Source: Blastocatellia bacterium
GTDB taxonomy: Bacteria > Acidobacteriota > Blastocatellia > Pyrinomonadales > Pyrinomonadaceae
DNA: 64,000 nucleotides
NCBI GenBank assembly: GCA_963834975.1
Contig: CAWIDZ010000004.1
Location: forward strand, 127,154 to 191,153
Direction of reading: 5' to 3'
Made by a program: the position numbers and the translations under genes. Shown here one piece after another: positions 1-64,000 of the stretch. The notes under the pieces were generated by a model. It had not been told where the DNA came from, ran no database searches, and saw nothing but the letters and a program-made list of their open reading frames with translations. Positions within the stretch are counted from its first letter, which is position 1; each line of letters starts with the position of its first letter.

Positions 1-1478
1 ATCCGTTTTGACCTTATTAGGACGAGAAGCGCAATAAGCCGGTTGTCGGCATCATACTTAAGGCCGAATCCGTTCGACTCGGCAGGAACATTGAGTTCGG
101 TCAGTTTATCGGTTATGTCATAGACGTAAGCAGTATGAGTTACTGAGTCGAGTTTCAGAGCAGTTCGATTACCAGCAGCGTCATAAACGTTCTCCATCAC
201 GTGGCCGAAAACATCCGTCTCAGTAGCTCTTCGGCCGCGATTATCATAGGTAAACGCGACAGTGCCATTTTGGTTTACAGCGGAGGTCAACCGCGAGAGA
301 TCGTCGTAACCGTATGTGGCGTATTGGGTCGAGCCCGTGTACATTATCCCGGTAAGGCGATTTAGGACATCATAGGCGTAGGTTGTTCCCGCACCGTTAT
401 GATCCGCGCGAGATGTTCTATTGCCGACCGCGTCATACCCGAAACTCATTGTCGTCCCAGCCCTCGTTTCCGATAGTTCTCGTCCCAGGGGATCATAGGT
501 AAACGTGTATTCGTGGCTCAATGCGTCTTTGACCTTGGTTAACTGCAAACGGGCGTTATAGGTGAGATAGGTCGGTTGCATCAGATCATCTGTTACGGTT
601 ATAAGCCGCTGAGCGTTGGGTATATCGTAGGAGTAAGCGTAGCTTGTCATGTGACCGGCAGTGTCTGCATGAGTAGCAACTTCACCAAGTTGGTCGTAGG
701 TAAAGTTTTCTTCCAATCGCGTCCCACCGATAGTCGGCAAAGGATACTTGATCTTCTTTACCCGATTGAAATCGTCGTATTCGACATCTGTGACATTCCC
801 CAGAGCGTCTATCTGAGACGTCAGATTCGACATCAGATCATAGCCATATGTCGTCGCGTGGCTCAGTGCGTCCGTTACGCCAGTGAGCCTGTAATTATTA
901 TCGTATGCATACGCCGTTGAATGGCCGAGTTCATCAGTGACGGATGTCCTGCGGCCCGCGAGATCATAACCAATAGATACAAAGTTCGTATCCGGGAATG
1001 TAATTTTGTTGATACGGTTATTAAGATCGTACTGAAGCGACGTTGCCTGGCTCAAGGCATTTGTAACGCTCGTCACCCGCGCTCGAGAGTCATAACCGAA
1101 GTTAGTGTGTTTACTGTTCGCATCGCTAATTTGCGTTAATCTGCCCGATGTATCGTAGGTCAGCGAAGTGGTGTGGTTGAGTGCGTCGGTGATCGATGAA
1201 GTTTGGCCCGCAGATGTATAGGTAAATGTTGTCGTATGACCGAGCGGATCGGTAGAGGTAAGCAGATTGCCGGTTGAGCTGTAAGTATTCGTCGTGATCC
1301 CGCCCATTCTGTCAGTGCTCGTCAGAACCTCGCCGAAGGAATTATGTGTAAATGTCTGTGTACCCAGAATATCCTGCATTGAGGTTATGTTTCGGTCGCT
1401 ATCATAACTATACAGAGTGTCGTGCAGAAGCGCGTCTCTTTTTCTAACAAGGTTTAGCCGCGCTGCTGCCGAGATCAT
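1..1478 (-). CDS. RHS/YD-repeat family protein, partial (C-terminal part lies beyond the left edge)
   Basis: One minus-strand frame stays consistent in my spot translations: 1380-1439 gives RDALLHDTLYSYDSDRNITS, 601-659 gives TSYAYSYDIPNAQRLI, and 1-59 gives KYDADNRLI. These are repeated Y-x-YD-x-x-(G/N)RL motifs. The ORF is absent from the track because it has no stop inside the window. The first in-frame ATG is at 1478. Confidence 0.8.
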   Translation of the reverse strand, partial: MISAAARLNLVRKRDALLHDTLYSYDSDRNITSMQDILGTQTFTHNSFGEVLTSTDRMGGITTNTYSSTGNLLTSTDPLGHTTTFTYTSAGQTSSITDALNHTTSLTYDTSGRLTQISDANSKHTNFGYDSRARVTSVTNALSQATSLQYDLNNRINKITFPDTNFVSIGYDLAGRRTSVTDELGHSTAYAYDNNYRLTGVTDALSHATTYGYDLMSNLTSQIDALGNVTDVEYDDFNRVKKIKYPLPTIGGTRLEENFTYDQLGEVATHADTAGHMTSYAYSYDIPNAQRLITVTDDLMQPTYLTYNARLQLTKVKDALSHEYTFTYDPLGRELSETRAGTTMSFGYDAVGNRTSRADHNGAGTTYAYDVLNRLTGIMYTGSTQYATYGYDDLSRLTSAVNQNGTVAFTYDNRGRRATETDVFGHVMENVYDAAGNRTALKLDSVTHTAYVYDITDKLTELNVPAESNGFGLKYDADNRLIALLVLIRSKR

Positions 1479-1722
1479 AGAAATACTGCGTGACCTCTGA
1501 ACCGCCGCCGCCGCAGCCACACACGCCCTCCATTTTTGTCACCAGGTTAGTTCCATATTTTCGCGTGTAATAGTATTTCGTTTCCCGTCCCAGAGCATCA
1601 GTTACTGTAAAGATATGGGGTCTGACATGCAAAATTGCGATTCTTGAACACTTCCCCGACCTCCTAAGCAATTTTACACCACGGTGCAAGTTGAGGTTAT
1701 TGACAGGCTGCCGTTTGTTCAT
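1444..1722 (-). CDS. YD-repeat N-terminal ORF, probably the frameshifted 5' end of the same rhs-family gene
   Basis: The 92-aa ORF contains VTDALGRETKYYYTRKYGTNLVTKMEG and ends ...TQYFYD, a YD motif. The YD repeat then continues in another frame (SAAARLNLVRKRDALLHD). There is a GGAG about 4 nt upstream of the ATG at 1722. Confidence 0.5.
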   Translation of the reverse strand: MNKRQPVNNLNLHRGVKLLRRSGKCSRIAILHVRPHIFTVTDALGRETKYYYTRKYGTNLVTKMEGVCGCGGGGSEVTQYFYDLGSSAAKPC

Positions 1723-1960
1723 GATCTCCGGCGACGGGGAACATTTATCGGAGTTCTCTCCGGATGTTCTTGACCGACGACTGCAGGGATTTTCAACACA
1801 ATATCTTCAGGGACTGAGCAGGACTGTTAGCTGCCCCTCCTTAGAAAAGCGGTGTAAGTTAAGTGCTTGTTAAGCTTATGCGTTTCCGGATATGAACTTT
1901 GACTGCTGATTAAATCTCTAAACAACCGGTAGAACGATTAAAATGGCAGAACTTGGAAAA

Positions 1961-2112
1961 TATTGCGAGTATATGTTAAATACTGCGAGTATTTGACATA
2001 TATTGACAGTATTCAATAAATACTGTCAGTATTTTGAATATTTTGCGAGTATTTTATAAATACTGTCAATATTTTTAAAATACTGACAGTATATTTCATA
2101 TTCTGGCATTTT
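1961..2112. repeat. Eight tandem 20-bp-phased repeats, each carrying a palindromic core ATACTG-N-CAGTAT (iteron- or operator-like array)
   Basis: Cores start at exactly 1961, 1981, 2001, 2021, 2041, 2061, 2081 and 2101. They read tattgcgagtat, tactgcgagtat, tattgacagtat, tactgtcagtat, ttttgcgagtat, tactgtcaatat, tactgacagtat and, degenerate, ttctggcatttt. The best unit is AAATACTG-T-CAGTATTT at 2018-2034. Spacers are AT-rich. Confidence 0.9.
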
Positions 2113-2509
2113 CGTCTTGAAAATACCCGTTTAGAGAACCCAGCGGCTGGCAATCGCAAACAGCGGCGGCGGGATCAATAGGCAAGAAGAAATTGAGAAT
2201 TGAGATGGATCGTAAGAAAAGAGCAAACTCTGCCGCATGCGGGTAGGAGCTATTGGGCCGCGTTCGGGCCGCCCCCTTACGGGAGGCGGTACTGACTTTG
2301 CTCTCTGCGATCTCCGCGTTAAAAAATTCTTCTATTCGTGGTGTTCGTGAGATCGGCCGGAGCTTGATGGTTTAGATCGCGGGGTTATGGTTATTGTGTC
2401 CCCTGCACCCGTAACAATAAACGATAAATTGACGCGGAAGAGCAACGTCCGGTTTATATCAATGTCGACGGAAACCTTTGATGTCATGTTTTTTTGCGTC
2501 CGGCCTCGA

Positions 2510-2538
2510 TTCACGCTAAATTAGCGTTTAGGTAGTAT
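2510..2538 (+). promoter_or_regulatory. Candidate sigma70-like promoter with an overlapping palindromic operator upstream of the 2643 operon
   Basis: TTCACG (2510-2515), a 17-nt spacer, then TAGTAT (2533-2538). The palindrome ACGCTAA-A-TTAGCGT (2513-2527) lies in the spacer. This is a pattern match only. Confidence 0.25.
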
Positions 2539-2642
2539 AGATCCTGAATAAGCAGTGCCCCCGCTTTCCCGCAGTTGCGGAGCGGCGTTAAACTGACGCT
2601 AAGCGCCGGCAGCTTTAGGATCGCGGCGTGAGGTTTTTGTAA

Positions 2643-3254
2643 ATGGCGAGACCATTGGTCCTTTCGCTCGACGGTGAAGAATTTTCCGTTGGGCTTGTCA
2701 AAATTGACCGAACTCAATTGTATGGCGATGTTACCGTCGAGGCCTTCGACGAACACGGCCACCCCGCGACGATCAAGGTGCTCGCCTCTGACGGTAATAC
2801 CCTCATCGACAAAGGCGGAACCGCGCTTGAGATGGTCGACAAAAACGGCAACTCGATCAACCGTGACAAGATACGCACCGTGGACCTGGAAGGCAACGAA
2901 CTCGAGACGGTCCCATCTTCATTTAGCCGCGTCAATAACTTAAAGCTCGCCTCCGTCGACGATTATCTTTCGCTGATCGTAAAGTCGGTGTATTGGCTTC
3001 AGGGTTATGAAAACTCCTCGCTCGCGGTTCTGTTTGATAATCTTAAGGAAGGCCATATTTATTCGTTCCCATTCAGCTTTCGCGACGGTATCGAATCGGA
3101 CGAGGCCTTTCTGATAGGCAGCAGCAAAGTTGCCTTTATGGTCATCGGCAATCAGGCGACGCTTGAATTTTTGACGTTCAAACAGGCAGCGGCACTCGAC
3201 ACGACCGAGGAAGACGAGATCTCGGCCGACGATCTGGATTTTGACCTGTTATAG
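2643..3254 (+). CDS. Hypothetical protein (203 aa), first gene of the ligase/PrimPol operon; has an acidic C-terminal tail
   Basis: Long ORF with a GAGG 8 nt upstream of the ATG. I recognise no family motif. It ends EEDEISADDLDFDLL. The next gene starts 12 nt downstream. Confidence 0.75.
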   Translation: MARPLVLSLDGEEFSVGLVKIDRTQLYGDVTVEAFDEHGHPATIKVLASDGNTLIDKGGTALEMVDKNGNSINRDKIRTVDLEGNELETVPSSFSRVNNLKLASVDDYLSLIVKSVYWLQGYENSSLAVLFDNLKEGHIYSFPFSFRDGIESDEAFLIGSSKVAFMVIGNQATLEFLTFKQAAALDTTEEDEISADDLDFDLL

Positions 3255-3266
3255 GAGATCTGACTA

Positions 3267-3974
3267 ATGGCGATAAATATCAGCAATCAGAAAAACCGCG
3301 ATGCGGTCGTCGCCCTCGAGGGGCTTTTTCCTCGTCGTGAGGTGCGATATGTCGACGAGAAAGGCGACCCCGTCCGCACACAAAAGGTCCTCAAATCGGA
3401 CGTCAAACATGACCTGCCCGAACTTCTCAAAAAACGGAAGAACCTCGAAAAAGTGGCAAAAGACCTGATCGCCGGCGACCCTGAGGTAGATCTCGAATCG
3501 TTTGGCACATTCCTCGCCGAAACATCGCGTGTTTACGTTTCAAAAGAGGGCATCGTCCATCTTGTCGAAGAATTTGAGGTCGTTATTGCCCCGGACGGGA
3601 CCGAACGCGAACGCCGGCCGCGGCGTAAGTTGGTGCAAAATCTGAACTCGGACATACCCCTCAGATGGACCGGGAAATTTATTAAGAAGGAAGAAGCAAT
3701 AGCGAAATTTGTCTTTAACAACAAACGCCAGTTGGCGCATGTTAACGGCCTGACGTTTGATTTTTTGTACGAAATGGCCGAGGAGCTCGACAAGAAAAAT
3801 TCGCTTCTGCTGATACGCGGCGGCGAAAAAGGTAATGAACCGATCGTGATGAACCGCGGCGGTAAACCGTATAACGCCTTTCTCGAGGGCCGCATCAAGG
3901 GCGACTCTTACTGCCTGATCCTGCATCTCTCGAACCTCGAACTAAAACGGCCAAAGGAGGTCGAAGATGTTTGA
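3267..3974 (+). CDS. Hypothetical protein (235 aa), second gene of the ligase/PrimPol operon
   Basis: Long ORF with a GGAG upstream. It overlaps the ligase start by 8 nt (ATGTTTGA). It is basic and charged (RERRPRRK) and I recognise no family motif. Confidence 0.75.
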   Translation: MAINISNQKNRDAVVALEGLFPRREVRYVDEKGDPVRTQKVLKSDVKHDLPELLKKRKNLEKVAKDLIAGDPEVDLESFGTFLAETSRVYVSKEGIVHLVEEFEVVIAPDGTERERRPRRKLVQNLNSDIPLRWTGKFIKKEEAIAKFVFNNKRQLAHVNGLTFDFLYEMAEELDKKNSLLLIRGGEKGNEPIVMNRGGKPYNAFLEGRIKGDSYCLILHLSNLELKRPKEVEDV

Positions 3975-5427
3975 CCTCGGCATAACCAAATCAAAATTTA
4001 CATGCAAATTTGGCGACTACTGCTTCGGCAAATCCGCCAACATCGCCGACCCGTCGCTGCAGCTGCGGGCCCAGGACTATCGACGCAAGATGAGCTCGAT
4101 GACCAGAGCCTTTTCAGGAGGCGATATCTATAAGCTGCCGAGGGCAAAAGACTATTACGTCTCGCGAAAATACGACGGCGAATTTGCGATGCTTTTCTAT
4201 GACGGTAAGACGATCTTGTCGATAAACGCCGGTGGTACCGTTCGCGTCGGCCTGCCCGCGTTTGCTGAAGCGGAAAAGCTTTTGAAAAAGGCCAAGGTCA
4301 AATCATGTGTGCTTGGCGCTGAGATCTATCTGCAGGACGTGAAATTTAAGACTCAGGCGATACACCAGGTCGTCGGGATCCTGCGTTCACCCAAAGCCAA
4401 GGCGGACCTCAGCCGCCTCGGCCTCGCGGTCTTTGATGTTATGGAATTTGACGGCAAACAGCCGTCATCGACGCAGGATGTTTTCGCATTACTGAAAAAA
4501 TGGTTCGGCAGCGGCAAATTAGCACACGCCGCCGAGGTCGTCGTTGCGGACGATCTGGACAAGATCACCGATATCTTTAACGAGTGGGTGGTGACTGAAG
4601 GCAGCGAGGGCCTGGTCGTGAGGAATGACCGTGCCGGATGGTTCAAGGTAAAATCCCGTCACAACCTCGATGTAGCTGTCATCGGGTTTTCAGAGGGGAT
4701 AGACGACCGCAAAGGCATGCTCCACGATCTGCTCGTCGCCGTTATGCGTGACGACGGCACCTATCACGAACTTGGCCGCGTCGGCGGCGGATTTACCGAC
4801 GAGAACCGCAAAGAGCTGGTTCGCGACCTGAGAAAGCGCACCGCTCCGTCAGATTATGTCGCCGTCAATAACGACTATGTCGCGTACGAAATGATCAAGC
4901 CCGGCCCCGTCATCGAGATCTCATGCCTTGACCTTATTCCCGAAAGATCAAGGGGCGGCCCGGTCAACCGAATGGTGCTCGAATGGGACGGCAAGCGTTA
5001 TCTCGCACTCGAGCGGATGCCGATCGTCAGCATGATCTCGCCGCAGTTCGTCCGCATTCGCGATGATAAGGAAGCTGTGGTCGCCGACGTGAATATCAGT
5101 CAGATCAACGATCTCGTCGAGGTGCCAAAGATCACAAAGACCGCTCGCGATGAAAAGAAGCCCGAGAGCCAACTTCTCGAGCGCGCCGTTTACACCAAGG
5201 TCATGAAAGGCAACACTATGGTCCGCAAACTGCTGTTATGGAAAACGAACAAGGAAAAGGACGAACAGTTCCCGGCCTATGTCGTTTATCTCACGGATTT
5301 CAGCCCGAACCGGGAAAACGCGCTTGAGCGTGATATCAAGATCGCCCATACCGTTTCAATGGCGCGAAGGCATTTCGATGATATGTCAAAGGCCAAGTTT
5401 ATCGGCGGTTGGGTAAAGGCGGAGTAA
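3967..5427 (+). CDS. ATP-dependent DNA ligase family protein with a roughly 110-aa C-terminal extension
   Basis: Nucleotidyltransferase motifs are present: I SRKYDGEF (Lys68), III VLGAEIYL, IIIa LAVFDVMEF, IV EGLVVR, V WFKVKSRHNLDVAVIG. An OB-domain end FVRIRDDK (motif VI-like) sits at aa 361-368. Residues 375-486 form an extra domain. Confidence 0.9.
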   Translation: MFDLGITKSKFTCKFGDYCFGKSANIADPSLQLRAQDYRRKMSSMTRAFSGGDIYKLPRAKDYYVSRKYDGEFAMLFYDGKTILSINAGGTVRVGLPAFAEAEKLLKKAKVKSCVLGAEIYLQDVKFKTQAIHQVVGILRSPKAKADLSRLGLAVFDVMEFDGKQPSSTQDVFALLKKWFGSGKLAHAAEVVVADDLDKITDIFNEWVVTEGSEGLVVRNDRAGWFKVKSRHNLDVAVIGFSEGIDDRKGMLHDLLVAVMRDDGTYHELGRVGGGFTDENRKELVRDLRKRTAPSDYVAVNNDYVAYEMIKPGPVIEISCLDLIPERSRGGPVNRMVLEWDGKRYLALERMPIVSMISPQFVRIRDDKEAVVADVNISQINDLVEVPKITKTARDEKKPESQLLERAVYTKVMKGNTMVRKLLLWKTNKEKDEQFPAYVVYLTDFSPNRENALERDIKIAHTVSMARRHFDDMSKAKFIGGWVKAE

Positions 5428-5430
5428 GGA

Positions 5431-6711
5431 ATGGTATTTCAGCGGTTTAGAGAATTTGCCGGGAACAAACGACTTCTTTGGATCGCCGAAGAGTGGCACC
5501 GCTATGCCGAAGAGCTTGCCGAATGGGCCATGAAGCGTCTCGTTAACCGACGCGACGTCTGGAGCCAATACACCTTGCGAAACGGTGTCATCGGCGTGGT
5601 CATGCTGCCGATAAAAGAGCTCCGCAAAAAAGGCAATCACATGGTCACGATCAAAAAGCTGGCCCGCCATTTTGCCGGCGAAAAACCCAGCGACCTGATC
5701 GGGCTTCATTCGATCAGCGATCATTCGACATGCAAATGGTTTGCTATCGACGTTGACCTGCATAACGAATCCGTCGCAAATGCTGACGAGGTGGCGGCTG
5801 CAAATTTTGCGGCCTGCCTGCACTGGGCCGACCAACTGCGTTCGCAAAAGATGGACCCGATGCTGCTCGACAGCAACGGGGTCGGCGGTTTTCATCTGTG
5901 GGTCTTGCTGGACAAGGAATATCCGCTGGCCGATACATATGATTTTGTGGACGAACTTCGCTCCAACTGGGAGGACCTCGATCTGCCGCGTCGGCCTGAG
6001 ATATTTCCGCCGAAGCGTGAGGTCGGGCCCGACGATCTGCCGTACGCTCTCAGGGTCCCGGGCCGTCATCATACCCGGCCCTTCTACACACGGCTCTGGA
6101 ATTTTGACCCGATGGGCGAGAACGAATGGCTCGAGGGCGGTGAGGCGATCGAGGCAATGATGAGAACGATCCCGACCAAACTCCCGAAAGCCAACCTTGA
6201 CGACAAACCGGAAAGACCGAAAACGGCCCAACCAAAAAAGAAAAAAGCCAAAACCTCTGTAACTAAATCAAAACCCCGCGTTTGTCTGGATCTGGACGGC
6301 GTCCTCGCTGAGTATGACGGATGGAAAGGGATCGGAAAGATCGGTCCTCCTCTGCCCGGCGCCCGCGAATTTGCCGAAAATTTGTCAAAGGTAGCGGACA
6401 TTGTGATCTTTAGCAGCAGATGCTCAAGCGAACCTGATGCCCGCGGCGATATTTCAGGATTGACCCCCGGTCAGGCGCGGATACACATCATCGAATGGCT
6501 CGAAAAAAATGAGATACCCTTCACCGATGTTTTTATGGGCGAGGGCAAACCACGAGTCGCCGCGATCATAGATGACCGGGCAGTTTCATGCCGGCCGCAG
6601 GAGAGCGAAGAGTCTTATGCTGAAACGCTCGAAGCGGTTGGCCGATTGTTAAAGCGTAAATCGGCCAAAGTTAAACGGCCAGGCCGCATCGTTAAGTCAA
6701 AAGCGACTTAG
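5431..6711 (+). CDS. Primase-polymerase (AEP/PrimPol) fused to a C-terminal HAD-superfamily phosphatase-like domain
   Basis: AEP motifs: FAIDVDLH (DxD, aa 105-111), GGFHLWVLL (aa 152-160) and EIFPPK...ALRVPGRHH (aa 190-213). A Lys-rich linker KPERPKTAQPKKKKAKTSVTKSKPR follows. The HAD motif I is CLDLDGVL (aa 285-292), with IFSSR and IIDDR further on. The gene starts 3 nt after the ligase stop. Confidence 0.85.
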   Translation: MVFQRFREFAGNKRLLWIAEEWHRYAEELAEWAMKRLVNRRDVWSQYTLRNGVIGVVMLPIKELRKKGNHMVTIKKLARHFAGEKPSDLIGLHSISDHSTCKWFAIDVDLHNESVANADEVAAANFAACLHWADQLRSQKMDPMLLDSNGVGGFHLWVLLDKEYPLADTYDFVDELRSNWEDLDLPRRPEIFPPKREVGPDDLPYALRVPGRHHTRPFYTRLWNFDPMGENEWLEGGEAIEAMMRTIPTKLPKANLDDKPERPKTAQPKKKKAKTSVTKSKPRVCLDLDGVLAEYDGWKGIGKIGPPLPGAREFAENLSKVADIVIFSSRCSSEPDARGDISGLTPGQARIHIIEWLEKNEIPFTDVFMGEGKPRVAAIIDDRAVSCRPQESEESYAETLEAVGRLLKRKSAKVKRPGRIVKSKAT

Positions 6712-6766
6712 TCCCAAACTTGCACAAGGCGCTCCGGCACCAGCGAGTCGATCCATCCCCGATTCA

Positions 6767-7252
6767 TCATCCTTTCTTCTCTTTCCTGGACGGAGCCTTG
6801 CTTTTCGCTTTCTTTGCCGGAAAGACCGTCTCGATCTTCCAATCAGGCTCTATGTACTTATCGTTGGCCTTGATCAAAAGCCAGTCTTTGTCTTTTCCAT
6901 TGAGCTTTATCAATGCGAAAGATCCGTGAATCTTTGAGCCGAAAAACGTAATCTCCAGCTTACCCGCTTTTAACTGCCGCAGCGGATCCTCATCCGTTTC
7001 AAATTCGCCTTTGTCCCAGATCCTGACCTCGCCGGCGCCATAGCTGCCCTCGGCGATCTCGCCCTCAAAATCAATATAGCTTAGTGCATGATCGGGAACT
7101 GCCACCGCGAGGCGTTTATCCGCCGGGTTCAAAGAGACGCCTTTGGGTACGGCCCACGATTTCAGGACACCGTCGATCTCAAGCCGCAGATCAAAGTGCA
7201 GATTGGTCGCGTGGTGTTCGTGGATCACAAATCGTTTTCGCATATTGTTCAA
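6767..7252 (-). CDS. Stand-alone LigD-type 3'-phosphoesterase (PE) domain protein
   Basis: RFVIHEHHATNLHFDLRLEIDGVLKSWAVPKGVSLNP...AVPDHALSYIDFEGEI..GSYGAGEVRIWDKG matches the conserved LigD PE signature (H-x-H, HFD-RLE, SWAVPKG, FEG, YGaG). Confidence 0.9.
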   Translation of the reverse strand: MNNMRKRFVIHEHHATNLHFDLRLEIDGVLKSWAVPKGVSLNPADKRLAVAVPDHALSYIDFEGEIAEGSYGAGEVRIWDKGEFETDEDPLRQLKAGKLEITFFGSKIHGSFALIKLNGKDKDWLLIKANDKYIEPDWKIETVFPAKKAKSKAPSRKEKKG

Positions 7253-7263
7253 CCCAGCTTTGC

Positions 7264-7869
7264 CTACGGCTTAGAATAACTAACTCTTACATTCAAAAGC
7301 CGGGCAGGGAATGTCGCAAAATCTTCGACCTCGACATGTGAGCCATTTGCTCCTTTATCCTCTTTCCAGCTTATTTTTGCAGCGGCTATGTAAGTGCCGT
7401 CGCCCTTGCCGGTCGCCGGATCGATGTTTAATTCGATATATCCGAACGGATAGTCGAGTGATCGATATCCGCCGCGAAGTTCGGCAAAACGGGTCCAGCG
7501 TTCAAAGACGATATAGATCCGTCGCATGCCGTCAACGTTTCTTTCCCGAACAGCGTTGATCGTTTTTGCAAGATGGCCGTCAACCGAGAATGATCCGCGG
7601 TCATCGTCCCTTATTCCGTCGAGCAGCGCGTCCTGACCTTTATCCTGCAGCAGGTCCAGAAAGTGCATAGCCCTGTCCGTCGGTGTCTCGTCCTTGATAT
7701 TGATAGTGAAAGTACTGGTAACCGCGCGGGTATTAAAACCGCTGCCGTAACTTAGGATAGTACCGGTATATGTTTCCCGGTTGGCCTGTCCTAATGTCGA
7801 AATTGCAAGAAATGTAAGGCACAAAGCCAGAGCAGTACCAGTGATCTTGAGTTTTTTCATATTGTTCAT
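7264..7869 (-). CDS. Secreted hypothetical protein (signal peptide)
   Basis: 201-aa ORF with an N-terminal hydrophobic signal, MKKLKITGTALALCLTFLAISTLGQA. It stops 11 nt upstream of the PE gene start. No family recognised. Confidence 0.6.
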   Translation of the reverse strand: MNNMKKLKITGTALALCLTFLAISTLGQANRETYTGTILSYGSGFNTRAVTSTFTINIKDETPTDRAMHFLDLLQDKGQDALLDGIRDDDRGSFSVDGHLAKTINAVRERNVDGMRRIYIVFERWTRFAELRGGYRSLDYPFGYIELNIDPATGKGDGTYIAAAKISWKEDKGANGSHVEVEDFATFPARLLNVRVSYSKP

Positions 7870-7907
7870 AATTAGCTCCCCCTTGTTTGTTCATGAACCG
7901 CCGGTCC

Positions 7908-7934
7908 AAAAAAGGGGCCGCTTTTGACGGCCCC
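7908..7934 (-). terminator. Rho-independent terminator (minus strand)
   Basis: GGGGCCG (7914-7920), loop CTTTTGA, CGGCCCC (7928-7934). On the minus strand the hairpin is followed by T6 (7908-7913). It lies 60 nt downstream of the small ORF 7994-8128. Confidence 0.8.
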
Positions 7935-7993
7935 GGGTGCTGATCTTTCGTCTAAATATTTTTCCCATAACTCTCGCGGACACATCCGGCGGT

Positions 7994-8128
7994 TCATGCT
8001 TGATGAATCCACGCGTATAAAGAAAGATCGCTCAGGCCGCTGGCGGCATACTGATCGCCACCTAAACGGCCGATCTTGTCCGGCGGACTGTCGCCGGCAT
8101 AAATGTCATTATTTGTATTTGTCGACAT
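7994..8128 (-). CDS. Small ORF (44 aa), hypothetical peptide
   Basis: MSTNTNNDIYAGDSPPDKIGRLGGDQYAASGLSDLSLYAWIHQA. There is a G-rich stretch 11-14 nt upstream of the ATG, and a strong intrinsic terminator follows. No homology recognised. Confidence 0.35.
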   Translation of the reverse strand: MSTNTNNDIYAGDSPPDKIGRLGGDQYAASGLSDLSLYAWIHQA

Positions 8129-8333
8129 AATAACTAAGCCCCCATTGATAAGGATTGTGGCCATCGGCCACATTAATATCTGACCACGACCTGGCCGTTT
8201 CGTATGTTTAGCCGCATACAATACGGGCGAATATTATTCTTTCCATTGGGTATTCTGCAATACAATCATCGTCTTAAATGATCGTCATAATTATTCTATT
8301 AATTTTTTTCATAGCTGCGCGTTAAGCGAATGT

Positions 8334-8368
8334 GGGTGCCCATTCAGATCGAATGGGCCCCTTTTTTT
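8334..8368 (+). terminator. Orphan intrinsic terminator on the plus strand (candidate sRNA 3' end or leader attenuator of the SRAP gene)
   Basis: GGGTGCCCATTC (8334-8345), loop AGATC, GAATGGGCCCC (8351-8361), then T7 (8362-8368). There is no plus-strand CDS upstream. It lies 78 nt before the ATG at 8446. Confidence 0.6.
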
Positions 8369-8445
8369 CGATCTGTATCCCCGCCTCAGGGTCGGGGACG
8401 GAAGCAAAATAGACCGGCTTTGCTGCATTGTTGTAACCTAGGAAT

Positions 8446-9060
8446 ATGTGTGGACGATATAAGATGACTGCCGAGCAGCAGGAACTGTTCGATCAGATGC
8501 CTTACCTCGAACAGGATGAATATTTTGATATTCACGGCTATAAAAAGCAGCCTGAGATATTTCCGGGAACCGAGATATTGGCGGTCAACAATAAACATAA
8601 AGCCGAGGCCGTCTGGTGGACAATTGAGGATTTTGACTACAAAGGCGTTTGGCGGCGGGCTATAAATGCAAAGTCGGAAAATGTCCGATTTGCCAATATG
8701 TTCAAGGAAGCTTTTTTCACCGACCGCATTCTTATCCCGGCCACAGGTATCTTCGAATGGCAGGATCAGCCCGACAAAACCAAGAAGAAATTTGAGATAT
8801 GGTTTGATGAGCCTGTTTTTGCACTCGGAGGCCTGGCCAGAGAATGTGAGATCAAAGGCGGATCTAAACGCTGCGGTGTGATCCTGACGACTCGTGCCAA
8901 TGAGGTTTTTGCCGAGATCCACAATTCAAAGCAGCGGCAGGCGGTCGTTGTTCGCCGGCCTGACTACGAAAAATGGCTCGACCCGTCCACCCCATTCCAG
9001 GAATTAGAAAGGATTATGGAACCGGTTGATAACGAAGAAACCCACTTTAAGAGCGTCTGA
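8446..9060 (+). CDS. SOS response-associated peptidase (SRAP/YedK-like abasic-site processing protein)
   Basis: It starts MCGRY, the catalytic Cys2 hallmark of SRAP proteins. At 204 aa its size is typical. Confidence 0.8.
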   Translation: MCGRYKMTAEQQELFDQMPYLEQDEYFDIHGYKKQPEIFPGTEILAVNNKHKAEAVWWTIEDFDYKGVWRRAINAKSENVRFANMFKEAFFTDRILIPATGIFEWQDQPDKTKKKFEIWFDEPVFALGGLARECEIKGGSKRCGVILTTRANEVFAEIHNSKQRQAVVVRRPDYEKWLDPSTPFQELERIMEPVDNEETHFKSV

Positions 9061-9070
9061 TCTCTCCCAT

Positions 9071-9112
9071 TTTAAAATAAAAAATGGCCTTTGGCTGTTA
9101 AGCCAAAAGCCC
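9071..9112 (-). terminator. Rho-independent terminator (minus strand) after the small membrane protein gene
   Basis: GGCCTTTGGC (9086-9095), loop, GCCAAAAGCC (9102-9111). On the minus strand it is followed by the T-rich run ATTTTTTATTTT. Confidence 0.6.
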
Positions 9113-9134
9113 ATTCTCCAAATTATAAGTTTGA

Positions 9135-9287
9135 TCAAACGACCGGACGACGGCCGGTGAGAAGCTGTACGACCAAAACGACCAGCGCGATCACCAGCAG
9201 CAAATGTATAAGGCTGCCCGCCGCCGGTACAAAACCAAATCCTAAAGCCCACAATACCAACAAAATTATAAAAATTGTCCAAAGCAT
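9135..9287 (-). CDS. lmo0937-family small membrane protein (50 aa)
   Basis: Manual translation gives MLWTIFIILLVLWALGFGFVPAAGSLIHLLLVIALVVLVVQLLTGRRPVV. This matches the MLWTI...GGLIH...GRR pattern of that family. It is too short for the ORF track. Confidence 0.7.
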   Translation of the reverse strand: MLWTIFIILLVLWALGFGFVPAAGSLIHLLLVIALVVLVVQLLTGRRPVV

Positions 9288-9465
9288 AAAAATAAACCCC
9301 CTTTTCGAATCTCAAATATGTCGAGGCCGAGATCGCCAAATACCTGGCTAGTTCGTTAATACCTTGACTCGCTGGACGAACTCTTTAACACCAACACCCT
9401 TATAGCCTACATATTTTCAAAATAAAGGTATGTACGGTCGCTTACAGTTATCAGAAATAGGTTTA

Positions 9466-9729
9466 TCAACTTTGAGCGTCGCGGGACCGGTCTTGCGAAA
9501 GATCCATGATATGCACTCTCAGATAATGCCGAAGGACGTGGTCTGTATGTTCATCGCAAAGGTCGCGGTGTTCTAAAGGAATCAGCGAACCGTTGATCGG
9601 TTCACCATCAAATACTCTTGCGCCAAAGCAAACATGTTTTGTTGACAGAACGATGCACTCAGCCCACTGACATTGGCCTTGCACCTGGTCCTTTTCCCCG
9701 ACCAGCATGGGTTGCTTTGTTTCGCTCAT
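9466..9729 (-). CDS. Hypothetical protein (87 aa)
   Basis: A strong RBS (GGGGGGAGGATTC) lies directly upstream of the ATG at 9729 (MSETKQ...). It sits downstream of the Crp-family gene on the same strand. Confidence 0.5.
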   Translation of the reverse strand: MSETKQPMLVGEKDQVQGQCQWAECIVLSTKHVCFGARVFDGEPINGSLIPLEHRDLCDEHTDHVLRHYLRVHIMDLSQDRSRDAQS

Positions 9730-9857
9730 TGAATCCTCCCCCCACAAGCAGACAATTCGTAACAAAATCAGCAAAAGAACTAATTGAATGGGAAAAATAT
9801 ATTGAAATCTGAAATTTCTGTCTGTTGCGCATGCAACATATAACGAGGGTCCTGGGA

Positions 9858-10562
9858 TTATTTGTCAACCGCGTAGGCGGCAGCGATAGTAGCGTAACAG
9901 GGACAAGTAAAAGCCTCGAGCCCCGGCCGGTCGATCATCGTAATAATGCCACGCGAATATGAGATCAGGCCGGCATTTTGCAGCTCGATCGCGGTCATTG
10001 TAACCGTTGATCGATTTGCGCCGAGCATCACGGCAATAAATTCCTGTGTGAGATTCATTACGTTTGATTGAGAGCGGTCATGACACATTAACAGCCAACG
10101 TGATAGGCGTAGCTCGGTCGTATGAAGCCTGTTGCAAAGAGCAGTCTGACTGATCTGAACGATCAGCTTACGGACAAATTTCAACAGCAGGTCGTGCAGG
10201 TCGCCACTGCGCGAAAATTCGGCCTGAAGATCTTCTGTCTTGATCCTCCAGGCACTATTAGCCATTTGTGTGATGTGCTCGTTGGTCGACCTGTCCGAAC
10301 CCAGAATAACGTCCAGGCCGGTTGCACCTTCGCTCCCGATCACTGACACCTCCGCACCCTGGCCCGCCTCAGTGTACGCAACGACCGAGATCATCGATCG
10401 CTCCGGAAAATAAACGTGAGAGATGGTTTCGTCGGCGGCGTAGAGTACCTTGCCCTGGCCGAGTTGAATGTGCTCAAGCATAGGACGGATCCTGTCCAAT
10501 GTTTCGGCCGAAAGCGCATTTAAAATTTGATTATGAGTCGCTGTCTGAGAATTGTCGTTCAT
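9858..10562 (-). CDS. Crp/Fnr family transcriptional regulator
   Basis: The layout is a cNMP-binding-like N-terminal part followed by a C-terminal HTH, LTQEFIAVMLGANRSTVTMTAIELQNAGLISYSRG. The probable start is the MNDNSQ Met at 10562 within the longer ORF. Confidence 0.75.
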   Translation of the reverse strand: MNDNSQTATHNQILNALSAETLDRIRPMLEHIQLGQGKVLYAADETISHVYFPERSMISVVAYTEAGQGAEVSVIGSEGATGLDVILGSDRSTNEHITQMANSAWRIKTEDLQAEFSRSGDLHDLLLKFVRKLIVQISQTALCNRLHTTELRLSRWLLMCHDRSQSNVMNLTQEFIAVMLGANRSTVTMTAIELQNAGLISYSRGIITMIDRPGLEAFTCPCYATIAAAYAVDK

Positions 10563-10793
10563 TTCCTGATCCTTTGTCCGGTGACGCGTTTGAACGCAGC
10601 AGACGGCAGAAGGAAATGATTGTTGGACAATTCCCGGTGTCGAGTGGTGAATTCGCAAAAAACAAAATTCGTTGTCAATAGTATCAGCCTATTAGGCATT
10701 ACCCTAGCAATATTTCACACGACCGAGTTCGTCCCTGGTATTCGGAAATCGGGACCGATCGGTTACGGTTACTTTGTTTATCTATAATTAAAG

Positions 10794-10858
10794 GAAAAAA
10801 AGCTGACAGGGCCGCGTATTTACGCCCTTTTAGCACTCCATCACAGCGGCCCTGTCAG
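10794..10858 (-). terminator. Terminator-like long hairpin after the repeat exoprotein gene
   Basis: A perfect 13-bp inverted repeat, CTGACAGGGCCGC (10803-10815) and GCGGCCCTGTCAG (10846-10858). On the minus strand it is followed by a T run (the A run at 10794-10801 on plus). Confidence 0.6.
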
Positions 10859-11018
10859 CAAATAATGGTCAGTTGAAAGAATAGTATATGTAGTGACAAC
10901 GGCTTGTCTGTTGTGCACGCAACACAGGGGCACTATTATGGCTATCTGTCCAAATAGAAAAAGCTGCCCGAAAACCTGTGTTTTCGAGCAGCCTGTTTTT
11001 GCCAATGCCGCTTTCGAT

Positions 11019-13683
11019 CTAGCGGGCTATTGCCGGAATGTCACCGGTGAGTCCAAAGTGGTATGCCTGGAATGTTCCGTCTGAACTTCGCAATACGTAC
11101 CAGTTGCCATCCGATGGACGAAAGACCGCAATGTCCGTTTTTCCGTCATCATCGTAATTACCTGCAACAGGGATGTCCCCGTTCAGGCCGAACGGCATCG
11201 CCTGGAATCCGCCGTCAGAGCTGCGGAGCGTGTACCACGTTCCCATCGAAGGCCGGTAAACCGTCTGGTCTGCTCTGCCGTCGCCGTCGAAGTCACCGCG
11301 GACCGGAATGTCACCGCTTAGACCAAAGTTCGTCGCGGCAAACTGTCCGTCAGAGCTTCGCAGCCAATACCAGTTGCCCTGGCTGGGACGGAACACGACG
11401 AGGTCGTCTTTGCCGTCACCATCCATATCAGCCGGGATCGGCAGGTCTTCGGCAATACCGAAATGGGTTGAGCGATTACCTGTGTTATTGCTCTGCTGGA
11501 TATACCAGACACCGTCTGATGGGCGATAGACCGCAATATCGATGCGTCCGTCACCGTCAAAGTCTCCGCGGACTGGAATATCCGTCGAAAGGCCCCACGA
11601 CGATTTGGTTACGCCTCCGTCCGAGCTGCGATTGATCTCCCAGGTACCCTGGCCGTTGTTGTTGCGGTAAACGGCTGCATCGGTACGTCCGTCGCCGTCA
11701 TAATCGGCTGACACGATCGTGTCCGAAGCCTGAACCGAATGGCAGGGCCGAAAAACCATTGGTATTTTGTACATACCATGTCCCGGTCGAAGGCCGGAAT
11801 ACTGAGAAATCATGACGGCCGTCGCCGTCAAAGTCGCTGTTTCTCGAATGATGTCTGAACGAGCCGCGGATCTCGCCTGCGGGGTTGTTCACGCTCATGA
11901 TCACTGCTGACCAGAGACCAGACCGAAGCTGCTGCACCGCCGCCCCTGATACATTAAAGGTGACGCTGGCAAAATGACCGTTCTGGCCGCCTACTACACC
12001 CAGATCGACGATCGTTGTTGATGTTCCGACCGTTGTTTCTATCCGTGCTCCCGTCTGATTGCTCGACAAATTGTGGAACTCGCCAAAGACGGTCGCTTGT
12101 GTCTCGTCGGCATTTAATGAAACCTTGATCTCACCGGTGGCAGATGTCGTAACCGGGGGCGTTACCTGGCTGCCGCTCAGATGCGTTTCAAAGGATCGGC
12201 CGAATGGGGTCGGGCTTGGTGTGCCGCCCGGTGTACCTGTCGGCGAAGGGCTCGGGCTGGCAAAGCTGCCGAAAGCTCCTGAAAGGATTGAAGCACCGCC
12301 GTTGTTAACAGAGATCGGTGTTCCGACGATGACGGTAGGTACCGTTTGTCCGTTGTCGCTTCTGAGACGGAGCCGGCCCTCGCCGCCGCTCTCGAGTATC
12401 ATCGAACCGGCGGTTGTGCCGTTTACGATAACGTTGAGCGATGTTCCGATCGGCAGGTTGACCTGACGGACGCGAACTTCGAGTTCTGTGCGGCTGCTAT
12501 GGATCTCATACTCTGCAAATCCGGTCGGCAGTACGCCATTCAATGTCGAACCTGTAAGTCCGGCGAAAAGATCGTTCCCATTAGGTGTACCACTTGGTGA
12601 CGGGCTAGGTGTGACCGATGGCGTTCCTGACGGGGTACCAGTCGGCGTCGCACTCGGAGTTCCCGATGGCGTACCGGTCGGTGATGGCGTCGGGCCGCCT
12701 GCTCCGAATATGCCGGAAACCAGAATGGTGCCGCCATTCCGAACCTCTACCGTCGAACCGTCATTAACAAACGGAACAGCCTGGCCGTCCTGGGTCCTTA
12801 ATTTAAGCTTGCCTTTTCCATTGATATCAACAATGGCCTGGCCAATAACGCTGCCATCGACAAACACGTCGAGGCTCGTTCCGGCTGCGAGATTAGTATC
12901 TTCCACCTCGACCTCTATTTCACGCTGTCCATTTGAATAAAGCTGCCAAACAGCCGCTCCGTGCGGGTTGATCGCACCGCTCGGCGCAACTAGATTTGCT
13001 GTACGTACCAATACCGGTGAGCCGGTCGGGGACGGGGAAGGTGTCGCGGTACCTGTTCCGCTGGGGGAAGGTGTCGCTGTACCCGTTCCCGATGGAGATG
13101 GAGTTGCCGTGCCGGTTCCTGATGGAGATGGGGTTGCCGTGCCGGTTCCTGAAGGTGAAGGAGTTGCCGTACCTGTGCCTGATGGCGATGGCGTCGCGGT
13201 ACCAGTACCTGACGGAGTGCCTGTAGGAGTCGGTCCGCCGCCGCCGAAAATGCCATTAACTAATACTGTGGGTCCAAATTGAACCTGAACGGTAGAGCCG
13301 TCATTAACGACCGGCACGGCCTGGCCGTCCTCGGTCTTAAGTTTTAATTTTGCTCTTTGGCGGTCATCAACGATCGCCTGGCCGATCAGATTTCCGTCAA
13401 CGAATACGTCAAGGCTCGTACCCATCGTAAAGTTGAGGTCCTCGGTTTCAACCTCTAATTCACGATTGCCGCTTTGATAGAGCTGCCATGCGGCGGCTCC
13501 GTGCGGATTGACGCTGCCGGTCGGTGACGTCAGATTTGCAGTACGGGTCAATATGACCGGCGTACCGTCGGCTTTTACATTATTTAGAAGAAATGGGACC
13601 GACACCCATGCTGTAAGCAATATGGCCGCAACGGTTAATTGCCAAACTATTTTGTTATACGATCTTGGATTTACTTTTTTCAT
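11019..13683 (-). pseudogene. Large secreted repeat protein (three roughly 105-aa modules, CHRD-like domain, FG-GAP/VCBS repeats) with one apparent frameshift near 11740
   Basis: The 661-aa ORF (11698-13683) has a signal peptide and three homologous modules (TANL..P.G..NPHGAA.WQLY...E.EVE.ED...GTSLDVFVDG). It also has a CHRD-like segment ending AGEIRGSF and begins FG-GAP repeats (DFDGDGRHDFSVFRPSTGTWY). The repeats continue in another frame in ORF 11019-11831 (ASDTIVSADYDGDGRTDAAVYR...). Confidence 0.75.
13029..13212 (-). repeat. Coding 30-bp tandem repeat (6 x SGTGTATPSP linker)
   Basis: The protein repeats GTGTATPSPS six times. The DNA units differ at synonymous positions. Confidence 0.85.
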
Positions 13684-14005
13684 TATTTTTTACCTGTCTG
13701 ATTTTTATTTACCCCATCTATGTGGGTGTCGTCATAAACACAGTGCAGTCAGGCGAGGGAAAAAGACATTAAGTGGACAGAAAAGGTGACGATCCCTAAA
13801 ACCGCATTCCGTTCAGTAAAGATCTGCTCTCAGAACAGCCTTTGGGAGCGTCTCAAATGTAATTGTGAATCCTGAGAAACTTTTTGGGAGCCTTAAACAA
13901 ATATGAGGCTCTTCAACAACACGGTTCAGCTCATTTACTTTCCGCGTTCAACCACCCGCTACCGCAGGTGGTTCTGACCTGGCGGGCCGCCGCCTCGACC
14001 CCTTT

Positions 14006-14183
14006 CTTCCGCGGCTTGCCGCATTGCAGTGCGGCGTGGCTGTGCCTCGACGTAAACTGTGCCTCCCTCTTCTTGTGGCTACGCCACCCTCTCGGCGAGG
14101 GAGGCATAGCCTCGGGAGTTTTGGGGGAGCGGCCACGGCGAGGCCGAGCCACGCCGCCGTGCGATGCGGCAGAGCCGCGAAGA
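14006..14183. repeat. GC-rich nested imperfect palindrome (MITE/REP-like element or structured RNA)
   Basis: The left arm cttccgcggcttgccgcattgcagtgcggcgtggctgtgcctcg (14006-14049) is the near reverse complement of the right arm cgaggccgagccacgccgccgtgcgatgcggcagagccgcgaag (14139-14183). An inner inverted repeat GCCTCCCTC / GAGGGAGGC lies at about 14060-14105. Confidence 0.7.
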
Positions 14184-14462
14184 TGCTGTAAACCTGAGAT
14201 GATCTGGCAAAATCGCGAAGACGCTGCAAAGCCGCCCAGCAGTCGGATACATGATCGAGGCAAAGATCGGAGACGCAGACGGCTATCAGATAGTCGGCAG
14301 ATCAATAAACCACTCATTCAAACACACCGGAGTACAACCCGGCGTGTCGGTCCGATACCGCGTCCGGTCACAAGCGAGGCGCGCAGGCGTCTCAGACTGG
14401 TCGAACGAGGCAGAGCAGTTTACAAAGGATGACGCTGGAATGAAGGCCGCTGAAAAGATAAA

Positions 14463-14488
14463 AGCTGCCCGGAATATTCCAGGCAGCT
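14463..14488 (-). terminator. Hairpin terminator downstream of the S8 protease gene (possibly bidirectional)
   Basis: AGCTGCC (14463-14469) pairs with GGCAGCT (14482-14488). T-rich tracts follow on both strands: TTTTATCTTTT on minus and CTTTTCC on plus. Confidence 0.5.
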
Positions 14489-14569
14489 CTTTTCCGGCTC
14501 GGGAACTCTCCTGAGATCGACGACTATTTCACGAAAGATCCCACTGAGCCAAAATCATTTTCACGACTA

Positions 14570-15925
14570 TTATTCGTTACATGCTGCAGGATTGGTCCCG
14601 CAAGCCGTATTATTGGTCAGAGCGCACAATGCATCGACGCGATTTGTTCTGATCTCTCCGCGAGTAGGATGCGTGCATCTCCATTCGATACCCGTTTCAG
14701 ACAATCGTTCTACGATCTGGTGGGGAACAAAGCCGGGGTTCGTCGCTTTTACCAGGGCAGCGATACCGGATGCGATCGGGGCAGCCATCGAGGTGCCTGA
14801 CCACATACCGTATCGGCCGCCGGGAATTGCGCTGACTATATTCTCACCGGGAGCGACCGCACGAATAAATCGATCACCACCGCTATTGCCAACGGACATG
14901 GTCGAAAAACTGGCTATATGTTCGTATCTCGTGCTTGCTCCAACCCCCAGTTGGGCGTCAATGCGATTACCGGCCGGATAAATAGGATCTCCGTTGCCGC
15001 CATTACCGGCACCCGAAATAACGACGACCTTGGATAAAAGTTCAGGAAATGTCTGAATCCCCGGCAGCGGAACACCATCACAATTATCGAGAAGGGCATG
15101 AAGCAGTTCAGGGTCAGAATCGTAGCCAAAGCTAATATTGATCACATTTGCTCCATGATTTGCGGCCCAAATAATAGCGGCCGTTACACGCCATAATTCG
15201 CCAACCCCGTCGCTATCGAGGATCCGGATAGGCATTATCTTCACATCAGGCGCCGTGAGCGCCACGATCCCTGCAACGTGTGTACCGTGGCCGTAGGCAG
15301 GATTCACTCTAATGATCCCTTCTTCACTCGGATCGGTATCACCCGAAACAAAGTCGTAGCCCGGAACGAGCCGCCCGGCAAATGCAGGATGGTTTAGATC
15401 GATGCCGGTATCCAGGACAGCAACAACGACTGGTTGGCCGTTGTCCACGCGAAGACCTTTATTTATTTGATGCGCTTCAGGAAGCCGCACTGTAAAGGGA
15501 AACCACTGCTTCATAAAGCCCTTTGCGCTGCCGCCGATCGCCCAAGATCGTCCGATGGCCCATGAGCGCCCGAGCGTCCAGGGAAGGCCTTCGTTCTCGA
15601 CCGATGAAAGTTCCCGATTGACCTCGACCCGTGAGATCCTGGCATCGCCCTGCATAGACGCCTGCAGTGCGCACGGCGTTTGAGTATTTGTCGGCAGCAG
15701 GGCCATCCGGTATGTCGGAGGTGAACCGACCTGGTCGATCGGTACAGCATTTAGCCCCCACATCGTTGCGACTGCGCCGAGATCTGATTGATTATTAAGG
15801 TTGACCAATATCTGCCCGGGAACAGCGTCGCAGGCGCTTCCCTGTCCAAAAGCAGAAGCGGCTATAAATAAAACCGTCGAAGCGGCGATAATTAGTTTCA
15901 GCCCTTTTTTATATAGATCTTTCAT
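14570..15925 (-). CDS. Secreted subtilisin-like serine protease (peptidase S8)
   Basis: The catalytic triad motifs are VAVLDTGIDLNHPAF (Asp), GHGTHVAGIVA (His) and SGTSMAAPIASG (Ser). There is an N-terminal signal peptide. The ATG is at 15925, with a TTG alternative at 15931. Confidence 0.9.
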   Translation of the reverse strand: MKDLYKKGLKLIIAASTVLFIAASAFGQGSACDAVPGQILVNLNNQSDLGAVATMWGLNAVPIDQVGSPPTYRMALLPTNTQTPCALQASMQGDARISRVEVNRELSSVENEGLPWTLGRSWAIGRSWAIGGSAKGFMKQWFPFTVRLPEAHQINKGLRVDNGQPVVVAVLDTGIDLNHPAFAGRLVPGYDFVSGDTDPSEEGIIRVNPAYGHGTHVAGIVALTAPDVKIMPIRILDSDGVGELWRVTAAIIWAANHGANVINISFGYDSDPELLHALLDNCDGVPLPGIQTFPELLSKVVVISGAGNGGNGDPIYPAGNRIDAQLGVGASTRYEHIASFSTMSVGNSGGDRFIRAVAPGENIVSAIPGGRYGMWSGTSMAAPIASGIAALVKATNPGFVPHQIVERLSETGIEWRCTHPTRGEIRTNRVDALCALTNNTACGTNPAACNE

Positions 15926-16041
15926 TTCCAATTAACTATTCTGACTATCAGTCCTCACCTTGACAGTGCGTTGACGCCCGTCTAAAAGACACCTTTTCAA
16001 AAAATATTTACACTTTCGATCAAAAACCCTTGTGACCGGCA

Positions 16042-18846
16042 TCACTTTCCGATCAATATGAACGGCGACCAATAATAGGGATGGCCGCCGCGGGTGATAA
16101 AACCGATCTGTGCTGCTCTTAAAGATGCCGAAATTGAACCGCCGCGTTGCAGGTTTTGGTACAGATCGCTCATCAGCCGGCCTGAGGCTTCGTCGTTAAC
16201 AGACCACAAACTCACTATCAGAGCACCTGCACCCGCGGTCAGGAACCCGCGGGCGAGGCCGAGTATCTCGTCACCAGCAAACACTTCACTCAGCCCCGTT
16301 TCACAGGCGCTCAGGGTGACGAGGCTAGCCTTGAGCTTTTGCGAACAAACATCACGCACCGTGATCCAGCCGTCTGAAAGATGCAGGCTCGAGAACATAG
16401 GGCTCTCAGGCCGAAAATGCCCGTGGCATGCAAGATGTATAATGTCGTACCTCGATGCGCTTGCCGTAAAAGCCGCAAAGCTGGCTTCGCCGCCGACAAG
16501 CGCCCGTGCCCGCGGCAGCGTGTTTTGGATCTGCCTGATCTCATCCTCAACAAACGGTATTCGCTCGTCCGCGTAACCCATCAGAAGTGAGCTTTTGGCC
16601 GTTTCATCGGTTCTTTCGTTCAGGACCGACCAGACCGCGGCACTCGGCGCAAATGTCGTTTCAAAACTTTCGACAACATATTTGTGATGGCTGCGCAGAG
16701 CGTGAAAGGGAACGTAATTCAAAATTCCCGCCGGCACAATAACGAGCCGGTCGCCTTTGATCAGGCTGTCAATAGGTTTGAGGAGTTGTCCGTACAGACG
16801 CTCAAGACAGGCGTCGGTGCGTGATCTCATATCGGCCATGAATCGCTCAGGGATGCTGGTGCCGTATCTGAGGGCACCGAACTGAAAGTGAAGTTCCTCG
16901 AGTGAGTGCCGCACATCGTCGGTTCGGGCGAGATCGGCGACGAAACTGACCTTTGACCCGTTTATTACAAATGCTGAGAATAGCCCGTCAAACTCGACAA
17001 ACTCGATCAAAGTCGATGACTTGCCGAGCTGCTTTGACAATCGGCTTACACTAAAATCGACCTGGCTCTTTTCTTCCGAGCCTGATCTCGCCGGCCGCAG
17101 GCTTTCAACCTGTCTGATGGTCGATGTCAGGTTTGATTCGGCCGTCTTTATGTCCGACCTGAGTTTTTCCGCATCCGCGTCTGTTGAGATATCGAGCCGT
17201 CGGTAATACTGGTTCAACTCCGTCCTGTACTCGTCCGCCTGCGCCTGCAGCTTTCGTGTTGATGCGGCATCGGCGGAGCTGGATGACATCGAATCGAGCA
17301 GAGCCCTCGAGCGGCCGCTTTCTAATGCTTCAAAAGCCGCAGCGTACTTTTTCCGGCTCAGATACAGCCGGGCGAGGTTATGGAACGGCTCAAGCCGCGA
17401 CGCAAAGAATGCCATGCTGAACTCTTCGGCGCCGAGCGGGGACCGCATAGCCTCGACCTGCTTGATCGCCGAGGTGAACAGGCGTTTTGCCTTGCCATAT
17501 TCGCCGCGTTCGGCGGCCAGTTTGCCGCCCGCATTGTAGGCTTGCCGGACGGCGTCGGGATGCTGCAGCGACCGGCCCAGTTTGGCAGCGTCGCTGAATA
17601 TTTTGTCGGCCTTGTCGGGGTGGTCCGACTGAACAAAGTACTCGCCCCTCAGCAGTTCCAGGCTCACCCGATGACGCGGATTACCGCTATCCTTAACAGC
17701 CGCCGCGGCGTCACGGATGATCGATCCGGCGGCATCGGGGTCGCCACGTTCGATCTCGTTCCTCGCCCGCTCAAGCAGCACAGACACTTCGCCGGTAAGG
17801 TTCTGTTCCCGTTCGAACAACTGCTGGGCCCTTTTCAATTGCCGGCCCGCAACGGTTCGCTTTCCAATAGCAGCGGCCGTCTTACCATAATTAAGTCTGG
17901 CCCTCGCCTCCTCGGCAGTTAATTTCAGTTGGCGAAAAATTGGTGTGACACGTTCATATATCCCAAACGCATCTTCAGCCAGGTTTAGCTCAGAATAGAT
18001 GTCAGCGATCTCGAGGTCGGCTATTGCTGACTGATGCGGCATCCTGAGCTCGTCGTACATCTGCCTCGACGATTCGAGGTGACGCAGCGCATCGGCGTAA
18101 CGCCCGCGGAGCAGGTCGAGGTTGCCGAGGCTAGCCTCGATCTCAGCCTCGGTTACGCGCATTTTTCCGGAGCGCGCTCCCATTAATGCCATCACATAAT
18201 ACCGGTCGGCTTTTGAGAAATCGTTCAGTTCAGCATAGGTGTTGGCAAGGCCGTTTTCAGCCATGACCTGCCACGTCCGCTCGCCGGACATCCGGAATCG
18301 GCGAAGAGCCGTCAAGCCATATTTCTCGGCCTCACGATGCAGCGCCCGGCGCGAGACAATATTGCTGAGATTCATCTCGATCTTTCCGGCAGCGACCTGG
18401 TCCCCGCTGCGTACAAAGACCTTTAGGGCTTTGCGGCCTGCACCGACCGCCTCGTCATAGCGGCCGAGCATCGCCAGGGCAATGAGTTTTGCGACCTGAG
18501 TCTGTGCCGAATCGAGAGGGCTGTCAATCGTGTCATAGATCTCCGTCGCGTCGTCGAGTGAGGCGACGGCGGCCTCAAATTTTCCTTTGGTTATTAGGGC
18601 GATGCCTTTGACCCAGCTTGCCGCCGCGCGGATCCGCTCGTCTGTGCCGGCCCTCGCAAGCCAACGCATCGCCAGGTCCGCCCGCTGCGCCCTCACAGGC
18701 TCGACGGCCCACGCCGCGTAACAGGCCTTGCGGATAGCATCGGCCAAACGTGCGTCCGCGAGGCGCGGATATTGGGCGAGCAGAGACCGTCGCTCGGCAT
18801 CACTGCGGGCATCGATCAAGTTTTTGGCGAGATCAGCTCTGCGCAT
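16042..18846 (-). CDS. TPR-repeat CHAT-domain protein (caspase-like protease fold)
   Basis: 934 aa. The N-terminal two thirds are TPR-like helical repeats. The C-terminal CHAT domain has DIIHLACHGHF (His) and LVTLSACETG (Cys). Confidence 0.85.
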   Translation of the reverse strand: MRRADLAKNLIDARSDAERRSLLAQYPRLADARLADAIRKACYAAWAVEPVRAQRADLAMRWLARAGTDERIRAAASWVKGIALITKGKFEAAVASLDDATEIYDTIDSPLDSAQTQVAKLIALAMLGRYDEAVGAGRKALKVFVRSGDQVAAGKIEMNLSNIVSRRALHREAEKYGLTALRRFRMSGERTWQVMAENGLANTYAELNDFSKADRYYVMALMGARSGKMRVTEAEIEASLGNLDLLRGRYADALRHLESSRQMYDELRMPHQSAIADLEIADIYSELNLAEDAFGIYERVTPIFRQLKLTAEEARARLNYGKTAAAIGKRTVAGRQLKRAQQLFEREQNLTGEVSVLLERARNEIERGDPDAAGSIIRDAAAAVKDSGNPRHRVSLELLRGEYFVQSDHPDKADKIFSDAAKLGRSLQHPDAVRQAYNAGGKLAAERGEYGKAKRLFTSAIKQVEAMRSPLGAEEFSMAFFASRLEPFHNLARLYLSRKKYAAAFEALESGRSRALLDSMSSSSADAASTRKLQAQADEYRTELNQYYRRLDISTDADAEKLRSDIKTAESNLTSTIRQVESLRPARSGSEEKSQVDFSVSRLSKQLGKSSTLIEFVEFDGLFSAFVINGSKVSFVADLARTDDVRHSLEELHFQFGALRYGTSIPERFMADMRSRTDACLERLYGQLLKPIDSLIKGDRLVIVPAGILNYVPFHALRSHHKYVVESFETTFAPSAAVWSVLNERTDETAKSSLLMGYADERIPFVEDEIRQIQNTLPRARALVGGEASFAAFTASASRYDIIHLACHGHFRPESPMFSSLHLSDGWITVRDVCSQKLKASLVTLSACETGLSEVFAGDEILGLARGFLTAGAGALIVSLWSVNDEASGRLMSDLYQNLQRGGSISASLRAAQIGFITRGGHPYYWSPFILIGK

Positions 18847-18925
18847 AAACTGTCATTATACAATGAGGAAAAGGCGAAGGTTCCTAGGTCCTTCGCCTTT
18901 TGAGGAATGGGGTATGGCAGGAAAG

Positions 18926-19417
18926 TTATTCGAGAATGAGTTTTTCGATAAAGATCTCGAGGCCGTTACCGCGGACGGTAAGACCATATTGGCCCGCCGA
19001 AACGCCTTTTAGGTTGAATCCGCTGGCATCGGCTATTTTGGTTTTGAACGTTATTTCATCGTTAGAGATCTCGACCTCGCCGCTCTTAAATCCGTCACCG
19101 AGGATCTGGCCGCGTATGTCGAAACCTTTTTTCCCTGGTGCGATCCTCAGATCGACCGCATTGTCACCGGCGTCAAAAAGCATCTGCCGGGCCCCGGCAC
19201 CTGATGCAGACCGTTCGCCAAACGCAGCCCGATTCGGAGCCAGGTCCATCTGCAACGCCGCTAAAACGCGGGTCACGACAGACGCCTTAGGTTCGGCAAC
19301 TCTAGAACGAAACAGATCCCTCGCGTATTTCAGCGAGTTTGCCGGTGCGTCAGCCGATCGGTCTGAAAGCATCCGCCCAATGATGTGTTGTAATTTTTGT
19401 TCTTCTGAATTATTCAT
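18926..19417 (-). CDS. Hypothetical cytosolic protein encoded between the ECF sigma and CHAT genes
   Basis: ORF with ATG at 19417 (MNNSEEQ...) or GTG at 19441. It has no transmembrane segment and no zinc anti-sigma motif. The C-terminal part is beta-rich. Confidence 0.6.
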   Translation of the reverse strand: MNNSEEQKLQHIIGRMLSDRSADAPANSLKYARDLFRSRVAEPKASVVTRVLAALQMDLAPNRAAFGERSASGAGARQMLFDAGDNAVDLRIAPGKKGFDIRGQILGDGFKSGEVEISNDEITFKTKIADASGFNLKGVSAGQYGLTVRGNGLEIFIEKLILE

Positions 19418-19481
19418 GACTTGCCGAGTTCCTTGCTCCACTTGAACAGTGCGGCCGCGATCTCCAAAAAGACACTCCTCA

Positions 19482-20087
19482 TCATTTTGTCAGCACTTTT
19501 CCCAGTTTTTTCAAACAGCGTGAACGCAGCGGGCTGATACTGGTTTCACCGACTCCTATTGCCGCACCGACCTCGGCGTAGCTTGCGGCCGGGTCGCACA
19601 GATATATCATCGACAATATTTTTTGGCACCTTTCTTCGAGCTCTGCGAGCGCGTTGCGGATCAGGTGCTGTTCTTCGAGTTCGATCAGGGCGTCGTCCGC
19701 GAGCAGTGTCTTATCGGGAATGGCGGCCATTTCCGCTTCCATTTCCTCAGGCGTGTTTGGTGAATGGAACCCTTTTGAGCCGCGAATTATCCCCCACGTT
19801 TTAAATTTCGCGGTCGTGACCATCCATGAACGGATCTTTTCGGGCTGCTGGATCTCATCGATCTTTTCGACCAGGGTGAGGAACACCTCCTGAAAAACAT
19901 CGGCCGCCTGCTCATCAGACAGACCAGCCCGGCGGGGTATCGTGATGATCAGGCGCTGATAACGGTCGACCAATGCGTCCCACGCGCTCTGGTCGCCTCG
20001 CCGGCACCTTTTAACAAGGTCGGCGTCGATCCTGGATATTTTTAGCGATTCGAGGCTGGCATTACCCTTTACCTCAGCCGTGTCCAT
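19482..20087 (-). CDS. ECF-type RNA polymerase sigma-70 family factor
   Basis: Region 2 reads WDALVDRYQRLIITIPRRAGLSDEQAADVFQEVFLTLV. Region 4 HTH reads SYAEVGAAIGVGETSISPLRSRCLKKL. The ATG is at 20087, with an upstream TTG at 20150 possible. Confidence 0.85.
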   Translation of the reverse strand: MDTAEVKGNASLESLKISRIDADLVKRCRRGDQSAWDALVDRYQRLIITIPRRAGLSDEQAADVFQEVFLTLVEKIDEIQQPEKIRSWMVTTAKFKTWGIIRGSKGFHSPNTPEEMEAEMAAIPDKTLLADDALIELEEQHLIRNALAELEERCQKILSMIYLCDPAASYAEVGAAIGVGETSISPLRSRCLKKLGKVLTK

Positions 20088-20251
20088 ATAGTTTAGATTC
20101 TTAATTAGGAGTTCATATTTAGCAAGAACCCGACCCAGCGTATGCCGCAAACGCTAACGCAACCTTTGGCGGGTATGATAACATTTCGTTTTCGGATATA
20201 TCACGGAATTGAATGCCCGCGGTTAATGCGAAACGCGGAATTTACGCATGT

Positions 20252-21553
20252 ATGGATAAATTTTTGGTACGCGGCGGCAACCCGCTGAGGGGAAAAATAG
20301 AGATCGGCGGAGCTAAAAACTCGGCCCTGCCCTGCCTTGCCGCCACCCTGCTAACAGAAGAGACCGTCATACTTCACAACGTACCGTATGTGAAAGACCT
20401 GATCACGCAGCGGCGTCTGCTCGAGGACCTCGGGGCAACGGTTTTGACGCCTGAACTGCGAACGCACAAGGTAAACGCCCGAGGCGTGCAGATCTTTGAG
20501 GCGCCATACGAACTTGTTAAGACCATGCGGGCGAGCGTTCTGGCTCTCGGCCCGTTGCTCGCGAGATTTGGCCAGGCCAAGGTGAGTCTTCCGGGCGGTT
20601 GTGCTATCGGTACGCGGCCGATCGATCTGCACCTTAAAGCGTTTGAGCAGCTCGGCGCTGTAGTGTCGCTCGAATCAGGCGATGTCGTCGCCCGGGCGCC
20701 CAAGGGGCGTCTTGTCGGAAATGAGATCGCGTTTGAAAAGGTCACGGTAACCGGAACAGAGAACGTGATGATGGCCGCCGCACTCGCCTCGGGTAAGACA
20801 ACAATAAAGAACGCCGCTCAGGAACCTGAGATCGAGGACCTTGCCGAGCTGTTAAATAAGATGGGTGCGAGGATCAAGGGTGCCGGAACGCCCGTTATAG
20901 AGATCGAGGGAGTCGAAGCTCTCGGCGGAGCCGAACACACGATCATCCCCGACCGCATCGAGACCGGGACCTTTATCGTTGCCGCTGCGATAACCCACGG
21001 CGAGATCGAGATCAAGAGCTGCCGCCCCGAACACATCACCTCGGTAATTGAACATCTGCGTCAGGCGGGAGTTGAGATCGAGGAGCTAAATCAGAGCAGC
21101 CTTCTCGTGCGCTGCGGCCCCGGCGGCCTCAAGGCAAAAGATGTCACGACGGAACCGCATCCTGATTTTCCGACCGATATGCAGGCCCAGTATATGGCCC
21201 TGATGACGCAGGCCGAGGGCACATCAACGATTACGGAAACCATTTTTGAGAACCGGTTCATGCACGCATCTGAGCTGATACGTATGGGCGCCGATATCCA
21301 TATCTCAGGAAATACCGCCGTCGTTAACGGCCACAAACAACTGATGGGTGCCCCCATCATCGCATCAGACCTGCGGGCCTCAGCGTCGCTCGTCCTCGCC
21401 GCCCTTTGTGCCGAGGGTGAGACCATGATCGACCGCGTTTATCACATCGACCGCGGTTACGAGACCATCGTCCGCAAATTCCGCTCGCTCGGTGCCGATA
21501 TCGAACGCATCAGCGAAAACATTGCATCAGCGGCGAGTGAGCAACCCGCGTAA
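20252..21553 (+). CDS. murA: UDP-N-acetylglucosamine 1-carboxyvinyltransferase
   Basis: MDKFLVRGGNPLRGKIEIGGAKNSALP... followed by LPGGCAIGTRPIDLH (active-site Cys loop). Typical MurA length. Confidence 0.95.
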   Translation: MDKFLVRGGNPLRGKIEIGGAKNSALPCLAATLLTEETVILHNVPYVKDLITQRRLLEDLGATVLTPELRTHKVNARGVQIFEAPYELVKTMRASVLALGPLLARFGQAKVSLPGGCAIGTRPIDLHLKAFEQLGAVVSLESGDVVARAPKGRLVGNEIAFEKVTVTGTENVMMAAALASGKTTIKNAAQEPEIEDLAELLNKMGARIKGAGTPVIEIEGVEALGGAEHTIIPDRIETGTFIVAAAITHGEIEIKSCRPEHITSVIEHLRQAGVEIEELNQSSLLVRCGPGGLKAKDVTTEPHPDFPTDMQAQYMALMTQAEGTSTITETIFENRFMHASELIRMGADIHISGNTAVVNGHKQLMGAPIIASDLRASASLVLAALCAEGETMIDRVYHIDRGYETIVRKFRSLGADIERISENIASAASEQPA

Positions 21554-21613
21554 GCCGTCGAACTACTAATTAACAATTCCGGAACGTCTGTGATTTAATG
21601 GATTCATTCGCTT

Positions 21614-21964
21614 ATGGGTGTCGAAGACTGTATTTTCTGTAAGATCGCCGCTGGTGAGATACCTTCGAAAAAGGTTTATGAGGACGACGTCTGCATGGCG
21701 TTTCACGACCTGTCGCCGCAGGCTCCGACTCACATCCTGATAATTCCCCGCACGCATATCGATTCGCTGGATAAGGCCGATGAAGATCAAAAAGAAATGC
21801 TTGGGCACCTGCTGATGACCGCAGCCGATATCGCCCGCGGGCGTGGATTCTCTGACGAGGGTTATCGTGTCGTGATAAACACCAATGCCGATGGCGGCCA
21901 GACGGTCTTTCACCTGCACGTACATTTGCTCGCGGGCCGCACGTTCGTATTTCCGCCAGGATAG
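21614..21964 (+). CDS. HIT (histidine triad) family protein
   Basis: CIFCKI near the N-terminus and the histidine triad HLHVHLL. Confidence 0.9.
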   Translation: MGVEDCIFCKIAAGEIPSKKVYEDDVCMAFHDLSPQAPTHILIIPRTHIDSLDKADEDQKEMLGHLLMTAADIARGRGFSDEGYRVVINTNADGGQTVFHLHVHLLAGRTFVFPPG

Positions 21965-21990
21965 GCCTAACTCGGACATCTCAAAGTTTT

Positions 21991-22863
21991 ATGAAAAAGA
22001 TCTTGTTAGTTATTGGACTCGCCGTACTAGCGGCCCCCGGCGCCGGTTGTTCCTGGTTTGCAGGTAATACGAACACAGAGGCAAACACCAACACAGTTGC
22101 CGAATCGCCTTTTGCCAACATCACCGACGCAAATGCGGCTCTCGCAGAAGGCAAGCGGCTGCTCGACGAAAATGATACCGAGATGGCGATCGAGGCCCTG
22201 AAACAGGCTGTAAAACTTGATCCCGATCTCGCAGAGGGGTACTTTCAACTTGGAATAGCATATTCGCTGGTCGAAATGCAGCTGGCAAGGTCGGGCACCG
22301 TCACAGATACCCCTGCAAATACCGAAACCGGCAAGACCAAAACAAAGTCTGAAAAGGCATTTGAAAAGGCGGTCGAGGCGTATAAAAAATGGATCGAGGC
22401 AAATCCTGAGGACGACGTCGCTCAGTTCAATCTTGGCCGCACCTATTCCAAGCTGATGAAAGACGAAGAGGCCGAAAAGGCCTTTCGGCAAGCGGTCAAG
22501 CTAAAACCCGATGACACCGAATATCAGACCGAACTCGGTGCCATCCTGATAAAACTTGCCAAATACCGCGAAGCAATCGATCCCCTGAAAAAGGCCGTCG
22601 AACTGGATGGCGAGAACGCGCGGGCACAGGACCTGCTCGAGGACGCCGAGGCCGGCCGCCAACGCCTCGATTACGTCGCACCAAAGAACACCAACTCCTC
22701 GAATGCGAACACAACCTCAAATTCAAACGCCAATTCCAACTCAAATACCAGTTCGAATTCCAGATCAAACTCAAGCGTCGCCCCTAAACCAACCGAGAGC
22801 AACACAAAAACAAAAAAAGAGGAGCCCAAAAAGCCCCCTCCACCAGCAAACAAACCTCATTGA
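21991..22863 (+). CDS. TPR-repeat lipoprotein with a low-complexity N/S/T/P-rich tail
   Basis: Lipobox-like LAAPGAGC. TPR motifs are AIEALKQAVKLDPDLAEGYFQLGIAY and AEKAFRQAVKLKPDD. Confidence 0.75.
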   Translation: MKKILLVIGLAVLAAPGAGCSWFAGNTNTEANTNTVAESPFANITDANAALAEGKRLLDENDTEMAIEALKQAVKLDPDLAEGYFQLGIAYSLVEMQLARSGTVTDTPANTETGKTKTKSEKAFEKAVEAYKKWIEANPEDDVAQFNLGRTYSKLMKDEEAEKAFRQAVKLKPDDTEYQTELGAILIKLAKYREAIDPLKKAVELDGENARAQDLLEDAEAGRQRLDYVAPKNTNSSNANTTSNSNANSNSNTSSNSRSNSSVAPKPTESNTKTKKEEPKKPPPPANKPH

Positions 22864-22970
22864 TCACATCAGGATTACCTGCGATGGTTGCCGACCCACC
22901 GCAGCCCTGGCTCGATTATTACGCCGGAACCTGGTGCCTGAACATTACCGCAAGTCAAGTCATTCAGCCG

Positions 22971-25900
22971 CTAATACCTGAACGCCGTCTGCGTCGGCCT
23001 GTCACCGTCAGCACCGAATTGATACGCGAAGAACGAACCGTCCGAGCTGTTCTGTCGGTACCATGTGCCATCCGACGGCCGAAATACCGAAACGTCTGCC
23101 TTGCCGTCGCCGTCAAAATCGCCCGGTGCCGGGATGTCGTCCGAGAGGCCGAATATGTTGTAGACGACCTCGCCGTTCGAACTGTTAATTATGTACCAAA
23201 TACCTGTCGACGGGACGATAGACTGCGAGGTCGGTTTTGCCGTCCCCGTCGTAATCAGCCGGGACAATAACATCAGTGCCAAACCCGAAACCTCTCGCCG
23301 GAAACAGCGATCCGTCAGAGCTGTTGAACTGGTACCAGTCCCCGATCGAAGGCCGGAAGATCGCAATGTCAGCCTTGCCGTCACCGTCGAAGTCGCCAAT
23401 TGTCGGCTTATCCTCGCTCGCTCCAAACTGCATGCGCAAAGAATGACCCATCGCTACTGTTCTGCCGGTACCACGTACCGGTCGACGGCCTGAACACCGA
23501 AATATCCGCTTTACCATCGCCATCATAATCCGCCGGCGTCGGCAGGTCCTCTGCCAAGCCAAAAACATAGTAAGCGACCGTGCCGTCACTGCTTTGGAAG
23601 ACATACCAGATACCGGTTTCCAAACGGTAAACAGCGATGTCCGTCTTGCCGTCGCCATCATAATCAGCCGGTGCGATCTTGTCAGTGCCAAAACCAAACA
23701 ACGTTCCATATAGTCCCGCCGTCGACCGTTGTAGATACCACGCTCCGTCCACCGGCCTGAATATCGAGATGTCCGACTTGCTGTCGCCATCGTAGTCAAA
23801 CACCGTCTGGCCGGATGGAGTTGGCATACCGGTCGGTGTCGCTGTCGGCGTACTGGTCGCGGTAGCCGTCGGTGTATTTCTAGGCGTATTCGTCGGTGTA
23901 GAGGTTGGTGTAGAAGTCGGTGTCGAGGTTGGAGTATTCGTCGGGGTCGCGGTAGGCGTCGACGTTCTAGAGCTGCTGGCTCTGCAAGGGTCCAGTCCCC
24001 ATTAAATCGGCTAATTCCGGTTACGTGAAATGTGTTTGCTATTGGGTCGACGATGCCTCCAGGCTGCGTAAAGCCGGCTCGATACATTTGAATGACAAAG
24101 GTCGATTCGTTCGCCGTGACTGGGATGTCGATCGGGTCGAGATAATGAAACATAAGGTCTGCCGACAAATTGTCCGATTGGTATAGTTCCCAATAGCGTG
24201 AGAGAGCCTTTGACGGATCAAATATATTTGGCTGTGTTGCCTGAACTGCTCTTGCAAAAAAACCTCCGGAAATGCTCCTGAAGTAACATCTACGACTATT
24301 GGCGAATAGCCATTTTCTGTCCCCACATCGAAAACGTACGGCCCCTCGGCCTCAAAATAGCGAAGCAAAAATCCATTTATATAGCCATTCGTCCTGGTAA
24401 CGGTTCCGCCAACCGTAAACCACCAAGTGGGGTCCGTTACTGTAACAATACCGTTCATGAGTTCAAGATTACCTGCTACAAATGGGCGACCATTCAGCAA
24501 GATGACCCCCATCGGATTGTCAATGACAACCGTAGATGCTCCGCCGGCCCCCTGAACGCCGCTGCCACTGATCGTTTGCGTAATGGGACCGTCCAGGCGA
24601 ATGGTTCCAGAGAGAAAACTCAAATGGGTGCCCGATAATATATCAATATTCCCCCTTATACTGCCTGACAAGTACAGATCCAGCTTCCCCGCGATCAGTG
24701 TAAGATCATCGATAAAAAAGGAGTTGGAGCCAAAAGACTTGAAATATTCCATTAGTATATTTCACCTCAAAATTTGAATAGGTACGGCCCGAGAGGGATA
24801 GTGTCACATTTCCTCGGAGACTAAAAAGGCTGCCGTGCTCGAACAGAACAACCGACCCGGGTTCTGCCGCTCCGAAAGGGTTATCCACAGCGAACGTAAA
24901 ACCGTCGTTATACCCCATCCGACCATAGTTATTGATTATCGAAGGCAAAGGTCCCTGGGGTAAAAAATAATCGAGTTAGATATCCGTTGATATAGCCATT
25001 TGTCCTGGTCACGGTTCCACCAACACTCATATGGGCCAAATTTTCGGTGGCAACCGCACCGTTTATGAGGTCGAGATCCCATGCCGGAAATGATCGGCTT
25101 AGTATAACGCCATTGGGGTTATTTATGACCAACTTAGACCCACCCCCTGCCCCAGGTGTCCCGACCCCCTCAACGGTTTGTGGTGTAGTCCGTTAAGAAG
25201 CATGGTTCCTGAAAGAAGGTTCAAACGAGTTCCCGATTTGATCGTAATATTGCCCCTTATCGAAAGACCGGGCTCACCGGAAAGATAAAGATCTAGATTT
25301 CCAGCATTTATCGTAAGATCGTCCATGAACATTGGACCGGAAGCAAAAATTCTATATAGCCCGTCGAATAATTCATTTCAAAATTTGCATAAGTCCGACC
25401 CGAAAATGATGGAACCACTTCTCCCTGAAGACTGAATAGGCTACCTGATTTGAAAGTAACCACCGAATCCGGCTCCACAGCACCAAACGGATCACCGCCA
25501 GAAACGCAGATATAGGTCGAACCCCCGGCAAAAATAACAGAATTTAGATTGGTCGTTCCAAACGGGTTTCCGATGAAGCCAGCTCCAGCGGTAAACACGG
25601 CCCCTTCGTTAAATGTGACCGCACCCGGCGTCAACGGCCGTGAGCCGATGAGCAGCCGCACCTAACGACGAAAAAGTCATTGATCCGCTTATGCCGGCGG
25701 TTGAACCCGCTCGCAAGGTTGACAACAAATTCGCTAGAGCCGCCGAAATTAAGTGCCGAGTTTCGATCGACAACCAGATCGTCGCCGTCGCCGCCCGCTA
25801 TAGTCAGAACAATTGCGGCCGCCGATTGCAGATTTACCGTCGAATTTCCTGAGACGATCAATTGACCGATCGTTTGGGTCGGAACATTGGTAACCGTAAT

Positions 25901-26281
25901 CGTTCCGCCAGGATTAAACACAAGAACATCATCAGAAGCCGGCATCGTACGCACCGGCGACCAATTTGAGGGCAATTGCCAGTCGCCGTCAACTCCTTGC
26001 CAGTTGTAGACCGTAGGTGAAGCCGGGGACTCAGCCAACGTGAAGATCCTCATTTTCGGCTGAGCGGAAACAGCGGGGGCAATCGCTCTCCACTCCTGCA
26101 CCACATTCCGTGCCAAATTGTCGCCACCAAGGGGCAGATCAAATTTCGCGGAGGCAGCCGGGATCGCGATCGACTCGATAATTACGAAAGCAAGCGCTAA
26201 AAATAACTTTTGACTGATGATGATCTTGAGAAGATGTGGGACGGACGGCATCATGATCCTACGACAGTTTGATATACACAA
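22971..26281 (-). pseudogene. Decayed adhesin-like exoprotein (signal peptide, beta-helix-like repeats, P/T linker, FG-GAP/VCBS repeats) broken into at least 9 ORF fragments
   Basis: The ORF pieces 25631-26281, 25308-25661, 25123-25332, 24929-25132, 24706-24948, 24039-24752, 23408-23827, 23185-24168 and 22971-23426 read on from one another in different frames. The P/T linker (23830-24000) contains in-frame stops. The C-terminal FG-GAP part is a close paralogue of 26422-28314. Confidence 0.8.
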
Positions 26282-26421
26282 ATTCGTTGAACGTCAGGGC
26301 AAAGTTCCCAGGTGCAAAATAGTGACCTAAATTACCCGGGTGAAAATACTATAGAGTCTGTTCGACGCCAATTGCAATGAAAATTTCGACATGCTGCGGG
26401 CGACCGTCAAGAAGGCTAGGT

Positions 26422-28314
26422 TCAATACCTGAACGCGGCCTGAGTCGGCTTGTCGCCGTTCGTACCGAATTGAAACGCAGCAAATGACCCGTCAGAACTG
26501 TTCATCCGGTACCAGTTGCCGTCTGATGGGCGGAAGACTGAGAGGTCGGCTTTGCCGTCTCCGTCGAAGTCGCCGGGTGCCGGGATGTCGTCTGATAGGC
26601 CGAAGGGATAGGCGGTGTAGACGGCTCCGTTGCTGTTCTTGATGTACCAAAATCCGTTCGACGGGCGAAAGACCGCGAGATCGGTTTTGCCGTCTCCGTC
26701 GTAATCAGCCGGGACCGTCACATCGGTTCCAAAACCGAAAATCTCCCCAAACAGTGACCCATCCGAACTGTTGACCTGATACCAGGCCCCGGTCGATGGA
26801 CGGAAAACCGCAATGTCAGCTTTGCCGTCACCGTCGAAGTCACCCAAGGTAGGCTTGTCTTCGCTCGCCCCAAACTGCATGCCAAAGAACGACCCGTCAC
26901 TGCTGTTCTGCCGGTACCACGTCCCGGTCGACGGCCTGAACACTGAAATATCCGCCTTACCGTCACCGTCATAATCGCCAGGCGTCGGCAGGTCCTCGGC
27001 CAGGCCGAAAACATAGTAAGCGACCGTGCCGTCACTGCTTTGAAATACATACCAGATCCCGGTTTCCGGCCGGTAAACGGCGATGTCCGTCTTACCGTCC
27101 CCATCATAATCCGCCGGTGCGATCTTGTCGGTGCCAAAACCAAACAACGTTCCATATAGTCCCGACGTCGACCGTTGTAGATACCACGCTCCGTCCACCG
27201 GCCTGAAGATCGAGATATCTGTTTTGCCGTCTCCGTCAAAATCAAAACCAGGCCGGTTGACGCTAGTGAGGACAATGTCGTTACCGTCACCGCCCTGATA
27301 TGTGATGCGAAAGGCTAGACTTAGCGGCGCAGCGATCGTCGAACCTTCGGGAGCATTTAGGAACGTTCCGTTGATCTCATCCGTGCCGTCTTTTCGCAAA
27401 ATAATAAACGAATCACCGATTGCCGGACGAAAGAAAGCCAGGGGGAGAGGCTCAAGGCGTGCATTACCAAGTGAAACAATTCCGGTCACATTTAATTGGT
27501 CGTGTCCGTTCACTCCTGGGGTCGTTCCGCCGATCTTACAGGCATAATTTCCGTTTGCCCCGAAAGTCAGTCCATTATTAATATTGAGAATTCCGGTTTG
27601 GTACGGTAAGGTCCCCGCGCTAATAACGCCGGATGTAACGGTAGTTGAGCCAACCGTCCCCGAACCACCAAAACCACTCAGACCTGTTGTTCCACCAATT
27701 GTTCCACCTGAAACTGAGACCGTGCTGCCGGGAATATTCGCGTCCACAACAAGTGAGCCATCATCCAACCTGATAGCACCCGTGTATCCGCCGGTTGAAG
27801 AAATTCGTGATGCACCCGACCCAGTCTTCGTCAGACTGCCTGTTCCGAAAATGAGGCTTATCCCAAAACTACCACCACCATCCAAAGTAAGGACTGTAGT
27901 TTCTGTAAATCCATTGCCGATAAACAATGCGAAGATGGATGCAGTTGACCCTTGTGCTGCATAAAAATTCTGGGAATTTGTAATTTGTATTGTGATGATC
28001 AGGAATTGGGTTCCACCATTGACTTGTAAACCGTTTGTTAACCGCAAGGTGTTACCACTGACTGAATAGTTTCCGCCCTCAATGGTGAGCGAGTTAAAAG
28101 AGAAAAAGGTAGTTGAAAAGTCATTATTGGTCATAAACCGGGCTGACGCCGCGGGAAAAACCAAGTCGTCATCATAAACAGGACTGACATCACTGACCCA
28201 ATTTGCAGCAGTTGTCCAGTTGCCGTCGGCACCTCCGCCGTCCCAGATCTTAACCGCAGAAAAAGAATTGACTGCTGAAAATATGAAGAGTGCTGTTAGG
28301 AAACATATTTTCAT
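26422..28314 (-). CDS. Secreted autotransporter-associated beta-strand repeat / FG-GAP (VCBS) repeat protein
   Basis: Signal peptide MKICFLTALFIFSAVNSFSA. A PATR-like start VKIWDGGGADGNWTTAANW. Eight FG-GAP-like units follow (DFDGDGKTDISIFRPVDGAWY...). The 630-aa ORF is intact. Confidence 0.85.
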   Translation of the reverse strand: MKICFLTALFIFSAVNSFSAVKIWDGGGADGNWTTAANWVSDVSPVYDDDLVFPAASARFMTNNDFSTTFFSFNSLTIEGGNYSVSGNTLRLTNGLQVNGGTQFLIITIQITNSQNFYAAQGSTASIFALFIGNGFTETTVLTLDGGGSFGISLIFGTGSLTKTGSGASRISSTGGYTGAIRLDDGSLVVDANIPGSTVSVSGGTIGGTTGLSGFGGSGTVGSTTVTSGVISAGTLPYQTGILNINNGLTFGANGNYACKIGGTTPGVNGHDQLNVTGIVSLGNARLEPLPLAFFRPAIGDSFIILRKDGTDEINGTFLNAPEGSTIAAPLSLAFRITYQGGDGNDIVLTSVNRPGFDFDGDGKTDISIFRPVDGAWYLQRSTSGLYGTLFGFGTDKIAPADYDGDGKTDIAVYRPETGIWYVFQSSDGTVAYYVFGLAEDLPTPGDYDGDGKADISVFRPSTGTWYRQNSSDGSFFGMQFGASEDKPTLGDFDGDGKADIAVFRPSTGAWYQVNSSDGSLFGEIFGFGTDVTVPADYDGDGKTDLAVFRPSNGFWYIKNSNGAVYTAYPFGLSDDIPAPGDFDGDGKADLSVFRPSDGNWYRMNSSDGSFAAFQFGTNGDKPTQAAFRY

Positions 28315-28619
28315 AAGCCTTAATTGTTTGAACGCTCTTCTATTCCAAAGCTAACTCTTATCCTGTATCATGCGGCCGCGGTCTGGGAAAACTCGCTCTA
28401 TGCACTTAAATGGCAGGTTCAAAGGAGCGAAACAAATGTTGATCACCCAGGTTAGGTACGTTCAATTTTAACCCATGTGGAGCGGTTCTCAACAAAAATG
28501 TTGGAGCATGCGGCCGGAGCGATTTCCACTGTTTTTTAGCTGAGGCTAAAAAAGCGGTTGCAATTGACGTAAGCGATGGAGTTGCAGCACTTTAAAGCAC
28601 AAACTTGGTTTTGGGAAAA

Positions 28620-28900
28620 TCATTTTCCTGACAATTTAGCGGTTTTCTCAAGAGGAAAACGGGTTATTTGCCGGCAGAGTGCTTTTCCGATCGGGAAAGG
28701 CGTTTTCGCATCGGTTCAAGGTGTTTCCCGTCGGTACGGTCGTTGTCCCGGCCGGGGAGCGGTTTTCCTGTCGCGAGAAGCGGGGTTTCTTCGGAAAATG
28801 GTTTTACTGACGGTTTAGGCGTTTTCCCGACAGAGAAGTGGGCTTTACCGGCAGGATGCGGCTTTACCGACAGTTAAGAGGCTTTACCGACGCGGGAACG
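28620..28900. repeat. About 14 degenerate tandem repeats with a roughly 20-bp period (core G-N-TTTNCCGNC-R-G)
   Basis: Units begin near 28621, 28640, 28660, 28681, 28700, 28721, 28742, 28761, 28782, 28801, 28819, 28841, 28860 and 28881. Examples are gcttttccgatcgg, gcgttttcccgacag and ggctttaccgacag (the last form appears about three times at the right end). Confidence 0.8.
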
Positions 28901-28926
28901 TGTGGAATAAGAGATGGCCGACCGAT

Positions 28927-29460
28927 CTATTGAATTGGAGCGTGGACAATTTGCCGCGATCGCGTTTTCAGGAACGCGCCGCTTCTAAGAGGCTTTATGA
29001 TCTTTCGAGTAAGCAGTAATTCGTCGACCATTTTTAGTCGATGGTCAAAGATATATTTCAGTTGGCGGGCGACAAAAAATTGGCCGATGTCGCCGAGCGG
29101 TTCGAGCGGCAGGCGGTAGCGGACCTCGTCCTCCATCAGGGTTTTGCCGGGCTCGGGCTCGGTGAAGCGGTGACGGTGGATCCATTGTTTGTAGGGGCCG
29201 ATGAGCTGTTCGTCTGCAAACTCGTTGGGCGGGTCCCACACCGTTATCTCGGACCGCCATTTCATCGGGAAACCGTACATCGAGAGGCGGTAATCGATGA
29301 CCGTTCCCTGTTTGATGTCGATCGGCGTCGGCGTGACGATGTTAAACCCCAGCTCGGGCGGGGTGATGCGTTCGAGATTTTCGGCGTTCGAGAAGAACTC
29401 AAAAACCTCATCGCGCGGCAGGTCGATCGACTGTGACGCGGTGAAAATATATTCGGCCAT
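28927..29460 (-). CDS. SRPBCC (START/polyketide-cyclase-like) ligand-binding family protein
   Basis: 177 aa with a pattern typical of the COG4276-type SRPBCC family: DLPRDEVFEFFSNAENLERITPP...WIHRHRF. Confidence 0.6.
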   Translation of the reverse strand: MAEYIFTASQSIDLPRDEVFEFFSNAENLERITPPELGFNIVTPTPIDIKQGTVIDYRLSMYGFPMKWRSEITVWDPPNEFADEQLIGPYKQWIHRHRFTEPEPGKTLMEDEVRYRLPLEPLGDIGQFFVARQLKYIFDHRLKMVDELLLTRKIIKPLRSGAFLKTRSRQIVHAPIQ

Positions 29461-29466
29461 ACGGGT

Positions 29467-29997
29467 CTAATTTTTCGACTTGAGATATTTTTTCGGGATC
29501 GGATTATCAGGTGTTTCGCCGAGCCAGTAAATGGTCACAACCCACCAGCGCGTTCCGTCATTCAGCAGCTGAAAACTGTTGATGCCGCGGGCAAAGGGCT
29601 TTTCGCCCGGGGCGTGCCGCGATTCGTAGGTCGAAAATACCTGGGCGATATTGCCGTACATATCTACACGCCGGGCTTTCTCGTTCTCAAAGAAACCTTC
29701 CTTTTCAAGGAATGGCGCAGAACGGGAGATATATTCATCCGGAGTGAACGATGTGGCTCCGATAGCACCGGTCTTGGCGCTTTTGCCCGAAGGTATCAGG
29801 CGGGCGTCTTTGTGAAACAGGGAACGAAAACGGTCCCAATCACGCTTTTGGCCCGCCGGGCCCGAGATCACGTCATAAACGGACTTCATTATCGCGTCGA
29901 GCGAGCCGACATCGGCCGGATCGGCGGCCTTTGCCTGTGCAAAAGTGGTGCTTATGGAAATAATAATTGTCAGGGCGGCAAGTATCGTGGTTTTCAT
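29467..29997 (-). CDS. Secreted NTF2-like (SnoaL/DUF4440-like) protein
   Basis: The internal start MKTTILAALTIIISISTTFAQA at 29997 gives a signal peptide. The remainder looks NTF2-like, ending WWVVTIYW. Confidence 0.5.
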   Translation of the reverse strand: MKTTILAALTIIISISTTFAQAKAADPADVGSLDAIMKSVYDVISGPAGQKRDWDRFRSLFHKDARLIPSGKSAKTGAIGATSFTPDEYISRSAPFLEKEGFFENEKARRVDMYGNIAQVFSTYESRHAPGEKPFARGINSFQLLNDGTRWWVVTIYWLGETPDNPIPKKYLKSKN

Positions 29998-30066
29998 AAT
30001 GAACCAATTATGGCATAAACAATGTCCCGTTTCAGCAGGACGCAGCGGATAAGCTAAGATAAGGGT

Positions 30067-31143
30067 ATGAGCGAAAAGCTTCATCTTTTGGGCCTGTCGA
30101 GACGCGAACTCGAAGATCTCGCCATTGCAGCGGGCGAGCCGAAGTATCGCGCGACGCAGGTCTTTAAGGCGATGCATCAGCGGCGGCTGACCTCGTTTGA
30201 CGAGATCACCGACATGCCAAAACGCCTGCGGGCAAATTTTAATGCAAAGGCCGAACTGTCGCGTCTAACGGTTGAGTCGCGTTATGTCTCGATCGACGGT
30301 ACGCGGCGGTACCTGATGAAAACTAAAGACGGTTACCCGGTCGAGGCAGTTTATATTCCGACCGAGAACCGCGATACCATCTGTTTTTCTTCGCAATCGG
30401 GGTGCCCGCTCAAATGCGACTTTTGCCTGACGGCAAAGCTCGGGCTGCTGCGGAACCTGACGCCGGGCGAGATAGTCGAACAGATCGTGATCGTGCTCAA
30501 CGACGTTTACGGCGTCGGCGTCGAAACGCCGCACGGTACAAATCTGGTAGGGATGGGCGCGGGTGAGCCGTTCCTGAATTTTGAAAACCTGATCGCGGCA
30601 CTTCGTATAATGGCGGACGAGGACGGTCTGTTCATTGTCCCAAACCGTGTTACGGTTTCGACGGCCGGCATCGTGCCAAAGATCTATGAGCTTGCAAAAC
30701 TTGATGATCGTCCTCATCTGGCGATCTCGCTTGCGGCACCTACAGATGAGCTGCGAGAACAGCTAATGCCGATCAATAAGCGATGGGACATTTCGGAACT
30801 GATGACGGCGGCAAAGGAATTTGAGAGCAGCCTCAAACGCGGCGAGCGGTTTACGTTCGAATATGTAATGCTCGGCGGCGTAAATGATTCGGACGCTCAG
30901 GCGGCTGAGCTTGCCCGGCTGCTTGACCGATATCAGCTTAGCCGAGTGAAGATAAACCTGATCCCGCACAACGGCGCCGAGCAGCTCGACTATCAAACGT
31001 CGACGCCTGAGCGCGTCCAGCGGTTTAAAAGCATCCTCGAATCGCGGGGTGTGTCAGCATATGTACGCAGCCCGCGCGGGAGTGATATCTATGCAGCCTG
31101 CGGCCAGTTGGCGGCAATGGAAGGAGAAAAAGTGAAAATGTGA
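30067..31143 (+). CDS. rlmN: 23S rRNA/tRNA adenine-C2 methyltransferase, radical SAM
   Basis: KYRATQVFKAMHQRR near the N-terminus, radical-SAM cluster CPLKCDFC, and C-terminal GSDIYAACGQL. Confidence 0.9.
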   Translation: MSEKLHLLGLSRRELEDLAIAAGEPKYRATQVFKAMHQRRLTSFDEITDMPKRLRANFNAKAELSRLTVESRYVSIDGTRRYLMKTKDGYPVEAVYIPTENRDTICFSSQSGCPLKCDFCLTAKLGLLRNLTPGEIVEQIVIVLNDVYGVGVETPHGTNLVGMGAGEPFLNFENLIAALRIMADEDGLFIVPNRVTVSTAGIVPKIYELAKLDDRPHLAISLAAPTDELREQLMPINKRWDISELMTAAKEFESSLKRGERFTFEYVMLGGVNDSDAQAAELARLLDRYQLSRVKINLIPHNGAEQLDYQTSTPERVQRFKSILESRGVSAYVRSPRGSDIYAACGQLAAMEGEKVKM

Positions 31144-31244
31144 AAAAGTGAAAGAGTGAAAAAGTAAGAGGGGCTTGAGAACGGTTACAAGCATCTTTGC
31201 TCTTAAACTTTTTCACTTTTAACCTTTTTCACTTTTCCACTTTA
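31121..31244 (+). terminator. Long imperfect hairpin built from GTGAAAAA octamer repeats (probable terminator or RNA-stability element after rlmN)
   Basis: The left arm, 31121-31170, contains five GTGAAA(A/G)-type units. The loop is about 29 nt. The right arm, 31200-31244 (ctcttaaactttttcacttttaacctttttcacttttccacttta), is its near reverse complement and is T-rich. Confidence 0.5.
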
Positions 31245-31249
31245 CTTAG

Positions 31250-31769
31250 ATGGAATTATTGATACCAGGATTGATACTCGTTGCCTTAATGGCATATGCC
31301 TCGACGCGTATTAAACGCAGCGCGGCACGGGCTTTTGAATCAGAAACCATCGAAACGGACGAATTTGTCATCCAAAAACCCGAAGGCTTTCTGAATGTGC
31401 TCAACGGCGACCCGAAATTTGCCTTCGAGAGCTACTCAAAACCTTACGGCCAGGAGCCGGCTCAGGAATTCAGGCAGTGCACGGCTAAGTTGAGGATCAT
31501 CGAAAACTCTGGTCTGGCCAAAGTGACGGCCGACATCAAAAATTCCGGCGATCGAGATCGTCAGCGATATAAAAGAAGTCGTCAATGAGATGCATTATCG
31601 GGTGATCGAAGCGACGCGAATTGAAAAGGGGATCGAGTTTCGCGTCATAAATAAACTCGCCCAACGAAACGGTAAAGTGTTTCAGCTCGAGGCCGTAGCT
31701 CTTACTGAAACAACCGACGAATTTATGCGTAAACTCGAAACACTCGTTGATAGTTTTGAGGTCAAATAA
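31250..31769 (+). pseudogene. Hypothetical membrane-anchored protein with an apparent frameshift near 31555
   Basis: ORF 31250-31588 has an N-terminal transmembrane segment (LIPGLILVALMAYA). Its reading frame degenerates after ADIKNSG. The next frame continues without stops (IEIVSDIKEVVNEMHYRVIEATRIEKGIEFRVINKL...SFEVK) to the TAA at 31767-31769. Confidence 0.5.
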
Positions 31770-31779
31770 TCAAAAATCT

Positions 31780-32253
31780 ATGTTTAAGAAACTTCTCAGA
31801 CTCAGTGTATTAGCGGCCGTTGTTGCCGCATTCGGTGTTTTGACGGGCGTTGGGGCCCAGACGGTAAGCGGTTCGATCAAGGGCGGCAGCGTAACCCGCG
31901 GTAAAGCTGCCCGGGCAACCGTCGTTCTGAGTATTCCCGCCGGGCTGCATGTAAACTCAAACCGGCCTACCGGTGAATATATGGTTCCGACGACGGTCAA
32001 GGCGACTGCCAAGGGTGTCAAGATCGGCCCGGTCAGCTATCCCCGCGGCAAGAACCGTAAATTCAGTTTTTCAGATCATCCGATAAATGTTTATGAGGGC
32101 CAGGTGGCGTTCGGGTTTAACGTAACGGCTCCGGCGGGATATCGCGGAAACTCAGTCTCGGTTCGCGTTGTCGTCCATTATCAGGCGTGTACTAATGAGG
32201 TTTGTTACGCTCCAACCAGTAAAGAGTTTACGATGACGGCGAGCGTCCGCTAG
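31780..32253 (+). CDS. Secreted DsbD N-terminal-domain-like protein
   Basis: Signal peptide MFKKLLRLSVLAAVVAAFG. The C-terminal YQACTNEVCYAP resembles the conserved Cys motif of the DsbD N-terminal (DsbC-type Pfam) domain. Confidence 0.55.
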   Translation: MFKKLLRLSVLAAVVAAFGVLTGVGAQTVSGSIKGGSVTRGKAARATVVLSIPAGLHVNSNRPTGEYMVPTTVKATAKGVKIGPVSYPRGKNRKFSFSDHPINVYEGQVAFGFNVTAPAGYRGNSVSVRVVVHYQACTNEVCYAPTSKEFTMTASVR

Positions 32254-33114
32254 CCGCGCCGGCCGATCACCGACATCAGCCGGCCGGTCTTGCCGTATTT
32301 TCGTTTCTCAAGACGATACGAGAAAAACAGTTCCGGCCGCTCCATCGTACAATACGGCGCTGTGTAAATATTGTCACCGTTTACCCCCGCATCGATCAGC
32401 TGGTCGCGATTTGCCATATGCAGGTCGACTAACGCGTGGCCTTCGCGGGTCGGTGAGAAGTATTTTTCACTTCCTTCAAAATTCTCTGCAAAGGCGTCCA
32501 TAACGTCACGGCCGATCTCGTAATTTCGGCCGCACGCGGCTGGTCCAATGGCACATATCATATCCTTAGCGTTTGAGCCATAACTTTCCCGCAGGCTTTC
32601 AACCGTTTTACTAACTATCGACTGAACAGTTCCCCGCCAACCGGCATGGACGGCGGCAAACACATTCGCCGCCGGATCGCCTATCAGAACGGGTACGCAA
32701 TCCGCGGTCTTTACACCCGCCAGTACGCCTGCCATTGACGATATGAGGGCATCAGCATATTCCTCTGAGTTTGCTATATCCGCATCGTCGCGGACCGGTT
32801 TGATCTTATTGCCATGAACCTGCCAGACGGTCGCAAGCTGCCACTGACCTCCAAAGACGGCGAGAAACCGCCGCCGATTCTCTGCAATATTCTCGGACGG
32901 AATCTTCACTAAAGCCTGCGAGGTTGAGGTCGCCATCGGGAAACGGCGAAGCCCCGCCGAGCCTTGTAGAGAAGCCGTTTACAAAACCAGCGTCGTCGAG
33001 AGGACGGCAAACAAGGATCTTTACACCGCCGCTTTCTCGCCAATAAAAGGCGGAATCTGCTAAAGTTTCTTCAACGTCAATTGACGGCTGTTCTATGATC
33101 GTTTCCATAGGCAT
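32250..33114 (-). pseudogene. pgeF: Peptidoglycan editing factor PgeF (YfiH/DUF152 laccase-domain) with an apparent frameshift near 32905
   Basis: The N-terminal piece (32806-33114) has GFSTRLGGASPFPDGDLNLAGFSEDS. The other frame (32250-32936) continues ENIAENRRRFLAVFGG...TADCVPVL...HAGWRGT...CTMERPELFFSYR. Confidence 0.75.
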
Positions 33115-33475
33115 CGATATTGTTGAAGTCTATCGCATACGCGAGACCATCGCCAGAACCCCGCGGTTTGTCGAACGGGTTTTTACTGCGGGCGAGCGAG
33201 CATATTGCGAAGCCAAGGGGGTGGCAGCGGCACAGTCCTTTGCGGCACGTTTTGCTGCTAAAGAGGCTTTCTTAAAAGCTCTGAAAACCGGCTGGCGTGG
33301 GAAAATAACGTGGCATGATATCGAGGTTGTCTCTGACGAGGACGGTGTTCCCTCGCTGAACATAACAGGTGAGGCTCGGACGATCCTCAAAAAGCTGGGA
33401 GCAGAACGCATTCACCTGTCGATCTCACATACGGCGGAACATGCGATCGCTCAGGTCCTGCTTGAGGGTGACTAG
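33095..33475 (+). CDS. acpS: Holo-[acyl-carrier-protein] synthase
   Basis: MIVSIGIDIVEVYRI... and FAAKEAFLKAL. 126 aa. Confidence 0.9.
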   Translation: MIVSIGIDIVEVYRIRETIARTPRFVERVFTAGERAYCEAKGVAAAQSFAARFAAKEAFLKALKTGWRGKITWHDIEVVSDEDGVPSLNITGEARTILKKLGAERIHLSISHTAEHAIAQVLLEGD

Positions 33476-33482
33476 GTACTGA

Positions 33483-35384
33483 TCATGGCGTGGGCTTTGC
33501 TGCCGGCGGTTCGTCTAATTTAAGGAACAGAACGGGCGCATCATGGTCAGAGACTCGTTCGGGCCGCAGCGGATCATTACCCCAAACCAGAGGAAAATCT
33601 GCGTCGACGCGGGCGTATCCAAATTTTGCCAGCCTTTCGCGGACCGGCCTGTTGATGAGGATGTGGTCTATCGCCTGTGCCGTCCCGTCATACACGTAAG
33701 AGTATCGATTTTTCTGATCTATATATTCGATCAGGTTTGCCAGGCCGGTATTGAAAGCTGTTTTTGATGGCGTGATCACGTCAGGGTCTGACTTTCCTTT
33801 CAATATCCCGATCAGGTCGTTGTAACCGTCATTGAACTGGAATGCATTGAAATCACCGCAAATTATCAGGCGCTCGGCCGGGTCTGCCTTTTCACGGTCC
33901 TCGACCCACTTCGCCAGCCATTCCGCTTCGAGCCGGCGTTTGTTGCGAACACGGTCGCCGTCCTTGGGGTCATTAATGCCGCGGTACGATTTGAAGTGAT
34001 TTACGATAACGGTAAAGGCAAGCGGTTTCTCGGTCTTGGTATCCAATACCTCAGCGCGAAGCATGAGCGGCGGACGGTCAAAGAGCTTTTCATCCGGAGA
34101 ACCGCCCGGGTAATTCATCTTAATGTCGGCGGCGAGTTGTTTGGTTTCAATGACCTTGATCTTGCCCGGCTTGACCAGAAAGCCGACGTTGATCCCACGA
34201 ACGTCATTACCGTTTTCCAGATAGGCAACATATTTAGGATCGGGTTGGTCGGCGGCGACAGCATCGGCGCTGATCTTAGCGGCGATCTTTTGCATCACCT
34301 TGAGATTCTCTACCTCTACGATCCCCAGAACATCCGGCATTGAGAGGACATTGCGGATCGCTAACGAGACCTTATTCAATCGATTTTGAAAGACGGCTTT
34401 TGGCAATATCGCTTCTTTAACTACCGTTTTCGAATTATCCTCGTCGTCAAAAAAGTTCTCGATATTAAAGCTGCCAATAGTGACCTCTCGTTCTCCTGCG
34501 GCGCTGACCGGGACAAATCCTTTGATATTCTCAACCGTTGGTGCAGGATCGGCATCGATCAACACCGTGTAGAAACCCTTGTAATAATCGACGACCCCGG
34601 TTAACCCTTTGATCGTAGCTCCGGCAGGTATGTCCAGGACCTTTGCCCCGTTAAGTCCATCACTGTCGACACGCAGAACCTCAGGGTTCATATCAAACGC
34701 CGGTGTCTGGGCCGGCAGCTTTTCCATCAGCTTGGTAAGTATCTCGATACCCGGCTCGCGAAGGGGACGCGGCGCATCGATCAAGGATGCAAAGAAAACT
34801 CCGTTTGAGGTCGAAAGGCCTGTCTTTGCATTCGGCGGATATCCGCCGGTCGGGACGACAACAACGATGTCCGCCCATACCCTCATCCCCTCGAACCGTT
34901 CCATCTGGTCAAGTTTGCCTTTTGGGTCGAGCTCGGCGGATGTCAAAACGATCGGTGCCGGCAGCGGATTGTCTTTTGATATGACCTTGACGGTCGGCCT
35001 TGTTAATTCGGTAATGCTAAAGTACGCCGCTTCGTTCTTTGGAACATATTCACTTACAGTGCCGTCAACCTGAACAAGATATCCGATCGAGACCGCGTCG
35101 ACGCTCTCAGATCCAAAAACATAAATACCCTCGGACGTTTTAGGGTCCTTGTCGGCGTCGGCATCCGGCGTCTGAAGATAAAAACCACGCTTGCTTATCG
35201 CCGTGACAATACCCTTTGTACGGACACTCTGATTAGCGTAGCTTGATTTAACGGAATTACCTTGTATCTCAGCGATCGACAGCTCTTTTTGCGCATAGAC
35301 AGAAACCGAGGTTCCGCCTATAACAAAAGCAACAACTGCGAATGACAGCCTTAACCAGGCAAGTATGGTAGATCGTGATCTCAT
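33483..35384 (-). CDS. Secreted ExeM/NucH-type extracellular nuclease (endonuclease/exonuclease/phosphatase fold)
   Basis: Signal peptide, then IAEIQGNSVKSSYANQSVRTKGIVTA...GFYLQ, an N-terminal OB-like module typical of ExeM/NucH. An EEP core follows (IGSFNIENFF ... SDHDAPVL). Confidence 0.75.
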   Translation of the reverse strand: MRSRSTILAWLRLSFAVVAFVIGGTSVSVYAQKELSIAEIQGNSVKSSYANQSVRTKGIVTAISKRGFYLQTPDADADKDPKTSEGIYVFGSESVDAVSIGYLVQVDGTVSEYVPKNEAAYFSITELTRPTVKVISKDNPLPAPIVLTSAELDPKGKLDQMERFEGMRVWADIVVVVPTGGYPPNAKTGLSTSNGVFFASLIDAPRPLREPGIEILTKLMEKLPAQTPAFDMNPEVLRVDSDGLNGAKVLDIPAGATIKGLTGVVDYYKGFYTVLIDADPAPTVENIKGFVPVSAAGEREVTIGSFNIENFFDDEDNSKTVVKEAILPKAVFQNRLNKVSLAIRNVLSMPDVLGIVEVENLKVMQKIAAKISADAVAADQPDPKYVAYLENGNDVRGINVGFLVKPGKIKVIETKQLAADIKMNYPGGSPDEKLFDRPPLMLRAEVLDTKTEKPLAFTVIVNHFKSYRGINDPKDGDRVRNKRRLEAEWLAKWVEDREKADPAERLIICGDFNAFQFNDGYNDLIGILKGKSDPDVITPSKTAFNTGLANLIEYIDQKNRYSYVYDGTAQAIDHILINRPVRERLAKFGYARVDADFPLVWGNDPLRPERVSDHDAPVLFLKLDEPPAAKPTP

Positions 35385-35473
35385 TACAATTTATCCCGTT
35401 TTAATCCGAATGGTTCTCGCGTGGTCTTTTTGTTATAGGATGCCTCCGTTGGACAAAAGTTCTGAATTACTGT

Positions 35474-37312
35474 TTATCCACGCGCTTCTTTAGTCGGACG
35501 CGAATCTTGCGGCCGGACGTTGGTCAGGAAATTATATCCGGTAAGCTGCTCGATCCTCGCAATGTTAGTGCGGTATTGAGTCCAGGGCCTGGTGACGCTT
35601 TGGGTGTTCGGCATTAGCACCGTGATAACGCGGGTAAAACTATTGACGCGTTGAGCATCATTTGATCCGACCGGCAAAACGACGATCACTTTCCACGTCA
35701 TAGCGGGAACCGTAACGTGTCCGTTGGCGATCGTATTTATAACATTGCTGCTCATCGAACCTACCCCGCCCATGCCTATGCCGCCGTCATAGATGTAAAG
35801 CTCATAGCCGCTCTGCACCAGCGACCGGCAATAATCCTCGAGATCGGCCCAAACAAGCTGGTTGTTATTTGGCGCCTGCGGCATCATGTTGGTCATTAAG
35901 AACGTCGCCGAATTGCTAGGCACCGTATCCGTCCGGTCGCCCGAAGGGCAATGATGGCCCCGGTCAAAGCCATATGTAGCGAAGTCATAGTCTGACGCCT
36001 GGACCTGATACCACCCCGCGGGAAGCGACGTATCGGGCCTGAAATCGTCCTGCCTGCTCGTCGTGCCGAGCCATGACGTATCCAGATGCCATGCGACCCA
36101 GTTAGGAATGCCCCGGTCGCGGTGATAGGACATTACATACTGGCTTTTTGCCAAAAGGTAATTCGTCGGGCTATTGACGTTCGTTACTGCTCCGGACGGA
36201 TTGCCCAATACCAAATGCTCTGCCGCGCTGTGCGGTGTGGTTACGGTTACCGTGAGGCTTATCGATGTTGTTGCTGTCCGTAATTCGGCGTCGGCAATAT
36301 TTACCGGTAAAGAAAAATTGCCTTCGACTGAATTTCCCGGAACGGCTTCCGAATACGAAAATACATTGTCGCCCGCCGTCACATCGCCGTGAGTTCCGTC
36401 GTCGAAAAACGATTGAGTCGCAGAACCGCCGACTTGTGTAAGATCAGTGCGAACTGTAATGCCTGTGCTCGGCGGCGAAGCGGCGGGCACGACCGTTACC
36501 GTAAGCAATGTTGTTCCGCCCGGAGCAACCGAATTTGGACTTGCGTTGCCAAAGCCCTGAAGTTCGCCGCTGCCGCCGCCGCACGGAGCAAACTGGCTTG
36601 CAGTGTTGCGTGGTGGCGGTATCGGTGCCACTGGAGGATTTGTGTATACGTCGAAGTCCGCGTTGTTATTATCAGTATCCGTGCAGCCGCCGGATTTCCT
36701 TGCGGCACCCTGGACAGAAGTGATCGCGACCCCATTATTAACAGGTGGATTACCTCCTTCGCCGTTGCCGGCCGTTCCGTTGCCAGCTGCTCCGTAAGCG
36801 ACCCAATCTACAAACGCCGCCAGTTGAGTGGCATTACATGGCGTCGCCGACGCTCCACAAATGTTAGCGCCCAATGCCGCGGTGTTCACGAGGCCGATCT
36901 TGCCGCTCGAGCCCGACATATTGATGTTTGTGGTCGAAGCATCAGGCGATACGGGCAAAGGCGTACTTCCAGGTGCGGCGCTGCCCAATTGGACGAGGTA
37001 ATATTGTCCCGGCGCCACTGATGTGTTCGGCAGAGCAAAAGCACCAGCACCGAAATTGCCGGTGGCCGAACCATAATACAGGGAAAGGCCGTTGAGCGAT
37101 TGCGCGGCAGCAGAAACATTCTTGATCTCAACCCAGTCGTTCGAGTAATAGCCGTTGCCGCCCGAAACCTGGCTAAGGACCAGGGAAGTAGATACGACCG
37201 GTGCGTTATCGTTTGCTAATCCCTCAGATCGTGCCGATGCGGAGATCCCGGACCAAAACCAGACAGATGCCAAGAGCGTCAGAATAGAGAGGCTCAGGTA
37301 AAACTTCTTCAT
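35474..37312 (-). CDS. Secreted DNA/RNA non-specific endonuclease (beta-beta-alpha-Me, NucA/EndoG-like) with an N-terminal lamin-tail-like domain
   Basis: Signal peptide. The LTD-like segment is SQVSGGNGYYSNDWVEIKNVSAAAQSLNGLSLYY. The catalytic FDRGHHCPSGDR ... NMMPQAPNNN carries the DRGH motif. Confidence 0.8.
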   Translation of the reverse strand: MKKFYLSLSILTLLASVWFWSGISASARSEGLANDNAPVVSTSLVLSQVSGGNGYYSNDWVEIKNVSAAAQSLNGLSLYYGSATGNFGAGAFALPNTSVAPGQYYLVQLGSAAPGSTPLPVSPDASTTNINMSGSSGKIGLVNTAALGANICGASATPCNATQLAAFVDWVAYGAAGNGTAGNGEGGNPPVNNGVAITSVQGAARKSGGCTDTDNNNADFDVYTNPPVAPIPPPRNTASQFAPCGGGSGELQGFGNASPNSVAPGGTTLLTVTVVPAASPPSTGITVRTDLTQVGGSATQSFFDDGTHGDVTAGDNVFSYSEAVPGNSVEGNFSLPVNIADAELRTATTSISLTVTVTTPHSAAEHLVLGNPSGAVTNVNSPTNYLLAKSQYVMSYHRDRGIPNWVAWHLDTSWLGTTSRQDDFRPDTSLPAGWYQVQASDYDFATYGFDRGHHCPSGDRTDTVPSNSATFLMTNMMPQAPNNNQLVWADLEDYCRSLVQSGYELYIYDGGIGMGGVGSMSSNVINTIANGHVTVPAMTWKVIVVLPVGSNDAQRVNSFTRVITVLMPNTQSVTRPWTQYRTNIARIEQLTGYNFLTNVRPQDSRPTKEARG

Positions 37313-37449
37313 TAAAAATTCCTTTATAGCGAAAAAACAAGAATCGGATACTAAAGCGCAAACAATCTTTGTAACATAAGTTCGCGCGGAAATGAATTCA
37401 AAAGTTCAGTCAGTTAACCGCAGGTCAAAGTGGACGCCCCCCTTCGCAT

Positions 37450-38052
37450 TCACCTCTTTATATCAAACGCCCTTAAATGACTGCCGTCGGCCGAATAAAG
37501 CAAAGCAGCTGCTTCGTCGGTTACAAAATATCTGTCCGGATTCGAAATGAGAACATACCTGGCGTCCTCGCCCGTATGGACGTTCACTCCCACCAGGCCT
37601 TTCGTATTAAAGGGTTTCGGCAGATCGGTATAGAAATACATATGGTTTGACCTTAGTTCGGCTAGGCGCTTTCGTCTTAAGAGATAATTTGACAACTTTT
37701 CCATCTGCCTTACCGGATCAACTCTATCAAAGATGCTTTCCTGCACTTCGCTCCGGCTGGGTGTCGCCTGGTCAACGGCTCGCCCGATAACTTTCCCCCG
37801 CAGATCGGTGGCATTGGGTATCCCTATATCAAGGCCGCCAAAACGATCTAATAGGCCCGACGAGCGCCCAACCGAACCGTATACATAAATTCGCCTGGAA
37901 AAATAGTCTTTTGCCGAGTTGCTTGCAAGAGTTGAAAGGTCAAATGAATCGAATCTCGTCCTTAACCCCGACCATCGAAACGAATTAACCGCGGCGGCAG
38001 CGCTTAGTCCGGTCCAGCGCCAGATTGATAGCAGAGGTGGCCAGACCGCCAT
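37450..38052 (-). CDS. Hypothetical ORF, possibly the frameshifted C-terminal continuation of the upstream beta-propeller gene
   Basis: The 200-aa ORF overlaps the end of 37985-39343 by 68 nt in another frame. There is no Shine-Dalgarno before its ATG. Confidence 0.4.
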   Translation of the reverse strand: MAVWPPLLSIWRWTGLSAAAAVNSFRWSGLRTRFDSFDLSTLASNSAKDYFSRRIYVYGSVGRSSGLLDRFGGLDIGIPNATDLRGKVIGRAVDQATPSRSEVQESIFDRVDPVRQMEKLSNYLLRRKRLAELRSNHMYFYTDLPKPFNTKGLVGVNVHTGEDARYVLISNPDRYFVTDEAAALLYSADGSHLRAFDIKR

Positions 38053-39343
38053 ATCGGAAATATATTGCGGCGGCCCGCAATGCTATTCCCGCCACTACAC
38101 GAAAAACACCTCTTCCAGGCGGCCCGTGTTTGACGCGCCATAGTGCCGGTGCTTTAGGGTCGCCGATCTCAAACGCCGCAATTTCGTCCCGGCCTCCTAC
38201 AACGGCTTTCAGACTCTCATTGATCAAAACAAATTGCGCCTTTTCGACCTTATGATCGCGTTTCGAGATGCGTTTACCGGTTAGGGCATCAAGGGCAATA
38301 AGGTCGTCACTATCAGCGATCAGGATGGTGTTCACGTCGGAGAAGGCAAAATTCGTTAATCCTTTATCGGCACCCTTATATCGCCAAACGGTCTTGCCTG
38401 TGGCAGTATCGATGGCCGATACGCCAAAGGGCCCTTTCTCTTTCAATTCTCCATCCTTGAGCCGCGTAAACTGACCGCCGGTGCGAACATAAAGCCGATT
38501 GCCAACCACGGCCATTTCAGCACAGATCCCGAGGTCATTCGCTTTCCAGTCTTCTTTACCAGTTCGGCGGTCGATCGCGCGGACCTTGCCCCGTCCCGAT
38601 ACGTAAAGATGAGCGTCGTCAAAAACAGGGTCGGCCTCGGTTAGAGCAAGGCCATCTTCGTTGATCTTAAATTTCTCGCGCTCTTTTTCCTTTCCGCTGC
38701 GGGCTTCGTATGAGGTTGAACCCTCGTAAAAAAGAAAGAGCCGGCCATCGAGAAGCAGCGGCGGCCTGTAATTATCTAGAGTGAAATCTATTTCGCCGAG
38801 GCCTTCGCCGAATCGCGAAGGCATCATCTCAATATTGCTGTCCAGATCACGTTTCCACAGTTCGTCTCCCGTCGAAAGCTTTAAGACATGGACGACAGGT
38901 TTTCGTTTTAGATCATCTCCCGCTTTGCCTCTCGGATCTTTAACGAGAACGATCGCCATCAGATCGTTTGCCGGATCAACGGCCAACTGCATTACATCGC
39001 CTTTTACCTTGTCGCTTTGCCAGATCCTCGATCCGGTCAACAGGTCGATCGCTTCGAGACGGGATTTGCTGCCGAGGTCACGGGTGAACAAGATCAGGTC
39101 GGTGTTCGGGACAGGCGTGACGGCGGTTTCGTCGATCTTACCCGTCGAACGCCGCCAGATCCGCTCGCCGGTAGTACCGTCTATTGCATAAAGGCTCTTT
39201 TCGGTGCCGGCTAAAAGAATGCCGAAATCCGTAGTCTGATAAAAGCGAATTTTCGCGTCGAGATCGGATTGCCAGTTGGTTTGGGCGTGGAAAGTGGCCG
39301 ATAATATAAACAGGACGCACAACAGTACTGCAAGTGCCTTCAT
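37985..39343 (-). CDS. PQQ-like (BamB-like) beta-propeller repeat protein
   Basis: Signal peptide and repeated motifs: LYAIDGTTGERIWR, LEAIDLLTGSRIWQ, VRAIDRRTGKEDWK, VSAIDTATGKTVWRY, LIALDALTGK. Confidence 0.75.
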   Translation of the reverse strand: MKALAVLLCVLFILSATFHAQTNWQSDLDAKIRFYQTTDFGILLAGTEKSLYAIDGTTGERIWRRSTGKIDETAVTPVPNTDLILFTRDLGSKSRLEAIDLLTGSRIWQSDKVKGDVMQLAVDPANDLMAIVLVKDPRGKAGDDLKRKPVVHVLKLSTGDELWKRDLDSNIEMMPSRFGEGLGEIDFTLDNYRPPLLLDGRLFLFYEGSTSYEARSGKEKEREKFKINEDGLALTEADPVFDDAHLYVSGRGKVRAIDRRTGKEDWKANDLGICAEMAVVGNRLYVRTGGQFTRLKDGELKEKGPFGVSAIDTATGKTVWRYKGADKGLTNFAFSDVNTILIADSDDLIALDALTGKRISKRDHKVEKAQFVLINESLKAVVGGRDEIAAFEIGDPKAPALWRVKHGPPGRGVFRVVAGIALRAAAIYFRYGGLATSAINLALDRTKRCRRG

Positions 39344-39381
39344 ACCGTTATATTATCTCTAATAACGCAGCAATGGAAGAT

Positions 39382-40534
39382 TTACTGAATGCGGTAAGCC
39401 TTTGACTTCCAAACCACCACGACGGTTCCACCCAACGTATTGGCGATGTTTCGAAGCCCGCTGTCGAGTTTATTATACTCAGGTGTACTTCGGCGGACAT
39501 TTGTGGTCGCCTGGCCATGATACGCCGAGTCATACCAGACGCCGTCCCGGTTATTAAAAGATTTGCGGCCCACGCGAACGGGAAACCGACATATCATATG
39601 CCCGGTTATTCACCTGATTTGACTGATTTTGCAGCGGGCCGGAGCGTACCGGTCCTGATTTGGACGCCGGCGGCGGCAGATCGCGACGGTAACCTTCACG
39701 ATCTTCGGCTACTTTGCGTTTCGCGGGTTCCATATCTTTGTCGCGTCCCGGGGCCATTGCAGAGTCAAGTTTTTTCTCATCCTGTTCTGCCATGACACCA
39801 TCAATGACTGGTGGGGGCGGGGCAACAGGGGCCGGTTTTGCGAGGCCGCTCGACGCTCCACCGGTCGTCGCGTCGCTCGAAGCAGCCCGATCATCCAAGA
39901 CCTCGGTCTTGGCCTCTCCGGTATTCATCCGTCCCCCGGTGGCAGGGGCCGATTCTGAGACCATGCCCGATTTTGAAGCGTCAGAGTTTGCCTTGGTGTT
40001 TGACGCAGGAGAAAGCAAGCTTGGCGAACTCGCCGGTTGTGCAATATTAGCCACTGCTCCTTCCGTCTCATTATTAAAATAAGGGCCGCCATGAGATGCC
40101 TCTGGTTCATTTACCTGAGAAATCTGGGCACTTCTGATATCGCCCTTATTTTGCAACACCAGATAGCCCAAAACTCCTGAAAAGACAAGCACCAAACCAC
40201 CCATCGCAAACGCCAGATTCGACGTTTTGAACAATTTTTGATACCAGGGTGCGACGGCTTCGGCAACCGGCGTCGAAACGACCGAAGAAGCGGCCGTCGC
40301 ATCCGCTTCTGAATTTAACAGGATAGATTGCGAGAGCATTTTTCGGCATCGGTCGCAATCAGCGAAGTGCTCGAGGAGCGGGCGTTTTGCCTTATCAGGC
40401 AGAGCGTTTTCGGCAAATGCTGCGATCGTGTCAGCATCCAGGTGCGGTGCGGCCGCTGTCGCGTTCCGCACATTCCCCGAGCCACCCGCCTTTCGCAGGA
40501 TCGCATTTATCTCTTTGTCGAATTCCAGTTCCAT
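39382..40534 (-). pseudogene. Zinc-binding anti-sigma factor (ZAS motif, one transmembrane segment) with an apparent frameshift near 39575
   Basis: The H-x3-C-x2-C motif is HFADCDRC, and the transmembrane segment is LAFAMGGLVLVFSGVLGYLVL. The C-terminal conserved block RVGRKSFNNRDGVWYDSAY...VVVVWKSKAYRI is in another frame (ORF 39382-39597). Confidence 0.7.
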
Positions 40535-40672
40535 CTAAATCTTTATGCCGCAGAGGCCACAAGGTTTATAGCGACAAATAACGCTATGTTAATGGTCATG
40601 ATATCCATCTGATAGACGACATCTGCCCTATTCGAAACCCCGATACCTCTGCGGCAAGGTTTCGTAACCCAA

Positions 40673-41635
40673 CTAGAGAACGCCACTCATCGCCAAATCT
40701 TGCACAAGCAATATCACAATTAATGCGGCGAACATAGTTTCAAAACTGATGCCTAGCCCGGTCGCCGTGTCGCTCAAATGGCGTTTGACCTCGTTGTCGG
40801 TCCAGCCGTGCCGTTCACGAAGGGCTTTTTCGACACATTTACGGATCTCGGTCTGCACCCTCACCAGCTTACGGCTGGCCGTCGCCTCGTGATAGCCAAA
40901 AGTCGCGGCAATGTCCTTCAGCTTTAGGTCGTCGAAATAATATAGCTTTAAGATCAGCCGGTCCTCGGCGTCAAGCTCTTCGATCGATCGCTGAAGAGCC
41001 TCGGTCACATCGTCTGCGGTGCGTTTTTCGGTAAGCAGCATCTCAGGGTCGTCGTGATGCGAGACAATACCGCCCTGCGAATTCTCCGACGCAGCGTTAG
41101 CGAGATTTTCAAACTCGCGGTCCTCTTCGATCTGAACGAACTTTGACTGCTTTCGATATTGATCGACGGCCAATTGCGAAACTACGGCCCGAAGCCAACC
41201 GCCAAGCGAACCCCGGCCAGAGTAATACGCCAGCTTACTTTTTTTGTTGCCGTCGGCATCCTGGCGAAGGCCATAAAGCTCAGCCCATATCGAGCTTGCA
41301 AGGTCCTCGGCATCCTCATTGTTAGACGAGATCTTGCGGGCGGCTGACTTTACGGTCGAATCGAAGTTCGCGACCAGGTCCTCCCATGCTCGTTCGTCGC
41401 CGCGTTCGCATGCGATTATGAGGCACAGGTCGTCCGCCCTGATCTCATCGATAAATTCCTTGATCTCAGTATTTGCGGCACCGGGGTCGTCGCGAAGCAG
41501 GTATTTATCAATCGCCGCGGAAACCCGCGAAGAAATGTCCGAACCGGCCAGCCCACGCGGGTTCTCGGCGCGCGAGATCAAGTGCTCTATCGCTTCTTCG
41601 ACCGTGTGTTTATGCTTTTCGGCGATCGGGCTCAT
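40673..41635 (-). CDS. Sigma-70 family (ECF-like) sigma factor with N-terminal extension and hydrophobic C-terminal tail
   Basis: Region 2 reads ERAWEDLVANFDSTVKSAARKI...AEDLASSIWAELY. Region 4 reads DRLILKLYYFDDLKLKDIAATFGYHEATASRKLVRVQTEIRK. About 45 aa follow, ending ISFETMFAALIVILLVQDLAMSGVL. Confidence 0.8.
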   Translation of the reverse strand: MSPIAEKHKHTVEEAIEHLISRAENPRGLAGSDISSRVSAAIDKYLLRDDPGAANTEIKEFIDEIRADDLCLIIACERGDERAWEDLVANFDSTVKSAARKISSNNEDAEDLASSIWAELYGLRQDADGNKKSKLAYYSGRGSLGGWLRAVVSQLAVDQYRKQSKFVQIEEDREFENLANAASENSQGGIVSHHDDPEMLLTEKRTADDVTEALQRSIEELDAEDRLILKLYYFDDLKLKDIAATFGYHEATASRKLVRVQTEIRKCVEKALRERHGWTDNEVKRHLSDTATGLGISFETMFAALIVILLVQDLAMSGVL

Positions 41636-41728
41636 TCAAAGGATGCAACGATTTTAACATCGTTTTGATGAAAGCCTGAGCGATAAGCGTTGTTGGCAAT
41701 TCCGAAACTAAATTCGGGGTCCACCACC

Positions 41729-42730
41729 TCACTTCAAATGTTTCCGCAAAAACGACACGATCTTATACCCGTCATAATAAACCCAGGGTTTTTCACCTAA
41801 GGTGTAGTGCCCACAGGGGAGAGTTACCTCGCTGTGTTTTATCTTGTGTTTGCGAAGGGCTTTCATCGTGTCGCGTGAGAGATCGACCGGGAAGCTTAGG
41901 TCGTAAAGTGTGTAAATGTAACGCTGCGGCCGGGGCGGGAAGTTTGGCGAGACGCTCCATATACGCCATTGGCGAAATCGGAAGCCAATATTCGCGGAGT
42001 TCGTCAAGGGTCAGGTTGCCGCCGATGCTTTCCTTTACGTGATAGGTCGAAAGGCCGTGCCAGACGACGTCGGCCGGATAACCGGAAACGTGATTAAACA
42101 CCGCGGTGTCGATCTGCAGATCATGCGTAAAAGCAAAAAACCCGACGCACGAACCGATACTCGTGCCGACGATGCCGATCTTTTCGTAGCCTTGCTGTTT
42201 TAACCAGCGAACAGCCGAGCGCGTGTCGACAACAGCCTGCCGCAGGCTTTGCAGCGTCCGGCCGACATTGGGGGCAACCAGGTAATCTGCCCTGTTAAGC
42301 TCAGGCGGCATACGCTGCTCGTGATACGGCAGCGTCATGCGTAATGCCGACAACCCTACACGGTTAAATACTTTGCACAGATCGAAGTAGGTGCCAGCCT
42401 TGGCGTTCCAATGTGGTAACACCAGAACAGCGGCCTTTTTGTTCGTCTCGTGCGGGAAATATTTGGCGTAAACGGTATTGTTTTCTGACGAAGTGCGTTT
42501 CAATGCCGCTGGTCCAAGTCAGATCGTCGCCATCCAAGATCGAAGTCCGAGGTTTGCGGCGAAAAGAAAAACTCCTCACTGTTTGCCAGGGTTTCCCTGG
42601 AATATTCACGAAACAGCTTGCCCGGATCGTCTCCATTGGGGTGATCGGTTATATACTCAGTGCCCCAATCGAACGGGTGGACGACGCGATCGTCGTCACG
42701 CATCGCGAAATGCCTTTCCCGGTTGTGCAT
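41729..42730 (-). pseudogene. Alpha/beta hydrolase-fold protein, at least 3 frameshifts
   Basis: The pieces are MHNRERHF...FFFSPQTSDFDL (42500-42730), DGDDLTWTSGIETH (frame of 42364-42636), SENNTVYAKYFPHE...GIVGTSIGSCVG (nucleophile elbow G-x-S-x-G, 41793-42503) and PRPQRYIYTLYDLSFPVD...LPCGHYTLGEKP (41729-42007). Confidence 0.75.
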
Positions 42731-42752
42731 GTAGCGTTTGAGCACGATTAAT

Positions 42753-43895
42753 CTATGCGGCGGCGGACTTGGCCTTTTGAACGATCTTTTCGTAAAAAGC
42801 GATGTATTGAGGAATGATCTTTGAGGTCGAGTATCGCTGTACGGCAAGCTCACGGCCCTTTTCTCCGAATGAGCGTCGGAGGTCCTCGTCAGCCAGCAGC
42901 GTAAGTGTGTCTTTCGTCATCTTGTCGACATCGCCGACATCGCTGAGAAAACCGGATTCACCGTCGTTGATCACCTCAGGGATGCCGCCTATCCGGGTCG
43001 CGATCACCGGGACCTCGCAAGCCTGGGCCTCTAACGCTGCAAGGCCGAACGATTCTAATTCCGACGGCAGCAGAAAGATATCGGCCACGCCCAGGTAATC
43101 AGAAATATTAGCCTGCTTTCCAACAAAGATCGCGTTGCCATTGACGCCGAGCTGCTCGGCACGATACCTAACTGCAGAAAGTTCCGGCCCGTCGCCGACC
43201 ATTACAAGCAGCGCGTTTTCACCCGCAGCGCGAACCTTTGCAAGTATCTCAACACAATCGGCCGGGCGTTTGACGGCTCGAAAATTTGAGACGTGAACGA
43301 GCAGCCGTTCACCATTTGGGGCAAGTTCCGTCCGCAGCGGAGAATCAACGAGGCGTTTGTAATGATTCTGGCAGATAAAATTAGGTATCACCTCGATCTC
43401 GTCAAAATCGAATGTCTCGATGGTTGCCTGTTTCAGGAATTTCGAAACCGCCGTCACTCCGTCCGATTGCTGCAGGCCGTATCGGGTGATCGGCAAATAA
43501 CTGCGGTCAGCACCGACCAGCGTAATATCGGTTCCGTGAAGCGTCGTGATAACAGGCACATAACGCTTTTGTTTTATCGATTCCCGCGCCAGGATCGCAC
43601 TGATCGAATGAGGGATAGCGTAATGAACATGAAGCAGGTCGAGCTTTTCGGCTCTTGCGACGGTTGCCATTTTTGTCGCCAGAGCGAGGTCGTACGGCTG
43701 ATGTTCAAACAGCGGATACGACATCATCTCGACCTCGTGAAAATGGATCCGCTCACCAAGCTCTGTAACCCTGGTCGGCAAAAACGAAGAAATAAAATGG
43801 ACATTATGCCCGCGTTCCGCAAGGTCCCGTCCAAGTTCGGAGCCGACGATCCCGCTGCCGCCGTATGTTGGATAAACCGTAATTCCGATATTCAT
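42753..43895 (-). CDS. bshA: N-acetyl-alpha-D-glucosaminyl L-malate synthase (bacillithiol biosynthesis glycosyltransferase)
   Basis: MNIGITVYPTYGGSGIVGSELGRDLAERGHNVHFISS, HFHEVE, HVHYAIPHS, TTLHGTDITLVG, VSNFRAVKR and ESFGLAALEAQACEVPVIATRIGGIPEV closely parallel Bacillus BshA from memory. Confidence 0.85.
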   Translation of the reverse strand: MNIGITVYPTYGGSGIVGSELGRDLAERGHNVHFISSFLPTRVTELGERIHFHEVEMMSYPLFEHQPYDLALATKMATVARAEKLDLLHVHYAIPHSISAILARESIKQKRYVPVITTLHGTDITLVGADRSYLPITRYGLQQSDGVTAVSKFLKQATIETFDFDEIEVIPNFICQNHYKRLVDSPLRTELAPNGERLLVHVSNFRAVKRPADCVEILAKVRAAGENALLVMVGDGPELSAVRYRAEQLGVNGNAIFVGKQANISDYLGVADIFLLPSELESFGLAALEAQACEVPVIATRIGGIPEVINDGESGFLSDVGDVDKMTKDTLTLLADEDLRRSFGEKGRELAVQRYSTSKIIPQYIAFYEKIVQKAKSAAA

Positions 43896-44071
43896 AATTC
43901 CATTAAAGCCAAACGAATATCGTATCACGCGCTTTGCATCAAAACGAGGTTAGCTGAGGCCGCGCAAGAGTACGCCGGCAAACAACAAGACTAGAGAGAA
44001 GCACGTTTTTGAAGATTCAACTGATGGATGGCGTATTTGCCGGAACGTCGGATATTGGATCGGTTTTCGGT

Positions 44072-45269
44072 TCAGGTGAGCTCTATCGGCGTTGCCGCGC
44101 CTTTAGGCCGTACAAGATAAACGATCCCTGAGTAGTCATCTGTAAACAGAAACGAGCCCGCGTCGAGCTTCATAATGTCGCACGGCCGGCCGATGACCTT
44201 TCCGCCCTTCAGAAAGCCGCTGATCAGGTCCTGCACCTTTTCGCCCTTTCGCATAATGACTATTTTGTAACCGTGGCCGACGGCCTTGTTCGTTGACCCG
44301 TGCAGCGAAACCAGGAACGCGTTTTTTATCGCATCGGGCGAATCGGCTTCGTCCCAGTAATCAAAGCCGAGTGCCGACGCGTGTGCCGGAAAATAGGCGT
44401 ACGGTGCCGGTACATTTTTGCAGCCGGCGGGCCGTTTGAATTTCGGATCAGAAATGATCCTGCCCGAGGCCGAGTAACAATACGGCCAACCGTAATCAGT
44501 GCCGTCCTTTAATGCGTAAAAGGTCTCGTCCGGCTTTTGCAGCCCAAGATGGTCAGAGCCCTGGCCCGATGCCCAGAGAAAATTGCCTACCCATTTCAAC
44601 CCGACGGCATTGCGAAGGCCGCGGGCAAATTGGTGTTGGCCAGATCCGTCAGGGTTCATCTCGATCACGCTTGCACGGACGGATTCTTTTTCGACGCAGG
44701 CATTGCAGCTCGACCCTACAGAGATGTAAAGCTTGCCGTTCGGCCCAAAGGCGATCGTTCGTGTCAGGTGCCAGCCCCCGTATTTATAACTCAAGCCGTA
44801 GTCCGGAAACGTGGCAAGCGTTTGCGGATGATCATCAGTAGGTTTTGTCTCGCCTGCCGTAAATTTGCGCCGAGTTAGTTTGTCAGTCTCAGCCAGATAG
44901 AACCAGTCCTGACCGTTTTCGTCACGATAAAACTGCACACTGTTAGGGTTTCGCAGACCGGTCATATAGGGAATAACCTTGCTGAATTTCCCTGCCTTCG
45001 GGTCCCAACCGTCGAGGATATATACCGCGCCTTTCTTGTTGTCGGTCAGGTTATACATATCGGTGACAAAGATGCGGCCGTCCGGCGCCTTGGCAAAAAA
45101 GCGAACACGTTTCAGACCCTCGGCGGCCGGGATGATCTCAAACTCCGATGGCAGATTCGAGGTTTATCGACTTTCCGGTCTTAAGCGTGATCTTGTGCGG
45201 TACAAGTTTCGGCTGCGAGAATATGCTCAACACAGGTACAACAATTAAGAAAAGCGTTAGTAATTTCAT
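44072..45269 (-). pseudogene. PQQ-dependent sugar (sorbosone/glucose) dehydrogenase-like beta-propeller, apparent frameshift near 45168
   Basis: The signal peptide piece MKLLTLFLIVVPVLSIF...TGKSINL (frame of 45138-45365) continues in the frame of 44072-45058 as NLPSEFEIIPAAEGLKRVRFFAKAPDGRIFVTDMYNL...YGWPYCY. Confidence 0.7.
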
Positions 45270-45308
45270 TTGATTCGTGATATTCGTGTAACTCGCAGGC
45301 AAACCATT

Positions 45309-46178
45309 ATGAAGATAGATAAATTCCGCATAGCTGAGGGTTCGATGGTAAACCTTAAAGACCATGCGACCGACTTTACCGACGGCTTTAATGACAAAAA
45401 AGAGGCGGTAAAGGACCTCGCAGAAAACATTGAACGCCTTACCGAGTTGCAGGACACACTATATGCAGAGAATGTTCACTCACTTCTGCTCATTTTTCAA
45501 GCGATGGACGCTGCCGGCAAAGACGGTACCATTAAGCATGTAATGAGCGGGATCAATCCGCAAGGCTGCCAGGTCACTTCGTTCAAGGCCCCATCGTCAG
45601 AAGAATTAGAACACGATTATCTGTGGCGCTCGCAAAAGGCGCTTCCCGAACGCGGACGGATCGGCATCTTTAACCGCTCGCACTACGAAGAGGTCCTCGT
45701 CGTCCGTGTGCACCCGGGAATATTGCAGGGCCAGCTGTTGCCCGATGCGATAAAAAATGACAAGAACATCTGGAAAAAGCGATTTCAGCATATTCGCGAT
45801 TGGGAAGATCATCTGGCAGAGAATGGCACCCACGTGCTGAAATTTTTCCTGAATGTGTCGCGTGATGAACAGAAAAAACGCTTTCTTGAGCGGATCAATT
45901 TGCCGGACAAGAACTGGAAATTTTCTGCCAGCGATGCAAAGGAACGAGGCTTTTGGGACGAATATATGAAAGCCTATAAAGAGGCGATCGAGGCAACATC
46001 CACCGACCTTTCGCCGTGGTATATAATCCCGGCGGACAAGAAATGGTTTACCCGCCTCGCCGTTTCCGAGATCATTGTCAATAAACTGGAATCGCTCAAT
46101 ATGAAATATCCGGTCGTCACCGAAGCTCACAAAGCCGACCTGTTAGAAGCGAAAAAACTGTTAGAGAGCGAAGCTTGA
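45309..46178 (+). CDS. ppk2: Polyphosphate kinase 2 family protein
   Basis: LLIFQAMDAAGKDGTIKHVMSGINPQGCQVTSFKAPSSEELEHDYLWR (Walker A-like and PPK2 signature) and IFNRSHYEEV. Confidence 0.9.
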   Translation: MKIDKFRIAEGSMVNLKDHATDFTDGFNDKKEAVKDLAENIERLTELQDTLYAENVHSLLLIFQAMDAAGKDGTIKHVMSGINPQGCQVTSFKAPSSEELEHDYLWRSQKALPERGRIGIFNRSHYEEVLVVRVHPGILQGQLLPDAIKNDKNIWKKRFQHIRDWEDHLAENGTHVLKFFLNVSRDEQKKRFLERINLPDKNWKFSASDAKERGFWDEYMKAYKEAIEATSTDLSPWYIIPADKKWFTRLAVSEIIVNKLESLNMKYPVVTEAHKADLLEAKKLLESEA

Positions 46179-46231
46179 AACTACAAAGTTCCTTAATTCG
46201 TTAACTCGCTCCATAGGAGTCAATTTTCAAA

Positions 46232-46843
46232 ATGTTTTGTCCTGAATGCGGTAAAGAAGAAAATCAGTCGGTCCCGTTTTGCCGTGCATGTGGAACCGAT
46301 CTTAAAAGGGTCCGCGTCGCGGTCGGATCGTCGGAAAGCATTTCACAGTCAGCAGCATCGGCGCGTAGCGAGATCGGACGCGCCGTGGCGGAGAAGATCA
46401 GGGAAACGCGCGGCACCAGTGAGCTGAAAAAGGTAGCAGAGAATGTACTGCCGGAAATCGAAAAGTTTCTCGAGTCGCCCGAGGAAAAACGTCTTAGGCG
46501 AATGCGGACCGGGATGACCTTGTCGTCTGTCGGAATTGGTGTGGCGATATCGCTTTCGATCGTGGCTCTGATCACCGCTAAAGAAGAGTTCCTTTTTATG
46601 GCGGGACTTGGATCCGTTGCGTTCTTTATCGGTCTCGGCTTTATTCTAAACGGCGTCTTTCTGTCAGTGCCTCGAGGCCGGCAGACCGGCGGCTCAGTCG
46701 GTGTCGATATTCAACGAGAACTTAATGCTATGCGAGGCGATACAAATGAACTTGATCTGCCTGAGCCTGTAAATTTATTTTCTTCGGTAACAGAACCTAC
46801 TACGCGGCACCTGAAAAAAGAGCCGCGGCAGGGGCGCGATTAG
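46232..46843 (+). CDS. Zinc-ribbon domain membrane protein
   Basis: MFCPECGKEENQSVPFCRACGTDL (CxxC...CxxC) and two hydrophobic segments at about aa 95-150. Confidence 0.6.
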   Translation: MFCPECGKEENQSVPFCRACGTDLKRVRVAVGSSESISQSAASARSEIGRAVAEKIRETRGTSELKKVAENVLPEIEKFLESPEEKRLRRMRTGMTLSSVGIGVAISLSIVALITAKEEFLFMAGLGSVAFFIGLGFILNGVFLSVPRGRQTGGSVGVDIQRELNAMRGDTNELDLPEPVNLFSSVTEPTTRHLKKEPRQGRD

Positions 46844-46889
46844 GTTTTGTCGAACAAACACCCGGCTCGCCTGCTAAAGCACTCCCCGA

Positions 46890-48062
46890 TCAACGTTTAC
46901 CCTCAACAGGTACCATTCGCATTATTCTGTCATCGTCCTTTGCCGGCGAGCCCCGCCCGTCGCGGTTCGAGGTAGAGAAATAGATATAACCGTCCGGGCC
47001 CTCTTCCATCTCGCGGATCCGGCCATAAGCGCCGTCTAACAGGTTTTCCTGACTAATAACCTTTCGGCCGTCGAGGACCACGCGAACGATACGCGCGGAC
47101 CTAAGGCACCCGAAAAAGAAATTTCCTTTGAACGCCGGAAATGCTGAGCCATCGTAGAACATTGCACTGCCGGGAGCACAGGCCGGTGTATATTCGAGGA
47201 TGGGCGAGACCATACCCTCGCGGGAATCGGTGTGATGGATGACCGGCCAACCGTAATTCTTCCCCGCCTCGAGGATGTTCACCTCATCCCCGCCAAAACC
47301 TCGGCCCTCAAAACCGCTGGGCCCATGTTCGGTCTCAAACAACAAGCCCGATCCCGGCTGCCAGGCGATCCCCTGTGGGTTCCGATTGCCGAGTGTCCAG
47401 ATCTCAGGCCGGTAGCCGGCCTTGCCAACAAACGGATTGTCGGTCGGAACCGTGCCGTCGTCGTTTAACCGCAAGGTCTTGCCGGCGAGTGAATTAGTAT
47501 CCTGCGCCAGATTCCAGTCTGTCGAGTCTCCGGTCGTGACATACAATTTGCCGTCAGGGCCAAACCGGCAACGCATACCTGCGTGCAAAGCCGTCCCGGG
47601 AATGTTATCGACTATCGATTTGGGCTCCGTGAATTTGCCGTTTGCGTACTTATACCGAACGACCTTTACATGCTTTCCGTCCTGATTGTAAGAATAGGCG
47701 AGGTAGACAAGGCCGTTCGAGGCAAAGTTCGGGTGAAGCGTGATATCCATCAAACCGCTCTCAGCCGACGGCTCGACATCCGGGACGGTAAAGACGGGCT
47801 CGGCCCGCAGTTTACCGCTTTCGACAATTCGCACACGTCCGGGCCTTTCTGTCACAAGCAGATCTTTGTTAGGCAGCCACGCAAATCCCCAGGGAACCTC
47901 AAGTCCGGCGGCAACGGTCTCGATGCGGAATTTTACCTCGGCATTTTGCGTTGAGAAAACTGCATTGTCCCCAAAACTTGCAGCCGTTCCGGCACACACT
48001 GCTTGGGTGACGCAGAGAAAGACGACGCAGAGATGCAAGATCAAGTACTTCATATAATACAT
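46890..48062 (-). CDS. PQQ-dependent soluble aldose sugar dehydrogenase (YliI-like)
   Basis: Signal peptide from the internal Met (MYYMKYLILHLCVVFLCV). Conserved blocks are GLMDITLHPNF, GLVYLAYSY, HAGMRCRFGPDGKLYVTTGD, RNPQGIAWQP, EHGP and NYGWP. Confidence 0.85.
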   Translation of the reverse strand: MYYMKYLILHLCVVFLCVTQAVCAGTAASFGDNAVFSTQNAEVKFRIETVAAGLEVPWGFAWLPNKDLLVTERPGRVRIVESGKLRAEPVFTVPDVEPSAESGLMDITLHPNFASNGLVYLAYSYNQDGKHVKVVRYKYANGKFTEPKSIVDNIPGTALHAGMRCRFGPDGKLYVTTGDSTDWNLAQDTNSLAGKTLRLNDDGTVPTDNPFVGKAGYRPEIWTLGNRNPQGIAWQPGSGLLFETEHGPSGFEGRGFGGDEVNILEAGKNYGWPVIHHTDSREGMVSPILEYTPACAPGSAMFYDGSAFPAFKGNFFFGCLRSARIVRVVLDGRKVISQENLLDGAYGRIREMEEGPDGYIYFSTSNRDGRGSPAKDDDRIMRMVPVEGKR

Positions 48063-48174
48063 ATTATTCCCCAGATGGCAGGCGAAAAGCCAGCTTTTGC
48101 CTGACTGTGATCGTCGAGCGGCTAAACTGGCTTTCCGGAAGTTGGTCTTACGCAAATGATACGGCAAACCGCAA

Positions 48175-48816
48175 TTATTTCTTCATAATCTTGTCGCGGA
48201 CCGCTTTCATCGCGTCTAGATGCTTTTGAATGATCGGCATATTTTTCGCCGCAAAAGCCTTGACGTCCGGGTCGCTGCTTCCGTCAGCCTGTGCCTTGAA
48301 CGCCGTTAACTGGTTTTCGCTGGTTGATAGCACTATGTCTACATACAACTTATCAAATCCCCCACCTTCAGCTTTTGAGATCCTGTCAACCGTCGCCTTA
48401 TAGTCGCCTGTGCCGGCCGGTATCGTGACATTCTTCTTGGCCGCGAGAGCCTTTAGTTCGCCGTTCATTTTTGTATAATCGGCGGCGGTCGATGGGCCCA
48501 TTTTCTTTATCTCCGCGTTATCAGCGTTTTTGCCTGCCGCCGTACCGAGCTCGGCCAATGCAAGTTCGGCCGGCCCCGCCTCTGCCAGAAACCCATTAGG
48601 ATTCGACGACGGAATGCTTGCGATAGCATTGGGCGGAGTGCTGATCGGGTTTACCGCTGTGCTCATTACGCTGTTAGTGTTTTGGACCGGTTTATTCACA
48701 GCGTCCGGTTTTGACGCCGAGGCGGAATTTTCATTGCCGGTACTGCTGCCGCCGCATGCCGACAGGCCAAAAATACCAAAACATCCCAAAGCTGCTAAAA
48801 ATAATAACTTTTTCAT
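48175..48816 (-). CDS. DUF4142-like lipoprotein
   Basis: MKKLLFLAALGCFGIFGLSAC (lipobox) and a low-complexity linker. The C-terminal helical domain has ELALAELG...KMGPSTAADYTKMNGELKALAAKKNVTIP...FAAKNMPIIQKHLD. Confidence 0.65.
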   Translation of the reverse strand: MKKLLFLAALGCFGIFGLSACGGSSTGNENSASASKPDAVNKPVQNTNSVMSTAVNPISTPPNAIASIPSSNPNGFLAEAGPAELALAELGTAAGKNADNAEIKKMGPSTAADYTKMNGELKALAAKKNVTIPAGTGDYKATVDRISKAEGGGFDKLYVDIVLSTSENQLTAFKAQADGSSDPDVKAFAAKNMPIIQKHLDAMKAVRDKIMKK

Positions 48817-49329
48817 AATTTTCTCCTTCTCCAGATAACGAGTAGATCTCTCTTCTATATTTGTTCGCATAGCGGTGACAACTCTATGTCCAAACGCTAA
48901 TACACGAGGCTCAATAGTAAAAAGCACTACAACAAAATCTACGCAATTATTGGGAATGCGGTCAAGTGCGTTCAAATGAAATGGCCGGGAGATACCCGCG
49001 GTTTCCCGGCCTCAGATCTTTAATGGTTCATAGATTAATTAGGGGACATAGAACGACATTGTTAACTTTGGAATTTCAAACGAACGAGGCCAACGTTTTT
49101 GGGAAAGTAAATAATTACTTTTAGCCATCAAATAGTTTTTAAAACTCTTAGAAAAACTAATTAGAGGTTGAAAGAGCTTATGAAAGCCTTAAAAGACGTG
49201 GAAATTCCGAAAATAGCTTCGCAGACCGTAAAAAAACACTTTCGGCAGCAAAAAGCTGTTTCCGGGGTTAAAAGAGCGAGATTTTCTATTAGCTTTCGTG
49301 TGAACTATAATTTGAAGTCTGAGCAAGAG

Positions 49330-51443
<2,114 letters not shown>

Positions 51444-51512
51444 ACAAAGCAACCGAACTCATGGTTCGAACACCCAACAGGTAAAAAGATATCCTGTTGG
51501 GTGTATTTCTTT

Positions 51513-52952
51513 ATGCTCTATTTCAAATACCTGGTTTCAGGCTTCTTATCCTTAACGATCTGTCTTGCGACGAGCTTGGCGGCGGATGCACAAGGCGAAT
51601 GCCTCCCTGCCCACTTTCTCACTGGCGGGCCTTCTGATCACCCATATTGGGTGTCCGATATTGTATTTACAGGCACGGCGGAAAAGGTCATTTTCGACCA
51701 GGACCGCAAATTAGTACGGTTTAAGATCGATCGGCTTTACCGGGGTACAGCGGGTGAGTCCGTCGAGGTTTACAGTTTATTGTCCGTTACTGAGAAGGAG
51801 CAATATTTTGTTTACGCCAAAAACGGCAGTGATGGACGGCTGAATATATTGAACGACGGTCCCTGTGGAACACCTCCGATTGTGCTAGCCAAGGCCGGGG
51901 ATGAACTTGATTATGCCGAAGAGGTGGCTTCAGGAAAAAGCGGTACGCGGATATCTGGCGTAATTTACGAGGACCATTGGGAACTTGGCAGCCGGCGACG
52001 TAATGTCCCAATACCGGATGTGGAAGTCACTGTCCGAAGTAAACGTAATAAATTTACCACCAGGACAGATGCCAATGGTAAGTACATCTTTAAGGATATT
52101 CCTGTAGGTCAGTATCATGTCACCGCGCATTTTCCGACAGGGCTGCGAGAGAGGTCTCGTCCGGTATCATGGAAGGCCACGCCTTACAAAATGAGCGAGG
52201 GCGTTATCGTGATCGGGGAATATTTTGCTTCTGACATGTTCGCCATACAACCCCCTGCTAAGCCGAAGAGATTTTACAGACATACTGCATCTTTAGATCT
52301 CGTCGGCACCTCCTTAAGTTCGATCAGTGGAAAATTCATTGGCAGCGACGGAAACACTCCTCCGCAACAGGCCGTGCTGCTCATTCGGGTCGGTGATACC
52401 GGAAATGCTTTGTCAGATGGTGAAGTGGCTAGAGTTTGGGCGGGCGGTGGGTCGGGGGAACTGCATTTCGAGGACGTCCCCGAAGGCAAATATCTTCTGG
52501 TCATCAATCCGAATAATTGTCACGATCAGCGTGCTCCCCAATATGGCAGGACTTTCTATCCAGGTGTGCCGGATGAGGGAACGGCAACGATAATTGCAGT
52601 TGGAAAAGATCAGCGGTTGAATATAGGGACCTTCACCCTTCTTCCGCCATTGAAAGAGAGATGGTTCTCGGGGGTTGCAATGTCCGCTGATGGATCGCCA
52701 ATTGACGATGCCACGGTGGTTCTCTTTAACAAAACACGGAGTAAGTCTCCCGACAATTGCTCCGGCATGGTGGACGAGGTCAAAACAGGCAGCGACGGCC
52801 ATTTCAGGTTAAAGGGTTATGAAAGTTACGGATATAGCATTAGAGCATTTGGCCCCGGAGAGCCGAGTACCAGACGGTATTCAAAAATATTCGAGATCTC
52901 TCCGATGGGAAAAACTGAAAATACTGAGTTAACAGTTATGGTAATCGAGTAA
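51513..52952 (+). CDS. Secreted protein with carboxypeptidase-regulatory-like (Ig-like) domains
   Basis: Signal peptide MLYFKYLVSGFLSLTICLATSLAADA. TDANGKYIFKDIPVGQYHVTA is typical of CarboxypepD_reg-like domains. Confidence 0.5.
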   Translation: MLYFKYLVSGFLSLTICLATSLAADAQGECLPAHFLTGGPSDHPYWVSDIVFTGTAEKVIFDQDRKLVRFKIDRLYRGTAGESVEVYSLLSVTEKEQYFVYAKNGSDGRLNILNDGPCGTPPIVLAKAGDELDYAEEVASGKSGTRISGVIYEDHWELGSRRRNVPIPDVEVTVRSKRNKFTTRTDANGKYIFKDIPVGQYHVTAHFPTGLRERSRPVSWKATPYKMSEGVIVIGEYFASDMFAIQPPAKPKRFYRHTASLDLVGTSLSSISGKFIGSDGNTPPQQAVLLIRVGDTGNALSDGEVARVWAGGGSGELHFEDVPEGKYLLVINPNNCHDQRAPQYGRTFYPGVPDEGTATIIAVGKDQRLNIGTFTLLPPLKERWFSGVAMSADGSPIDDATVVLFNKTRSKSPDNCSGMVDEVKTGSDGHFRLKGYESYGYSIRAFGPGEPSTRRYSKIFEISPMGKTENTELTVMVIE

Positions 52953-53011
52953 TCGGGCAACGTGGATAGTCCCTTTGCAACCATAATGCGATTGAGTACC
53001 TGATCTCCGGT

Positions 53012-54556
53012 TTGACACAACGTCTACACGATAAATACACTTCCAACGTGAATCCAGACCCAACCGACATACACGCCGGGGCCGTACCATTGCCGCTGAC
53101 GGATCGTCAGACTGCCGGTTGGGATGTTAAGAACGCTGTTCGCAATTACACCACGCTCGTTGCCGCGCAGATCGCGGTTGCGATGTTTTCATTTGCGTCG
53201 GTCTGGCTTATAACGCATTATCTCGGGACCGAGGGCTATGGCGGCGTGGTTGCGATAATTGCCGCATCGCAGGTTGCTCAGATCTTTGTAAATTGGACGT
53301 GCATTTCGCTTGCGCGATATGGCGTCGAGGAATTTGTCGGATCGGGGCGGATCACAGATTCGTTTTGGGCGCGGACAGCGATCTTTCTTCCTAATACTCT
53401 GCTTCTGCTTGTGTTTGGATCACTCTGGCTGCCGATCCTCTCAGGCTGGTTAAAACTTCCGCCCGAGGCAATTTGGTTTGTTGCTGCCCATTTTGTCGCG
53501 AGCGCAGTCTGGCTACATATCCAATATACAATGCAGGCCGCTAAACTGCCGCGACTGCAGGGAGTCATGCTGGCCGTAGAAAGGATGTTGATCTTTGCAG
53601 GCTTAGGCGGGCTTATTCTGGCTGGACGGTTGGATGGCTTGACGGCGATCAGCGCTTATATTGCCGCCCCTGTAATAATGACCGTTACGGGCTTGTTTGT
53701 GATACGAGGGCTATTTTCATGGCGGATACGGATCAATTCGGACTCCGTTAAAAGCTTGCTAAAATTTTCGCTGCCACTGATTCCATATTCATTGATTGGT
53801 TATTTCTCAACAAATTATCTGGACGCGATATTTATTTCGCAATATCTGACAAAATCTGATCTGGGCATTTACTCGGTCGCTTATCAGATGAACGGTATAT
53901 TAATGCAGTTTCCGCTGCTCGCCGGTTCTTTGCTGCTGCCTCTGTTTGTTACTCTACAAACAGGCGGAAACAACGAGCGCGTTACTATATACATGGAGAG
54001 AGTTTTGCCGTTGCTGACGTTTATCGGCGGACTTGGCGGCATCTGCGCGGCTCTAGCGATGAAATTTTTCATCCCGCTTGTATTCGGTCAGCAGGTTGAT
54101 CAGGCGGTGATCATTTTTTGGATATTGATATCCAGTGCGGTTCTCGCGATACCTACGGTGATCGGATTTGCTCCATATACAAATGCGATCTCAGCGACAT
54201 ACATCGCGTCGATCGTTGCGCTGGTCGCGGCGTCGGTCAATCTGCTGGCCAATTATGTGCTCATACCGCGATACGGCCTAAAGGGATGTGCTTGGGCGAC
54301 GGTCTTGGCATATGGTGCGGGCGTACTCGTGGTCATCGCTATTGGACGGTTTCGCTTTTCGCTAAGGCATATCTGGACGATACCTGCGTTCATTCCGGCC
54401 TTGACCGCGTCTGTTTACGCCTCCTGGACCGGCGACCTGATAACGGCATTTCTGCTTGCGATCGCCGCGGTGTTTGTTATCGTTTTGATCTGGCGAAAGC
54501 CTGTGTTGGACGGTGTTAGGATCTTGAGGGACTACCGGTCATTTGCTGCAGGCTGA
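53012..54556 (+). CDS. Polysaccharide/oligosaccharide flippase (Wzx/MOP superfamily)
   Basis: 514 aa and polytopic, with about 12-14 hydrophobic segments. It is the first gene of the glycosyltransferase cluster. The start codon is uncertain (TTG at 53012). Confidence 0.7.
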   Translation: MTQRLHDKYTSNVNPDPTDIHAGAVPLPLTDRQTAGWDVKNAVRNYTTLVAAQIAVAMFSFASVWLITHYLGTEGYGGVVAIIAASQVAQIFVNWTCISLARYGVEEFVGSGRITDSFWARTAIFLPNTLLLLVFGSLWLPILSGWLKLPPEAIWFVAAHFVASAVWLHIQYTMQAAKLPRLQGVMLAVERMLIFAGLGGLILAGRLDGLTAISAYIAAPVIMTVTGLFVIRGLFSWRIRINSDSVKSLLKFSLPLIPYSLIGYFSTNYLDAIFISQYLTKSDLGIYSVAYQMNGILMQFPLLAGSLLLPLFVTLQTGGNNERVTIYMERVLPLLTFIGGLGGICAALAMKFFIPLVFGQQVDQAVIIFWILISSAVLAIPTVIGFAPYTNAISATYIASIVALVAASVNLLANYVLIPRYGLKGCAWATVLAYGAGVLVVIAIGRFRFSLRHIWTIPAFIPALTASVYASWTGDLITAFLLAIAAVFVIVLIWRKPVLDGVRILRDYRSFAAG

Positions 54557-55341
54557 GTATTGGTTGGAGACGAAATTGAGTTTAGTTAAAGATACGGCTT
54601 ACAAAGCTTTGGACGCGGTCACATTTGGCCGCGGGGTTAGCCGTGTGATCGGCGGCGAAAAGATCAGGTTTCCGGCGCGATGGAGTCGGTATTACGAGAG
54701 CGGAGTACGAACCCGAAACATTCGATTTCTTTAGAGCGAACGTCAAACAGGGCGATACCGTGTTCGATATCGGCGGTCATATCGGGCTGTTCGCCGTGCT
54801 GACAGCCCGGCTTGTCGGGCCTGAGGGCAAGGTCTATACATTTGAACCAACGCCATTTACCCGGAGCGTTTTGCAGGAGGTTGTGGATCTCAATAACTGC
54901 TCTGAAACGGTCGAGGTACGCGGAGAAGCAGTTTCCTCAAAAAGCGGTGAGACTGTTTTTTTCGACACCGGAAATGAGATCTCCAACGCAAATTCGCTTG
55001 TTAGGACCGAGCTAAGCAGGCAGGAAATCCCGATCACAATGATCAGTGTTGACGAATTTGTTAAGGAACGTGGGATCAAGGTTAACTGCCTAAAGATCGA
55101 TGTTGAGGGCGCGGAACTCGACGTGTTACTGGGTGCCCGCGAAACATTTCTGACCCAGCGGCCGACGGCTCGCCTGGGGCTTCATCCGCCATTTATCAAG
55201 CAAAATAGCCAAACCCTGGATGAGATATGGCAGATCCTATCGGATCTCAATATGAATGTCATTTTTGAGGGCAGCACGGTCGAAAAAGATTGGTTTTGTT
55301 CGCAGCCAGAGCTCTTTGACGTTAATTTGTTACCCTCGTGA
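54543..55341 (+). pseudogene. FkbM-family methyltransferase with an apparent frameshift near 54700
   Basis: The N-terminal piece ...KIRFPARWSRYYES (54543-54734) continues in another frame as YEPETFDFFRANVKQGDTVFDIGGHIGLF...LKIDVEGAELDVL (54760-55341). Confidence 0.65.
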
Positions 55342-55343
55342 GT

Positions 55344-56456
55344 ATGCACGTTTGTCATTTTTGCGACTCATCGGTCGGGGGCGATTATTTTCGGAACATC
55401 GCCGCCGGATTATCGCGAAAAGGTGTGCGTGTAACCTTGGTCGAACTCGGGCCCGGATCACCGCCAAAATGGCTGAACGAAATTCCGGGCGTCGCATATT
55501 TAGCCTGGACGCGGCTGGTAAATTTTCGTATCCGCCAGCCGTCCGGCGGCTTGCAAGGTATTTTGAGAGACGAGCAGGTCGACATTCTTCATACTCATCT
55601 GTTCTTTTGCAGGGCTGATCGGCGTTTTGGCAAAGCGGTTCAGCACCCAAGACCACTGTTGCGTTGATGCGTCATCACACAAGTGTGGTGCGGATGCTCG
55701 GGTCGAGGCTGCATATCGCAGCTGACAAATGGATGGCCGGGAAGGGCCGATCATGTGTTGACGGTCTCCGAGGCTGCAAAGCGGTTTATGGTCGAAACAG
55801 ACGGGATAAAGCGGGATGACATTGAGGTCGTTTATCTGGGTTTCGATTTTGACAGGTTAAAGCCCGATGCCGACGCCCGAAAATGCTGTTAAGGCAGGAA
55901 CTGGGCTTTGCCGACGATGATGTCGTCATCGGTTATGTCGCTAATTTTGCCCGCGGCAAAGGGCCACGTCCAGTTGATCAGTGCATTTGAAAAGATCGCT
56001 GCAGAATTTCCAAACGCGAGACTATTTTTCGCCGGCCGCGGAATGCTGGCCGAGGTCAAGGAGGCTGCGGCGAAGCTGCCCGAGGCAAGGATGTTTTTGC
56101 CGGATGGCGTGACGACATTACGGCGTGCCTGAACGCGATGGACCTGTTTGTTCAGCCTTCACTTTCAGAGGCTTTCAGCCAGGTCTTGATCGAGGCGATG
56201 GGTATCGGGCTGCCGTGATCGCGACCGATGTGGGCGGGGCGAACGAGGTGATCGAAAGCGGCGTGAATGGAATATTGGTCCCTCCAGATGATCCGGATGC
56301 GATATATCGCGAGGTTTGCAAGGTGTTTCGACGACGATGATCTGAAAACATCTATGGCAGAAGCGGGTATGCTTAACGGTCCGCGAAAAATTTACGGCTG
56401 ATCGAATGGTAGATCGGCATATGGAATTGTACGAACGCTGGTTGAGCCAGCGATAA
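55344..56456 (+). pseudogene. GT4-family glycosyltransferase, at least 4 frameshifts
   Basis: The fragments are MHVCHFCDSSVGGDYF...HTHLFF, HVLTVSEAAKRFM...VVYLGFDF, DDVVIGYVANFARGKGH...FAGRG, LFVQPSLSEAFSQVLIEAMGIGLPVIATDVGGANEVI and RFTADRMVDRHMELYERWLSQR. They lie in different frames. Confidence 0.8.
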
Positions 56457-56457
56457 G

Positions 56458-57256
56458 ATGGCAGAATCAGAGAGATTTCAGGGTGCAAATGTGGTAGATG
56501 CCGGACGTCTGTCGCCTTATTGGGGCGAGCATGCGGCCGCGTTATGTTTTTGCCCTGCCTTTCGTTAAAAACCAGAGAGTCCTGGACATCGCTTGCGGAA
56601 CGGGCTATGGGATAGGTCTGCTGAGATCGAACGCGCGAGTTTGTCACAGGAGTTGATATCGATGCCGAAGCGGCTAAAGATGCCAGACGATGAGTGCGGC
56701 GACAATGCGGCGGTTATTGCTCGGAAACGGTTTGGGACTTGCCGTTTCCTGACGGCAGCTTTGATGTGATCACTTCGTTTGAGACTCTTGAGCATCTTCA
56801 TGAGAGAGCCCAATTCCTGTCCGAACTCAACCGGGTGCTGCGAACTGGCGGCATCTGATACTGTCAACACCAAATGCCGCATACACGATGCCGGTCAACG
56901 GCAAGCCCTCAAACCCGTTCCATATCCACGAATACACACCGGACGAGCTACAGGCTGAATTGTCGGCGTACTTTACGATCGACAAATTCCTTGGCCAGTC
57001 GCTGGATGAGAGGATCCGGATACCGCCGTTTTACGAGGCCCAGCGGCGTCTGCCAAAGGATGCTGTCACACAGATCAGGCTGTTTGGGTGGAAGGCATTT
57101 AACAAAATACCGCTCGCCATTCGCGAGTGGCTGAGCGGGGCGATCTGGGGCAAACCGTTCTATCCGACTGAAATGGATTACAATTTTGATGAGGACACTG
57201 TCAGGCACCGCACCGTACTTTGCTCGCGGTGTGCAGAAAGATCTAATCAGCGATGA
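56458..57256 (+). pseudogene. Class I SAM-dependent methyltransferase (type 11), at least 3 frameshifts
   Basis: The fragments encoding VLDIACGTGYGIGLL, PFPDGSFDVITSFETLEHL, GGILILSTPN and ORF 56888-57256 lie in different frames. Confidence 0.75.
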
Positions 57257-58143
57257 AATTGGTCAGCGTCATAATTCCAAACTATAACTACGCCCATTTT
57301 TTGCGCGAGACCATCGAGAGCGTCTTGTTTCAGACCTATCCGAACATCGAGATCATAGTCGTCGATGACGGTTCTAAGGACGGTTCGCGTGAGATCCTGG
57401 AAAGTTACGGTGGAAAGGTGCAGACCATCTTTCAACAAAACCAGGGTGTGTCCGCGGCCCGGAATAACGGTGTCGCCCGGAGCAGCGGCGAATATATCGC
57501 TTTCCTCGATGCTGACGACGCCTGGCTGCCGCCAAAGGTCGGTAAACAGATCGCAAGCTTTGAGGACGATCCGGGCCTGGGCCTCGTCCATGTCGGGGTT
57601 CATGAGTTCGACGCAGCGGGTGATCCACTGCGGGACCGGCTAGAGGGGCTCGAGGGGCAGGTCGCCGACGAGCTTTTGATGCTGAAGCGAGAGGGCATCC
57701 TCGGCGGCGGCAGCGGGCTGATGGTCCCCCGAAGTATTTTTGACGAGGTCGGAGGGTTTGATACCCGGCTGTCGACGTCGGCCGACTGGGACCTGTTTTA
57801 CCGGATCGCCAGCCTATATCCGGTTGGTTTTGTGCCCGAGATCCTGGTCAGGTATCGTGTCCATACGACCAATATGCACGGCAACGTTGCGGCGATGGAG
57901 CATGACATGACCATCGCCTTTGAAAAAGCTTTCGAGGGTCAGGATTCAGCGCTGGGCCGGGAAGCGTACGGTAATTTGTATAAGACGCTTGCCGGTTCTT
58001 ACTTCAGGGCCGGCAGGTATTCGGCGTTCATTCGTACGGCGATAAAGAGCCTCGGTTACCAGCCGGGCAATGTCATGCATTTCATCAAATTTCCGCTGCG
58101 CAGGCTTAATGCCCGAAGCAAGGCATCGGCCGATCATCAATGA
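57253..58143 (+). CDS. GT2-family glycosyltransferase
   Basis: VSVIIPNYNYAHFLRETIESVLFQTYPNIEIIVVDDGSKDGS and FLDADD (DxD). Confidence 0.9.
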   Translation: MKLVSVIIPNYNYAHFLRETIESVLFQTYPNIEIIVVDDGSKDGSREILESYGGKVQTIFQQNQGVSAARNNGVARSSGEYIAFLDADDAWLPPKVGKQIASFEDDPGLGLVHVGVHEFDAAGDPLRDRLEGLEGQVADELLMLKREGILGGGSGLMVPRSIFDEVGGFDTRLSTSADWDLFYRIASLYPVGFVPEILVRYRVHTTNMHGNVAAMEHDMTIAFEKAFEGQDSALGREAYGNLYKTLAGSYFRAGRYSAFIRTAIKSLGYQPGNVMHFIKFPLRRLNARSKASADHQ

Positions 58144-58252
58144 TTGATAGAGTAAAAAAGACCCTGTTGGGCCTGCGAAGATTCTTTACCCACCGCCGCT
58201 TGAGAACGTGCTGTTGTTCTTTCTCCGCGGCAGCGCCTACGGGGGCACTGCG

Positions 58253-59035
58253 ATGAAGCTCATCCCGCCGCCGGAATATTATGAACCCGGTTTGTTCAAA
58301 AGGGTGGAACGCGACGGATCGGTCTTTGAGCTTGACCGCAGCTGCCTGATGCAGTGGTTCATTTACTGGGGCCTCAGGGACATCACGCGGCCGAGGTTGT
58401 ATTCGCTTGTTGAGCAAGGCGATGTTGTCCTCGACGTCGGCACCAATGTCGGGGAAACTCTGCTCCACTTTGCCAATATGGTGGGGCCAGGCGGTTATGT
58501 TTACGGATTTGAGCCTGACGAAACCAATTACAAGAACGCTCAGCGGAACATCACACTCAATGATCTTGAAGATCTGCACGTTTTCAATATCGGGGTTTCG
58601 GACCGAAAGGCATCTGAAAAACTTTACAGGGTGAATGCCCATAACCTGGGGATGAACCGGATCCTTAGCGAGGATGAGGCCGCGGAGTTTAATGACTTTA
58701 CAACGATCGAAACTGATACTCTTGATAACATCGTTTCTGAGAACGGCATCACCAGGGTTGACCTGATCAAGATCGACATCGAGGGCTATGAAATGCACGC
58801 CCTTCGAGGTGCCGGACAGATGCTGGAGAAATTCAAGCCAAAGCTGTTTGTCGAGGTCGGTTATACCCGGTTGATTAAAAACGGCACCAGCCCGGCTGAG
58901 CTCGTCTCGTTTTTGCATGGCCTCGGCTATACCGTTTACCACGCCGAGACCGATGAGATGATCGGCGACAAATACGATTTCTCTCCGCTTGGCGACGGCG
59001 GGATCGATGTATACGCGGTTGTTGCGGCGGGCTAG
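58253..59035 (+). CDS. FkbM-family methyltransferase
   Basis: VVLDVGTNVGETLLHFA...YGFEP...IKIDIEGYEMHALRGAG. The start is uncertain, with a GTG at 58208 possible. Confidence 0.8.
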   Translation: MKLIPPPEYYEPGLFKRVERDGSVFELDRSCLMQWFIYWGLRDITRPRLYSLVEQGDVVLDVGTNVGETLLHFANMVGPGGYVYGFEPDETNYKNAQRNITLNDLEDLHVFNIGVSDRKASEKLYRVNAHNLGMNRILSEDEAAEFNDFTTIETDTLDNIVSENGITRVDLIKIDIEGYEMHALRGAGQMLEKFKPKLFVEVGYTRLIKNGTSPAELVSFLHGLGYTVYHAETDEMIGDKYDFSPLGDGGIDVYAVVAAG

Positions 59036-59043
59036 TTTTATTT

Positions 59044-59775
59044 ATGCAGGGCAGCTCACTTCACAGAATGCTGTACAAATGGGCATGGGACACACGATGC
59101 CGCAATATTGACGTGTCCCGGGTCTTACGGCCGATGATCGGCGGCGAGTCTACGATCCTGGACGCCGGTTGCGGCGAGTATGGGCTGTCGGCGTTTGTTT
59201 CGGCAAAGAGGGTTGTGGGTGTCGACGTCATCGCGTCGGAGGAGGATGCCGACGGCTTTACGTTCGTCCACGGCAGCATCGCGGCATTGCCGTTTGCCGA
59301 ACGTTCATTCTCAATCGCGGCGTCGGTCGATGTTCTCGAACATCTCCCGCAAGCGATACGGCCCGGGGCTATTAGACAGTTGGTCAGGGTCGCAGACGAC
59401 GCCATCGTGGTGACTTTTCCCTGCGGCGAGCTGGCCCGGCGGGCAGACGAAGTATTTAACAGGGAATTGGTCGATTCGCATCAGCAAATTCCCGACTGGC
59501 TCGCGGAACATCTCGAGAATGAGTACCCCGATACTGATTCGGTTGTGGCTGAGATCGAACAGGAGGCAGAAAGCCGGGGCCGAAAGGTCAAAACATCAGT
59601 GTATTACTCGGAAAATCTATCGGTGGCGAGGTTTTTGAGATGGTCGGCGGTCCGGTCAAAATACCTGTATCTGATCTCAAATCTGCTGAGCGGCATATTA
59701 CTTCCTTTGTTGCCGGGCGCGAACGAGGCCAACGCATACCGGTCTATCGTTGTTGCTCAATTTGAAAATGACTGA
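59044..59775 (+). CDS. Class I SAM-dependent methyltransferase
   Basis: ILDAGCGEYGLSAF (motif I) and FSIAASVDVLEHL. Confidence 0.75.
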   Translation: MQGSSLHRMLYKWAWDTRCRNIDVSRVLRPMIGGESTILDAGCGEYGLSAFVSAKRVVGVDVIASEEDADGFTFVHGSIAALPFAERSFSIAASVDVLEHLPQAIRPGAIRQLVRVADDAIVVTFPCGELARRADEVFNRELVDSHQQIPDWLAEHLENEYPDTDSVVAEIEQEAESRGRKVKTSVYYSENLSVARFLRWSAVRSKYLYLISNLLSGILLPLLPGANEANAYRSIVVAQFEND

Positions 59776-61027
59776 ATCCGGACCCGCTAAACACACCCTC
59801 TATATTTGCTACTTCGGGCTGCGGCAGCCGCTGGTCCGGACGCAGGTGATACCGTACCTGCACGAGATCGCAAAAGCGGGCACCTCGGTCAGCCTGCTTA
59901 CCTTCGAGCCGGATCTTGATGCAAATTGGAGCGACGGGCAGATTGCCGAAGCACAGCAGGAACTAGAGGAACTGAACATCGAATGGAGCTGCCTTGCCTA
60001 TCACAAGCGGCCGTCGGCGATCGCGACCGCTTATGACATCCTTCGCGGGGCGCTGTTCATAAGGCGAAAGATCAGGGATGAGAATATCGACATCCTGCAC
60101 GGCCGGGTCCACGTTGCGACGCTGATGGGCGCTCTTGCCCGAAAATTCTCAAAACGAAAGCTCAAGCTGCTCTTTGATATTCGCGGCTTTTTCCCTGAGG
60201 AGTATACCGATGCAGGTGTATGGCCCGAAAATGGCTGGTTATTCCGGTCAGCCAAGCGAGTCGAGAAGTGGCTGATGGGCGAGTCGGACGGGTTTGTTGT
60301 CCTGACTGAAAAAGCGAAAACGATATTGTTTCCCGATGCGAACGGGGCCGATAAACAAGGCCGGCCGGTCGAGGTCATTCCGTGCTGTGTCGATCTTAGG
60401 GGCAGGTTTGCGGCCGGGAACGAGGATTCACGTGACGCGGTCCGGACGAGGCTGGGCATAGGCAGCCGTTTTGTTCTTATCCATCTCGGGGCCCTCGGCG
60501 GCTTGTACCTGACCGAACAGTTGGCGGACCTGCTGGCTGCCGCCCGTTCTGTCGATACCGGGACGTTTGCAATGTTCCTGACCCAGACGGACCCGTCTGA
60601 GATAGTTTCGCTCCTGCAAGAGAGGGGCTTTACCGAGGCTGATTATTTTGTCGCGATGGTAGCGCCTGATGAGGTCCCCAAGTATTTGAATGCCGCGGAT
60701 GCGGGCCTGTCATTTGTAAAGGCGACCTATGCAACACAGTCGCGCTCACCCACAAAGATCCCTGAATATCTCGCTGCTGGCTTGCCGATCATCGCAAATC
60801 CCGGTGTCGGCGACGTTGATGAGCTGATCAGCGAAGAAGGCGTTGGCGTCCTGGTAGATGGTTTTGACAATGAGAGCTACTTAAAGGCCATCAAACAGAT
60901 CAGGGAGCTTGGTGATATCGGGGACAAATGCCGCAAGACGGCACTAAAACGCTTTGACCTTGAAACGGTCGGGGCCCCTCGTTACCGCCGGTTATACGAG
61001 AATCTTTTTTGCAATGACAGCGATTAG
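59768..61027 (+). CDS. GT4/GT1-family glycosyltransferase
   Basis: GT-B architecture, with a C-terminal part carrying SPTKIPEYLAAGLPIIANPGVGDVDELI (E-x7-E-like region). Confidence 0.75.
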   Translation: MTESGPAKHTLYICYFGLRQPLVRTQVIPYLHEIAKAGTSVSLLTFEPDLDANWSDGQIAEAQQELEELNIEWSCLAYHKRPSAIATAYDILRGALFIRRKIRDENIDILHGRVHVATLMGALARKFSKRKLKLLFDIRGFFPEEYTDAGVWPENGWLFRSAKRVEKWLMGESDGFVVLTEKAKTILFPDANGADKQGRPVEVIPCCVDLRGRFAAGNEDSRDAVRTRLGIGSRFVLIHLGALGGLYLTEQLADLLAAARSVDTGTFAMFLTQTDPSEIVSLLQERGFTEADYFVAMVAPDEVPKYLNAADAGLSFVKATYATQSRSPTKIPEYLAAGLPIIANPGVGDVDELISEEGVGVLVDGFDNESYLKAIKQIRELGDIGDKCRKTALKRFDLETVGAPRYRRLYENLFCNDSD

Positions 61028-61051
61028 TTGCTAACATCTCATCCTTTGTTT

Positions 61052-62140
61052 ATGCGAGTTTTAGCGGTAGTACCCTCCCTTTACGATACCTCACCAGGCC
61101 AGCGTTTCAGGATCGAACAGTGGGAACCAATATTAAGTGAGAATGGGATCGAGATAACGTACGCCCCGTTTGAGACCGAGGAACTGAAAAACGTACTTCA
61201 CGGCCGAGGCAGGGTTCTTGCCAAGGTCAATGCCGTGACCCGCAACATGCGGCGGCGTAGCCGGGAACTCTCAGATCTGGGTGAATTTGACCTTGTTTAT
61301 CTTTTTCGTGAAGCCGCCTTGCTGGGCCCCCCGTGGTTTGAGCGTAAGATCGGACGATCAAAGGTGCCGGTCATCTTTGACTTTGACGACGCCATATTTC
61401 ACTCATATAAAAGCCCGTCAAACGGTTATCTCAGCTACTTAAAGTTCCCCGGCAAGGCCGCCGAGATCTGCAGATTGTCCACGCACATAATGGCCGGCAA
61501 TGAATATCTTGCAGATTACTCAAGGCAATATAATCAAAATGTAACGATCGTCCCGACGACTATCGATGCAGACAAATATAAGGTTGCCGATAAGGGCGCC
61601 GGCCCCGCAACCTTGACGATCGGCTGGAGCGGCAGCTTTAGCACGATCCAGCATCTCGATACGATCCGCGATGTGTTGCAGGAGTTGGCACAGACAGAGA
61701 GCTTTCGTCTGCGGGTCATAGGTTCACCGGATTACGAGATCGAAGGCGTCGATGTTGACTCTGTTCAGTGGAGGTCAGAGACGGAAATTGCCGATCTCGA
61801 AAAGATGGATATCGGCCTAATGCCGCTGCCCGATGACAATTGGAGCAAAGGTAAATGCGGACTCAAAGCCCTGCAATATATGGCTCTTGAAATACCGACG
61901 ATTTGCTCGCCGGTCGGTGTAAATTCTACAATCATTCAAGAGGGAAAGAACGGTTTTTTGGCCGGCGACAAGGCTGAATGGATCGAAAAGCTAAAGCTCC
62001 TGATACATGACACTGATTTGCGGCGTCAGATCGGGCGGGCAGGACGCCTAACGGTCGAGCAGGAATACTCGGCAAAGGTCATCGCCCCCAGGGTTGCAGA
62101 GATCTTTCGCACTGCGGCGAAGCGCCCTCAACAGGCTTAG
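61052..62140 (+). CDS. GT1/GT4-family glycosyltransferase
   Basis: MRVLAVVPSLYDT... and C-terminal KCGLKALQYMALEIPTICSPVGVNSTIIQEGKNGFL. Confidence 0.75.
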   Translation: MRVLAVVPSLYDTSPGQRFRIEQWEPILSENGIEITYAPFETEELKNVLHGRGRVLAKVNAVTRNMRRRSRELSDLGEFDLVYLFREAALLGPPWFERKIGRSKVPVIFDFDDAIFHSYKSPSNGYLSYLKFPGKAAEICRLSTHIMAGNEYLADYSRQYNQNVTIVPTTIDADKYKVADKGAGPATLTIGWSGSFSTIQHLDTIRDVLQELAQTESFRLRVIGSPDYEIEGVDVDSVQWRSETEIADLEKMDIGLMPLPDDNWSKGKCGLKALQYMALEIPTICSPVGVNSTIIQEGKNGFLAGDKAEWIEKLKLLIHDTDLRRQIGRAGRLTVEQEYSAKVIAPRVAEIFRTAAKRPQQA

Positions 62141-62141
62141 A

Positions 62142-63266
62142 ATGGAACAAATGAACATATTGGTCACCGGCGGTGCCGGATTTATCGGCTCGCACCTTGT
62201 GGATGCTTTGATAGACAGGGGGCACCGGGTGCGGATACTCGATTCGATAGTCGAACAGGTTCACGGCAAGGATCTGCCCGCGCACCTTAACAAAAACGCC
62301 GAATTTATCCGCGCCGACGTTTGCGACGCGGACGCCGTCTCAAAAGCCCTCGACGGTATCGACGTTGTTTATCACCAGGCAGCCGAGGTCGGCGTCGGGC
62401 AATCGATGTACGAGATCGTCCGCTACGTTAAGGCGAATGATCTCGGCACGGCTGTGTTGTTGGAGGAGATGATCAAGCGGCCTGAGCAATTTCGCAAGCT
62501 TGTCGTCGCGTCATCGATGTCCATCTATGGTGAGGGAGCCTATCGGTGCGAGGCGTGCGGCAAAAACATCTATCCGAATCTGAGGCCGAACGAGCAGCTT
62601 GCGGCACACGACTGGGAGTTCAAATGCGAGAGGTGCAGCGGTGTTCTCGAGACCATCGGCACCGCCGAAGACAAACCGCTGTACCCGACCTCCGTTTATG
62701 CAGTCACAAAACAGGATCAGGAGCAGTATTGTCTCGCTGTTGGCCGTGCGTACAAGATCCCGGCTGTTGCGTTTCGCTACTTCAACGTTTACGGCACGCG
62801 GCAGGCCCTGTCTAACCCGTACACGGGTGTGTGTGCGATATTCTCGTCGCGGCTGCTGAACGATCAGGCCCCGACGATATTTGAGGACGGCGAACAATCG
62901 CGCGATTTTGTCCACGTCAGCGATATCGTACAGGCAAATCTGCTTGCGATCGAGACGGACAAGGCTGATTATGAGGCGATGAATATCGGCACCGGTAGGG
63001 CGACCACGGTAAAGCAGATCGCCCGGGAACTGGCAAAAGGACTGGGCAAAGACATTGAGCCTATCATTGTCGGCAAATATCGCGAGGGCGACATCCGCCA
63101 TTGTGTAGCGGATATTTCAAAGGCCGAAAGGCTGCTGGGCTATAGCCCAAAAGTCACACTCGAGGCCGGCCTTGCCGAGCTTCTGGATTGGCTTGGCGAA
63201 CAGGACGCCGAGGACAAGGTCGAGAGTGCGACCGCCGAACTCGCCCAGCGAAGTCTTGTAAGATAG
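62142..63266 (+). CDS. NAD-dependent epimerase/dehydratase (extended SDR) with an inserted Cys4 zinc-ribbon-like segment
   Basis: ILVTGGAGFIGSHLV (Rossmann) and catalytic YAVTK. A roughly 45-aa insert, YRCEACGKNIYPNL...FKCERCSGVL, lies between SSMSIYGEG and PLYPTSVY. Confidence 0.85.
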   Translation: MEQMNILVTGGAGFIGSHLVDALIDRGHRVRILDSIVEQVHGKDLPAHLNKNAEFIRADVCDADAVSKALDGIDVVYHQAAEVGVGQSMYEIVRYVKANDLGTAVLLEEMIKRPEQFRKLVVASSMSIYGEGAYRCEACGKNIYPNLRPNEQLAAHDWEFKCERCSGVLETIGTAEDKPLYPTSVYAVTKQDQEQYCLAVGRAYKIPAVAFRYFNVYGTRQALSNPYTGVCAIFSSRLLNDQAPTIFEDGEQSRDFVHVSDIVQANLLAIETDKADYEAMNIGTGRATTVKQIARELAKGLGKDIEPIIVGKYREGDIRHCVADISKAERLLGYSPKVTLEAGLAELLDWLGEQDAEDKVESATAELAQRSLVR

Positions 63267-63320
63267 AGCTTTGTCAAAATGGTGAAAAACAAGTTTCGGA
63301 TCGAGCCGTTGAGATAAAAA

Positions 63321-63563
63321 ATGTACTTTTCAGTAAAACGTGTGGAACCTAAAGAAGGCTTTTTGCTGGCACTGACGTTTGAAAACGGCGAAAAGAAGGT
63401 GTTCGATATGAAACCGTTTCTCGACACCGGTGATTTTCGAGAGCTTAAGAACGTCGAGCTTTTCAATACCGTTCATATTAGCTTCAACACCGTGGCATGG
63501 GCTAACGAGTTAGATTTTGACCCGGAGGCCCTATACGAAGGCGGACTCCCTATATCGGAATAA
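63321..63563 (+). CDS. DUF2442-like small protein
   Basis: 80 aa. The pattern V..V.P...F.L.L.F.NGE...FD..P.L....F..L ... W.N..D..PE.LY is typical of DUF2442. Confidence 0.6.
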   Translation: MYFSVKRVEPKEGFLLALTFENGEKKVFDMKPFLDTGDFRELKNVELFNTVHISFNTVAWANELDFDPEALYEGGLPISE

Positions 63564-63570
63564 ACTATTA

Positions 63571-64000
63571 ATGTATGTACTTGGCCTTACAACTCTCGGC
63601 GACTCCGCCGCCTCGCTTATCAAAGATGGCGAGATCGTAGCTGCTGTCGAGGAAGAGCGTTTTTCCCGGACCAAGCATCACAGCGGATTCCCTTACCACG
63701 CGATCCAGTTCTGTTTGGATCAAGCCGGCATCACCCTAAAGGACGTTGAGCATATCGGGCACTACTGGAAGCCTTGGATCCTGCGTCACAAAGCTGTCCA
63801 GGCCGCCAAATCAGCATTCATCTCGCGCGATATGTTCAAGGCCCGGGCCGACCGCGGCGTTGCCCAGGTGAGTAACAGTTATCTGGGGATGTTCAAACAT
63901 CCGCAGCGGCTTCGCGAGCATTTTGGCCCGAGCGATTTCAAATTTCACTACCTCGAGCACCACCAGACCCACGCCGCATCGGCGTTTTTTATTTCGCCTT
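63571..64000 (+). CDS. Carbamoyltransferase (NodU/CmcH family), N-terminal part, continues beyond the right edge
   Basis: MYVLGLTTLGDSAASLIKDGEIVAAVEEERFSRTKHHSGFPYHAIQFCL...LEHHQTHAASAFF is the typical family N-terminus. Confidence 0.85.
   Translation, partial: MYVLGLTTLGDSAASLIKDGEIVAAVEEERFSRTKHHSGFPYHAIQFCLDQAGITLKDVEHIGHYWKPWILRHKAVQAAKSAFISRDMFKARADRGVAQVSNSYLGMFKHPQRLREHFGPSDFKFHYLEHHQTHAASAFFISP

Follow-up and report, generated by a model that had tools for sequence, protein, structure and literature searches.

A phased array of 13-bp palindromes in a Blastocatellia genome, a candidate stand-alone chromosomal element

Phased arrays of protein-binding sites are a hallmark of replication origins, centromeres and higher-order repressor complexes, and nearly all of those known to us adjoin the genes that they serve. 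The array described here raises the question of which genes, if any, it serves. It lies in a 64,000-nucleotide stretch of DNA from a Blastocatellia bacterium (GCA_963834975.1, CAWIDZ010000004.1:127154-191153; the whole stretch is called the window), between an rhs-type gene and an operon encoding a DNA ligase and a primase-polymerase (PrimPol). An initial annotation had read the array either as the origin or iteron set of a PrimPol-driven replicon remnant or as a regulatory platform for this operon. The sequence comparisons below do not support an operator, origin or centromere of the neighbouring operon, and point instead to a stand-alone DNA element. The array is an orphan member of the known class of phased-site arrays, and is closest in form to plasmid centromeres and cooperative operator arrays.

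The array and its flanks

The array at positions 1940-2112 consists of nine units in an exact 20-bp register, with the site motif ATAYTGNCARTAT repeated at this spacing. Unit 1, the boundary unit (1940-1952, plus strand), has the core AAAATGGCAGAAC and the spacer TTGGAAA. Seven strong palindromes follow at 1960-2092 (no strand assigned), with the 13-bp sequence ATAYTG-N-CARTAT, 7-bp spacers of free sequence and scores of 12.6-20.5 bits. They are unit 2, starting at 1960 (core ATATTGCGAGTAT, spacer ATGTTAA), unit 3 at 1980 (ATACTGCGAGTAT, TTGACAT), unit 4 at 2000 (ATATTGACAGTAT, TCAATAA), unit 5 at 2020 (ATACTGTCAGTAT, TTTGAAT), unit 6 at 2040 (ATTTTGCGAGTAT, TTTATAA), unit 7 at 2060 (ATACTGTCAATAT, TTTTAAA) and unit 8 at 2080 (ATACTGACAGTAT, ATTTCAT). 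The terminal unit 9 (2100-2112, no strand assigned), ATTCTGGCATTTT, is degenerate, scoring 7.4 bits by the family matrix described below, and approximates the reverse complement of the boundary unit. On the other side, three weak units with a G/C-rich centre (GCGTTTCCGGATA, TGACTGCTGATTA and AAACAACCGGTAG) occupy 1880-1939 on the plus strand, starting at 1880, 1900 and 1920 in the same register. The element as a whole is about 190-260 bp long: the three weak units lead to the boundary unit, which is followed by some eight palindromes of 13 bp, and a single degenerate unit closes it.

The 20-bp-phased palindromes noted in the initial annotation are real, as shuffles, lag self-identity and a matrix scan agree. 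With up to two mismatches allowed, a pattern scan for ATACTGNCAGTAT gives six matches inside the array and a single one in the rest of the 64 kb; shuffled 64-kb sequence gives a mean of 0.84 matches, and none of 100 shuffles reaches seven. The array matches itself with an identity of 0.64 when shifted by 20 and of 0.67 when shifted by 40, whereas 2000 shuffles never exceed 0.458 at any lag. All seven sites that score 12 bits or more by the family matrix in the 64 kb are inside the array. TRF calls periods of 20 and 40 on the array, and GC content drops to 0.275 there, which bears out the AT-rich context described earlier. The eight starts previously assigned, from 1961 to 2101, denote these sites but take the second base of each as its first; the one at 2101 belongs to the degenerate unit, and the boundary unit at 1940 had been missed.

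The flanking genes had been named essentially correctly, with a minus-strand YD-repeat frame on the left and a four-gene operon from 2643 on the right. The left neighbour, which is not part of the element, is a YD-repeat (rhs-type) gene at 1-1722 on the minus strand, and its 512-codon open frame (3-1538, minus strand) runs off the window's left end. This gene is split, with an overlapping N-terminal frame at 1447-1725 (minus strand) and a GC-rich run at about 1500-1540; the overlap suggests a frameshift (pseudogene or sequencing error) or an alternative or internal start. Between the array and gene 1 of the operon lies a non-coding spacer of 530 bp (2113-2642, no strand assigned), also outside the element, with no homologue in related loci, no Rfam match and no credible ORF.

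Other copies of the array and their conservation

A metagenome collection was searched with an exact two-site pattern of about 44 bits, for which chance matches are negligible by rough estimate, and 20 contigs were returned. Thirteen of the 20 carry the same kind of array (L082, L084/L098, L085/L093, L087, L094, L096, L097 and L099/L100), and all of these come from soil or rhizosphere samples. Two further arrays, L104 and L105, were reached by walking from rpiB homologues. The named relatives of these homologues are Pyrinomonadaceae, and so are the arrays that can be placed by a flanking gene. Contigs L081/L091, L083/L092/L095, L086, L088/L089 and L090, with 2-4 units each, were discarded as family members; among them, L081/L091 and L083 seem to be DNA of eukaryotes or of some other unrelated origin. 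Four near-identical 20-bp tandem units, ATATTGCCAGTATGATCATA, with the same core motif are present in L081 (780-859) and L091 (794-873); they are judged an unrelated coincidence, the two contigs being without long ORFs and eukaryotic-looking. In the literature, the motif was not found in any paper.

The array family occurs in at least five unrelated gene contexts, three of which are between convergent 3' ends without a promoter. The array lies between the convergent 3' ends of rpiB and a glyoxalase-family gene in L084/L098, L096, L094, L099/L100, L104 and L105, between convergent isochorismatase and DinB-like genes in L087, and between another convergent gene pair in L097. It is 3' of lptD in L082 and downstream of a MerR neighbourhood in L085. 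In the window it occupies the divergent spacer between the rhs gene and the NHEJ-like operon. Chromosomal housekeeping genes such as rpiB, smpB and lptD flank the arrays, and no recurrent gene family was found beside the arrays across the contexts examined (flanks of up to 20 kb per copy). The window resembles the other arrays within 1938-2125 only, the homology stopping at the array edges, and arrays in different contexts share cores only. The search for further motif copies that the initial annotation had recommended thus turns up arrays of this kind in five or more further gene contexts. That annotation had also named the finding that would count against its own reading, a dispersed genome-wide repeat with no link to the operon. 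The array indeed has no positional link to the operon, but it is rare rather than dispersed: the 64 kb read of the source genome hold a single array, and the 829 kb of operon-homologue loci hold none.

The rpiB locus shows that close lineages differ in the presence of the array. L104 has a 457-bp rpiB/glyoxalase spacer containing it, while in L112 (RpiB 88% identical) the two genes are 2-3 bp apart with no array, and it is also absent from L106/L107 and L109-L111. The array is therefore gained or lost as a module, and is dispensable at a given locus. The presence/absence pattern fits mobile DNA as well as host function.

The family matrix (60 units) reads A-T-A-Y-T-G-N-C-A-R-T-A-T, a perfectly symmetric 6-1-6 logo in which any base is tolerated at the centre. 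The 7-bp spacer is almost unconstrained and shows only a weak T at position 15, G/C at 16-18 and A at 19-20; this bias adds a 10-bp alternation of AT- and GC-richness. Intervals are exactly 20 bp in 74 of the 76 unit-to-unit steps in 11 arrays. From the boundary unit to the last unit there are 9-10 units in all eight arrays compared, and in all eight the boundary unit stands nearly unchanged at one end; it is the best-conserved single unit and sets the polarity of the element. The degenerate end is also similar in other arrays. A recent internal duplication of 40 bp (two units) is present in L104 at 7219-7298. In L105, a near relative of L104, a 4-bp deletion at 1818-1846 leaves one 16-bp interval, the sole register break in the family and possibly an assembly error. 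A sigma-54 promoter in the boundary unit was considered and rejected, as the TGGCAG...TTGC spacing is 10 instead of 12.

Among the orthologous arrays, those of L084, L094 and L099 can be aligned one unit to another, with unit number and register kept. Compared in pairs, they agree at 0.82 over the 12 core positions but at 0.59 over the spacer and centre (Fisher p=6e-9), and at 0.58-0.66 in the flanks. Since units correspond one to one and cores are conserved above spacers, the arrays evolve by point substitution under core selection, with no concerted repeat turnover. The cores are under purifying selection, and the earlier view of a helically phased site array of the cooperative-binding kind is supported. 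The symmetric positions 4 and 10 occur as C/G in 21 units, C/A in 22, T/G in 14 and T/A in 11, with no covariation (Fisher p=0.62). Because the half-sites vary independently, selection for a hairpin, a cruciform or RNA pairing is unlikely. The lack of covariation fits two half-sites of one dimer that would be read independently.

The array also has a direction. In the three units beyond the boundary unit, S7-C8-R9 is found in 5/6, 4/6 and 4/6 of six independent arrays, against a background of 0.077, and no such signal is found beyond the opposite end of the same six arrays. With the weak units on the boundary side counted in, the full element has about 13 units (260 bp) and is directional.

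A binding platform and its possible roles

With moderate confidence, the array is interpreted as a self-contained chromosomal cis element that serves as a cooperative platform for a homodimeric protein encoded elsewhere. Each palindrome would bind one homodimer of a sequence-specific protein, whose gene would lie elsewhere in the genome. As 20 bp are two helical turns, neighbouring dimers would touch laterally, and about 9-10 of them (up to about 13 with the weak sites) would assemble cooperatively into one nucleoprotein particle of defined size. The strong sites would nucleate the complex and the weak sites would extend it on one side. At 10.5 bp per turn, each dimer would be offset by about -34 degrees from the last, so that about ten units would make one superhelical turn, and this rotation per step would agree with the uniform length of the arrays. 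Wrapped DNA would also be expected to alternate between AT- and GC-richness every 10 bp, as the units do. We infer both cooperative assembly and wrapping purely from geometry. At the window locus, such a complex in the divergent spacer could occlude promoters by accident of position.

The particle may be an architectural or topological barrier, may be centromere-like, may act as a titration site, or may be the platform or remnant of a mobile element. It is possible, and put forward only tentatively, that the arrays form an undescribed class of chromosomal cis elements in Blastocatellia/Pyrinomonadaceae, portable and polar, with about 13 sites that make one wrapped particle and a role at the level of the chromosome. 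If true, this role could be that of an orphan centromere, of a supercoil or transcription barrier between convergent genes, or of a gene-dosage or titration device, rather than local regulation. The array is conserved, strictly phased, polar and portable between chromosomal contexts in abundant, almost unstudied soil bacteria, and finding its putative binder might uncover an Acidobacteria system, new to science, that organises chromosomes or resembles partition. The sharp 13-bp motif and the 20-bp rule make a search for the binder directly testable.

Plasmid centromeres are among the closest known forms. In sopC of F, 12 tandem units of 43 bp each contain a short inverted repeat. The array likewise resembles sopC and parC of pSK41 and R1 (type I/II partition) in being a single-locus series of about 8-12 regular repeats. 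A centromere-like partition site of the parC/sopC type would be bound by a RHH ParR/ParG-like or a ParB/KorB-like HTH protein, and the complex would be moved by a ParA- or ParM-type motor, on behalf of the chromosome or of an integrated-plasmid relic. This explanation is unlikely, although the array is rare and its approximately ten phased repeats at a single locus would form a complex of fixed size. Plasmid centromeres are arrays of this kind, with about 8-12 regularly spaced repeats at a single locus that form a higher-order nucleoprotein complex of defined size (PMC5016525). However, they normally adjoin their own par operon (PMC5016525) and double as its operator, whereas no parA, parM, parB or parR gene is near any copy of the array in the visible flanks. 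The units of sopC are conserved throughout, whereas the array has a 20-bp period with free spacers; it is also chromosomal, lies between housekeeping genes (rpiB, smpB, lptD) and is polar, with weak sites on one side. Its presence or absence among close lineages also argues against a centromere, as does the lack of any similar array in plasmids or viral contigs. A blastn search of the 72,556 plasmids in PLSDB gave nothing relevant, and three scans of viral contigs gave chance matches only. One candidate viral copy, L113, was rejected as an ordinary promoter in a high-GC prophage.

It is also improbable that the array is a non-autonomous mobile or transplanted element, in which the phased sites would be transposase or recombinase sites, in the manner of Tn7 or Mu, and which would land in harmless intergenic DNA. 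Such mobility would account for a module that is complete in itself and whose flanks are unrelated, for its occurrence in five or more different contexts, for the filled and empty sites at rpiB/glyoxalase, and for three independent contexts at convergent 3' ends, which are safe for insertions. In the window, moreover, the array replaces the adh_short gene of relatives (see below). The copy number is low, however (a single array over the 64 kb, and no array over the 829 kb from related loci), and no recent transposition is visible, as copies in different contexts share only their cores. The boundary unit is conserved at one end only, so there are no true terminal inverted repeats, and neither a target-site duplication at the filled/empty rpiB junction nor a transposase gene nearby was found. 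Selection for mobility alone also leaves unexplained why cores are conserved in situ among orthologues.

The REP and BIME elements of enterobacteria, to which gyrase, IHF and other host proteins bind and which are mobilised in trans, are likewise extragenic arrays of palindromic units, often after convergent genes, but they are GC-rich, hairpin-forming and present in hundreds of copies, whereas the array is AT-rich, rare and strictly phased, with no selection for pairing. Assignment to a REP, BIME or MITE family finds no basis in the copy number over the 64 kb and 829 kb scanned, and covariation, terminal inverted repeats and duplication are all absent.

The neighbouring operon and local functions

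The four-gene operon at 2643-6711 (plus strand) is not part of the element. Gene 1 (2643-3254, plus strand) is Ku-like by predicted fold, and gene 2 (3267-3974, plus strand) is probably Ku-like by a weak predicted model. They are followed on the plus strand by an ATP-dependent DNA ligase (3967-5427) and an AEP polymerase fused to a HAD/PNK-like phosphatase (5431-6711). A LigD 3'-phosphoesterase and a SRAP protein adjoin the operon (6767-7252 and 8446-9060, listed with the module). Genes 1 and 2 have no match in Pfam, NCBIfam, PADLOC or PHROG. The AlphaFold model of gene 1 has a mean pLDDT of 67, with 84-94 in most of the core, and only Ku chains are among its best 50 matches in the PDB, the first being B. 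subtilis Ku (E=8e-6), then M. tuberculosis Ku and then eukaryotic Ku70/80. The model of gene 2 is poor (pLDDT 54), its PDB matches are Ku only (best E=1.7e-3), and profile comparison found no relationship between the two genes. Gene 1 is thus predicted to have a Ku fold and gene 2 probably has one, and the two may constitute a heterodimeric bacterial Ku. Many Pyrinomonadaceae have this operon, which is a split NHEJ-like module, and its reading is corrected from a replicon to a DNA-end-repair module. Ku proteins are ring-shaped and bind DNA ends, not specific sequences. Gene 1, and probably gene 2, are therefore not expected to encode the sequence-specific binder of the array, a role that had earlier been considered for them.

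More than 480 homologues of gene 1 were found, nearly all in Pyrinomonadaceae/Blastocatellia. The operon-homologue set consists of 80 genome loci around such homologues and the metagenomic loci L101-L103 (gene 1 at 70-72% identity) and L108 (73% nucleotide identity over the operon), giving 84 loci and 829 kb. Scanning by motif, TRF and position matrix found the array in none of the 84 loci, and neither a motif cluster, an AT-rich tandem repeat nor any phased array is present in them. Nucleotide homology of the window to related loci starts at 2627, 16 bp before gene 1, and the window from 1 to 2700 has no match to these loci upstream of that point. The closest relatives have a short-chain dehydrogenase gene (adh_short) immediately upstream of gene 1, and in the window lineage its place is taken by the array and 530 bp of unique non-coding DNA. 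No remnants of adh_short or of the glyoxalase gene are present in the 530-bp spacer. In L108, rhs-like genes homologous to the window's left neighbour lie beyond the dehydrogenase gene. Conservation of the array next to homologous operons, which the initial annotation had proposed as a check, is thus seen at 0 of 84 loci. Nothing ties the position of the array to the operon, and by that annotation's own measure the operon-linked reading does not hold.

A local cooperative operator would repress the divergent promoters of the rhs gene, the NHEJ-like operon or both. Operators such as OR/OL of lambda and 434 and those of CopG are odd-length palindromes that are bound by dimers, lie about two turns apart and are filled cooperatively; omega repeat operators also belong among the cooperative arrays (PMC5016525). 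The array has odd-length palindromes and a spacing of about two turns in common with all of these, and repressor operators typically have helically phased palindromes. In the window the array occupies a divergent spacer and contains promoter-like hexamers (5, with 1.8 expected), but such matches are expected in any AT-rich stretch. The known operators have 2-4 sites (7-10 heptads for omega) that overlap a promoter beside the regulator gene, whereas the array has 9-13 sites and no adjacent regulator gene, and often lies in promoter-less spacers between convergent 3' ends. Gene 1 is 530 bp away from it and the rhs start 220 bp or more, and it is absent upstream of all 84 homologous operons. A conserved gene link was not found, nor was promoter overlap in the three independent convergent contexts. 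A local operator is accordingly quite doubtful, and the regulatory platform for the operon envisaged in the initial annotation loses its footing on the same evidence.

The half-sites of the E. coli-type LexA box (TACTG-N10-CAGTA), TACTG and CAGTA, are identical to those of the array. Repair genes (SRAP, LigD-PE and the NHEJ-like operon) are near the array in the window, but not beside the other arrays. LexA half-sites are 10 bp apart in one or two sites, whereas those of the array are 1 bp apart in nine sites. The array has neither the LexA half-site spacing nor the position upstream of SOS genes, and the resemblance of the half-sites is judged coincidental.

An iteron-type replication origin or a PrimPol-driven replicon remnant, the other proposal of the initial annotation, is largely refuted and has very little probability. 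The iterons of P1, F, R6K and RK2 are likewise repeats of about 20 bp, phased at about two turns in AT-rich DNA, and the AEP primase-polymerase gene is 3.3 kb from the array. Iterons, however, are asymmetric direct repeats that bind Rep monomers beside rep, DnaA boxes and an unwinding element, and none of these was found at the array, whose units are palindromic and not directional. There is no DnaA box within 500 bp on each side in five of eight arrays, and the others have isolated matches with one mismatch rather than a cluster. No rep gene is present in the window or in any flank of the other copies. The PrimPol is part of the widely conserved chromosomal NHEJ-like operon, which is without the array at all 84 other loci. 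The genes on the right of the array are not oriented as they would be beside an origin, GC skew is uninformative or contrary, and close lineages differ in whether they have the array.

An array that binds no protein, as a neutral slippage minisatellite or a hairpin, cruciform or RNA element, is scarcely credible and is refuted by the conservation pattern, since against the TRF call of a tandem repeat, the recent 40-bp duplication in L104, the long imperfect inverted repeats that palindromic units give and weak sub-threshold microRNA-like Rfam matches on the palindromes stand units that are orthologous one to one with no concerted evolution, conserved cores with free spacers, symmetric positions without covariation, 6-bp arms that cannot form stable hairpins around a 1-nt loop, and Rfam scores far below gathering (27 vs 68 bits, window 1-4000).

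The window contains other repeats. A second array at 28621-28899, 26.7 kb away, has about 14 contiguous direct repeats of 17-22 bp. Their consensus is GTTTTCCCGnCnG, in which the central YGNCRG is reminiscent of the main motif. Compared with the weak flank units of the main array, its scores are not above background, and it is absent from all other loci compared. It lies upstream of a FG-GAP/TcdB-like gene (26422-28314, minus strand). At 31126-31243, five tandem 8-bp units (GAAAAAGT) are found at the 3' end of rlmN, which ends at 31143. About 40 bp past them are about 4.6 units of the reverse complement (ACTTTTTC), and the two jointly form a long imperfect inverted repeat. A 30-bp tandem repeat with 4.6 copies at 13079-13217 is inside the gene for a CHRD-domain protein (11698-13683, minus strand), where it probably encodes a 10-residue peptide repeat.

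Follow-up and report, generated by a model that had tools for sequence, protein, structure and literature searches.

Can a compact operon that encodes an ATP-dependent DNA ligase and an AEP polymerase fused to a phosphatase-like domain be a break-joining system when no Ku is recognizable by sequence, and what are the two unannotated proteins at its head? Canonical bacterial NHEJ uses a Ku homodimer together with LigD, which combines a ligase, a LigD-Pol AEP and a PE phosphoesterase. The present locus lies in a 64,000-nucleotide stretch of a Blastocatellia bacterium contig (CAWIDZ010000004.1), referred to in its whole length as the window. Searches with tblastn using M. tuberculosis and B. subtilis Ku as queries found no sequence-recognizable Ku in the window, and a preliminary description had called the locus Ku-less. 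This label is probably wrong. The predicted structures of genes 1 and 2 retrieve Ku almost exclusively, and the locus is better described as carrying a cryptic two-subunit Ku.

Direct reading of the sequence bore out the four packed, co-directional ORFs together with the junctions and motifs previously claimed for them (Table 1). Genes 1 and 2 are separated by a 12-nt gap (TAGGAGATCTGACTAATG), with GGAG just 5' of the gene 2 start; genes 2 and 3 share an 8-nt overlap (ATGTTTGA) that is preceded by AGGAGG; and a 3-nt gap (TAAGGAATG) lies between genes 3 and 4. No convincing plus-strand terminator was found inside the four-gene block, where promoter and terminator counts are at shuffle level. 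The junctions and the common strand support a single tightly coupled block.

Table 1. Features of the locus, with positions in the window.
Feature	Position	Strand	Remarks
Gene 1	2643-3254	+	203 aa ORF
Gene 1 acidic C-terminal tail (...DTTEEDEISADDLDFDLL), hydrophobic tip	3198-3251	+	disordered in AF2 model
Gene 2	3267-3974	+	235 aa ORF
Gene 3, ATP-dependent DNA ligase	3967-5427	+	486 aa ORF
Ligase C-terminal domain (~residues 400-486; VRK..LWKTNK...YVVYLTDFSPNR...GGW)	5164-5424	+	conserved, ~90 aa
Gene 4, AEP-HAD	5431-6711	+	426 aa ORF
Gene 4 PrimPol-type AEP domain	~5479-6180	+	AEP-TOTE match
Gene 4 Lys-rich linker	6181-6276	+	
Gene 4 HAD phosphatase-like domain	~6277-6615	+	DxDG motif; 1xpj profile match
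LigD-type phosphoesterase	6767-7252	-	161 aa ORF, convergent

The assignment of gene 3 as an ATP-dependent ligase holds. It carries the motifs KYDG, LGAEIY, EGLVVR, WFKVK and FVRIRDDK, intact in nearly all family members, and matches the Pfam domains DNA_ligase_A_M (1.9e-11) and DNA_ligase_A_C (1.2e-9), both above cut-off. The protein consists of NTase and OB domains and lacks a Lig1-type N-terminal DNA-binding domain. It scores far below cut-off with all NCBIfam ligase models (e.g. TIGR02779, 56 bits vs 227.75), and its nearest PDB relatives, archaeal Lig and human LIG1, reach only ~1e-7; orthologues in distant lineages are found at 1e-39 to 2e-64. The most conserved segment across lineages is the C-terminal domain, in which K421, N428, S446, R449, G481 and W482 are invariant and which has no match in Pfam or the PDB. 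This family signature is a candidate module for contacting the Ku-like proteins or DNA ends.

Motifs and profile matches also support the earlier view that gene 4 joins a HAD phosphatase-like domain to an AEP of PrimPol rather than LigD-Pol type. The motifs DVD, GGFHLW and RVPGRHH are joined through the Lys-rich linker to DLDGVL. Pfam AEP-TOTE matches gene 4 (31.1 bits vs a cut-off of 27) and 25 of 25 family members (best 5e-9), and no LigD-Pol match was obtained for gene 4. Against the PDB, the family profile retrieved a CRISPR-associated PrimPol (7nqf, 5e-5) and the HAD protein 1xpj (2.3e-6). Invariant residues are D107, D109, H111, G152, G153, H155, R208, G211, R212 and H213 in the AEP domain and D287, D289 and G290 (DxDG) in the HAD domain.

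Genes 1 and 2 had been reported to belong to no recognizable family, and by sequence this is so: Pfam, NCBIfam, PADLOC and PHROGs gave no match for either, nor did the PDB for gene 1. When 70 members of each family were compared with Pfam and NCBIfam, no Ku appeared even at E<=10, and HMM searches of the PDB with genes 1 and 2 returned nothing. Judging by their database relatives (484 for gene 1 and 2220 for gene 2, with 501 cluster representatives at 50% identity in an exhaustive gene 2 search), both are real genes and not chance ORFs.

In the AF2 model of gene 1 the mean pLDDT is 72, and most 10-residue blocks of the core (residues 1-22 and 90-171) score 82-94. In a Foldseek comparison of this model with the PDB, Ku accounted for 50 of the top 50 matches, led by bacterial Ku homodimers (E=2e-5 to 2e-4) with B. 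subtilis Ku 9vnq as the best (E=2e-5). The BFVD viral structures yielded two significant matches, both phage Ku (3.5e-5 and 6.4e-4), and the third match drops to 0.11. TM-scores to Ku are only ~0.45 because the model is poor in the central segment (residues 30-90), the expected bridge around DNA. We predict that gene 1 encodes a Ku-fold protein, subunit A of a Ku-like ring. The first 38 PDB matches of the gene 2 model are likewise all Ku (Foldseek; best 8v53_B, E=6.8e-4), with an rmsd of ~17 Å and from a poor, low-confidence model (pLDDT 53.7); gene 2 is probably the second Ku-fold subunit (subunit B).

Profile comparison with hhalign gave a weak alignment between genes 1 and 2 (P=0.0016 over 117 columns, and P=0.004) that spans the C-terminal beta-alpha-beta-beta-beta core, the observed score being reached by 2 of 120 block shuffles. 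Residues 38-138 of gene 1 align weakly and colinearly with Ku 38-133 (P=0.021). Against a diverse Ku profile, hhalign was not significant after calibration, with 9 of 120 shuffles for gene 1 and 30 of 120 for gene 2 reaching the observed score. No sequence method ties either gene to canonical Ku; the grounds for the Ku assignment are therefore the fold, the gene context and the architecture of the tails. The C-terminus of gene 1 reads ...EEDEISADDLDFDLL, and its residues 177-203 have a pLDDT below 50. Every distant homologue keeps the acidic run and the aromatic or hydrophobic tip (EFEVW, LDLEMWF, LDFEML, VSFAMF, IDFEDLW, FDFAMF, VSFEDAW, DMDFGML), which we predict to be a partner-recruitment motif. 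Distant gene 2 members have Lys/Ala/Pro-rich tails that are scored as PF07382 HC2, a Pfam family that also matches mycobacterial Ku. The search for Ku by structure that the preliminary description had proposed returned Ku almost exclusively, and genes 1 and 2 look like the end-binding subunits of the non-canonical break-repair module that it had envisaged.

Among Blastocatellia, gene 1 lies upstream of gene 2 in 74 of 74 loci, the ligase follows gene 2 in 63 of 64, and the AEP-HAD gene is downstream in 41 of 45. Nine distant contexts were examined, including gut Alistipes, Kiritimatiellia and two Promethearchaeota (Asgard) MAG contigs; genes 1 and 2 lie side by side in each, and the ligase follows in all except the P0445 lineage. 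None of these distant lineages carries the AEP-HAD gene. The suggested linkage of genes 1 and 2 with the ligase extends far beyond the source genome, but that of AEP-HAD is confined to Blastocatellia among the lineages examined: what is conserved is a trio, formed by genes 1 and 2 and the ligase, not the four-gene operon, and AEP-HAD is a Blastocatellia addition. Some distant trios adjoin Metallophos and SMC_N genes (Mre11/Rad50- or SbcCD-like); other neighbours are a PNK3P phosphatase, a Holliday-junction resolvase, UvrA and Ogt. The stand-alone LigD-type 3'-phosphoesterase (LigD_N, 7.2e-41; TIGR02777, 180 bits vs a cut-off of 144), previously noted as convergent immediately downstream, does not belong to the conserved system: of 80 related loci, only L070 and L071 have a homologue within +/-8 kb. 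Its presence here is probably incidental or reflects a loose association.

It is conceivable, though unlikely, that genes 1 and 2 are instead non-Ku, beta-rich accessory factors of a specialized ligase (a clamp-like, ssDNA-binding or targeting pair) in a module that seals nicks or serves excision or RNA repair, and that the Ku matches are an artefact of models of moderate or low confidence. Such an artefact is hard to reconcile with gene 1 matching Ku only in two independent libraries before a sharp fall to noise, or with the gene 2 model independently retrieving the same fold; yet the missing sequence link, the poor gene 2 model and TM-scores of <=0.45 are what this alternative would expect. 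The Mre11/Rad50-like neighbours point to double-strand breaks and Lys-rich HC2 tails are a typical Ku feature, whereas the weak matches of two among 25 gene 4 homologues to HAD_SAK_2, an RNA-repair HAD, and the example of mycobacterial LigC/Prim-PolC, a ligase and AEP pair that acts in excision-repair gap filling, favour the accessory-factor reading.

We consider it improbable that the operon is an anti-phage defence or counter-defence module, akin to TOTE systems, that directs primase-polymerase, ligase and end-binders against invading DNA. Defence systems have a patchy distribution and are located in islands, whereas this block is vertically conserved, with 55-83% identity and constant gene order amid varied housekeeping neighbourhoods, seemingly across the whole bacterial class, and the window is ordinary chromosome without island features. 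In Pfam the AEP scores best with the "TOTE conflict system" AEP, and there are weak PADLOC matches to the DRT UG10 PrimPol region (4e-4) and CRISPR-associated PrimPol; however, none of the PADLOC matches is convincing, no full PADLOC system was found, and most trio-bearing lineages lack the AEP. Toxin-antitoxin pairs, plus one putative methyltransferase gene in one locus, do lie between ligase and AEP-HAD (14 loci altogether), but no plasmid or phage copies of the block were found. Most implausible of all is that the block serves an integrated mobile element in replication or priming, with a primase-polymerase, a ligase and accessory proteins: plasmids and integrated elements commonly carry PrimPol-type AEPs (PMC5862659), but integrase, tRNA, repeats and compositional shift are all absent around the locus, the trio occurs without AEP in most lineages, and the flanks vary among genomes while the block is constant. 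The block was not seen next to att sites or integrases, nor on episomes. Both alternatives had been raised in the preliminary description, and neither is supported.

A Ku-like pair would place the locus beside several known systems. It resembles canonical NHEJ in having a predicted Ku-fold end-binder gene beside ATP-dependent ligase and AEP polymerase genes, an associated end-healing phosphatase/phosphoesterase activity, and Lys-rich tails on some Ku-like subunits. It differs in that there are two distinct Ku-like genes, neither found by Ku sequence models; the ligase forms a separate clade with a unique C-terminal domain, its 56 bits falling short of the NHEJ-model cut-off of 227.75; the AEP is of PrimPol and not LigD-Pol type; the end-healing domain has a HAD rather than a LigD PE fold; and the enzymes are on separate polypeptides. 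Mycobacterial LigC and Prim-PolC likewise pair an ATP-dependent ligase with an AEP, both stand-alone proteins whose genes lie together, but no dedicated Ku-like partners are known for them, whereas the ligase here is always preceded by both Ku-like genes. With eukaryotic Ku70/Ku80 and DNA ligase IV (PNKP, Pol X) the locus shares a ring of two Ku-fold subunits, here predicted; on one subunit, an acidic tail whose tip is hydrophobic and which resembles the C-terminal ...DDLLDMI partner-binding motif of Ku80; a separate ligase with a putative C-terminal partner-binding region; and, in one Asgard contig, a PNKP-type phosphatase near the trio. Unlike Ku70/Ku80, genes 1 and 2 have no vWA or SAP domains and no detectable sequence relationship to them, the ligase has a C-terminal domain other than BRCT, and the best structural matches are bacterial Ku; no result placed the pair specifically with the eukaryotic branch. 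A bacterial Ku heterodimer has been proposed for Sinorhizobium meliloti Ku3-Ku4/LigD4 (Dupuy et al. 2019, PMC6379672), which is similar in its adjacent, co-expressed ku genes, its basic Lys-rich tail on one partner only (PMC6379672) and its dedicated ligase. Ku3 and Ku4 are sequence-recognizable Ku and LigD4 is a canonical LigD, whereas the present pair is undetectable by sequence and far more widely spread, including Bacteroidota, Kiritimatiellia and Asgard-labelled MAGs.

On balance, we judge it reasonably likely that the locus is a non-canonical NHEJ-like DNA double-strand-break repair system with a predicted heterodimeric Ku-like ring. Genes 1 and 2 would encode very divergent, anciently duplicated Ku-fold proteins that form a heterodimeric ring and thread onto DNA ends. 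The gene 2 product would be the DNA-gripping subunit, aided in some lineages by Lys-rich tails, and the gene 1 product the recruiting subunit, acting through its conserved acidic tail and hydrophobic tip. The ring would recruit the dedicated neighbouring ligase, probably via the ligase C-terminal domain and/or the gene 1 tail, and the ligase would seal the break. In Blastocatellia, the translationally coupled gene 4 product would add end processing, with gap-filling or templated extension by the PrimPol-type AEP and putative 3'-phosphate removal by the HAD phosphatase, tasks that fall to the Pol and PE domains in canonical LigD. In one lineage (L104) a ligase-like protein lacks the catalytic Lys and keeps the C-terminal domain, and in P0445 the ligase is lost except for this domain, which the gene 2 homologue carries as a direct fusion; the function of the Ku-like pair may therefore not be strictly bound to this ligase. 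The most likely identity of genes 1 and 2 is thus that of two Ku-like proteins, extremely divergent, that bind DNA ends, which gives the locus the look of a DNA break-joining system that has escaped annotation and would act in break repair in vivo.

Four co-directional ORFs near the start of the window encode two hypothetical proteins (genes 1 and 2), an ATP-dependent DNA ligase (gene 3) and a PrimPol-type AEP fused to a HAD phosphatase-like domain (gene 4, AEP-HAD). Genes 1 and 2 are separated by 12 nt, genes 2 and 3 overlap by 8 nt (ATGTTTGA), and 3 nt separate genes 3 and 4. Shine-Dalgarno-like GGAG/AGGAGG motifs were found upstream of the 1/2 and 2/3 junctions, and no convincing terminator was found inside the four-gene block. 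The ORF coordinates, our reading of the junctions and the domain matches bear out the gene order, junctions and motifs reported in the preliminary description. No long ORF occurs in the 2.6 kb that precede gene 1 (window 1-2640); the translation of a short ORF in this region resembles an RHS/YD-repeat fragment, and judging by this likeness it may be the remnant of a decayed gene.

Positions of the four-gene block and of other features in the window
Feature	Position	Strand	Description
Short ORF upstream of gene 1	1444-1722	-	translation YYYTRKYGTNLVTKMEG
Gene 1	2643-3254	+	ORF, 203 aa
Gene 1 acidic tail	3198-3251		ends ...EEDEISADDLDFDLL
Gene 2	3267-3974	+	ORF, 235 aa
Gene 3, ATP-dependent DNA ligase	3967-5427	+	ORF, 486 aa
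Gene 4, AEP + HAD	5431-6711	+	ORF, 426 aa
LigD-type phosphoesterase	6767-7252	convergent to genes 1-4	ORF, 161 aa; LigD_N 7e-41
SRAP gene	8446-9060	+	SOS-response-associated peptidase, YedK/HMCES-type abasic-site sensor
TPR + CHAT region	16042-20150	-	934-aa TPR + CHAT (caspase-like) protein; ECF-type sigma factor and subtilase nearby
Nuclease gene pair	33483-37312	-	Exo_endo_phos domain protein (633 aa); Endonuclease_NS + lamin-tail domain protein (612 aa)

Genes 1 and 2 had no match in scans of Pfam, NCBIfam, PADLOC and PHROG, and their AlphaFold2 models were compared with known structures. The gene 1 model has a mean pLDDT of 72, with a confident core formed by residues 1-22 and 90-171, where most 10-residue blocks score 82-94, and a disordered acidic tail. 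Searching the PDB with this model using Foldseek returned Ku for all of the top 50 matches, led by B. subtilis Ku (9vnq, E=2e-5) and followed by M. tuberculosis Ku (8v53/9i91) and then human Ku70/80. In the viral BFVD set only two matches were significant, both of them phage Ku (3.5e-5 and 6.4e-4), the next match being at 0.11. The model displays the Ku core fold, a β-barrel with a bridge/pillar insertion, the bridge region (residues 30-90) being poorly modelled. On the basis of this model, gene 1 very probably adopts a Ku-type fold. The gene 2 model, built from a shallower alignment, is poor (pLDDT 53.7). Its first 38 matches in the PDB are also Ku (best 8v53_B, E=6.8e-4), at an rmsd of ~17 Å; because of this high rmsd the matches of the predicted structure are suggestive and do not constitute proof.

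Sequence-based searches did not recover this relationship. Among 70 members of each of the gene 1 and gene 2 families, no Ku match was found in Pfam or NCBIfam at E<=10, and permissive Pfam scans of the same members returned scattered noise alone (e.g. DUF5052, DUF1028). Searches of PDB sequences with HMM profiles gave no match for gene 1, spurious S100/calbindin matches for gene 2, and no Ku for either. We compared both families by hhalign with a narrow mycobacterial/Bacillus Ku profile, with a diverse Ku profile (M. tuberculosis, B. subtilis, four viral-contig and nine plasmid ku genes), and with the diverse profile again against enlarged alignments, which comprised 87 representatives down to ~27% identity for gene 2 and nine added distant homologues for gene 1. 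Gene 1 aligned with Ku colinearly over 91-93 columns (gene 1 38-138 to Ku 38-133; P=0.05-0.02). The best of these values, P=0.02, failed block-shuffle calibration, as 9 of 120 shuffles matched the score, and for this reason we make no claim of homology to Ku by sequence; for gene 2 the alignment was insignificant, with its score matched by 30 of 120 shuffles. By sequence, neither protein can be placed in the Ku family (PF02735/COG1273). The main caveat of the Ku assignment is that it rests on predicted structures, one of which is weak. We consider it unlikely that the two proteins are accessory factors of some non-Ku type, assisting a ligase that seals nicks or repairs RNA, and we favor a divergent Ku-fold pair serving a non-canonical NHEJ-like system.

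A homologue search seeded with Ku itself returned almost exclusively Mycobacterium Ku. We also observed canonical Ku genes in adjacent pairs on alphaproteobacterial plasmids, convergent in Devosia (L095, NZ_CP104964) and in tandem in Rhizobium (L096, CP140860), an arrangement consistent with the Ku3/Ku4-type heterodimer idea from the literature.

The two proteins also resemble one another weakly, which lends indirect support to a Ku fold for gene 2. Alignment of the gene 1 and gene 2 profiles by hhalign covered 117 columns of a C-terminal β-α-β-β-β core (P=0.0016; P=0.004 on repetition), and 2 of 120 block shuffles reached the observed score. On balance, gene 2 is probably a distant paralogue of gene 1 with the same fold. 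Their C-terminal tails differ in type. All gene 1 homologues, even the most distant, end in an acidic run with a hydrophobic or aromatic cap (LDFDLL, EFEVW, LDLEMWF, VSFEDAW and others), and a Lys/Ala/Pro-rich tail was never seen on gene 1. Long tails rich in Lys, Ala and Pro (AAKKPAAKKP...), scored as Pfam HC2, are present on many of the distant relatives of gene 2, and mycobacterial Ku has the same tail type and the same HC2 match. The gene 1 tail resembles the DNA-PKcs-binding extreme C-terminus of human Ku80 (...EGGDVDDLLDMI) and SSB-type tails; it equally could be a generic acidic-hydrophobic motif. In one distant gene 2 homologue of 460 aa (P0365), a Lys-rich linker connects the core to a C-terminal region resembling a SAM domain by eye, an unusual accessory domain for a Ku-like protein.

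The ligase scored above the gathering cut-offs of PF01068 and PF04679 and contains KYDG, with the catalytic lysine, EGLVVR and the remaining motifs of I-VI, as found in the ATP-dependent DNA ligase superfamily (nucleotidyltransferase and OB domains). Its scores against the NHEJ-ligase models are far below their cut-offs (TIGR02779, 56.1 bits, cut-off 227.75; TIGR02776, 47.2 bits, cut-off 373.2), and neither a Pol nor a PE domain was found in the polypeptide, placing it outside LigD, an NHEJ-scoring ligase with fused Pol and/or PE. Among solved structures, archaeal Lig and human LIG1 come closest, at no better than ~1e-7. Judged on these comparisons, the ligase is a distinct clade. Conservation across phyla is highest in a C-terminal domain of ~90 aa (VRK..LWKTNK...YVVYLTDFSPNR...GGW) with invariant K421, N428, S446, R449, G481 and W482. 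No relative of this domain was found in Pfam or the PDB, and a WGR-like identity, judged by eye, was rejected as these searches gave no support.

Two variant loci hint that the C-terminal domain works with the Ku-like pair. In the P0445 lineage (L101:10001-11146), seen on nine contigs, the ligase is gone and its C-terminal domain is fused to the gene 2 homologue. At a second locus (L104:7465-8922) the domain is kept on a ligase-like protein whose catalytic lysine has been lost (KxDG is absent, and SSLLLR stands in place of EGLVVR). This Rosetta-stone fusion, together with the persistence of the domain at L104, is the basis for linking it to the pair, and the two may also have a ligase-independent role.

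In gene 4, an AEP core containing the DVD, GGFHLW and RVPGRHH motifs is joined through a Lys-rich linker to a HAD domain that carries DLDGV. Gene 4 matches AEP-TOTE (PF22548) at 31.1 bits (cut-off 27); 25 of 25 homologues also match this model, and the family profile matches the CRISPR-associated PrimPol CAPP (7nqf, 5e-5) and a small HAD protein (1xpj, 2.3e-6). The catalytic residues of the AEP (DxD, sxH and R.PG motifs) are invariant, and gene 4 was matched by no LigD-Pol model. The preliminary description was therefore right in assigning the AEP to the PrimPol clade and not to LigD-Pol. The HAD domain has motif I (DxDG[TV]) and the HAD core, with D287, D289 and G290 invariant. Because its PHROG matches include a PNK-type phosphatase family, it may be a 3'-phosphatase acting on DNA.

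Database searches identified 484 relatives of gene 1 and 2220 of gene 2, all annotated as hypothetical and none with a Pfam domain; an exhaustive profile search yielded 501 representatives of gene 2 at the 50% identity level. By source name, close homologues belong to Acidobacteriota, class Blastocatellia/order Pyrinomonadales, and they place the organism of the window there too. Scanning one genome per species located a gene 2 relative in 142 species, and the 80 best gene 2 loci of these, all from Acidobacteriota, were used to count linkage. Gene 1 lies directly upstream of gene 2 in 74 of 74 loci, and the ligase directly downstream in 63 of 64. AEP-HAD is found downstream in 41 of 45 Blastocatellia loci, and together with the ligase counts this amounts to a Ku-type genomic association with ATP-dependent ligase and AEP. 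AEP-HAD directly adjoins the ligase in 27 of these 41 loci; at the other 14 (L010, L011, L015, L017, L018, L022, L027, L030, L031, L052, L055, L066, L070, L071) an insert of 0.2-2.4 kb separates the ligase from AEP-HAD. Where the inserts were read, their ORFs were by eye toxin-antitoxin genes (HicA/HicB-like, PIN-toxin, HigA-like, DUF433-like), and L027 contains a putative DNA methyltransferase and a large ORF. It seems that selfish modules insert preferentially at this junction, while gene order is otherwise kept.

The phosphoesterase, which the preliminary description noted as convergent just downstream, lies within ±8 kb in 2 of 80 loci; because this linkage is not conserved, we rejected it as a component. 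The SRAP gene is located 1.2 kb past the phosphoesterase, and several DNA-repair genes are therefore near one another in the window; SRAP linkage is absent in the 80 related loci. Elsewhere in the window are two neighbouring large nuclease genes whose products are possibly secreted.

Genomic context also bears on the alternatives that the preliminary description had allowed, a conflict (defence or counter-defence) module or a replication module. PADLOC gave no match for genes 1, 2 and 3, the AEP yielded weak partial matches to PrimPol regions alone, and no other conflict-system domain was seen adjoining the operon. The block lies in ordinary chromosome: the 64 kb around it encode EPSP synthase, ThiC, RlmN, glycosyltransferases and a sigma factor, with neither a tRNA nor a compositional break, and tblastn found no plasmid or phage copies of gene 2. 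On this context and these searches we rejected a defence island or mobile element: a conflict or defence role is very improbable, and a mobile-element replication module extremely so. The flanks of the block vary by genome (one has XdhC there, another RuvAB), while the linkage stays, and we therefore read the block as a vertically inherited housekeeping unit and not an island. The TPR + CHAT region of the window is possibly a module of the signalling or conflict type, unrelated to the four-gene block.

Gene 2 homologues also occur far outside Acidobacteriota, with source names that include Alistipes, Kiritimatiellia and two different Promethearchaeota (Asgard) MAGs. The gene 2 homologue of Alistipes, a gut Bacteroidota, is present on >1000 contigs and has a RefSeq WP_ record; a metagenome scan with gene 2 returned a single 1.5-kb contig. 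In nine of nine distant contexts inspected, obtained through exact-protein look-ups, a ~200-aa gene 1 homologue precedes gene 2, and the orthologous ligase comes next in all but P0445. The linkage of genes 1 and 2 to a ligase elsewhere, for which the preliminary description had proposed a neighbourhood survey, is thus kept both in Acidobacteriota and in distant lineages. No AEP was found in the distant loci inspected, and AEP-HAD is therefore an accretion of the Blastocatellia onto the trio of gene 1, gene 2 and ligase. Genes of double-strand-break repair recur among the neighbours of the trio. UvrA and Ogt are near it in Alistipes, and Holliday-junction resolvase and SbcCD-like genes adjoin it in Kiritimatiellia. 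On both Promethearchaeota-labelled contigs (L100, JGI Ga0366838_1000219; L111, GCA_054386735.1 JBQSIJ010000208.1) the trio is clustered with Metallophos and SMC_N (Mre11/Rad50-like) genes and a ~1650-aa SF1 helicase, to which L100 adds a PNKP-like gene (PNK3P + AAA_33) and L111 a TFIIB gene. The latter supports an archaeal origin of L111, and these clusters are a eukaryote-like double-strand-break repair toolkit in one spot.

Considering these data, we propose that genes 1 and 2 would form a heterodimeric Ku-like ring that binds DNA ends, that the acidic tail of gene 1 and/or the C-terminal domain of the ligase would provide the surfaces linking the ring to its dedicated ligase, and that the ligase would then seal the break. 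In Blastocatellia, PrimPol-HAD would fill gaps and remove 3'-phosphates, in place of LigD's Pol and PE domains. The logic of Ku, ligase, AEP and end-healing is common to NHEJ, so the kind of system is already known; its components differ, however, in the probable cryptic pair of Ku-fold subunits, in a ligase clade that bears a new domain, and in the PrimPol-HAD fusion. A Ku3-Ku4 heterodimer with one basic-tailed and one non-basic partner has been proposed in S. meliloti (PMC6379672), the same split in tails as observed here between gene 2 relatives (basic) and gene 1 (non-basic). We found no description of the module in the searchable literature, including work on TOTE systems, on divergent or heterodimeric prokaryotic Ku and on Asgard Ku.

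To our knowledge, a prokaryotic heterodimeric Ku has so far been proposed only genetically, for S. meliloti Ku3/Ku4, and the trio would be a widespread natural example. Current thinking attributes the origin of the Ku heterodimer to a duplication specific to eukaryotes. That the trio is an ancient two-subunit Ku and dedicated-ligase end-joining machine, missed by Ku surveys and present in Asgard archaea, is a decidedly speculative proposal that we consider improbable. Should the Asgard copies prove authentic and group with eukaryotic Ku70/Ku80 in a phylogeny built on structure, a heterodimeric Ku with a separate ligase could pre-date eukaryotes, and these copies bear on the open question of the source of eukaryotic Ku70/80.

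NHEJ surveys score a genome as NHEJ-negative when it has no sequence-recognisable Ku (PMC7719229; bioRxiv 10.1101/2023.09.30.560322). Such surveys would score trio-bearing genomes as lacking NHEJ, and a cryptic Ku-like pair with its ligase would change this map. The trio appears to be kept across a whole class of soil acidobacteria, and it is also present in abundant gut Alistipes, in Kiritimatiellia and in Asgard-labelled MAGs. It also contributes new parts: the C-terminal domain specific to its ligase, the acidic tail motif conserved in gene 1 and, in Blastocatellia, the proposed modular swap of PrimPol-HAD for LigD's Pol and PE domains. The predicted system bears on genome-editing outcomes in its host bacteria, and on the survival of soil Acidobacteriota in desiccation and stationary phase.

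What the first reader, a model, noticed from the sequence alone, without database searches (positions are those of the whole stretch)
5431..6711. Unusual domain fusion: PrimPol-type AEP + Lys-rich linker + HAD phosphatase
Residues about 100-215 carry the AEP catalytic motifs. Residues about 258-283 are a strongly basic linker (KPERPKTAQPKKKKAKTSVTKSKPR). Residues about 284-400 have HAD motif I DLDGVL plus IFSSR and IIDDR. HAD DxDxT phosphatases act as 3'-end-healing modules in polynucleotide kinase-phosphatases (established). Fusing one to a primase-polymerase next to a ligase would place gap-filling/priming and 3'-phosphate removal in one polypeptide. I do not recognise this combination from characterised LigD or PrimPol enzymes.
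Basis: partly seen in the sequence, partly recalled or inferred. Interest (0 to 1): 0.6.

Follow-up and report, generated by a model that had tools for sequence, protein, structure and literature searches.

The report
Polymerase-phosphatase fusion in hidden end-joining operon
This gene really does fuse a primase-type DNA polymerase to a small phosphatase, and it belongs to a conserved, unannotated gene set (two proteins predicted to fold like the DNA-end-binding protein Ku, a DNA ligase, and this fusion) found in many bacterial phyla, which most likely repairs broken DNA in bacteria that lack the known end-joining genes.

Summary
ORF 5431-6711 (426 aa) has three parts: an AEP primase-polymerase domain (Pfam AEP-TOTE; closest solved fold is the CRISPR-associated Prim-Pol), a disordered Lys/Arg-rich linker, and a cap-less HAD phosphatase with all four motifs.

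The fusion is not a local oddity. Full-length relatives down to about 33% identity occur in Acidobacteriota, Planctomycetota, Verrucomicrobiota, Cyanobacteria (Cyanobium), Gamma- and Alphaproteobacteria, Rhodothermales and Myxococcota. All named ones are "hypothetical".

It always travels with three other genes:
- a 203-aa acidic protein (2643-3254);
- a 235-aa protein (3267-3974);
- a divergent ATP-dependent DNA ligase (3967-5427).

The four are linked in one operon, with the gene order cyclically permuted between phyla. In five Planctomycetota/Verrucomicrobiales genomes the other three sit elsewhere in the same genome. In 27 loci of other phyla an ExoIII-like nuclease follows the ligase.

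A joint AlphaFold model of the two small proteins (pLDDT 85, pTM 0.79) matches almost only Ku in PDB and in the viral library, with no detectable sequence similarity. Most carriers tested lack canonical Ku.

Best reading (about 0.55): a non-orthologous, Ku-LigD-like end-joining or end-healing system. The fusion would supply fill-in synthesis and 3'-phosphate removal. The HAD substrate is not shown.

The scan reached the same reading earlier on other genomes. I found no published description.

The parts
2643..3254 (+). A203: 203-aa acidic protein (pI 4.3) and first gene of the operon. It is a predicted Ku-like beta-barrel subunit. Its conserved acidic C-terminal tail ends in D-x-(L/F)-D-F-x-M-L.
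   Evidence: It is conserved next to the other three genes in 6 of 6 same-genus loci and in about 55 loci of other phyla. The tail is conserved in all 24 aligned orthologues. In the joint model with B235 the top PDB and viral hits are Ku. The order of its predicted strands and helices is collinear with the motif positions of canonical acidobacterial Ku. No Pfam, NCBIfam, PHROG or PADLOC match.
3267..3974 (+). B235: 235-aa basic protein (pI 8.8) and the best conserved member of the set (about 50% identity across phyla). It is the predicted partner of A203. In Granulosicoccaceae it is extended by a SAM domain, and in one locus by a Lys-rich histone-H1-like tail.
   Evidence: Alignment A6. 2220 clusters, all hypothetical. 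The joint model has pLDDT 85.2 and pTM 0.79. Its stop overlaps the ligase start by 8 nt, ATGTTTGA. SAM and HC2-like extensions. It was present in 5 of 5 genomes whose AEP-HAD gene stands alone.
3967..5427 (+). Lig486: divergent ATP-dependent DNA ligase. It has a nucleotidyltransferase domain with K68-Y-D-G, an OB domain, and an unassigned basic C-terminal stretch of 112 aa.
   Evidence: Pfam DNA_ligase_A_M scores 1.9e-11 and DNA_ligase_A_C scores 1.2e-9. All NCBIfam ligase models, including LigD, fall far below their cut-offs. The best PDB sequence matches are archaeal and Lig1-type ligases at only 3.5e-7. The C-terminal 112 aa have no family.
5431..6201 (+). AEP primase-polymerase domain of the fusion (residues 1-257). 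Key residues are D107, D109, H155, E190, R208, H213 and H214.
   Evidence: Pfam AEP-TOTE is above its cut-off. Foldseek finds CAPP Prim-Pol 7nqf at E 7e-7 and TMt 0.70. LigD Pol is weaker, at E 6.5e-4 and TMt 0.41. Residues are invariant across phyla. The nearest non-fusion relatives, at 35-44% identity, carry PriCT-1/2, DUF3987 or a DnaG zinc ribbon.
6202..6279 (+). Disordered Lys/Arg/Pro-rich linker (residues 258-283).
   Evidence: pLDDT is below 50 at 258-278. It has 11 K+R of 26 residues. Composition, not sequence, is conserved.
6280..6666 (+). Cap-less (C0) HAD phosphatase domain (residues 284-412). Motif I is D287/D289, motif II is S328-S329-R330, motif III is K373, and motif IV is D381/D382.
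   Evidence: Motifs are invariant. Foldseek hits: 1xpj at TMt 0.60, then GmhB, HisB-N, AfhF and T4 Pnkp. phmmer gives 1xpj at E 0.016 with all motifs aligned. PHROG 1238 scores 1.2e-9 and phrog_415 scores 2e-4. The model has no helical cap insert between strand 1 and helix 311-319.
6667..6711 (+). Short basic C-terminal tail (residues 413-426, 6 K+R of 14) and the stop codon.
   Evidence: pLDDT is below 50 at 412-426. The tail varies among homologues.
6767..7252 (-). Neighbour, not a conserved part of the set: a stand-alone LigD-type 3'-phosphoesterase (PE) gene, convergent with the operon.
   Evidence: Pfam LigD_N scores 7e-41 and TIGR02777 scores 180 bits against a cut-off of 144. It lies next to the cassette only here and in 1 of 6 same-genus loci, on the other side. 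It is in none of the 80 loci from other phyla.

Best explanation
The gene encodes the polymerase and end-cleaning subunit of a four-component DNA end-joining or end-healing system. The system works like bacterial Ku-LigD non-homologous end joining but is built from different families.

Proposed mechanism:
1. A203 and B235 form a Ku-like end-binding module.
2. The HAD domain of the fusion removes 3'-phosphates that block extension and ligation.
3. The AEP domain fills gaps or extends and aligns the ends.
4. The dedicated ATP-dependent ligase seals the nick.
5. In many other phyla an ExoIII-like nuclease adds 3' trimming.
6. The basic disordered linker tethers the two catalytic domains to DNA, or to the acidic tail of A203.

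Shown here: the domain identities and intact active-site motifs, the tight operon, and the co-occurrence of the four genes across phyla even when they are unlinked. Also shown: the predicted Ku-like fold of the partner pair, and the usual absence of canonical Ku in carriers.

Inferred only: every biochemical activity, the HAD substrate, the ring or heterodimer, and who binds whom.
For: Domains and motifs:
-.

Operon:
- The gaps are 12 nt, an 8-nt overlap and 3 nt, each gene with a Shine-Dalgarno-like sequence.

Conservation of the four genes:
- All four are present in 6 of 6 same-genus loci while the flanks differ.
- In Granulosicoccaceae, Thiotrichales, Cyanobium, Hellea, Neomegalonema, Rhodobacterales and Rhodothermales the order is AEP-HAD, A, B, Lig. 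In Pirellulales the order is A, B, Lig, then AEP-HAD about 2 kb downstream.
- In 5 of 5 Planctomycetota/Verrucomicrobiales genomes with a solitary AEP-HAD gene, B235 and the ligase lie together on another contig. A203 was detected beside them in 4 of the 5.
- Within the genus, presence and absence of AEP-HAD and B235 agree in 22 of 24 genomes. The 2 exceptions are fragmented assemblies.

Ku-like fold:
- The joint model has pLDDT 85.2 and pTM 0.79.
- Of the PDB top 50, 48 are Ku70/80 or bacterial Ku: Ku80 at E 8e-4 and probability 1.0, B. subtilis and M. tuberculosis Ku at TMt 0.40-0.41.
- In the viral library the only two significant hits are phage Ku homologues.

Canonical Ku (PF02735):
- None in this genome.
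- Absent in 16 of 17 same-genus carriers and in 8 of 10 carriers from other phyla.
- For comparison, 23 of 61 sampled Acidobacteriota have it.

Fifth gene:
- An ExoIII-like nuclease (PF03372, 7e-18) follows the ligase in 27 loci.

Not mobile-element borne:
- No B235 match in 72,556 plasmid or 50,697 phage records. No PADLOC hit.

Established knowledge:
- LigD combines an AEP polymerase, a 3'-phosphoesterase and a ligase, and works with Ku.
- Eukaryotic end joining uses PNKP, whose 3'-phosphatase is a HAD domain.
- Cap-less HADs often act on macromolecular substrates (Burroughs et al. 2006, from memory).
Against: - No activity has been measured.
- The Ku likeness rests on one AlphaFold model of an artificial read-through fusion of two genes, and on modest scores (E about 1e-3, TM 0.4 to bacterial Ku).
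- There is no sequence-level support. hhalign against canonical Ku gives P 0.07 and 0.11. Profile searches against PDB sequences find nothing.
- I could not see model coordinates. So I could not tell which half, or whether both, matches Ku, nor whether a ring forms.
- The nearest solved relatives of the HAD domain are 1xpj (function unknown) and sugar-bisphosphate phosphatases. T4 Pnkp ranks lower, at E 1e-2.
- The nearest AEP relatives are replicative primases of mobile elements.
- Two carriers also have canonical Ku. The system is therefore not simply a replacement.
- Related genomes are not independent, so the Ku counts are only suggestive.
Confidence: 0.55

Rival explanations
1. This is a single-strand-break or excision-repair module, not double-strand-break joining. 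It would resemble mycobacterial LigC/Prim-PolC. An AP endonuclease or glycosylase-lyase leaves a nick or short gap with a 3'-phosphate or other 3' block. The HAD (and the ExoIII-like nuclease where present) cleans it, the AEP fills the short gap and the ligase seals it. A203/B235 would be a scaffold or nick/gap sensor, not an end-threading ring.
For: - An ExoIII-like nuclease follows the ligase in 27 loci.
- In this window the neighbours include a LigD phosphoesterase and an SRAP abasic-site protein.
- The ligase is a minimal core ligase, like LigC.
- Precedent: LigC with Prim-PolC acts in base excision repair (PMC5663958 and PMC7442782, abstracts as listed).
Against: - The partner pair is predicted to be Ku-like, and Ku is an end-binding protein.
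- The SRAP and PE neighbours are not conserved with the cassette.
- The AEP is not of the Prim-PolC/LigD clade. 6sa1 and 5op0 match only at E about 1e-2.
Confidence: 0.2
2. The system is as in the best explanation, but the HAD domain is a small-molecule phosphatase. It would act on a nucleotide or a sugar phosphate, for example to shape the local nucleotide supply of the polymerase. It would not act on DNA 3' ends.
For: - The best fold matches are 1xpj (unknown function), GmhB, HisB-N and the phage arabinose-bisphosphate phosphatase AfhF.
- The best sequence matches are TIGR01689 'capsule biosynthesis phosphatase' at 0.005 and PHROG 1238.
- A weak NT5C nucleotidase hit scores 0.043.
Against: - All these matches are below family thresholds.
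- Polynucleotide-kinase and RNA-repair HAD families score comparably: phrog_415 at 2e-4, and HAD_SAK_2 at 0.003 in a divergent orthologue.
- The domain has no cap to enclose a small substrate.
- The fusion to a DNA polymerase is fixed across several phyla, inside a ligase/Ku-like/nuclease gene set.
Confidence: 0.13
3. This is a conflict (anti-phage or anti-plasmid) or mobile-element replication module. The AEP would prime or copy foreign or element DNA, as in TOTE systems, CRISPR-associated Prim-Pols or plasmid replicases. The other genes would be effectors or helpers.
For: - The only Pfam family above threshold is AEP-TOTE, named for a conflict system. TOTE stands for TPR, OB, TBP, Effector (PMC12458937).
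- The nearest AEP relatives are fused to PriCT or DUF3987 helicase modules typical of mobile elements.
- The closest solved fold is a CRISPR-associated Prim-Pol.
- The cassette is patchy within the genus and family, and its flanks differ.
Against: - Pfam found no TPR, OB/CSD or TBP partner in this operon.
- There is no helicase, integrase or replication-origin gene in the conserved set.
- No PADLOC match.
- No homologue of B235 in the plasmid or phage collections, and none of the HAD domain among phages.
- Where present, the cassette is held by all sampled members of some genera, 4 of 4 in two genera.
Confidence: 0.07
4. This is an RNA repair system. The HAD would heal RNA 3' ends and the ligase would seal RNA, by analogy with Pnkp/Hen1 or the 'Swiss Army Knife' RNA repair proteins.
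For: Weak HAD_SAK_2 hits (0.13 here, 0.003 in orthologue P0258) and the PHROG polynucleotide kinase hit.
Against: - The ligase is of the DNA-ligase type, with the NTase and OB domains of DNA_ligase_A. It is not an Rnl or RtcB ligase.
- The set has no kinase or methyltransferase domain.
- The predicted Ku-like partner and the ExoIII-like nuclease point to DNA.
Confidence: 0.05

Closest known systems
Bacterial Ku-LigD non-homologous end joining (M. tuberculosis, P. aeruginosa, B. subtilis)
   Same: It has the same set of functions: an end-binding protein with a Ku fold (predicted here), an AEP-superfamily polymerase, a 3'-end-cleaning phosphoesterase activity and an ATP-dependent ligase. These are encoded together.
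   Different: - There is no sequence similarity to Ku.
- The end-binding module is two different small proteins instead of a homodimer.
- The polymerase comes from the PrimPol/AEP-TOTE clade, not the LigD-Pol clade.
- 3'-end cleaning is assigned to a HAD domain instead of the LigD PE domain.
- The polymerase is fused to the phosphatase rather than to the ligase.
- The ligase is below all LigD model cut-offs.
Eukaryotic NHEJ end processing: Ku70/80 heterodimer plus PNKP (HAD-type 3'-phosphatase), Pol mu/lambda and Lig4
   Same: It has a heteromeric Ku-like module, with Ku80 the best fold match. A HAD-fold phosphatase is the candidate 3'-phosphate remover. The polymerase and the ligase are separate proteins.
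   Different: - There is no kinase domain, no XRCC4/XLF and no family-X polymerase.
- The HAD domain resembles PNKP-type phosphatases only weakly (T4 Pnkp at E 1e-2).
- This is an analogy, not shown homology of the system.
CRISPR-associated Prim-Pol (CAPP, PDB 7nqd/7nqf/7p9j) and the Pfam AEP-TOTE family
   Same: CAPP is the closest solved fold of the AEP domain: TMt 0.70, E 7e-7, and a weak sequence match with DxD, GxH and EIFP aligned. The Pfam AEP-TOTE model is above its threshold.
   Different: There is no CRISPR context and no TPR, OB or TBP partner. The C-terminal partner domain is a HAD phosphatase. The conserved neighbours are a ligase and a Ku-like pair.
Mycobacterial LigC / Prim-PolC excision-repair complex (PMC5663958, PMC7442782)
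   Same: A stand-alone core ATP-dependent ligase is encoded next to an AEP repair polymerase that fills short gaps. It is associated with 3'-end-cleaning nucleases.
   Different: The AEP belongs to a different clade. The fusion to a HAD phosphatase and the two Ku-like partner proteins are absent from the LigC system.
T4 polynucleotide kinase-phosphatase (Pnkp) phosphatase domain; 1xpj / TIGR01689 small HADs
   Same: It is a small cap-less DxDxT HAD, with an Arg after motif II and a DD motif IV. There is a fold match and a sequence match to 1xpj.
   Different: There is no kinase domain. Scores are below family cut-offs. The substrate of 1xpj is unknown, and the better-scoring solved relatives act on sugar bisphosphates.

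Membership tests
AEP (archaeo-eukaryotic primase) superfamily, PrimPol-type | Motif I DxD/DxE (metal ligands) | tested here: met
   D107-V-D109 is invariant in 118 close homologues and in 35 of 35 cross-phylum fusions.
AEP (archaeo-eukaryotic primase) superfamily, PrimPol-type | Motif II sxH (nucleotide binding) | tested here: met
   S148-N-G-V-G-G-F-H155. H155 is invariant.
AEP (archaeo-eukaryotic primase) superfamily, PrimPol-type | Motif III, the third acidic metal ligand | tested here: inconclusive
   The candidate is E190 in the conserved P-E-(I/T/L)-(F/Y)-P. It aligns with V-E-I-F-P of CAPP and is E in 32 of 35 sequences. D161 is conserved only among close homologues. Without model coordinates I could not check the geometry.
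AEP (archaeo-eukaryotic primase) superfamily, PrimPol-type | AEP fold and a family model above threshold | tested here: met
   PF22548 scores 31.1 bits against a cut-off of 27. Foldseek finds CAPP Prim-Pol at E 7e-7 and TMt 0.70.
AEP (archaeo-eukaryotic primase) superfamily, PrimPol-type | Primase and/or polymerase activity | not testable with these tools
   This needs recombinant protein assays.
TOTE conflict system (TPR, OB, TBP, Effector) | Adjacent TPR-cold-shock/OB protein and TATA-binding-protein-fold protein | tested here: not met
   The definition comes from PMC12458937. Pfam, NCBIfam and PADLOC find no TPR, CSD/OB or TBP domain in the operon. The conserved partners across phyla are A203, B235, a ligase and an ExoIII-like nuclease. 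The AEP domain is in the Pfam family, but the locus is not a TOTE system.
HAD superfamily phosphatase | Four motifs: I DxDx(T/V), II S/T, III K/R, IV DD or DxxxD | tested here: met
   D287-L-D289-G-V, S328-S329 (followed by R330), K373 and D381-D382. They are invariant or nearly so.
HAD superfamily phosphatase | Rossmannoid HAD fold | tested here: met
   Block-mean pLDDT is about 84-94 over most of the domain, lower (51-78) around residues 331-350 and 371-380. Foldseek probability is 1.0 to 1xpj (TMt 0.60), GmhB, HisB-N, AfhF and T4 Pnkp.
HAD superfamily phosphatase | A curated HAD family model above its threshold | tested here: not met
   Only sub-threshold hits: NIF 0.038, NT5C 0.043, HAD_SAK_2 0.13 and TIGR01689 0.005 (16.8 bits against 162). 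It is therefore an unclassified HAD subfamily.
Polynucleotide 3'-phosphatase (Pnkp/PNKP-type HAD) | Specific similarity to the Pnkp phosphatase domain, and activity on 3'-phosphorylated DNA or RNA | tested here: inconclusive
   phrog_415 'polynucleotide kinase' scores 2e-4. T4 Pnkp 2ia5 scores E 1e-2 with 21-22% identity over about 104 columns, ranked below sugar-phosphate phosphatases. Activity is not testable here.
Bacterial NHEJ (Ku + LigD) | A Ku protein recognisable by sequence (PF02735) | tested here: not met
   A203 and B235 give no Ku hit. There is none in the 85%-complete genome. hhalign against acidobacterial Ku gives P 0.07 and 0.11.
Bacterial NHEJ (Ku + LigD) | Ku fold in an operon partner | tested here: met
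   This holds for a predicted structure only. In the joint A203-B235 model, 48 of the 50 best PDB hits are Ku, and the only two significant viral hits are phage Ku. Which subunit matches was not resolved.
Bacterial NHEJ (Ku + LigD) | LigD-clade polymerase domain and LigD PE domain joined to the ligase | tested here: not met
   The ligase carries neither domain. The AEP matches LigD Pol only weakly, at E 6.5e-4 and TMt 0.41. The PE domain is a separate, convergent, non-conserved neighbour. The locus works like NHEJ on paper but is not a member of the Ku-LigD family.
ATP-dependent DNA ligase | Nucleotidyltransferase motif I KxDG plus an OB domain | tested here: met
   K68-Y-D-G. Both PF01068 and PF04679 are above their cut-offs.

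The most novel reading that the evidence does not exclude
This is a second, non-orthologous bacterial end-joining machine. A heterodimeric Ku-like ring (A203 and B235) would recruit a dedicated ligase and the PrimPol-HAD fusion through short charged peptides: the acidic D-F-x-M-L tail of A203, and the basic linker of the fusion, which carries an RKRxFKRxGK-like motif in Proteobacteria and Cyanobacteria. It would give DNA double-strand-break joining to lineages currently scored as lacking NHEJ. Examples are the Cyanobium-type picocyanobacteria, Granulosicoccaceae, Rhodothermales and Verrucomicrobiales genomes tested here, and most of this Pyrinomonadaceae genus.
Probability: 0.4. Interest if true: 0.85.

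Novelty: new variant of a known kind. Interest (0 to 1): 0.68.

Why it matters
Surveys of bacterial end joining count Ku and LigD by sequence, and conclude that most bacteria lack the pathway. This gene set would be invisible to such surveys. Yet it supplies every function of Ku-LigD from other protein families.

It occurs in soil Acidobacteriota, freshwater picocyanobacteria, marine surface-associated Proteobacteria, Planctomycetota and Verrucomicrobiota.

If it joins breaks, three things follow:
- The map of which bacteria can repair double-strand breaks without a template changes.
- It becomes a case of convergent assembly of the same repair logic that eukaryotes use: heteromeric Ku plus a HAD 3'-phosphatase.
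- It offers compact new enzymes, a PrimPol-phosphatase fusion and a minimal ligase with its own clamp.

Even if the Ku reading fails, the fusion and its fixed partners define a widespread, unannotated DNA-repair module that can be tested directly.

Tried and rejected
1. TOTE conflict system. I considered it because of the Pfam name and rejected membership. No TPR, OB or TBP partners are present.

2. Known defence system. PADLOC gives nothing for the partners and only sub-threshold AEP hits for the fusion.

3. Mobile-element cargo. tblastn of B235 finds nothing in the plasmid or phage collections. tblastn of the HAD domain finds nothing in phages.

4. Sequence-level link of A203/B235 to Ku.
- hhalign against 10 acidobacterial Ku sequences is not significant.
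- Profile searches of PDB sequences give only noise, such as S100/calbindin and a head-closure protein.
- hhalign of A203 against B235 shows no detectable paralogy.

5. The search for related loci with the 9-sequence alignment A4 failed because it had no conserved stretch. It worked with the 3-sequence alignment A5.

6. The first block alignment for the joint fold (A8) was misaligned by MAFFT. I rebuilt it with eight natural same-frame read-through rows as anchors (A9).

7. The promoter and terminator scan of 1700-7400 gave counts no higher than shuffles.

8. Literature. Seven full-text searches found no description of an AEP-HAD fusion or of this operon. The Antarctic Dry Valley ligase survey does not mention it. 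AgaPP (PMC11724360) belongs to a different AEP family (BT4734-like, Lys in motif II), so it is only a loose precedent.

10. Model coordinates are not exposed to scripts. I therefore made no interface, ring or per-domain analysis.
Full report
**1. The observation**

The ORF at 5431-6711 on the plus strand is open and encodes 426 residues.

AEP domain. The N-terminal half matches the Pfam family AEP-TOTE above its curated cut-off: 31.1 against 27 bits, residues 60-178. They are invariant in an alignment of 118 homologues and in all 35 fusion proteins aligned from several phyla.

Linker. Residues 258-283 are strongly basic, with 11 Lys/Arg of 26 and pI 10.8. They are predicted to be disordered, with pLDDT below 50 at 258-278. 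The sequence is not conserved but the composition is: median 41% Lys/Arg in 118 homologues. Across phyla the linker is 21-61 residues and net basic, except in one Planctomycetia clade where it is 13 residues.

HAD domain. The C-terminal 130 residues carry all four HAD motifs: D287-x-D289, S328-S329-R330, K373 and D381-D382. These are invariant in the close homologues and in 34 of 35 cross-phylum sequences.

- No curated HAD model reaches its threshold.
- The AlphaFold model built on 118 sequences (mean pLDDT 79.7) has a Rossmannoid HAD fold. Foldseek aligns it with probability 1.0 to 1xpj, GmhB, HisB-N, phage AfhF and the T4 Pnkp phosphatase.
- The model shows no helical cap insert. This is a minimal, cap-less HAD.

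**2. The fusion is widespread and unannotated**

One search returned 720 clusters of full-length relatives. All were "hypothetical", and the named ones came from Pyrinomonadaceae and other Acidobacteriota.

An exhaustive phmmer search of 1.84 billion representatives found 2095 relatives.

- Most share only the AEP domain, at 35-44% identity over residues 18-250. They carry PriCT-1, PriCT-2, DUF3987 or a DnaG-type zinc ribbon instead of HAD. That is the architecture of mobile-element primase-helicases.
- True AEP-HAD fusions extend down to 33% identity.

A scan of one genome per species found the fusion in many groups:

- Planctomycetota and Verrucomicrobiales;
- a Sandaracinaceae myxobacterium and Rhodothermales;
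- Granulosicoccaceae, Thiotrichales and other Gammaproteobacteria;
- Cyanobium and other Cyanobacteriota;
- Hellea/Caulobacterales, Neomegalonema/Rhodobacterales and one Alcaligenaceae assembly.

By fold, the AEP domain is closest to the CRISPR-associated Prim-Pol (7nqf, TMt 0.70, E 7e-7). It matches LigD polymerase only weakly.

**3. It is one part of a fixed gene set**

In the window four genes are tightly packed:

- A203 at 2643-3254;
- B235 at 3267-3974;
- a ligase at 3967-5427;
- the fusion.

The spacings are a 12-nt gap, an 8-nt overlap and a 3-nt gap.

Conservation within the genus. The same four genes in the same order occur in 6 of 6 loci fetched from the same genus, while the flanking genes differ.

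Conservation across phyla.

- In about 50 loci of Proteobacteria, Cyanobacteria and Rhodothermales the same four genes occur in the cyclically permuted order: fusion, A203, B235, ligase.
- In a Pirellulales locus the order is as here, but two unrelated genes lie before the fusion.

Unlinked cases. In Verrucomicrobiales and most Planctomycetota the fusion gene stands alone, with no conserved neighbour. In all five such genomes tested, B235 and the ligase lie together on another contig. A203 was detected beside them in four of the five.

Presence and absence.

- Within the genus, the fusion and B235 agree in 22 of 24 genomes. The two exceptions are fragmented assemblies where the gene sits at a contig end.
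- Within the family the set was found in 12 of 150 genomes and 5 of 60 genera. In two of those genera it was in all four sampled genomes.

A fifth gene, an ExoIII-like endonuclease/exonuclease/phosphatase (PF03372), directly follows the ligase in 27 loci of Granulosicoccaceae, Cyanobium, Hellea and Rhodobacterales. It is absent from this window and was not found in this genome.

The stand-alone LigD phosphoesterase gene at 6767-7252 is next to the cassette only here and in one related locus. It is not a conserved member.

**4. What the partners are**

The ligase is a genuine ATP-dependent DNA ligase, with K68-Y-D-G and both the NTase and OB domains. It falls far below every curated subfamily cut-off, LigD included. 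It also has an unassigned basic C-terminal stretch of 112 residues.

A203 and B235 match no family in Pfam, NCBIfam, PHROGs or PADLOC.

Only one structure job remained and the two genes lie in the same frame. I therefore translated 2643-3971 with the two intervening stop codons read as residues. This is an artificial fusion made only for folding. I folded it with a block alignment holding 8 natural same-frame read-through rows, 33 A203 orthologues and 38 B235 orthologues.

- The model is confident: mean pLDDT 85.2 and pTM 0.79. Only the acidic tail of A203 and the junction are disordered.
- Against PDB, 48 of the 50 best matches are Ku. Ku80 scores E 8e-4 and probability 1.0. M. tuberculosis and B. 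subtilis Ku score TMt 0.40-0.41.
- Against the viral library, the only two significant matches are phage Ku homologues.
- There is no sequence-level support.
- The tools do not report query coordinates or expose the model. I cannot say from the search which half matches.

Indirect evidence points at A203 at least. The order and positions of its predicted strands and helices are collinear with the conserved motifs of canonical acidobacterial Ku sequences. The non-significant hhalign alignment runs collinearly along the full length. The C-terminal half of B235 has a compatible beta-alpha-beta-alpha-beta-beta-beta order, so a Ku70/80-like heterodimer is possible but not shown.

Other features fit a DNA-end-binding module with recruitment peptides:

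- A203 is acidic (pI 4.3) and ends in a universally conserved acidic tail, D-x-(L/F)-D-F-x-M-L.
- B235 is basic (pI 8.8).
- In Granulosicoccaceae, B235 is extended by a SAM domain. In one locus it has a Lys-rich histone-H1-like tail. From memory, this recalls the basic C-terminal extensions of many bacterial Ku proteins.

Canonical Ku is missing from this genome, which is 85% complete. It is also missing from 16 of 17 same-genus carriers and from 8 of 10 carriers in other phyla. For comparison, 23 of 61 sampled Acidobacteriota have it. Related genomes are not independent, so this is only suggestive.

**5. Most likely mechanism**

The set contains, from non-orthologous families, every function of Ku-LigD end joining:

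- an end binder, the predicted Ku-like A203/B235;
- a template-dependent polymerase, the AEP domain;
- a remover of 3' blocks, the HAD domain, with an ExoIII-like nuclease in many phyla;
- a ligase.

I therefore read the fusion as the polymerase and end-cleaning subunit of an end-joining or end-healing system.

- The HAD domain would remove 3'-phosphates.
- The AEP domain would fill in or align the ends.
- The basic linker would tether the protein to DNA or to the acidic tail of A203.

Shown: the domains, the motifs, the operon, the co-occurrence and the predicted folds. Inferred: all activities, the HAD substrate and all contacts. My confidence is about 0.55.

The main rival (0.2) is a nick or short-gap excision-repair role like LigC/Prim-PolC. 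A sub-rival (0.13) keeps the system but makes the HAD a small-molecule phosphatase, because its best solved relatives act on sugar bisphosphates.

A conflict or mobile-element role (0.07) is disfavoured by four results:

- no TOTE partners are present;
- there are no PADLOC hits;
- there are no plasmid or phage homologues;
- the set is stably held within genera.

RNA repair (0.05) is disfavoured by the DNA-type ligase.

**6. Comparison with what is known, and novelty**

The system works like Ku-LigD but fails its membership tests. It has no Ku sequence family, no LigD-clade polymerase and no PE domain on the ligase.

The AEP domain is a member of Pfam AEP-TOTE, but the locus is not a TOTE system.

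The HAD domain is a HAD-superfamily member of no curated family.

Seven full-text literature searches found no description of the fusion or the operon.

After I had my own Ku result, I found that this scan had already reached the same reading on other genomes:

- e1-3934267;
- e1-3831686;
- e1-4116266, which also mentioned the ExoIII-like nuclease that I then confirmed;
- e1-4192949.

These are AI notes, not independent evidence.

I class the finding as a new variant of a known kind: end joining assembled from different parts.

**7. Limits**

- The genome is an 85%-complete assembly.
- All homologues come from metagenome-assembled genomes.
- The Ku inference rests on a predicted structure of an artificial two-gene fusion.

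Noticed in passing
L026:12957-13688 (and 26 other loci, e.g. L086:12323-13084, L084:16169-16879): A fifth conserved gene, an ExoIII-like endonuclease/exonuclease/phosphatase (PF03372), directly follows the ligase. It occurs in Granulosicoccaceae, Cyanobium, Hellea and Rhodobacterales versions of the cassette. It is absent from this window and was not found in this genome.
   Followed up: yes
L045:9991-11547, L026:10016-11389; L074:3852-4997: In Granulosicoccaceae the B235 orthologue is extended by about 200 residues that include a SAM (sterile alpha motif) domain. In L074 it instead carries a Lys-rich histone-H1-like tail. Both look like added interaction or DNA-binding modules on the putative end binder.
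   Followed up: partly
window 3195-3251 (A203 residues about 185-203): A203 ends in a disordered acidic tail whose tip, D-x-(L/F)-D-F-x-M-L, is conserved in all 24 orthologues aligned across phyla. It resembles the recruitment tails of SSB-type proteins. It could be the docking peptide for the ligase or for the basic linker of the fusion.
   Followed up: partly
L035, L046, L026, L068, L061, L051, L040, L086 (linker of the AEP-HAD orthologues): In Proteobacteria and Cyanobacteria the basic linker ends in a recurring short motif of the type R-K-R-(R/K)-F-(K/x)-R-x-G-(K/R). The window's own linker lacks the Phe-containing form. It may be a short linear binding motif.
   Followed up: no
window 2643-6711 compared with L023-L096: The gene order is cyclically permuted between phyla. 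It is A203-B235-ligase-fusion in Pyrinomonadaceae and Pirellulales, and fusion-A203-B235-ligase(-nuclease) elsewhere. In some Hellea loci unrelated genes (DUF1800/DUF1501, SnoaL-like) are inserted between the fusion and A203.
   Followed up: partly
window 5089-5427 (ligase residues 375-486): The ligase has a basic C-terminal extension of 112 residues (pI 9.5) after the OB domain. It has no family match in Pfam. An earlier first-reader note (e1-4015705) flagged it too.
   Followed up: partly
window 6767-7869 (-): A stand-alone LigD-type 3'-phosphoesterase gene starts 11 nt after a 201-aa gene. Neither is conserved with the cassette.
   Followed up: partly
window 3-1520 (-): An RHS-repeat protein fragment runs off the window start (Pfam RHS_repeat, 1e-57). 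It lies upstream of and divergent from the operon.
   Followed up: no
P0011 (homologue from a 249-kb metagenome contig): One close homologue loses register through the start of the HAD domain (motif I region) and regains it later. This looks like a frameshift or an assembly error in that record.
   Followed up: no
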